Source: a virus
Lineage: Duplodnaviria > Caudoviricetes
Length of the DNA stretch: 25,305 nt
IMG/VR virus record: IMGVR_UViG_3300022909_000104
Coordinates: 1-25,305 of that record
Direction: 5' to 3' (one strand)
In this document: piece by piece, positions 1 to 25,305 of the stretch
Layout of the letters: every line of letters starts with the position of its first letter
Numbering within the stretch: the stretch's first letter is position 1
The notes under the pieces: model-generated
The model's input: only the letters and a program-made list of their open reading frames with translations
Database searches by the model: none
What the model was told of the DNA's origin: nothing
Position numbers and translations under genes: made by a program

Positions 1-105
1 ACCAATGATAAGTTCTAAATCACCATTGAGTGTTCGGGTATGTGTCAACTTAATAAAGGGTAGGATATAAACCTGCCCCCATATACTACTTATTGATATT
101 CTCAT
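1..105 (-). CDS. Hypothetical protein, partial (runs off the window start)
   Basis: Own translation MRISISSIWGQVYILPFIKLTHTRTLNGDLELIIG...; ATG overlaps the TGA of the upstream 28-aa ORF (ATGA coupling). Confidence 0.6.
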   Translation of the reverse strand, partial: MRISISSIWGQVYILPFIKLTHTRTLNGDLELIIG

Positions 106-188
106 TCTTCTCTACTATCTTTTATGATAATAAACAAACCCGTCAAAAGACAGGTAAGTAATAATATCATTATTGGAAACTCTATCAT
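102..188 (-). CDS. Small hydrophobic (single TM) protein, 28 aa
   Basis: Own translation MIEFPIMILLLTCLLTGLFIIIKDSREE; ATG lies in the 185-209 boundary repeat and the stop is coupled to the next ATG. Confidence 0.5.
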   Translation of the reverse strand: MIEFPIMILLLTCLLTGLFIIIKDSREE

Positions 189-436
189 CTCTATTTGGTA
201 TTAAAGGTTGAGTTGTAGTAATTATCAAATCGTGGTTGAGGTAATGACTCCCAATCTCCGCCTTCCATATATGCATCCATAATCTGCTCCTTCTCTTTCT
301 CAAGCATTGATTCTGCCAACGCAATTATCTTATCATTGTACATAAACGGCATTGCCTCATCATCTTCTTGACGCTTCTTGATTATCTCAATCAACTCTTG
401 CATTGGTGTTTTCATCTCTCTTTGGTGTTAAAGGTT
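185..436. repeat. 25-bp imperfect direct repeat at gene junctions (185-209 and 412-436)
   Basis: TCATCTCT[A/C]TTTGGT[A/G]TTAAAGGTT, 23/25 identical. On the minus strand it encodes ...TFNTK(ER)* and carries the next ATG. Confidence 0.85.
191..415 (-). CDS. Small hypothetical phage protein (MKTPMQELIE...EKEKEQIMDAY type)
   Basis: 74-aa ORF co-oriented with neighbours and bounded by the two 25-bp repeats. Confidence 0.75.
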   Translation of the reverse strand: MKTPMQELIEIIKKRQEDDEAMPFMYNDKIIALAESMLEKEKEQIMDAYMEGGDWESLPQPRFDNYYNSTFNTK

Positions 437-613
437 CTATTAAAGACACAAAACCCTATCGTTCTGCATCATTATTGGTTTCTATATGCCTCCGCATACA
501 ATCTAAAGGTTTTTCCGTTTTTTATATGCTTTGGCATTTGTAAGGTTATAGCCTTACCGAAATCAAATCTCGTGAGGTTATAGCCTTACTTTGTGTACCA
601 CTTTGGTACGCAT
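412..613 (-). pseudogene. Probable degraded small gene
   Basis: Coupled ATG at 613 (TGATG) reads MRTKVVHKVRL*. A shifted frame continues YNLTRFDFGKAITLQMPKHIK...YRNQ, then TAA TGA, then CRTIGFCVFNRTFNTKER* ending in the boundary repeat. Confidence 0.35.
540..589. repeat. Pair of 18-bp near-palindromic sites (540-557, 572-589) with a 14-bp spacer
   Basis: GTAAGGTTATAGCCTTAC and GTGAGGTTATAGCCTTAC; they differ at one base, and the first is a palindrome with one mismatched pair. Confidence 0.85.
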
Positions 614-759
614 CAAGGCAAGTCTTCCTCAGTTACACGAATAACAATCTCATCCTTACCTCTGCGTTGTAGTATGGTACGCAGTTTACGTGCTTGTTCA
701 ATGGTGTTGTAGGTTCCGTAAGTAACCCCCTTACAGATGACCTTAAATAACTTTTTCAT
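613..759 (-). CDS. Small basic hypothetical protein, 48 aa
   Basis: Own translation MKKLFKVICKGVTYGTYNTIEQARKLRTILQRRGKDEIVIRVTEEDLP; ATG overlaps the stop of 756-1307. Confidence 0.6.
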   Translation of the reverse strand: MKKLFKVICKGVTYGTYNTIEQARKLRTILQRRGKDEIVIRVTEEDLP

Positions 760-1307
760 ATCAAGTTCTTTACTCTCTTAAGTTCTTTGTCAAGTTGATG
801 ATTCCTAGTTTCAAGCCCCTCAACATACTTCTTGACAGACTCAATTCTTTTTAAATCTTTAGTTACGCTCTTCTTGTAGTCTTCAAACTCTTGAATCTTC
901 ATTCTCAGTTTGCGAGATATTTCAAGATATCTGAAGTGTATCTCTCCTGCTGAATCAGCAGTGGCTATAGTCTTAGGCACGATGCCGTTGTCCATTAGCA
1001 AGTCTTCAACTTCTTTGTTAAGGTTGTCCCATATTACTTTGTAGTCTCCATCGAACCTGTAGTTCATCTCGTGATTACGACAAGCGTGTAAAACGGTAGC
1101 GTGGTCTTTGCCAAGAATCCTTCCTATCCTCTGTAGAGGAAGGGCAACATTCTCTCTAGCGATGTGCATAAAAGCGTGTCTATGGATTACGTTGTGTCGT
1201 TCACGACTAGGTCCTACTTTGTTCGCCTTTGTATAATCATCCCAAAACCTTCTAAGGGTTTCGAAGGAGATTACAGACCCTACGATCTTAGAAATTTCGT
1301 CACTCAT
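756..1307 (-). CDS. DnaA C-terminal (domain IV)-like HTH protein with C-terminal coiled coil
   Basis: RHAFMHIARE...LQRIGRILGKDHATVLHAC matches the DnaA domain IV signature (IG..F..RDHTTV.HA); no AAA+ domain. Confidence 0.75.
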   Translation of the reverse strand: MSDEISKIVGSVISFETLRRFWDDYTKANKVGPSRERHNVIHRHAFMHIARENVALPLQRIGRILGKDHATVLHACRNHEMNYRFDGDYKVIWDNLNKEVEDLLMDNGIVPKTIATADSAGEIHFRYLEISRKLRMKIQEFEDYKKSVTKDLKRIESVKKYVEGLETRNHQLDKELKRVKNLI

Positions 1308-1593
1308 TTCCCTTGATGTTTTGGTTATGTATCTCCTCTATAGTCTTGTTTATAATGCTCTCTACGCCTCTTTGAGTCTGCATGAATATACTTTCTTGCT
1401 CTGTAGGTATGCTGTCTAGCAGGGGACGTAGATAGTTTTCTAACTTCTTCTCTAGGTTGTTTATAGACTTCTTGATGTCTTGCCTGTACAGGTTGGGAAC
1501 ATCTTTTATCTCATCCATCTGCTCTAGAGAGCATTGCAGAATAATCATCATCTTGACAACTGCTCTGAATCTTTCTTCTCCGTCCTTAGTCAT
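1300..1593 (-). CDS. Hypothetical protein
   Basis: 97-aa ORF in a tightly packed operon, overlapping both neighbours by 8 nt. Confidence 0.75.
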   Translation of the reverse strand: MTKDGEERFRAVVKMMIILQCSLEQMDEIKDVPNLYRQDIKKSINNLEKKLENYLRPLLDSIPTEQESIFMQTQRGVESIINKTIEEIHNQNIKGNE

Positions 1594-1792
1594 CCAGCGA
1601 ATCTTTTATAAGTCTGTTTATTTTCTCCTCGTCTAGTTTTAATATCCTGCGAAGTTTCTGACGCTCTTTAATTTTTGCCTTCTCGTAATCTGATTTGTTG
1701 CAATCTATACCGAGGTTAGCAAACATCAATGCGTTCTGTTTGAGTACGCAGTCTATAATCTTTTTGTGTTCGGGGTTGTCTTGATATGCCAT
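1586..1792 (-). CDS. Hypothetical protein
   Basis: 68-aa ORF, co-oriented and tightly packed. Confidence 0.7.
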   Translation of the reverse strand: MAYQDNPEHKKIIDCVLKQNALMFANLGIDCNKSDYEKAKIKERQKLRRILKLDEEKINRLIKDSLDD

Positions 1793-1794
1793 GA

Positions 1795-1989
1795 TTAGAA
1801 TTTTAATAGCCTTCTTCTTCTTTCATACTTCCGTAGAAGCAAACCTAAATTTTGCAAGTGTTCATCAATAGCATTGTGAAAACCTGTGTGTGAGGATGCA
1901 ACAACTGTGTTGATTATCTCCCATCTTATATCTGCTAGGTAGAGGTTAACATACCTCATGTGCCTAATTTTTCTTAAGTACTTCTTCAT
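1795..1989 (-). CDS. Hypothetical basic protein (start probably MKKYLRK)
   Basis: ORF track 1795-2007; the ATG at 1989 has an A-rich leader and less overlap. Confidence 0.65.
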   Translation of the reverse strand: MKKYLRKIRHMRYVNLYLADIRWEIINTVVASSHTGFHNAIDEHLQNLGLLLRKYERRRRLLKF

Positions 1990-2230
1990 GTTTTTGATTT
2001 GAGCCACTCCCCACCGATTTAGTGCTGAGTATCTTAGTTATTACTAATTGTTTCTGCGACTTATACTTAGTGCCGTAATACTTTCTAGTGAGTCTGTCCA
2101 TTGTTTTCTTATCATACTTCATGATCTCGATAGGTGTCTTAAATAGACTGACAGCCCACGTGTTGTCTTTGATGAATGATTTCGCCTTCTTGTAGGAAAT
2201 CTCAATCTCATGGTAATAAATCTCTCTCAT
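1964..2230 (-). CDS. Hypothetical Lys-rich protein
   Basis: 88-aa ORF directly after the 2241-2270 terminator. Confidence 0.65.
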   Translation of the reverse strand: MREIYYHEIEISYKKAKSFIKDNTWAVSLFKTPIEIMKYDKKTMDRLTRKYYGTKYKSQKQLVITKILSTKSVGSGSNQKHEEVLKKN

Positions 2231-2240
2231 CGCTTTAAAT

Positions 2241-2270
2241 AAAAAGGGGGAAGGGTTTCCCCTGTCCCCC
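2241..2270 (-). terminator. Intrinsic terminator after the putative SSB gene
   Basis: Minus strand GGGGGACAGGG-GAAA-CCCTTCCCCC-TTTTT. Confidence 0.75.
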
Positions 2271-2279
2271 GATTATAAT

Positions 2280-2561
2280 TTAGAATGGCAAATCCCCTGT
2301 AGTTGATGTTACCTCTACATGCACAGGCTTGTGCGTGTTTCCTTGATTAGGGTCGTAAACCGAAATCATGTTGTAGTTCTTACCTGCTTTGGATATACCG
2401 CTGCGGTAAGTCAAGTAAACTCGTGAAGGCTTACTTGCATCGTTGTTTGCCTTCAAGTACTTCTTGAGGTCGTCTAGTTCAGAAGCGGTTAGACTAAACT
2501 TTACTTCTGTACGTGGTGCGTTTGCGTAGCCCACTAACGGATCTTGTTTTTGATTATCCAT
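2280..2561 (-). CDS. Putative single-stranded DNA-binding protein
   Basis: 93 aa with a C-terminal DLPF tail, SKAGKNY strand motif, and a position in the ERF/exonuclease module. Confidence 0.55.
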   Translation of the reverse strand: MDNQKQDPLVGYANAPRTEVKFSLTASELDDLKKYLKANNDASKPSRVYLTYRSGISKAGKNYNMISVYDPNQGNTHKPVHVEVTSTTGDLPF

Positions 2562-2566
2562 TTTAA

Positions 2567-2866
2567 TTAAATTTTTGCTGACTCTTGAATTGACTTAGTG
2601 TAATAAAAAAAGTTGTCAGCGTAACCTTTATTATCGCACATGTTTTTTTCGTGTTGTTCAATATAGTAAAATACAGATGACTTAGACTTCTTAATCAGTT
2701 TAGATATTTCATCTAGTGTCATTCTACTATTGCTATACACATAGTAGCAGAACATCTTTCTAGCATCAGAAATCCTTTTACTTCTTGCCTCTGATGTGAT
2801 GTCTACGCCTAGTATATTAGTTGTTGTCTCAACTATACCTGTTGCTTTTTCTACGTTTAGTATCAT
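2567..2866 (-). CDS. DnaA domain IV-like HTH protein (second copy)
   Basis: DITSEARSKRISDARKMFCY...MTLDEISKLIKKSKSSVFYY resembles the DnaA C-terminal fold with a diverged recognition helix. Confidence 0.6.
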   Translation of the reverse strand: MILNVEKATGIVETTTNILGVDITSEARSKRISDARKMFCYYVYSNSRMTLDEISKLIKKSKSSVFYYIEQHEKNMCDNKGYADNFFYYTKSIQESAKI

Positions 2867-3702
2867 ATCTCTTTATAAATAGCAAATGTGCTTGTATCCT
2901 TTTCGGGTTGGTTTAACCATCTACTGATGTTCTCTACCGCACTCCAGAATTTATGTTCGCCCTTGCTTATAGTTACTTTTGACGCTTTGAATACGCCTAC
3001 TGTGTAAGGGACAGACTTAGTCTGAGCAACCCAATAAAAATCCCCAATCTGTTCAACGTGGGTGTAGATGTAGGCTTGAATCTCGTAATCGTACTTGAAT
3101 ACATCGTATTGGAATCCAAATAAGTCACGTGTTGTTTTAGAGTCGGTAATGAATCCATCTCCACGAACATCTAGATATCCTCTTACAGGGATGTCATCAA
3201 TCCAATCGTTAACCTCGTACTGAGCCTGTCCTTTCAAGTATGCTCTAACAGGTGTCATCTTACCTGTCTGCATATCTAACACCTCAGACTCATCTAATCG
3301 CACGATCATTTCCTCGACCTTTGATATGATTTCCTCGGTAATTATTTCCTTGTCTCCTGCGTGTTGAATCTCTCCCTCGTACCACTCGTTGTATTCTTCC
3401 TTCCACACCTTTGAGGCACGTGGACTCTTATACTTGTCTGAATACTTAGCGTCCAACTCAAGGCATTTCTGCTCATCGTAGACAACGTAAAACTTATCCA
3501 TGAACGTCTCGGGTTCTAGTAACATGCAGTCGTAAACTGAGCCGAATGTAAATGCATCAGACTGTTTCTTAAGCAGTCCTTTCATGTACAACTCAAAGAG
3601 TTTCATGTCCTGGTTTCTCGAACCATCAGCCGCGTATTTTATTGCAGAGTAAGAGAGATATCCCTTACCTGTACGCTCCATTAGTTTTCTTGCAAAGTCC
3701 AT
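2863..3702 (-). CDS. PD-(D/E)XK exonuclease, RecE/exonuclease VIII-like (DUF3799-like)
   Basis: LSYSAIK, FGSVYDCMLLEPE, RGYLD...TDSKTT and YEIQAYIY motifs; translationally coupled to ERF. Confidence 0.8.
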   Translation of the reverse strand: MDFARKLMERTGKGYLSYSAIKYAADGSRNQDMKLFELYMKGLLKKQSDAFTFGSVYDCMLLEPETFMDKFYVVYDEQKCLELDAKYSDKYKSPRASKVWKEEYNEWYEGEIQHAGDKEIITEEIISKVEEMIVRLDESEVLDMQTGKMTPVRAYLKGQAQYEVNDWIDDIPVRGYLDVRGDGFITDSKTTRDLFGFQYDVFKYDYEIQAYIYTHVEQIGDFYWVAQTKSVPYTVGVFKASKVTISKGEHKFWSAVENISRWLNQPEKDTSTFAIYKEI

Positions 3703-4289
3703 TACCCTACGAATTTAGCAAGAGCCTGTTTCTGCTTGTCAGAAGCCTGTTCTCCATACTTGGTTAATACTTGTTTGTACGCTAGTTCTTTTGACTTCTT
3801 GTCCTTTGCAGACTTGATGTAGTCAACAGCCTGTGTAAACCACTCTCCTGCAGGATTGCTTGAGGCTGTACGAGTTTGTGATTGTGATTGAGCCTGTCCA
3901 TGCGTGTTGGTTGCATCAGCATCCTTTGTGTCATCGATTAGGAACATTCCGTTCAATGCGTACTTACGAGCGTATGAACTTGAACTACCGAAAGACTGAG
4001 CGATGTCCATTCCTTTGCGATTTGGATCAATACCTGCTTGAGCAGAAGCATAAATCTTGTCTATACCATCCGTAACGATTACCGTTGCGTTGATGAATAC
4101 CATACTGCCTACCTCTAGAACCTCATCAGTGATTCGCATTGACAATCCGTTTTTCGCTAACAGAGGCTTAACAGACTCCAAAATATCTTCCGCACTGCGG
4201 TAAGCATACTTGCCAAAACTGTTGTATTGGCCCTTGGGTGCTTTAAGTTCTTTCTGAACATTTACCAAGGCGTTGTTTAATTTCTCCAT
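3702..4289 (-). CDS. ERF-family single-strand annealing protein
   Basis: LKAPKGQYNSFGKYAYRSAEDILESVKPLL and GSSSSYARKYALNGMFLIDD.KDAD hallmarks. Confidence 0.92.
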   Translation of the reverse strand: MEKLNNALVNVQKELKAPKGQYNSFGKYAYRSAEDILESVKPLLAKNGLSMRITDEVLEVGSMVFINATVIVTDGIDKIYASAQAGIDPNRKGMDIAQSFGSSSSYARKYALNGMFLIDDTKDADATNTHGQAQSQSQTRTASSNPAGEWFTQAVDYIKSAKDKKSKELAYKQVLTKYGEQASDKQKQALAKFVG

Positions 4290-4312
4290 GTCTTAACTGA
4301 ATTTGTTTCGAA

Positions 4313-4344
4313 CAAACATAAACCAATTGTTCTATATCTCCAAA
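4313..4344 (-). promoter_or_regulatory. Bacteroidota housekeeping-sigma promoter for the ERF operon
   Basis: Minus strand TTTG (4344-4341)-N20-TATGTTTG (4320-4313). Confidence 0.75.
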
Positions 4345-4440
4345 CAAACATCCGAAAATTTCATATTAGATTATATATAGAGGGTAAAGGGGGTTAGATA
4401 TTATATAATAATAATCATTGGGGGAATGGGAGGTTTGAGC

Positions 4441-4472
4441 AAAAAAAAGGGGCATCCCATACAGGACACCCC
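4441..4472 (-). terminator. Intrinsic terminator
   Basis: Minus strand GGGGTGTCCTG-TA-TGGGATGCCCC-TTTTTTTT. Confidence 0.8.
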
Positions 4473-4493
4473 TCCAACCAATCAATCAATCAT

Positions 4494-4643
4494 TTAAGCA
4501 TCAGCACCTAAATCTCTTTCGCTCAGACTATTAACCATCATTTGAAGTCTAAAAGCATTGAGCAGTAAAAGTGAATCTTGTTTATCGTATGCATACGTTT
4601 CAATCCACTCACATATATTTTTAATCTCTTCTATTCTTTCCAT
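4494..4643 (-). CDS. Small hypothetical protein (MERIEEIK..., 49 aa)
   Basis: ORF track 4494-4694; ATG at 4643 preferred, with a TACCTTG promoter-like box upstream near 4683-4689. Confidence 0.55.
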   Translation of the reverse strand: MERIEEIKNICEWIETYAYDKQDSLLLLNAFRLQMMVNSLSERDLGADA

Positions 4644-4769
4644 CTTTGTTAAAACTAAGTTAGTAACTTTTAGTGTACTTCGCAAGGTACACAAACCTGT
4701 ATATTTATTTTAGCCCTAGATTTGATTACCATTTCAAGCAACTCTCTCATCTTGGCTTGACTGAAATTT

Positions 4770-4797
4770 GGAGGGGGATAAAACCCCCTCCTTTTTT
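4770..4797 (+). terminator. Terminator-like hairpin oriented antisense to the flanking genes
   Basis: GGAGGGGG-ATAAAA-CCCCCTCC-TTTTTT on the plus strand. Confidence 0.55.
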
Positions 4798-5088
4798 CTA
4801 ATCATCAAGGTCACTCATCCCTCGGATAACTGACTTAAGGATATCTTCAATAGCAGTATCCATCATCATCTGAAACCTCGCCATGTATAGCGTGTGCATC
4901 AGTACCATTGCCTCATCCTGTGAGTCAGCAACAGCCTTACAAGCATCTATCACACTAGATACCTTGCTATTTCCTGTGGTAGTTTTTATGAGGTACTCAA
5001 TCTTCTCGAATGTTGTGTCCTCATCGAGTCCGTAGTGTCCTGTGATAGTGTCAGACTCTTTTTGGTTCATGAAATCATCAATTGTCAT
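4798..5088 (-). CDS. Hypothetical acidic protein
   Basis: 96-aa ORF in the early operon. Confidence 0.7.
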   Translation of the reverse strand: MTIDDFMNQKESDTITGHYGLDEDTTFEKIEYLIKTTTGNSKVSSVIDACKAVADSQDEAMVLMHTLYMARFQMMMDTAIEDILKSVIRGMSDLDD

Positions 5089-5099
5089 AATCGTGTAAA

Positions 5100-5780
5100 T
5101 TAAAATTGTGTTTTTATTTCTTTCAGTTCTTTAGTGTCTCCCTCCCAAGGCATGTCATACGTTCCTTCGATGTAGTATCCTGCCTCCATATCAGAGTATG
5201 GCGTTGCATGGTCAGACAACAGGTGTAGTATGTAGTTACCCTCTTCATCTTCGTAAGAAACTCCGCTCCAATCGGGGATGTCCCACTCCATGGATAGTCT
5301 GATTTCTCCATCCTCTTTTAGGTATTGAACACCAAACCCCTGCTCTTCTTCCCACCAATACTCTTGGATGTCTAAATCATCATCCATCATGAGAATGATT
5401 TCGGTATCCAATGGAGACCAAGCAGTCACGAAGTTTACGGCTACGATGTCAGACTCATCATCCAGCCAATCGTTAATTTCGATCTCGTAGTCTCCCCATT
5501 TTGTGTTCCAATTAGCGTTACACCATTCGTACCAATTAGCGTAATTAAACTTCTCGACATACTCATCATGCATTGACTGAGTAATACCCTTTCCGAACAT
5601 GTCATCAGTTTGATTTTCGTACTCCACTTGGCTTACAATCCTTGTAGGACTCGCAGTCCCACTCAGTTCTTTTGGCATCGGCTTGTAGTAACGAGCGAAC
5701 CCACCATTTGCAATTATCTCTCTCACTTTAGGCAACTTGCTAGAGTGGATTTTTATTTGGCTATATACGTGATTTGGCAT
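5100..5780 (-). CDS. DUF1281/YubB (Api92-like) ferredoxin-like domain protein
   Basis: MPNH start, PMPKEL, NWYEWCNANWNTKWG and F.TAWSP motifs; very acidic. Confidence 0.8.
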   Translation of the reverse strand: MPNHVYSQIKIHSSKLPKVREIIANGGFARYYKPMPKELSGTASPTRIVSQVEYENQTDDMFGKGITQSMHDEYVEKFNYANWYEWCNANWNTKWGDYEIEINDWLDDESDIVAVNFVTAWSPLDTEIILMMDDDLDIQEYWWEEEQGFGVQYLKEDGEIRLSMEWDIPDWSGVSYEDEEGNYILHLLSDHATPYSDMEAGYYIEGTYDMPWEGDTKELKEIKTQF

Positions 5781-5782
5781 GA

Positions 5783-6148
5783 CTATTCTAAATTAAAATC
5801 GTTATCATCTCCAATGGCTTCAGCAACCATTGATAAAATATCCTCCATTGATTCGGGGAATCCGATAGACTCGCCCTCCAAGTCAGACAGGATAATTAAT
5901 CCGTATCCTGCGAACATGTAGTCGTTTATTTGAAACTGACCGATTCGCTCAGATGCTCCATTCAGCATACCCTCTTCATCAAGCCAAAGGTCTACACTAA
6001 AGTCTTCTCCACTTGCGATGGGTACACGTTCAACTACCTCACATTGTAGTCTATCGTACAATTCTTTTAGTCCAACAATTCGATTGTCAAACTCTACTCT
6101 TTCAACCTTGCTTTCCACAGGGTTAATTAAAATTCCGTAATAGTTCAT
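5783..6148 (-). CDS. DUF3846-like protein
   Basis: ILINP...LKELYDRLQCEVVERV...LWLDEEGML...FAGYGLI pattern. Confidence 0.7.
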   Translation of the reverse strand: MNYYGILINPVESKVERVEFDNRIVGLKELYDRLQCEVVERVPIASGEDFSVDLWLDEEGMLNGASERIGQFQINDYMFAGYGLIILSDLEGESIGFPESMEDILSMVAEAIGDDNDFNLE

Positions 6149-6150
6149 GG

Positions 6151-6351
6151 TTATTTAAATAATTGATTAATGAATTTATCGTAAGTCTCAACCCAAGATG
6201 CAGTACGCAACTTGTGGCCTTTGATGATTGTGACTTGCACTTTGTCTGATGCATCCGAGTCACTTCGGTCTAGACTCACGTATTCGTGGTCATAGTAGTC
6301 ATGGTCTGCTCGAGCCATGTGGTCATCTAGTTTTTCGTTTAACTCTCTCAT
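6151..6351 (-). CDS. Hypothetical protein
   Basis: 66-aa ORF, tightly packed. Confidence 0.65.
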   Translation of the reverse strand: MRELNEKLDDHMARADHDYYDHEYVSLDRSDSDASDKVQVTIIKGHKLRTASWVETYDKFINQLFK

Positions 6352-6358
6352 CGCTTGT

Positions 6359-6514
6359 TTATTCTATGTGTTTGTTAGTAAGCAGGTCCACCACCTCGAT
6401 GTGTTCTGCAAATGCTCCTAGGTCAAACGCCTCGATTAATGAATCTGCGAATCTGATTTCGTTGTACCCCTCGCCACCATGGTAGAGGGTTATTTGATAC
6501 CTATTGATTTTCAT
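6359..6514 (-). CDS. Small hypothetical protein, 51 aa
   Basis: Own translation MKINRYQITLYHGGEGYNEIRFADSLIEAFDLGAFAEHIEVVDLLTNKHIE; follows the 6533 promoter. Confidence 0.65.
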   Translation of the reverse strand: MKINRYQITLYHGGEGYNEIRFADSLIEAFDLGAFAEHIEVVDLLTNKHIE

Positions 6515-6532
6515 AATTGTTTAATGTTTGTT

Positions 6533-6563
6533 CAAATTTAATTCAAATAAATCACTTACGCAA
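6533..6563 (-). promoter_or_regulatory. Bacteroidota-type promoter
   Basis: Minus strand TTG (6563-6561)-N20-TAAATTTG (6540-6533). Confidence 0.7.
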
Positions 6564-6731
6564 GTGTTCTAGCAAATTTTCATCCTCGGTCCATACCTCA
6601 TCAAGTATGTAGCCCTTTCTACTCATCCATTTGATGTAGTTGTCGTAGTGGTACAGGTCGTTGAATTCCATATCCCTGCCCACGTTGTAGCCTCTACCAC
6701 CTGTGTAGAAGAATTGTAGTTTCGCTTTCAT
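6552..6731 (-). CDS. Hypothetical protein (MKAKLQFFY..., 59 aa)
   Basis: 3' part of ORF 6552-6851; the ATG at 6731 follows the upstream stop by 1 nt. Confidence 0.65.
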   Translation of the reverse strand: MKAKLQFFYTGGRGYNVGRDMEFNDLYHYDNYIKWMSRKGYILDEVWTEDENLLEHLRK

Positions 6732-6732
6732 C

Positions 6733-6915
6733 TTACTTGTTTCTTGAATCGTTATACTCATCTGCCTCGTAAATGGCGTAAGCGCCAATCCATACCATCG
6801 CCAACAAAATCGTTGGGATGAACATCTCTTTAGATTCCATAAAGAATCCACACCATCCTGTTAGAGCCATTCCAATTAGACTCGCAATCTGAATTTTGAT
6901 CAATTTACCTTTCAT
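6733..6915 (-). CDS. Small two-TM membrane protein
   Basis: MKGKLIKIQIASLIGMALTGWCGFF...MFIPTILLAMVWIGAYAIY, two hydrophobic stretches. Confidence 0.65.
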   Translation of the reverse strand: MKGKLIKIQIASLIGMALTGWCGFFMESKEMFIPTILLAMVWIGAYAIYEADEYNDSRNK

Positions 6916-6930
6916 TGAATTTGATTTTGT

Positions 6931-6951
6931 GAGGGGGCATTGCACCCCCTC
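6931..6951 (-). other. Intergenic GC hairpin with a T-loop-like heptaloop
   Basis: GAGGGGG-TGCAATG-CCCCCTC followed by ACAAAATCAA and no U-tract. Confidence 0.6.
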
Positions 6952-6961
6952 GGTTTATTAG

Positions 6962-7882
6962 TTACGCTACCTTTAGCGCATTGATTTCACTTAGTCTAGC
7001 CTTGCAGAAAGCAACAGCATTCTCAACATTACGGAACGCATCATCAGATGGGGATGGTATGTTTACCACGATGTCTGACTCAAACAATGAGTTCTCTAGT
7101 TCATCAGTAACTCCAAGTTCCTTGCGGTCAGCCTGTCTCCCGTATCCGCTAGACACTCGGTAATCCTTTCCGAAGAACTCATCGCTTCCGTTCTCTAAGA
7201 TTGAGAATACAATTCTTCTGAAGAAACTAGGATGCGATACTGCCCCGAGTCTACGATTATCTACAGGCTCATCGTAGTCTTTCATGCTGATGTAGGTCAC
7301 GTTGTCAACCTGTTTACCTGTAGCCGAATCCTTGCCCTGCTTCTTTGCTGAGTATGTCGCTGAGACTCTGATGTGTGCCTCTTCGCTGAGTATCTCAGAC
7401 AACTTTGTCACTACTGCAGACTGAATGTAAAAGTTCATTGCAGGTATGTTGGCGTTAGCACCACCCTCGAAAACGATGTGTATGCTTGGCGCTTCGCCCA
7501 TGTTCTTGCGCTTGAACCATACTTCATCATCGCCACTCAGTATGCTAGGGATGTCAAAAGCATAGCCCTCTTCAGCCATCTTGATTACCTCTTGACTAGA
7601 CTCAAACGCAGTATCAAATCCAGCAAACGCGCCTTTCATTTGTTCGGGCTGATACCCAATAGTTAAGAGCCTCTTAGATGCCTCTAGACTAGAGCCAAAT
7701 TCCACATCGCCATGGAACTTAGCATTTCTATCTTTTGAACTTGCGGCAGTCATATCAAAGCCATCTGCACACATAATCGTTGTTGGCTTGTAGTCTTCAA
7801 TGAATTCTGACAACTCGCTGAAGTTTAGTGATAACAGGTTAGTATAATTGTTACCATCCTCTTTGATTTTCTTGCGAAACAT
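6962..7882 (-). CDS. VWA-like partner of the MoxR-type ATPase (DUF7192-like), degenerate MIDAS
   Basis: FDIPSILSG, IHIVFEGGANA, MKDYDEPVD and HPSFFRR motifs; directly downstream of the ATPase. Confidence 0.65.
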   Translation of the reverse strand: MFRKKIKEDGNNYTNLLSLNFSELSEFIEDYKPTTIMCADGFDMTAASSKDRNAKFHGDVEFGSSLEASKRLLTIGYQPEQMKGAFAGFDTAFESSQEVIKMAEEGYAFDIPSILSGDDEVWFKRKNMGEAPSIHIVFEGGANANIPAMNFYIQSAVVTKLSEILSEEAHIRVSATYSAKKQGKDSATGKQVDNVTYISMKDYDEPVDNRRLGAVSHPSFFRRIVFSILENGSDEFFGKDYRVSSGYGRQADRKELGVTDELENSLFESDIVVNIPSPSDDAFRNVENAVAFCKARLSEINALKVA

Positions 7883-7928
7883 ATCTATTGATTATTAAGT
7901 TAGACTTGATGATTGTGATGAGTGACCC

Positions 7929-9581
7929 TTAAAGAGCCACACCATCCAACAATCCTTTTTGTACATCCTCCTTGTGAGGATTCAGAATAGCCATGTATAC
8001 GGCATCTCTGATGCTGAAGCCTAGACCCACCATGCGGTTCACTTCACGTGTTCTACGTGGCGTTACAAGGCCGTTCATACCCATCTTATTTGCATTGGCA
8101 CGAATCTTAAACACTATGTTCGTTGCATTGGTGTTACCGAATATGCTACGCTCTAGCGCCTCATCGTATCCCCAATCCATGTAGATGAATCTATCCATGG
8201 TCGCATCATCCATCTTGTTACGAGCATTGAACTTCTTGTTACCACCCTTGCCGTAAGTGTTCGTACATGCCACGTATCTGAACTCGGGATGTCTAGACAC
8301 CTGTGCATCATCGAACGTGTACTCATCGCCATCCAACAGGTTGTTCAAGGCCATTGCTACGTTAGCGTTAGCGGCATCAAACTCATCGAGTATAAGTACG
8401 CCACCATTCTCGTACATCTCACGTATTGCAGTAGTCACATACTTACCATTCGCATTCATGAATCCCATTGTACGACCTAGACTAGTTTCGTTAGTGAAAC
8501 TGAAGATTCTGAAGTCTAGACCCAACGCCTTGGCTACTGACTTAGCGCCAAATGTCTTACCGCTTCCTGCATCGCCTGTCATCATCACAGGTACTTTGCC
8601 ACTTACGAGTCTGAGCAACTCTTCGAACTTGAAGTGCTGAACGCCTAGTTTCTTAGTCTCAGACTTAGATGGCAACTTGACCTCGATAGTCTTAACCTGT
8701 GGTTGTGTAGCCTTTCGTACTTCCTCGACTACGATAGTCTTTACTTGCTCGATGTCTACTGCACCTGCAGTCTGACCTGCGATTGCTTTAATCGCCTCTG
8801 CTAATTGTTGATTTGCATCCATTGTTTTTGCTGATGTTTTGGTTGTTGATTTTGTTTTATCCGTTTTCAGTTTGTTCTTGATACTATCGATGATTCCGTT
8901 GTACACAATCTCACTATGGCTTTCTTGCCACTCAAGATCGATTGAGTACTCGTTTTCGCCCCAAGAAAAGTCTATCAAGTCTAGGGCAGACTCAGTGCAG
9001 TATAGCCATACCCAATCCTGCTCGCTATGCTTACCTATCGAGAACCCATTGCCCAAGTCTACATGCTCTCCATGCTCAAGGTTTGCATCGCTCTCTAGCC
9101 AATCGCCCACATCGCTAGGCTTGATACCTGCATAAGTGGTTAGACTATGCATTGCTTTACCCGCATGGCTTTCTTCATTGTAGTGCCAATCAGCCCCATC
9201 AGACTTGGTTGATGGTATCGGCTCTGACTCCAGTCCAAACGCCTTTTCAAGATTGCTGATGGCAACTTTTGGGTCAGCATGTATTGCAACGTGACCATTA
9301 ATTCTGAGGTACATCCATTCGTAGTCTGCTTGTCCCTTGTTATTGGAAAAGCGGTCTACTGCTATCAGCCATTCGCCATCCTTGAACGCACATAGCATCT
9401 CATCGGCCATCTTGCCGCCCTTACTTTGAAGTTTACACACCGCCTGTGCTACGCTTAGTTTACCTGTCGGTTTAGTCAGACCTGCCTTAACGTATAGGTC
9501 TTGAGACTTTTCTGCCTTGTGCAGTACTTGACCCTCATACTTGTCAATGATAGCCCACTTGTTTGAAACAAAACGACTCAT
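7929..9581 (-). CDS. MoxR/CbbQ/CobS-like AAA+ ATPase with a long unknown N-terminal region
   Basis: Walker A GDAGSGKT, Walker B LILDEFD, ACTNT.G.G and MDDATMDRF arginine finger. Start at 9581 (MSRF) or 9599. Confidence 0.88.
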   Translation of the reverse strand: MSRFVSNKWAIIDKYEGQVLHKAEKSQDLYVKAGLTKPTGKLSVAQAVCKLQSKGGKMADEMLCAFKDGEWLIAVDRFSNNKGQADYEWMYLRINGHVAIHADPKVAISNLEKAFGLESEPIPSTKSDGADWHYNEESHAGKAMHSLTTYAGIKPSDVGDWLESDANLEHGEHVDLGNGFSIGKHSEQDWVWLYCTESALDLIDFSWGENEYSIDLEWQESHSEIVYNGIIDSIKNKLKTDKTKSTTKTSAKTMDANQQLAEAIKAIAGQTAGAVDIEQVKTIVVEEVRKATQPQVKTIEVKLPSKSETKKLGVQHFKFEELLRLVSGKVPVMMTGDAGSGKTFGAKSVAKALGLDFRIFSFTNETSLGRTMGFMNANGKYVTTAIREMYENGGVLILDEFDAANANVAMALNNLLDGDEYTFDDAQVSRHPEFRYVACTNTYGKGGNKKFNARNKMDDATMDRFIYMDWGYDEALERSIFGNTNATNIVFKIRANANKMGMNGLVTPRRTREVNRMVGLGFSIRDAVYMAILNPHKEDVQKGLLDGVAL

Positions 9582-9640
9582 GATTGTGATGCACAGCATT
9601 ACCTGTGACTAACATTTGATTGATTGATTATTAAATTGAT

Positions 9641-9686
9641 TTGTAGCATGGCAGGGAATCGAACCCTGCCTAGTACCATACATGCT
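9641..9686 (-). ncRNA. tRNA-like minihelix (acceptor-like stem plus T-arm), not a full tRNA
   Basis: AGCATG-TATGGTACTAG-GCAGGG-TTCGATT-CCCTGC-CATGCT-ACAA. Confidence 0.55.
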
Positions 9687-9919
9687 TAGTCTAAATTCGG
9701 CCATGACTCATGCCACAAGATGGTCAGTTCCTCAAACATGAACTCCTTATTGATAGCACCATTCGCATCGTAAACATCTCTTACTTCTCTATCGGTTACT
9801 ATCTCTTTGATGTTCTTGCCTTGAACGTACTCTTGGTACTCATCGTGGCTTAGAACTACATCTACATCAGCGTAATATGTGACTACGATATCTACAGGTA
9901 TTTTTACTTTGAATGACAT
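9686..9919 (-). CDS. Hypothetical acidic protein
   Basis: 77-aa ORF, tightly packed. Confidence 0.7.
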   Translation of the reverse strand: MSFKVKIPVDIVVTYYADVDVVLSHDEYQEYVQGKNIKEIVTDREVRDVYDANGAINKEFMFEELTILWHESWPNLD

Positions 9920-9921
9920 AA

Positions 9922-10248
9922 TTAGAATGGTTTATTGTTAGCGTATTTGAATGCTTTCTTGTACTCCTTGCGGATGAGTCTAAGGTGGTACATTAGGTCT
10001 TTTAGACCGCCCATGTCATACTCATCAGTCTTGTTCACATTGTAGCGTTTCTCAAAGCCATAGCCGTATCCGCTGCTAGACTCGTTCTCTTTGATGTAGA
10101 CAAATTGATTCTTGTGTTCTACACCTGTTACATCAATGACCATCGGCCATGTTCCACCATCGTAGCATACTACATGCATGTGGTTCTCTTGTACGAACTC
10201 GCATAGTTCGTTTACCTCGTTGATTAGATTGATTACTGACTTTTTCAT
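9922..10248 (-). CDS. Hypothetical protein
   Basis: 108-aa ORF with an AATC-repeat leader. Confidence 0.75.
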   Translation of the reverse strand: MKKSVINLINEVNELCEFVQENHMHVVCYDGGTWPMVIDVTGVEHKNQFVYIKENESSSGYGYGFEKRYNVNKTDEYDMGGLKDLMYHLRLIRKEYKKAFKYANNKPF

Positions 10249-10269
10249 GTTGATTGATTTTGATTGATT

Positions 10270-10485
10270 TTATTGATTAGCCTCAGATGCTAGTTCATCC
10301 AAGAAGATTGAGTTCTCAAGCGTTCTGAGTTCCATGATTTCCAACTCTAGTCTAGAGGCCACAGCCTCGTTAGACTCAGTCCATAACTTCTTCACGAGTT
10401 TGCGTTCCTCGTTGTTTAGCATTCTACGGATTAGTCTAGATTGCGCTTTGTTCATTTGCAGGGTAACGTTGATTTGCTTGTCCAT
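10270..10485 (-). CDS. Hypothetical protein, first gene of the leftward arm
   Basis: 71-aa ORF downstream of the 10542 promoter. Confidence 0.7.
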   Translation of the reverse strand: MDKQINVTLQMNKAQSRLIRRMLNNEERKLVKKLWTESNEAVASRLELEIMELRTLENSIFLDELASEANQ

Positions 10486-10541
10486 GTCTTTAAGTTTTAT
10501 GGATTGTTAAATACAGCCTCAGCCGTTGTCGTTTGACATTC

Positions 10542-10574
10542 CAAAGATACATCGAGTCTGACCATATTTCCAAA
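10542..10574 (-). promoter_or_regulatory. Main leftward (early) promoter
   Basis: Minus strand TTTG (10574-10571)-N21-TATCTTTG (10549-10542). Confidence 0.8.
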
Positions 10575-10949
10575 GTATTTCCAAAAGCCTAGTGTTGATG
10601 GGCAATGCCGAGTCTGACCCCATTGTAGGTTTGTTCCTCTGAGGATAGTTGTATTGGGGGGTATTGTTCATCGTAAGCAAATCACGATAGAATTTATGTG
10701 CCTATATATATATGTATAGTCTAGCCACTAAAAAGCCAAAAAGTTTCATCGTAAATGGCTGATAATGAGGGGGTTAGGTTTCAGATTTCGTTTCGGTATC
10801 CATCGGTCAGCGTCCCTATATATATAGAATCCCCAACTTCTTTATTTCTCAACCATTTTTCCATTTACCCTGTAGATCGAAACAAATTGATTTGTGTGTT
10901 CTGTTAACCTTAAAACATATTCAATAATACTGGACATTATTTGCACGAA

Positions 10950-11000
10950 CTTAAAGTGATACTTTAAGCTTGCATATGTCAAAAAAAAGCTGTAACTTTG
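10950..11000 (+). promoter_or_regulatory. Rightward promoter with an adjacent inverted-repeat operator
   Basis: CTTAAAGT-GAT-ACTTTAAG (10950-10968), then TTG (10970-10972)-N20-TAACTTTG (10993-11000). Confidence 0.75.
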
Positions 11001-11004
11001 CCCA

Positions 11005-11160
11005 AGACTTCAGATGCGGTGTAATGGTGTGGGGGTTGGAAACCCAAACACTTTTAGAAATCTGATTACTCTACAGATTAAACGGATTTCAATGATCATC
11101 GCGATTAAGGTCAAAGACAGCTGAATCTAGGGCTGTTCTGCATAGACCTATCTACTTAAA
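11005..11160 (+). ncRNA. Candidate structured non-coding RNA or leader
   Basis: Follows a full promoter, has no substantial ORF, and shows three successive stem-loops. Confidence 0.35.
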
Positions 11161-11208
11161 GCTTTACTTTAACTATAGCCTCTAAATATTTGATAAACAA
11201 GTATTTAC

Positions 11209-11216
11209 TATCTTTG
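11209..11216 (+). promoter_or_regulatory. -7 box, probably giving a leaderless transcript
   Basis: TATCTTTG 4 nt before the ATG at 11221. Confidence 0.7.
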
Positions 11217-11220
11217 CTGT

Positions 11221-11445
11221 ATGGCAAGTAAGACCTCACAATATTATAAGGATAATCCTGAAGCCGCTGAGAAAAGACGTGAGTGGCAGAGAAAGGAGAA
11301 CAAGAAGAAAAGCAAAAAGCTGTACAGAGCCTTCTTGAATAAGAAGCGTAGAGATGCTGGACGCTATGGCAACAACGATGGTATGGATTATGACCACGGT
11401 GAGAAGAGATTCATGTCTGCCACAAGAAACAGAAGTAAAAAATGA
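11221..11445 (+). CDS. Small basic protein, possibly degenerate HNH-like
   Basis: 74 aa, K/R-rich, with DGMDYDH...NRS motif. Confidence 0.7.
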   Translation: MASKTSQYYKDNPEAAEKRREWQRKENKKKSKKLYRAFLNKKRRDAGRYGNNDGMDYDHGEKRFMSATRNRSKK

Positions 11446-12071
11446 AAGCAAAGCGTAACGAAGTAGATCCGCCAGTTAAACCTGTTCGTAGCTCAGTCGG
11501 TACAAGAATTGTTAAAGGGTTTGTACCTGGACCAGAGCCAGTGAAACAGCTTGTAGGTTCAACGATCACAAGAGACAATAAGTACGGGTGGGATGATCTA
11601 TCTCCAGCAATGCAACAAGAACTGGTAAAGTCTGTCATCAGCGCTAGACAACGTACTGGGAATGATAAAGGGGGAACAGAGTATATAGATTATGGTAGTC
11701 GTAGACTATCGGACGATATCAATAGCCTTGGTACAAACGCCATAGATACATTTGCGGGATCATACCTCTCGCCACAGTTCCAAACAGCAACTACTATTGG
11801 TCGTGTTTCTTACGACTACGATCCAACAACAGATACATACAAGGTGTACGACTCTTACGACTTCTCTAAGGTTGGAGACTCTGACTCTTTATACGGTAAG
11901 ACACGTAAGGCTGCAGGTAAGATCGGAGTGAAGGAAGGAACGCCAAACCTAATCGCTGAATTCAAGGGAGCCGACTTCGCAGATTACAAGGGGTCTGGAT
12001 TCTCTTATGACGCTATAACTACGATGACAGATTTCATTGGAGATAAGCTAGGCGGTCTATTTAGTGATTGA
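11442..12071 (+). CDS. Hypothetical protein (possible virion protein)
   Basis: 209-aa ORF starting MKAKR; 4-nt overlap with the upstream gene. Confidence 0.75.
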   Translation: MKAKRNEVDPPVKPVRSSVGTRIVKGFVPGPEPVKQLVGSTITRDNKYGWDDLSPAMQQELVKSVISARQRTGNDKGGTEYIDYGSRRLSDDINSLGTNAIDTFAGSYLSPQFQTATTIGRVSYDYDPTTDTYKVYDSYDFSKVGDSDSLYGKTRKAAGKIGVKEGTPNLIAEFKGADFADYKGSGFSYDAITTMTDFIGDKLGGLFSD

Positions 12072-12079
12072 TTTTTAAC

Positions 12080-12087
12080 TAACTTTG
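12080..12087 (+). promoter_or_regulatory. -7 promoter box
   Basis: TAACTTTG in the intergenic gap before ATG 12130. Confidence 0.65.
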
Positions 12088-12129
12088 CAAGTAACTGATA
12101 ATCAGGACATAAGCATAAACAACTATACA

Positions 12130-12804
12130 ATGAGTGAATTTGGAGATGCCTTTAAGAAGGCACGTCAGTCAGGTCTATCTACATTTGAGTACAACGGAAA
12201 GAAGTACGGCACACGTCTAGGATCTGAAACAAAAGAGCAGCATGCTAAGTACCTCGCAGGTAAGTCTGAGTTAAGACGTAGCATCTCTCAGGAAACTGGA
12301 AAGAACACTGGGTACAAAGGCGAGATGAAGGCTGTAAAGTCTGAAACACGCAAGCCAGAGAAAAAGGTCGAGCTTGCAGCTAAGAAAGCTCCTTCAGTGG
12401 TTAAACAACCAAAGGCAGCACCTGCAGCTAAGAAGGAATCTACAGCACCACGTTCTGGATCTGCTGTCTCTCAGTCTCGTCAAAACGAGTCAACCATTGC
12501 TGGATTGAAAGATGAGGCAATGGCTAAAAGAGCAACTGCAGACAAGGCTAAGAAGTCTTCAGCAGCTAACGAGAAGATGGTAGGCAAGAAGCCAGGCATC
12601 AGCATCACTAAAGATAGCCGTGAGGGTTACATCGCGAAACGTAAAAAAGCAGGTCGCAAGGCATCAGCTACAGATTACGAGCGTTCAAAGGCTATGAATA
12701 AGTACGCTGAGGACCGTAAGAAAGTAAAAGGCGTTGCAGATAAATACAAAAACGTTTTAGATCGTGCAGCGAAGCTGTTCGGTAAGGGCGGTAAGATGTA
12801 TTAA
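12130..12804 (+). CDS. Lys/Ala-rich basic low-complexity protein (possible internal or DNA-condensing virion protein)
   Basis: N-terminal FGDAFKKARQSGLSTFEYNGKKY, AAKKAP-type core and C-terminal GKGGKMY; ATG at 12130 preferred to TTG at 12085. Confidence 0.75.
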   Translation: MSEFGDAFKKARQSGLSTFEYNGKKYGTRLGSETKEQHAKYLAGKSELRRSISQETGKNTGYKGEMKAVKSETRKPEKKVELAAKKAPSVVKQPKAAPAAKKESTAPRSGSAVSQSRQNESTIAGLKDEAMAKRATADKAKKSSAANEKMVGKKPGISITKDSREGYIAKRKKAGRKASATDYERSKAMNKYAEDRKKVKGVADKYKNVLDRAAKLFGKGGKMY

Positions 12805-12962
12805 TGAAGGCTAAACGCAAAAAAGTAATGGTAAAGGCTCCTGACGGTTATCACTGGATGACCGAAGGGGGCCGTCATTACCTAATGCCACACGAGGGAA
12901 AGTTTGTCCCTCACAAGAATGCTTCACTAGAAGCTGAATTCAAAGTTAAGCAGGTACATTAA
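12804..12962 (+). CDS. Small hypothetical protein, 52 aa
   Basis: Own translation MKAKRKKVMVKAPDGYHWMTEGGRHYLMPHEGKFVPHKNASLEAEFKVKQVH; TAATG coupling. Confidence 0.7.
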   Translation: MKAKRKKVMVKAPDGYHWMTEGGRHYLMPHEGKFVPHKNASLEAEFKVKQVH

Positions 12963-13380
12963 TCTGCTCATCCCCCTCTAACTTACGGTAATAACGCTGG
13001 ACCAGTAGTCTACCCTTCTGGCTCACGGCATACCTCACCCTGTAGTTCATCTTAGACTCGCTAAACATAGCCTCCTCATAACTACTGGGAGAAAGCTTGT
13101 CGTAATATTTGTATATGTAGCCACTGTTCATCAATGGGTATACAATACGCTCACCAATTTTTTTCTTACTGTAGAAGTAATCTTCCGATGCCTTGTCTAA
13201 TGTCCAGAACATATAGTCGTAGAAGAACAGTAAGAAGTTCATCTGAGATTCATTTATATCGTAGTGGGCAGACATGTCACGCATCACTAGTCTGTTGTAT
13301 TTCAAGTATGTTTTCCCTATTCTATCGGGATCTTCCATCTTAAAATCACGGAACATACTCTTTTTAGACTGCTTTGCCAT
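12946..13380 (-). CDS. Putative winged-helix (MarR-like) DNA-binding regulator
   Basis: YDINESQMNFLLFFY...PLMNSGYIYKY...YAVSQKGRLLV pattern; has its own promoter; the only minus-strand gene in the right arm. Confidence 0.6.
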   Translation of the reverse strand: MAKQSKKSMFRDFKMEDPDRIGKTYLKYNRLVMRDMSAHYDINESQMNFLLFFYDYMFWTLDKASEDYFYSKKKIGERIVYPLMNSGYIYKYYDKLSPSSYEEAMFSESKMNYRVRYAVSQKGRLLVQRYYRKLEGDEQINVPA

Positions 13381-13386
13381 TTTTAT

Positions 13387-13411
13387 TAAATTTGCATAGA
13401 ATACAAAGATA
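13387..13411. promoter_or_regulatory. Bidirectional face-to-face promoter pair
   Basis: Plus TAAATTTG 13387-13394 and minus TATCTTTG 13411-13404, 9 bp apart. Confidence 0.75.
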
Positions 13412-13416
13412 CTCAA

Positions 13417-14160
13417 ATGGCGACTCTTTCAGGAAACAAGGTCAAGGACACATACGGATCCTTATTAAAGCTCTCAACAAACGGGGCAACAGCAACAATA
13501 AAATCTGTCGAAGACGGTGCTGGTGTAGACACTGCACTAAAGCTATCTACAGATACAGTTGAGGTGAACTCTTTAAAGTTTACTGCAGCTCCAACTACGG
13601 CCGCTGCAGAGCTTACGGGTTTGTTTATTGACGGTAACAACAACGTGGTTAAACGCGAGCTAGACTCGTCAGCATTTACGGCTGCATCGGCTCAGTTCTT
13701 TGCTAACCCAATGTTTATACTACGCCCGATATCTTCATACAGTCTAACCGCCACTCCTACAACGCCATCTATGGCTGGAGTAAATAACAATAGCAAGACA
13801 TCCTCTCATTTTGTTAATGATCCTACGGCTGTTCATCTTCAGACTTCAGCTACTACGACTGGAGCGATTACTGTTGAGTCTGCGGGTCTGGTTAAGATAG
13901 ACGTGAACTTTATGCTGGAGGTAACTACATCCAACACAGATGTAATCATAGACATCGTCACAAAGCCAAGCGGTGGATCAGCAAACACATTACAGTCTAT
14001 CACACGAAGCAAAGCATCATCGGGCAGTATGGCTATTGGTTTTGCTTTAGTCTACTACGCAGATACAGATGAGGATATCTACTACCAGGTAAGCATGAAC
14101 GCTTCTGGCGGAGCTGCACTATTGACTGCATCAACATTTATTTTAACTAAATTAGACTAA
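13417..14160 (+). CDS. Putative structural protein with a beta-rich C-terminal domain
   Basis: 247 aa, T/S/A-rich, MATLSGNKVKDTYGSLLK start. Confidence 0.7.
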   Translation: MATLSGNKVKDTYGSLLKLSTNGATATIKSVEDGAGVDTALKLSTDTVEVNSLKFTAAPTTAAAELTGLFIDGNNNVVKRELDSSAFTAASAQFFANPMFILRPISSYSLTATPTTPSMAGVNNNSKTSSHFVNDPTAVHLQTSATTTGAITVESAGLVKIDVNFMLEVTTSNTDVIIDIVTKPSGGSANTLQSITRSKASSGSMAIGFALVYYADTDEDIYYQVSMNASGGAALLTASTFILTKLD

Positions 14161-14498
14161 TGACTGAAAAGCAAAAAGAAGCGATCCTAGAGATCCAGGA
14201 TCTTATCCTGGCTATAAATGCTGTGGTGAAGAAGTACGAGATGGAAGACGAGTTTCTTTCTTGCATCGCCATAGGATTCTTAGACATGGAAAGCTCGTAT
14301 GTAGACGAGGACGGTGACGAACGTGCAAACATGAGTCTGTTGTCTTCTTTCTCTGTGTCTGACGATGAAGAACTCGATGACCTACTGTCTTACTGTGTCG
14401 AAGCATATACGGAACAAGTACGTGAAGAGAAGAAATCGGAACAGTCAAGCATAGACTACTGGATCAACTTATCAAAAAGAGATGGGGACGTAAATTAA
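14160..14498 (+). CDS. Hypothetical acidic protein
   Basis: 112 aa, D/E-rich, TAATG coupling. Confidence 0.75.
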   Translation: MTEKQKEAILEIQDLILAINAVVKKYEMEDEFLSCIAIGFLDMESSYVDEDGDERANMSLLSSFSVSDDEELDDLLSYCVEAYTEQVREEKKSEQSSIDYWINLSKRDGDVN

Positions 14499-14524
14499 AT
14501 CCACCTCTTTACAATTAAATTAAA

Positions 14525-14755
14525 ATGATTAGAAAAATTATCATCGGAAGAGACCCGAAGGATGCCATGGCTTATTATGTAGGCATGCGCGCAGGGGCAG
14601 GAAAAGTAAGCGCAATTGTTCAAGACGAGGCGCATTTACACCATCACGGAAAAAAACGGTATCTGATTTATATCGAGAACGAGGAAGGCACAATGCTATG
14701 GAAAGCCATTGACGATATGCCGTGTATACTCGAGTACGATTTAAATTTTGATTGA
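14525..14755 (+). CDS. Hypothetical phage protein upstream of the GroES-like gene
   Basis: 76-aa ORF with an A-rich leader. Confidence 0.8.
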   Translation: MIRKIIIGRDPKDAMAYYVGMRAGAGKVSAIVQDEAHLHHHGKKRYLIYIENEEGTMLWKAIDDMPCILEYDLNFD

Positions 14756-14756
14756 T

Positions 14757-15344
14757 ATGAGACCGTTAAAACATTTCATCGTAAGGATAGACAAGAAGTT
14801 TAAAGACGAGATAAAGTTGTCCGATGAGACAACTCTTAAGCTCATCACAAAGTTCAACGAGTTTGAACACCGATACAATTACGGACAAATAGTCTCTCCC
14901 CCCGTAAGTTACCGTGGCGCAGCTGTCGGCCAGGTACTTTATTTTCACCACCACGTAGTAATGGAGCAAGCCTATGATCTTGGAGAAAACCTATACATGG
15001 TTAATTATGACCCCAACGGAGGATATAGCAATCACGCTATCGCAGTCGAAGATGAAGCTGGTGATATTACTATGCTTGGTGACTGGTGTTTCGTTTTACC
15101 CCCTGATAAGCCGAAAGAGGAAACAACTTCTTCTGGCATTGTTCTTAAGCTCGCAGAAGAACCTAAACTGGAGGGCGAACTACTCACCCTACCCCAAGAT
15201 TCAGAATGGATTGGAACGAAGCCTGGTGATCTGGTGGGCTATACGAAAAATTCAGAATATAAAATGGAACTCATAGACGGTACATCAGTGTACCGAATGA
15301 GAACATCAGAGCTAGTCTATGTCAAGGAAGAAGAACAGCTTTAA
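14757..15344 (+). CDS. GroES-like co-chaperonin with two tandem GroES-type domains
   Basis: MRPLKHFIV...GQIVSPP...VGQVLYF, then LGDWCFVLP...EETTSSGIVL...KPGDLVGY...YRMRTSEL. Confidence 0.75.
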   Translation: MRPLKHFIVRIDKKFKDEIKLSDETTLKLITKFNEFEHRYNYGQIVSPPVSYRGAAVGQVLYFHHHVVMEQAYDLGENLYMVNYDPNGGYSNHAIAVEDEAGDITMLGDWCFVLPPDKPKEETTSSGIVLKLAEEPKLEGELLTLPQDSEWIGTKPGDLVGYTKNSEYKMELIDGTSVYRMRTSELVYVKEEEQL

Positions 15345-15615
15345 TACAGTAGAAGCGTCAACGAGACTGTTGGCATCTATGGAGATCGCAATCAATAACA
15401 TGATTGATGAAATAAGAAAACCTGTGGATGCAGAACTATCTGGTTCTCAACGCAAGGCAGAACTACAGAGTATAAAACAAACAGCTACAGATGCAAAAGA
15501 ACTCCTTATTGAATACCAGCGACTCGAACAAATGGTTAGAGAACTTAAGGAAACAGGAGGAATTGAAGAAGAGCAAGACTACTCAGGAGGATTCGCAGAG
15601 CGATTCTCAAAGTAA
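15319..15615 (+). CDS. Hypothetical helical protein, candidate terminase small subunit
   Basis: 98 aa, coiled-coil-like, immediately upstream of TerL; function is inferred from position only. Confidence 0.55.
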   Translation: MSRKKNSFNTVEASTRLLASMEIAINNMIDEIRKPVDAELSGSQRKAELQSIKQTATDAKELLIEYQRLEQMVRELKETGGIEEEQDYSGGFAERFSK

Positions 15616-15651
15616 GTGGAGATTTCTCTACTGGGAATAAAATAAAATTAA

Positions 15652-17778
15652 ATGGCAGGACTTAAACAAGTGGATGGGTACGATAACTACGTTATCAACA
15701 TATGTCCCAACGATACGGGTGGCGAGGTCATACAGGTCGGTGGGCTTGATATTCAGCTCCCAGAAGCGCCACCAGACAAAGAAATCCTCAACTATGGAAG
15801 TAAGTTGGATATGCAAATGTGGCAAAGACTTCCTGTGCCAGCAGAACTGCAAAGGATTCGCTCTATGGACGAGTGGTACGAAATGCCATCCGACTTCAAA
15901 AAACGTTTTTCTCCATATATCGAGCAGGAGTTTAAGCGCAGGCGTGAAGGTGTTTGGTTCTTTAATAACGGTGAACGCATCTACATTACAGGGCGACACT
16001 ATATGATGCTACAATGGAGTAAGATGGATATCGGATATGCGTCTTACCTGGAGTTTCAAAGAAGGCTATTCATCCACTTTGCCGCATGTGAGTATGACCC
16101 AAGATCTATAGGGCAGATGTACACTAAGTGTAGACGTTCTGGATACACCAATATATCTGCAGCGATACTAGTAGACGAGGGTACTCAGGTGAAAGACAAG
16201 CTGTTGGGTATACAGTCTAAAACAGGTAAGGATGCACAGGAGAACATCTTTATGAAAAAGGTGGTTCCTATGTTTAAGTCTTATCCATTTTTCTTCAAGC
16301 CTATTCAAGACGGTACTACCAATCCACGTATGGAGCTTGCATTTCGTGAGCCGTCAAAGCGTATTACTAAAAAGAACAAGACCTCAAACAAGGGAGAGGC
16401 TCTTAATACTATTATCAACTGGAAGAACACCACGAATAACGCATACGATGGTGAAAAGCTTCACATACTTTATTTAGATGAAAGCGGTAAATGGGAGAAA
16501 CCTACGGACATTAGAGAAGCATGGCGTATCGAGCGTACCTGTCTTATTGTTGGGCGAAAGATCATCGGGAAGTGCCTTATGGGGTCTACTGTCAACCCTA
16601 TGGACAAGGGTGGTAACCAGTATAAGGAGCTTTGGAGAGACTCAGACCCAGACGACAGAAACGCCAACGGAAGAACAAAGACTGGCCTTTATAGACTTTT
16701 TGTACCAGCCTACGAAGCCCTGGAAGGTTTCTTTGACAAGTATGGAAACCCCATCGTGGAAGATCCCGAGAAACCAATTAAAACGATTGATGGGGATTAT
16801 GTCGATATTGGCGCGAAGACGTACTTAAAGAATGAGCGTGATGCACTAAAGAACGATGCCCGTGAGCTAAACGAATTTATACGTCAGTTCCCCTTTACCG
16901 TTGACGAAGCAATGCGCGACAGCATCGAGGGATCTACATTTAATATTGGAAAGATATACGAGCAGGTCCAGTACAATCAAGAGCTTTATCCAAACCCAGT
17001 CGTTAGAGGAAACTTTAGCTGGAAGGATGGTGCAAGTGACACCGAGGTTGTATTCAGCCCAAACCCACAAGGACGCTGGAGAATATCTTGGATGCCTAAG
17101 CAAGAGGATAGGAATAAGTACGTAATCAAGTACAACAAGAAGCACCCCGCGAACGACCACATAGGGGTTGGAGGTGTCGATAGCTATGACCTAGACTCCA
17201 CCACAGATAACAGAGGGTCTAAAGGTGCATGTCACCTGTACAATAAATTTAGCATGGCTGCCCCACCCAATATGTTTGTTGCAGAGTATGCATCAAGACC
17301 TCCTTTGGCCCGTATATTCTACGAGGATGTACTTATGGCCGCTGTATTTTACGGCTATCCACTGTTAATCGAGAACAACAAGTACGGCATCGTAAGGCAC
17401 TTTGAATCAAGGGGTTACGAAGAGTACGTGATGAAGCGTCCAGAGCATTTGAAGACTCCTGGATCAATGAACGTGAAGACCAGGGGGATACCCTCTAACT
17501 CTCAAGACGTTATCCAGGCTCACGCACATGCTATAGAAGCTTACATAGAGGAATACGTAGGGATAAACAATGAAACTGGCGAGATGGGTAACATGTATTT
17601 TGACCGCACGCTGGAAGACTGGATCGGCTATAAAATAGACAACCGTACTAAGTATGACCTTACGATTAGTTCGGGTCTAGCGCTACTAGCAGCGCAGAAA
17701 TACAAAGAAGAAAAGAAGTTGTCTGCCTTTGACGACAAGAAATTCTTCCGCAGATACAACAACGAGATAAGACGCTGA
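15652..17778 (+). CDS. terL: Terminase large subunit
   Basis: 708 aa; KCRRSGYT Walker A-like, ILYLDESGK Walker B, MGST coupling motif, GGVDSYD nuclease motif, LLIENNK; precedes the portal. Confidence 0.9.
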   Translation: MAGLKQVDGYDNYVINICPNDTGGEVIQVGGLDIQLPEAPPDKEILNYGSKLDMQMWQRLPVPAELQRIRSMDEWYEMPSDFKKRFSPYIEQEFKRRREGVWFFNNGERIYITGRHYMMLQWSKMDIGYASYLEFQRRLFIHFAACEYDPRSIGQMYTKCRRSGYTNISAAILVDEGTQVKDKLLGIQSKTGKDAQENIFMKKVVPMFKSYPFFFKPIQDGTTNPRMELAFREPSKRITKKNKTSNKGEALNTIINWKNTTNNAYDGEKLHILYLDESGKWEKPTDIREAWRIERTCLIVGRKIIGKCLMGSTVNPMDKGGNQYKELWRDSDPDDRNANGRTKTGLYRLFVPAYEALEGFFDKYGNPIVEDPEKPIKTIDGDYVDIGAKTYLKNERDALKNDARELNEFIRQFPFTVDEAMRDSIEGSTFNIGKIYEQVQYNQELYPNPVVRGNFSWKDGASDTEVVFSPNPQGRWRISWMPKQEDRNKYVIKYNKKHPANDHIGVGGVDSYDLDSTTDNRGSKGACHLYNKFSMAAPPNMFVAEYASRPPLARIFYEDVLMAAVFYGYPLLIENNKYGIVRHFESRGYEEYVMKRPEHLKTPGSMNVKTRGIPSNSQDVIQAHAHAIEAYIEEYVGINNETGEMGNMYFDRTLEDWIGYKIDNRTKYDLTISSGLALLAAQKYKEEKKLSAFDDKKFFRRYNNEIRR

Positions 17779-17798
17779 TTCGCAGTAGTTTAATTTTG

Positions 17799-17806
17799 TA
17801 TCTTTG
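17799..17806 (+). promoter_or_regulatory. -7 promoter box for the portal gene
   Basis: TATCTTTG 24 nt before ATG 17831. Confidence 0.65.
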
Positions 17807-17830
17807 CGAGGAAGTATTCTGCGAAACGCT

Positions 17831-20272
17831 ATGTACAATAATGATAATGACAGAGGAAAGTACGGTAACTTTCCCGATCCCTTTTCACACTATTCTCAAA
17901 AGACGAATAAGTCTTATGGTCTAAAATACGCCAAGGCTATTGAAAAGCAGTGGGGTCAGTCTGACGATGAACGAAGTTTATTCAGACGTAGACTTAAAGA
18001 CTTTGAAACCAACCGCGACTACGCGAATGGTACACAAGATACTTCTATCTATAAACAGATTCTAAATTCTTTAGATCCGAACAACGGGGACGGTACGTTG
18101 CTAAACCTTGACTGGTCTCCAGTGCCTATCGTCCCTAAGTTTGTAAAGATCGTAGTAAACAATATTCTATCAAGAAAGCCTTATCCAAACCTCAACGCTA
18201 TCGACCCACTATCTCAGTCTGAGAAGGATCGTAAACGTGCTGAGAAGATGTTTGAGGTAAAGAACAAGAAGATGATCGAAGCCCTGAACAACCAGGGCGT
18301 AAAAACGGGAATCGACACCAGTGCAATTCCAGAGACTCCAGAAGAAGCTGAAATCTTCATGGATGCCAGCATTAAAACATCTGCAGAGATAGCAGCACAG
18401 ATCGGAACAAATATTACACTAGAGTGGAATGACTTTGATCAGCGTGTATACAGAAGAGCGGTAAACGACTTGGTAATCTGTGGCATGGGCGTTGTAAAAA
18501 GAAACAACGATCCTAACTATGGAATCACCGAGGAATACATCGATCCAGCATACTTCTTCCATAGCTACACCGAGGACCCTACATTTAGCGACCTCATGTA
18601 TGCAGGACACATCAAGAAGATTAGCATCTCTGAGCTTAAGCGTATTGCTCGTGATGAGCTTACAGAAGAGCAGTATGAGATGATCGCACAGAAGGTAAAG
18701 AACAAGTACCAGAACCGTGCAGATAAGCTATCATACAAGTACTATGACGAAACTTTGGACCGTACAACATACGGGTACGATGAGTTTATCGTAGAGGTAA
18801 TGGATTTTGAGTTCCTTTCTACAGACGACATGATGTTCGAGGAGAAGGAGTCTAGATTCGGTAATAAAAACCTATACTACAAAGGGTTTGACTACAACCC
18901 CCCTCGCGAGTCTGTATACGACAGACAGCCTAAGCACATGAGTATCCAAACTGTATTTGGCGGAAGCTATATCGTTGGAACAGATCATATGTTTGACTAC
19001 GGTCAAAAAAAGAACATCCCTAAAAACGCACACGACTTAACACGTGCTAGACTTTCATACTCTGTGGTTTCTACAAACCTACGCAGAATGATGCCTAAAT
19101 CACTTGTAGGTTCTGTAATTGGTTTTGCGGATCAGCTACAACTGTCTCATTTGAAATTACAGCAAGCTATTGCTAAGGCCAAACCAGACGGTTTGATTGT
19201 AGACATCGAGGGACTTGAAAACGTTCAATTAGGTAAAGGCGGAGAACTACAGCCGCTAGACATTCAGGATATATATGAACAAACAGGTGTATTCTACTAT
19301 CGCTCAAAAAATCCAGAAGGTGGATTCCAGAACCCTCCAGTTAGGAGTCTGGATAATAGCATTAGGAATATCAATGAGCTTATTGCTATCTACAACCATA
19401 ATCTCCGTCTTATACGTGATACGACAGGTATTAACGAAGTAATGGATGGAACATCTCCAAAAGGAGAGCAACTGGTTGGTGTTCGTCAGCAAGCTATGGC
19501 AGCTGGTAACAACGCTATCTATGATATTACTAATGCAGCGATCTACCTATACAGTAGAGTATGTGAGGATATCGTTAAGTGTCTTCAGATCCTTCCTGTT
19601 CAATCTGTTTTATACCAGGCTTACGAGCGAGCTATAGGTAAGTCTAACATGGCTGTGCTTTCTTCTTTCAGCGAGCTGCCTATGTACAATTTCGGTGTGA
19701 AGATTCAGACTGAGATGGACGATACAGAGAAAGCATACCTAGAGCAAAACATTCAAGTAGCACTAGCTCAAAAAGAGATCGACTTAGAAGACGCAATAGC
19801 TGTACGACAGCTTAAAGATGTTGATCAGGCTGAACGCCTATTGATTATCAGACGCAAGAAGCGCATGAGACAGCAGCAGATGATTGCACAGCAGAACTCT
19901 CAGATGCAGGCTCAGATGAACCAGCAAACAGCAATGGCGGCAAGCCAGGGCAAGCTGCAGGAGCTTCAAGCTCAGACTCAAGCTAAACTTGCAGAGATCC
20001 AGGCTGAAACCCAGTCTAAAGCCCAACTCCTACAACTAGAGTACCAATTAAAGGGTCAGCTAGAAGGAGCAAAAGCATCTGTCATTCAGATGGAAAAGGC
20101 CCAGGAAAGAAACTTTAGAAACGGTCTAGAAACCAAAAAAGAAGACCGTAAAGACGAGCGTGTTAAAAAACAAGCTGTTGAACAATCTAAAATGATTTCT
20201 CAGAGACAGGGTAAAAGAGGGGAGTTAGAAGACGGTTCAGACATGATGAGTCAACTATTTGGTAATCAATGA
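17831..20272 (+). CDS. Portal protein
   Basis: ~813 aa after TerL; PVPIVPKFVKIVVN, IRDTTGINEVMDG motifs and a Q-rich C-terminal coiled coil as in podovirus-type portals. Confidence 0.85.
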   Translation: MYNNDNDRGKYGNFPDPFSHYSQKTNKSYGLKYAKAIEKQWGQSDDERSLFRRRLKDFETNRDYANGTQDTSIYKQILNSLDPNNGDGTLLNLDWSPVPIVPKFVKIVVNNILSRKPYPNLNAIDPLSQSEKDRKRAEKMFEVKNKKMIEALNNQGVKTGIDTSAIPETPEEAEIFMDASIKTSAEIAAQIGTNITLEWNDFDQRVYRRAVNDLVICGMGVVKRNNDPNYGITEEYIDPAYFFHSYTEDPTFSDLMYAGHIKKISISELKRIARDELTEEQYEMIAQKVKNKYQNRADKLSYKYYDETLDRTTYGYDEFIVEVMDFEFLSTDDMMFEEKESRFGNKNLYYKGFDYNPPRESVYDRQPKHMSIQTVFGGSYIVGTDHMFDYGQKKNIPKNAHDLTRARLSYSVVSTNLRRMMPKSLVGSVIGFADQLQLSHLKLQQAIAKAKPDGLIVDIEGLENVQLGKGGELQPLDIQDIYEQTGVFYYRSKNPEGGFQNPPVRSLDNSIRNINELIAIYNHNLRLIRDTTGINEVMDGTSPKGEQLVGVRQQAMAAGNNAIYDITNAAIYLYSRVCEDIVKCLQILPVQSVLYQAYERAIGKSNMAVLSSFSELPMYNFGVKIQTEMDDTEKAYLEQNIQVALAQKEIDLEDAIAVRQLKDVDQAERLLIIRRKKRMRQQQMIAQQNSQMQAQMNQQTAMAASQGKLQELQAQTQAKLAEIQAETQSKAQLLQLEYQLKGQLEGAKASVIQMEKAQERNFRNGLETKKEDRKDERVKKQAVEQSKMISQRQGKRGELEDGSDMMSQLFGNQ

Positions 20273-20277
20273 TTTAG

Positions 20278-20285
20278 TAAATTTG
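20278..20285 (+). promoter_or_regulatory. -7 box, probably giving a leaderless transcript
   Basis: TAAATTTG 4 nt before ATG 20290. Confidence 0.7.
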
Positions 20286-20289
20286 CAAT

Positions 20290-20673
20290 ATGGCAACCAG
20301 CATAAACTTAGACATAGCAAACAGGGTAGATATCACCACAAGACGTGGAGATAGTTTTACTCTAGAACTAACATTTAAAGATGAGGACGGAGTTGCCATT
20401 GATCTATCGGATGGTTACGAGTGGATGATGCAAGTACGTGAGTCAGACACATCTGGATCAGCCTTACTTGATGGAGACTCTAATGACGATACCGCTAATG
20501 ACTTTGGTTTTACTGGAGACAACAACGGACTGCTAACTATTACCGCTTCATCAAACACCATGGCTACGATAGAGGGTGGTATTTATGTGTATGACCTACA
20601 GTCCTCTCAAGGTGCTACAGTCATTACTTGGATGTACGGAATCTTTAAAGTGAACGAAGACGTAAGTGAGTAA
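20290..20673 (+). CDS. Virion structural protein, BppU N-terminal-like Ig fold
   Basis: RRGDSFTLELTFKD..G.AIDLS...MQVR...G.YVYDLQ...G.F.V pattern. Confidence 0.7.
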   Translation: MATSINLDIANRVDITTRRGDSFTLELTFKDEDGVAIDLSDGYEWMMQVRESDTSGSALLDGDSNDDTANDFGFTGDNNGLLTITASSNTMATIEGGIYVYDLQSSQGATVITWMYGIFKVNEDVSE

Positions 20674-20992
20674 TATAACCGTAAAAAACCAAGAGAGCAT
20701 TAGTGTAACCATCACACAAAGTGGTTACAACAAAAGCACGGTCATCAAACAACCTGTAGAGAACCAGATTGACATTCGTGGTCTCAAGGGTGGTGGTGAT
20801 AAGAACTACGTTCACGTGCAAGATACTCCCGCTTCGGTGTGGACAGCATCACACAACCTAGGTAAACGCCCATCTGTTGTAGTTGTTGACTCTGCTGAAG
20901 ATGTAGTTTACGGAGACATAAGATATATAGACGATAACACAGTAACCCTAACTTTTGTCGGAGCATTTTCTGGCAGAGCATATTTTAACTAA
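20666..20992 (+). CDS. Small tail/fibre-associated structural protein
   Basis: YVHVQDTPASVWTASHNLGKRPSVVVVD...Y.DDNTVTLTF...SG.AY motif. Confidence 0.7.
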   Translation: MSNITVKNQESISVTITQSGYNKSTVIKQPVENQIDIRGLKGGGDKNYVHVQDTPASVWTASHNLGKRPSVVVVDSAEDVVYGDIRYIDDNTVTLTFVGAFSGRAYFN

Positions 20993-20994
20993 CT

Positions 20995-22119
20995 ATGGCT
21001 ATTAAGTACCTATCTAGTATAAACCTCAGCAAGAACGAGATACAAAATGTAGTCGTTCATAATCTTGCTTCAGCACCTTCTAATCCTAAGGAGGGTCAGA
21101 TCTACTACGACACTACCTCTACCGAGGTGTATGTGTGTATTAATGAAGTTGGTCCTGTATGGCAAAGTATGAAGGGGGATATCACAGCTGTTACTGCTTC
21201 CACTGGTTTATCTGGTGGTGGTACTGACGGAGCTGTATCTCTAGCGTTAAAGAACAACGCTAACTTTACCGACAACACCATCCTAAAGTGGGATAATGGG
21301 AACGGTCAGTTTACAGACTCAAGTATCACGGACGATGGTACTACGGTAACCATTACTGCTGACCTTACTGTAACTGGTACAACGACTACAGTCAACACAG
21401 AGACCATCAACTTAGCGGATAATATTATTCTATTGAATAGTAATCTTGCGGGTGATGCTGCTCCTTCACAGGACGCAGGTATTGAGATTGAGCGTGGTAC
21501 TGAGTCTAACGTACAGTTCATTTGGAATGAAGGCTCGGACTACTGGAGTACGGTAGACCAGAAGTTACATATCGGTAGCATTGATGATATCACTGCTGCG
21601 GACGATAATCAGCTGTTGGTTTCAGACTCAGGTGTCGTTAAGAAGGTTGACGCTTCGGATATCTTAGACTTGATTAACATCGCTACGGAAAGCGGTAGTG
21701 CTAGTCCTTCTGCTGGTGAGTTGACATTCACCGCTGGTGAGGGCATCAATACTTCAGGTAGCGGATCAACAGTAACCATCGCAGCTGAAGAAGCTAGTGA
21801 TACTAATAAAGGGGTTGTAGAGCTTGCTACTGATGCTGAAGCTATTGCAGGGACGGATACTACACGTGCTGTCACTCCTGCGGCTCTTGAGGCTCACTAC
21901 GATAGTAAAGGCTACGCTGCGGACATTACAGCTGCGGCTAGTGTAACGGTAACGCACAGCTTAGGAAGCCAGGATGTAGTTGTACAACTAAGAGAAACAA
22001 GCTCTCCATTTGCATATGTGATGTGTGATGTAGAGGCAACAGATACAAATGCCGTTACTTTGCGCTTTGGTGCTGGTATTGGAACAGATTATAGAGTAAT
22101 CATTCAAAGAGTAGGCTAA
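20995..22119 (+). CDS. Tail fibre-like protein
   Basis: GQIYYDT, LTVTGTTTTVNT...DNIILLN, AGIEIERG, KGVVELATDAEA.AGTDTTRAVTP fibre motifs and a C-terminal THSLG domain. Confidence 0.8.
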   Translation: MAIKYLSSINLSKNEIQNVVVHNLASAPSNPKEGQIYYDTTSTEVYVCINEVGPVWQSMKGDITAVTASTGLSGGGTDGAVSLALKNNANFTDNTILKWDNGNGQFTDSSITDDGTTVTITADLTVTGTTTTVNTETINLADNIILLNSNLAGDAAPSQDAGIEIERGTESNVQFIWNEGSDYWSTVDQKLHIGSIDDITAADDNQLLVSDSGVVKKVDASDILDLINIATESGSASPSAGELTFTAGEGINTSGSGSTVTIAAEEASDTNKGVVELATDAEAIAGTDTTRAVTPAALEAHYDSKGYAADITAAASVTVTHSLGSQDVVVQLRETSSPFAYVMCDVEATDTNAVTLRFGAGIGTDYRVIIQRVG

Positions 22120-22943
22120 TGCCGTATTTAGGTTATTTACTTGCCCAAGCTTTAAAGGCTGGGGAGACTATTGCACAGGCGATAACGAGTGCTGCCAGCT
22201 ATGTAACAAAGGTTGGTGGCTCTGTCGTTGATCTAAGCCCTAGCGTAGAAGCGTTGAAGAGTCCTACAACAGGGAGTGCATCGTTTAATGCTGATGGGGA
22301 TATTATTTCATTTGAAGTTCCAAAGTTTACAATTAAGGCATCTGCTGGTTGGTACTATTTAAAAGATGATGTCACTGGAAACGGAACTGCTCGTGAAGCT
22401 TGGTGTTTCGGAACGCAACAGCCTAATGGATTAAAGTTTGGTGATGCTACAGGTGCAAGAAGTGATGAGGTAATTACTGTATATGCATATCAAGGATTGA
22501 CAAGAAGTATGGTTGCTTCTAATTATCTTGATGGTAGTAAATTAAATGGTGGTCAATGGTATCACATCGCTTTTAGCAATTACGGAAGATCAGATGAGTA
22601 TTATGAAGTTTATGTAAATGGTCAAGTCAAAGCGATGAATTTTGCAAACAGCTCTGGAGTAAACTTGATGGACACATATAACACCGATGGATCTCAAAAC
22701 TACATACATCTTGGAGGTATGTATTACAATGGATATGTAAACACTCTAGCTGGATCTTTGGCTAATGTGTCTTTTTACGATAGATCTCTTTCTCCAGAAG
22801 AAATACGTTCAATAATGATGAAGTCTTACGATGAATTAACCGCAACTGAGACTAAAGGTCTGATGATGTGGTTTGAATATGATGGAGGTGCAACCATCCT
22901 TAGTGATAAGACAGGTAACGCAACAAACGGAACAGTAAGCTAA
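22119..22943 (+). CDS. LamG/concanavalin A-like domain structural protein
   Basis: GQWYHIAF...VYVNG...GSLANVSFYDRSLSPEEI. Confidence 0.8.
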   Translation: MPYLGYLLAQALKAGETIAQAITSAASYVTKVGGSVVDLSPSVEALKSPTTGSASFNADGDIISFEVPKFTIKASAGWYYLKDDVTGNGTAREAWCFGTQQPNGLKFGDATGARSDEVITVYAYQGLTRSMVASNYLDGSKLNGGQWYHIAFSNYGRSDEYYEVYVNGQVKAMNFANSSGVNLMDTYNTDGSQNYIHLGGMYYNGYVNTLAGSLANVSFYDRSLSPEEIRSIMMKSYDELTATETKGLMMWFEYDGGATILSDKTGNATNGTVS

Positions 22944-25305
22944 TGGCAGCAATAGCAACACCGTAACACATAACAAACCAGTTCTTCCAAGAACAACGGA
23001 TGGTTCAGACTTAGGTTCTAATAGAGCTTCTATATACTCTGGTAAGGGGTTGAGCTTTGATGGGGTGAATGATAAAATAATTGTCAGCGGATTTACTGTA
23101 AGTGGAAGTACCCGTACTTTATCATATTATTTTAAAACATCAATAAGCAGTAACGAAAGGGTTTGGCAAATAAATAGCGGGGGAAATTATTTTAACTCTA
23201 CGGTTTTTAATGGTAAGATTAACACCTATGACGGTGTTAATGGAGTTACTACTGTTGATACTTTTAATGATAATAAATGGCATCACGTTGTCATTACTTA
23301 CAACGGAAACAATAATGTGGTTATTTATATTGATGGCGTTTCTCAAACATTAGACAGTACAACTTTTACTGTTCACGACATTAGTAATCAAGATCTCTCT
23401 ATAGGAGCTGATAATAGTGGTCAATTTTATGCTGGTAATCTTTCAAACATAAGATTATTTAATGTAGCCCTTACCGCAGAACAAGTAGCCGAACTATACG
23501 ATAACCCAGAACAAGCTGTACCTACAGGAGTAGATGCTACAAGCCTTGTGCTACACCTACCAATGACGGAAGGTGCTGGGTCATATGTATATAATGCAAA
23601 CGCAAACGCTATAGGCACAGAGCTTATCTCTAACGCAGGATTTGACGAGACTTGTCAGAAGTGGGGAACTACAGATTCCTCTACCGTAGAGATTGCAGGA
23701 GGTAAGGCTATATGGACTAACGCCCCACTCTCAGGATCATTTGTAGAGCAACCGCTAGACTTAGAGGTAGGAAAATTCTACCGAGTCAAGTTTGACTATA
23801 CCTCAACAGCATTCAACATCTTCGTGAACCTAGGAAATACACAACAAGCTGTTCCTTTAGGTAACGGTACGTTTGTATACGATATGTATTACGGCAGCGG
23901 TAGCAGTAGTCTAAAGTTTAAACACGGATATAGTTCAAACTCTTCAGCTACTGTAGACAACGTATCTGTTAAAGAGGTTGTACCTAACTACTACAACGGT
24001 ACTATTAATGGTGCTACTTGGGTAACACGACTTCCAGAACCGTTACCTCAGACCGCTTTAATGGATTGGAATAAAGGAACAAACCTTTTATCCTACAGTG
24101 AGTCTTTTGAAACTGGCTGGTCATATGGAAATACTAGTATTACCGCTGACCAAACTAATGCCCCTAATGAAACATTTACTGCTGATAAGTCTACAGTAAA
24201 TTCAAGCAATGCGTACCACGATTCACTATTAAAAAGTGTGACAACAACTTCGGGGGTATTGTATGAGGTTTCTATTTACGCTAAAAAAGGAGAAGGTATT
24301 AATGGTATATATTTTTATCAGGGTAATGGAAGTAGAATAGCTAAGTGGAATTTAAATGACGGAACTTATATAGGTTACGCTGCTGGTAATAGTTATAACG
24401 CATACGAATCTTATGGTTCTGAAAATGCAGGAAACGGTTGGTTTAGATTTTGGGCAAGGTATACAGCGTCAAGCTCAAGTGGTAATTTTACTGTAGGTAT
24501 TTCTCCAAATACTTCAGATTCAGTAGTTCAATACACAGGTAATGGTACTGATTACTTGTATATATGGGGTGCTAATTATGCTTCTAGTCCTACAAGTCAG
24601 CCATCTCCTTATATTCGCACTGAAGCAACAGCTCAAACAAATCCTATACTAATCCAAGAAGGATCAACAACTGGTAAAGACGTGTTCGGTAACACTATCT
24701 CTAACCCTCGTGCATCAGGTGCTTATAACTTTGATGGCGCTAGTTATGTACAGGGATTAAATACTGGATATCTACCAACAGGAAACGAAGCTCGTAGTTT
24801 AGAAGTATGGGTTTATCGTAAATATAAATCAACCACACAAAGCCTTTTAGAAATAGGTAGTGGTGCTTCTTCTAACCAAAGATTTGGAATCTTAGTGCCT
24901 ACAGGTGGTACATTATATCTAGTAGGTCAGGCTAACGACAATAATTTTACTGGTTTTTCTATTCCTGAAGATGAATGGACTCATATTGTAGCTACACACG
25001 ATGGAACTACGCTAAAGGTTTATAGAAATGGTGTGCTTAACAATAGTGTATCTGAAACATATGCAACTATAGATGTAGGGTATAGGATTGGTTTAGAAAA
25101 TAGATCAACTAGCACAACGTCACTTAGTGGTTGTACAGAATATTCTGTATCTCAAGTATCAAATCCACGCATCTACAACTACGCCCTTACTGCGGAGCAA
25201 GTAGCAGATAACTTTAACGAGAAGGCTTCTACCTTTGGAGGTACTAAGGTTGCTTCAGAGCTTGATGCTTACATTGAGAGAACAGCTAGTGATGGTGCTA
25301 CAGTA
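22943..25305 (+). CDS. Large multi-domain LamG tail/fibre protein, 3' partial, with an apparent frameshift in its first codons
   Basis: Frame open from 22939 to the window end (789 codons, read by hand): LSFDGVND, WHHVVITY...YIDG, DNVSVKEV, TNLLSYSESF, GNGWFR, YIWGA, WTHIVATH...YRNG. The coupled ATG at 22943 is out of frame. Confidence 0.8.

Follow-up and report, generated by a model that had tools for sequence, protein, structure and literature searches.

Loss of restriction-type motifs from the early arm of an uncultured marine podovirus and its relatives

Affiliation and gene content

The window analysed here, the whole 25,305-nt stretch of viral DNA, belongs to an uncultured, marine podovirus that is related to Elemovirus and Pervagoviridae and has Bacteroidota-type promoters. 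Its divergent early and late arms (Table 1) are arranged as in elemoA, Calle_1 and the Maribacter phage Panino, and it shares a portal of about 820 aa and the gene order GroES-terminase-portal with Elemovirus, Pervagoviridae (phi38:1, Calle_1), Pachyviridae (Gundel_1) and Panino. The terminase is 40% and 34% identical to those of elemoA and Calle_1, respectively, and at most 47% identical to that of any deposited phage, which is below genus-level similarity. The crAss_MUZ_C muzzle domain in G016 and G017 indicates a relation, and only a relation, to Crassvirales; the DFDxD motif of the Crassvirales virion RNA polymerase was not found in the terminal giant protein of 13 genomes, nor was there a PDB match.

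The Bacteroidota -7 promoter consensus is TAnnTTTG. Host-type promoters of this form stand ahead of genes in the window, and a scan for E. coli-type sigma-70 promoters scored below chance. Together with the terminase relatives and the hosts of the isolates, the promoter type upholds the first-pass annotation in calling this a Bacteroidota phage. A genome collection search returned no prophage or host, and three short contigs in non-Bacteroidota bins.

Table 1. Predicted genes, signals and compositional zones of the window
Feature	Position	Strand	Remarks
Two DnaA C-terminal HTH proteins and small ORFs	756..2866	-	HTH proteins at 756-1307 and 2567-2866
ERF single-strand annealing protein and exonuclease VIII-like protein	2863..4289	-	domain match
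-7 octamer before ERF, predicted middle promoter	4313..4320	-	match to TAnnTTTG
Terminator-like hairpin closing early units	4446..4475	-	second hairpin 4770-4791
DUF3846 protein (121 aa) and DUF1281_C-family protein (226 aa)	5100..6148	-	DUF1281_C via homologues
AAA_5 ATPase (556 aa) and DUF7192 partner (306 aa)	6962..9599	-	domain match
First three early ORFs (71, 108, 77 aa)	9686..10485	-	no family match
-7 octamer before first early gene, predicted	10542..10549	-	match to TAnnTTTG
Element A, about 125 nt, fixed-spacing, single-copy, non-coding	10730..10856	+	at purge edge
Conserved rightward promoter block	10949..11003	+	-7 octamer 10993-11000
GroES-like gene, small (candidate) and large terminase, portal	14748..20272	+	unpurged
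Large terminase	15652-17778	+	late arm
Portal	17804-20272	+	late arm
Purged zone	1..10810	.	leftward early and middle genes; open at left end of window
Outer tier, middle genes	1..4220	-	purge fit
Inner tier, early units up to ERF promoter	4220..10810	-	purge fit
Structural/adhesin block without CATG, TCGA, GGCC, CGCG	20600..25305	+	separate compartment

A 98-aa protein is a candidate small terminase. By position, the first three early ORFs are candidate anti-defence genes; in the ESM Atlas, the 77- and 108-aa proteins gave only leads under 0.9. No anti-restriction or methyltransferase gene was recognised in the window, no PHROG or Pfam match to A1/A2 homologues occurred among its early ORFs, and neither a phage single-subunit RNA polymerase nor Ocr was seen in the window or in the scanned early arms of relatives. 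Scans that took the AAA ATPase or the DnaA-like protein as query returned no loci. DUF932, DUF1281, RadC, DUF3846 and ArdC are linked to anti-defence regions. The main text of PMC11541004 does not name them.

Motif depletion in the left arm

Recounting confirmed the first-pass annotation, which had described the left arm as purged of AGCT, CCWGG and GATC. AGCT occurs 0 times in the left arm and 94 times in the right, being absent from 1-10966, first met at 10967 and present 64 times by 20.3 kb. GATC is found 8 times on the left, at exactly the eight positions given, and 58 times on the right, with 47 copies in 10871-20870. The CCWGG count also stands (1 copy, at 3609, versus 18), but not as a purge of its own: CCWGG is scarce because CCAG/CTGG, more strongly depleted (7 versus 118), is purged. 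Retention of GGCC, GCGC and TCGA on the left (8, 8 and 29 copies) was correctly noted. The purged set extends further, to CCAG, GACG, ACNGT, GCNNGC, GGTGA and CCTGA, and comprises about ten short restriction-type words that remain common in the late genes. CCGG and CGNCG have zero copies in the entire window.

Permutation of synonymous codons within the 21 left-arm ORFs showed that the depletion survives a codon-preserving null, with none of 500 shuffles as low for any of seven words. Observed versus expected counts were 0 versus 38.0 for AGCT, 8 versus 38.2 for GATC, 6 versus 48.0 for CCAG, 10 versus 50.0 for GACG/CGTC, 6 versus 20.1 for ACNGT, 0 versus 13.7 for GGTGA and 0 versus 12.0 for CCTGA; in the right arm the same words were near expectation (O/E 0.69-1.22). 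GCWGC was rejected as a purged motif, since its low raw counts (2 versus 4.7 under the codon null) reflect amino-acid content.

One might look to codon choice, to amino-acid composition or to selection on the mRNAs of highly expressed early genes as the source of the pattern, and amino-acid content does account for GCWGC; plasmid leading regions, moreover, are codon-adapted and not consistently palindrome-depleted (PMC13478746). This explanation is refuted for the main motifs and has next to no probability left. The signal holds whichever arm's codon usage is used for permutation, control words have early/late ratios of 0.80-1.54, and antisense copies are gone too: between 4.3 and 10.7 kb the codon null gave CTGG 3 versus 20.5 and CCAG 0 versus 9.9, and GACG 0 versus 22.7 and CGTC 0 versus 5.9. 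Independence of the purge from strand, as first proposed, is thereby borne out, with avoidance at the double-strand level and dependent on position. A minus-strand gene within the late arm (12946..13416) serves as an internal strand control and holds one AGCT and one GATC; its orthologue in G010 holds 5 AGCT and 8 CCAG.

Edges of the purge and element A

A sharp boundary had been placed at about 10.87-10.97 kb. The boundary is real, but the pooled fit moves it to 10,810 (support 10,755-10,875), inside element A and 200-300 nt beyond the early promoter. Two AGCT sites, at 10967 and 10988, fall within the rightward promoter block. Element A is present in 34 of 50 records searched, and has no stable fold (z 1.14) and no Rfam match near threshold. 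It is a candidate terminus, packaging site or origin, and could be an origin rather than a terminus. With 19 genomes aligned on element A, the purged side mostly carries 0.2-0.5 sites per motif per kb (one bin 1.1), and density climbs to 1.4, 2.3 and about 4 within some 400 nt.

A second, inner edge near 4,220 (support 3,615-4,635) coincides with the ERF promoter and terminator. In the inner tier eight pooled motifs give only 7 sites in 6.6 kb, with zero GACG, ACNGT and ACAGA and a single CCTTC; in the outer tier these four words are present again, AGCT and CCTGA are absent, GGTGA occurs once and CCAG is rare. Pooled O/E runs 0.06, 0.05, 0.07, 0.26 and 0.32 with distance from the early start.

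The edge is no assembly chimera, because single contigs from three other runs bridge it, spanning 10.5/10.7-13.0 kb. No molecule ends appear around the edge in these data, which are contigs and not reads. Contig depth in three runs is higher on the late than the early side (138 versus 96-107, 34 versus 23-27, 18 versus 6-11); being flat and summed, it was left unused. The block past 20.6 kb loses four other palindromes, so that compartments can form where first entry explains nothing.

Recurrence and turnover in relatives

Under the same codon null, at least one motif is regionally purged in 21 of 27 relatives; the strict test was missed by G001, G003, G021, G025, L178 and elemoA. Where relatives carry element A, word loss sets in from this shared anchor. 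The 28-sequence test omitted G005, G007, G009, G011, G020, L101, L107, L109, L131, L133, L137, L143, L169, L176, L181, L199, L216 and L227 (one arm too short, near-duplicates, or other groups), and Calle_1, Gundel_1 and Panino also stood outside it. Pooled O/E generally climbs with distance from the early start (G002, 0.60 to 1.06), the profile of G006 being nearly flat. The isolates in Elemovirus, Pervagoviridae and Pachyviridae, and Panino, too distant for a shared genus, have a weak regional purge or none and no clear element A; early dips in Gundel_1, Calle_1 and Panino are weak only. Most ERF loci lacking the family markers have no such pattern.

AGCT is purged in at least three separate clades, and the loss can be followed site by site in collinear orthologues that are 79-86% identical. 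In the sister pair G006 and L141, L141 retains none of 32 AGCT sites in early genes of G006, 16 having been lost synonymously, versus 8 of 13 in the exonuclease and ERF genes (p 6e-6). Some relatives lost motifs genome-wide: GATC in G003, G004 and G016, CCAG in MW202828, and AGCT, GATC and TCGA in G013.

Such genomes lend something to the idea that the left arm is a module recombined from a genome-wide-avoiding lineage (or the contig a chimera), as do the hypervariable early genes and the post-portal block, which resembles such a swapped module. The bridging contigs, the site-by-site loss and the graded far edge speak against it, and proteins of both arms share their closest relatives, G010 being sister to the window phage in the exonuclease (0.97), ERF (0.93) and, weakly, terminase (0.50) trees. 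We regard this origin as largely refuted and very improbable.

Proposed first entry of the early arm

The reading we consider probable is a virion genome with a fixed end whose early arm is taken up first and slowly, early products protecting the remainder; T5/BF23 and Murciavirus are the parallels. The first-pass annotation had already proposed that the left arm enters first, from a genome end in the divergent intergenic region, and the data support this proposal in part. The fixed end would lie at or beside element A, and the start of word loss at element A in relatives likely marks the first-entering end. Entry would proceed from there through the early genes along transcription, probably pulled by host RNA polymerase, while host restriction enzymes are still active; selection at this stage would explain why the early arm lost, one site after another, about ten motifs that persist in the late arm. 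Early products would then block or inactivate the nucleases, which would leave little penalty on sites past 6-12 kb or in the late arm. Lineages would differ in motif set because host strains differ in their systems, and motifs in reach because enzymes are neutralised at different times. For Gundel_1, a distant relative, PhageTerm predicts a terminal repeat of 322 bp; it lies upstream of small genes in the corresponding divergent gap and has no element-A match. The deposited Panino sequence starts in the divergent gap, its paper giving no terminus method, and 190-275 nt from its right end lies a weak match to element A (E 0.021 in a search of five junction regions). Near-complete relatives are classed 'linear, no end repeats', a weak indication as assemblies collapse repeats, and contig ends of terminase loci do not clearly cluster at the divergent gap. 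Phage phi38:1 lacks its own RNA polymerase and expresses early, middle and late genes end to end (PMC5335546). Against the reading stands that no cognate host enzyme turned up: two metaepigenome papers assign methylation of AGCT and GATC to Thaumarchaeota and other groups rather than to Bacteroidota, and literature on methylation or restriction of the purged motifs gave no Bacteroidota match.

The same selective agent could act without staged entry if the whole genome entered rapidly under the cover of internal proteins ejected with it, leaving exposed only the early arm, which host RNA polymerase opens first. All near-complete relatives close the late arm with a 2,300-3,900 aa protein, in two with an LPD38 polyvalent-protein domain, and purge edges track promoters and terminators. 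However, the outer edge lies beyond the early promoter, at element A, the purge fades with distance as ordered entry predicts, and the scanned giant proteins have no methyltransferase motif. We hold this alternative to be unlikely, though it deserves some weight. Somewhat less weight still goes to avoidance of host methylation instead of cleavage at unmethylated sites, whereby marks carried over from a previous host would provoke modification-dependent nucleases, or early transcription would be impeded by methylation or by bound proteins. GATC, AGCT and CCAG are known methylation targets (PMC8919816, PMC6329791, PMC10689673), and T5-like phages suppress host methylation (PMC10644984). Restriction, however, better fits the large number of motifs, their total loss within coding sequence, their rapid turnover between lineages and the relatives that lost some of them genome-wide, and first exposure of the early arm would still be required.

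Comparison with known systems and significance

The depletion is confined to one arm, exceeds what codon effects give and affects both strands, as in leading-region restriction-site avoidance of the T5 and Murciavirus type. As in the first-step-transfer region of T5/BF23, sites would matter only in the first-entering segment and be tolerated elsewhere (PMC10644984, 10.1101/866236). T5 has a terminal repeat of about 9.7 kb, an injection-stop signal and A1/A2 (PMC10644984, 10.1101/866236), whereas the present phages are podoviruses of about 60 kb with no long repeat seen, a zone of 3-12 kb with a graded far edge, and about ten motifs of 4-6 nt. Murciavirus (Autographiviridae) likewise shows motif loss only in its leading region and variable early genes, but concerns one Type I motif (Mme2I), shown by means of escape mutants, and the phage is T7-like and encodes an RNA polymerase (PMC12455610); the window phage has many short Type II-like motifs, known from sequence, and yielded no phage RNA polymerase. 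In conjugative plasmids, too, the DNA that enters first carries anti-defence genes, and in relative G003 the second early gene encodes ArdC. Palindromes are not consistently depleted in plasmid leading regions (PMC13478746); in the phage arm they are, strongly.

Quite tentatively, this large, uncultured clade of crAss-related marine podoviruses, with neither long repeats nor its own RNA polymerase, might combine transcription-paced entry from a conserved 125-nt terminal element with one or more unannotated early proteins that broadly block unrelated short-site nucleases; the nested zones would time the disarming, and GACG, CCTGA and ACAGA could be targets of undescribed Bacteroidota nucleases.

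In summary, how late-entering DNA is protected in T5-like phages is still an open question (PMC10644984), and this clade would provide a second system, unrelated to T5. Element A gives it a precise genome-end prediction, a few of its early genes are candidates for anti-restriction, and it has sister pairs differing in one purged motif. The signal is missed by genome-wide avoidance scores, and phage sequence of this kind can reveal the polarity of entry and the motifs that are restricted in uncultured hosts.

Motif depletion in the left arm

The first-pass annotation had reported that the left arm (leftward early and middle genes) is purged of AGCT, CCWGG and GATC, and recounting bore this out: AGCT is absent from 1-10966 and occurs 94 times further right, CCWGG falls once on the left and 18 times on the right, and all eight GATC sites placed in the left arm were recovered exactly, with 58 thereafter. 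An unbiased comparison of all 4-6-mers revealed further losses in CCAG/CTGG (7 left vs 118 right), CGTC/GACG (12 vs 74), ACNGT (6 vs 76) and GGTGA (1 vs 24); CCTGA is found 19 times on the right and never on the left. The scarcity of CCWGG follows from that of CCAG, since every CCWGG holds CCAG on one strand. Within 4.3-10.7 kb, GCNNGC (1 vs 9.7 expected), ACAGA (0 vs 9.8) and CCTTC (1 vs 12.4) are also depleted, and CCAG and GACG are purged on both strands. The left-arm depletion outlasted a codon-preserving null in which synonymous codons were permuted within the arm or codons were drawn from the usage of the right arm; none of 500 shuffles was as low with either arm's usage, so codon effects are hardly credible as its source, and the right arm lay near expectation. 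GCWGC was rejected as a purged word because it failed this null. The whole window lacks CCGG and CGNCG, some motifs thus being purged genome-wide and others tolerated in the late arm.

Several purged words are what we take to be sites of AluI, Sau3AI/MboI, HpyCH4III, Cac8I, HphI and HpyAV, and we know of no enzyme for GACG, CCTGA or ACAGA. A methyltransferase specific for CCAG has been documented (PMC10689673). That the motifs are avoided to escape methylation nevertheless seems quite unlikely.

Boundaries and element A

When eight motifs are pooled, the best-fitting change point, or outer edge, is at 10,810 (support 10,755-10,875); 4.5-10.8 kb holds 7 sites and 10.8-20 kb holds 336. A second, inner edge at 4,220 (support 3,615-4,635) coincides with a terminator-like hairpin and the ERF promoter. 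The outer edge lies within element A, a non-coding block at fixed spacing in the divergent gap between the arms. A first profile of this element (9 sequences) led to 25 further records, and a second-round profile (28 sequences) matches 34 of 50 records, one copy each, at E < 1e-4; the misses are records not spanning the gap, other groups and cultured isolates. Across 19 genomes aligned on element A, purged words rise from mostly 0.2-0.5 to ~4 per motif per kb in ~400 nt, a profile whose low side is partly circular because words were picked per genome as low in early genes, the position of the rise in the gap being unaffected. At its end element A holds an AT run and then a word that presumably resembles a DnaA box, and two DnaA C-terminal HTH proteins are coded by the early arm; the element may be a replication origin as well.

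Features of the window and of relatives' loci
Feature	Position	Orientation	Remarks
Left arm		leftward	small unknown ORFs, AAA ATPase + DUF7192 partner, DUF3846, ERF, exonuclease, two DnaA C-terminal proteins
Right arm			GroES, terminase, portal, structural genes
Element A	10730-10856
Terminator-like hairpin	4446-4475
TAnnTTTG octamer	10549		just upstream of first early gene
TAnnTTTG octamer	6540
TAnnTTTG octamer	4320		upstream of ERF
TAnnTTTG octamers	10993, 11209, 12080, 13387, 17799, 20278		upstream of several late genes
Octamer surroundings (4320, 6540)	4293-4328, 6515-6550		36-nt match, 78%
Word related to 36-nt repeat	10877-10893
ArdC (relative G003)	L089:9788-10702		second gene of early arm
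C5 methyltransferase (relative G001)	L083:8596-9657
Methyltransferase-like ORFs (relative G006)	L112:17154-17828, 19041-19523		by eye; no Pfam or NCBIfam match
LPD38 polyvalent-protein domain	L086:6739-15066 (G002), L258:12137-19960 (G020)		terminal giant proteins

The octamer (a -7 element) is what we take to be the Bacteroidota promoter element, and the 36-nt repeat around two copies, together with the related word, may represent operator sites.

Chimerism and module exchange

The danger that the boundary is a chimeric join was dispelled by single contigs bridging 10510-13000, 10481-13000 and 10703-13000 in three runs that are not flagged as its source; runs containing the stretch are labelled as metagenomes of salt marsh or seawater. 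The two arms share their nearest relatives. The relatives L141 and G006 are collinear, with nucleotide identities of 79-86%; of 32 AGCT sites in early genes none is retained, half of the losses being synonymous, as against 8 of 13 retained in exonuclease and ERF. In the comparison of the window with G016, all 16 sites in middle genes are lost and late genes retain 13 of 36 (p 0.005). Recombination of the left arm is very improbable given the spanning contigs, the shared relatives and the loss within a collinear pair, although a second compartment with different missing palindromes speaks in its favor. Past 20.6 kb (20600-25305) the window lacks CATG, TCGA, GGCC and CGCG, and so does the near-identical G009 over 15 kb (6.9-22.2 kb in the window's orientation), where 21.4, 26.3, 7 and 8, respectively, would be expected; TCGA is also missing beyond the portal in G016 and G011. 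This post-portal structural block has the look of an exchanged tail module, likely taken from a lineage with other avoidances. Module exchange thus does create compartments in this genome, but does not account for the early-arm purge. Contig depth over 8500-13000 was higher on the late than on the early side in three runs, perhaps because early genes vary between strains or because packaging is polar.

Conservation in related phages

Of the relatives in which both arms adjoin the gap, 21 of 27 have, under the codon null, at least one word that is purged on the early side only. Not all of these are independent cases (close kin are G018/L177/L178, G022/G023 and G006/L141); the other six missed this test. 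Including the window (n=28), the tallies are ACNGT 13, CCAG 11, CGTC 10, AGCT 8, GATC 5 and GCNNGC 5. G010 has five purged words in common with the window and scant nucleotide similarity over the first early genes. AGCT-free stretches span 3.1 kb in G021, 6.2-6.8 kb in L141, G018 and L177 (ending in or just beyond the ERF start), 9.8 kb in G023, 12.4 kb in G022 and at least 11.3 kb in G007, reaching ~1 kb from the convergent point. Certain relatives have lost a word over the whole genome. MW202828 (L096, L097) has no GATC and only 4 CCAG sites, all inside CCWGG, over 61 kb. G001, without regional purge, codes a C5 methyltransferase, a single case that proves nothing, and two ORFs of G006 have a methyltransferase-like appearance.

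The window's terminase is 47% identical to that of MW202828 and 40% to that of Elemovirus, and both terminase and portal match Pervagoviridae, Pachyviridae and Maribacter phage Panino. Near-complete relatives measure 57-62 kb, two having a crassvirus muzzle domain; the terminal giant proteins with LPD38 are candidate ejected internal proteins.

Proposed mode of genome entry

The purged early arm probably enters first from a fixed end, the remainder being protected by early products. Cleavage at any point of a single linear genome should be lethal, and avoidance confined to one arm therefore suggests that the remainder is protected; shielding of the genome without staged entry is an unlikely alternative. 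A sharp edge at one side of element A and a far side that fades out imply that the ends are fixed and that entry runs one way. Headful packaging has been argued to be unable to give such a pattern (PMC12455610). In the staged-entry reading, a genome end would lie at element A, in the order end, early, middle, convergent point, late, end. Panino was deposited in this order (terminus method unstated in its paper), and Gundel_1 has a predicted 322-bp repeat just upstream of its small genes. Entry would run the same way as early transcription, at a pace set by host polymerase, much as T7 entry is paced by polymerase, and this would explain an inner edge that follows a terminator. No RNA polymerase was found in the window or the relatives' proteins searched; phi38:1 is likewise described as without its own, with early, middle and late genes expressed end to end (PMC5335546). 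Early products would then disarm host nucleases. Family searches found no anti-restriction gene in the window, and ArdC, in G003, is the sole one named in a scan of 361 early-arm ORFs from relatives.

The principle of region-limited site avoidance is already known for T5/BF23 (PMC10644984, 10.1101/866236) and Murciavirus (PMC12455610), and such depletion is reported in one account as not consistent in plasmid leading regions (PMC13478746). The window phage would work like T5/BF23 and Murciavirus yet is no member of either: A1/A2, Ocr and a polymerase were not found in the window, and no long repeat was seen. Regional avoidance in its own group was not found described in the literature searched, subscription papers and supplements being outside that scope. 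In summary, the purge is real, and while its principle is known, its occurrence in this group of phages is apparently new in that literature.
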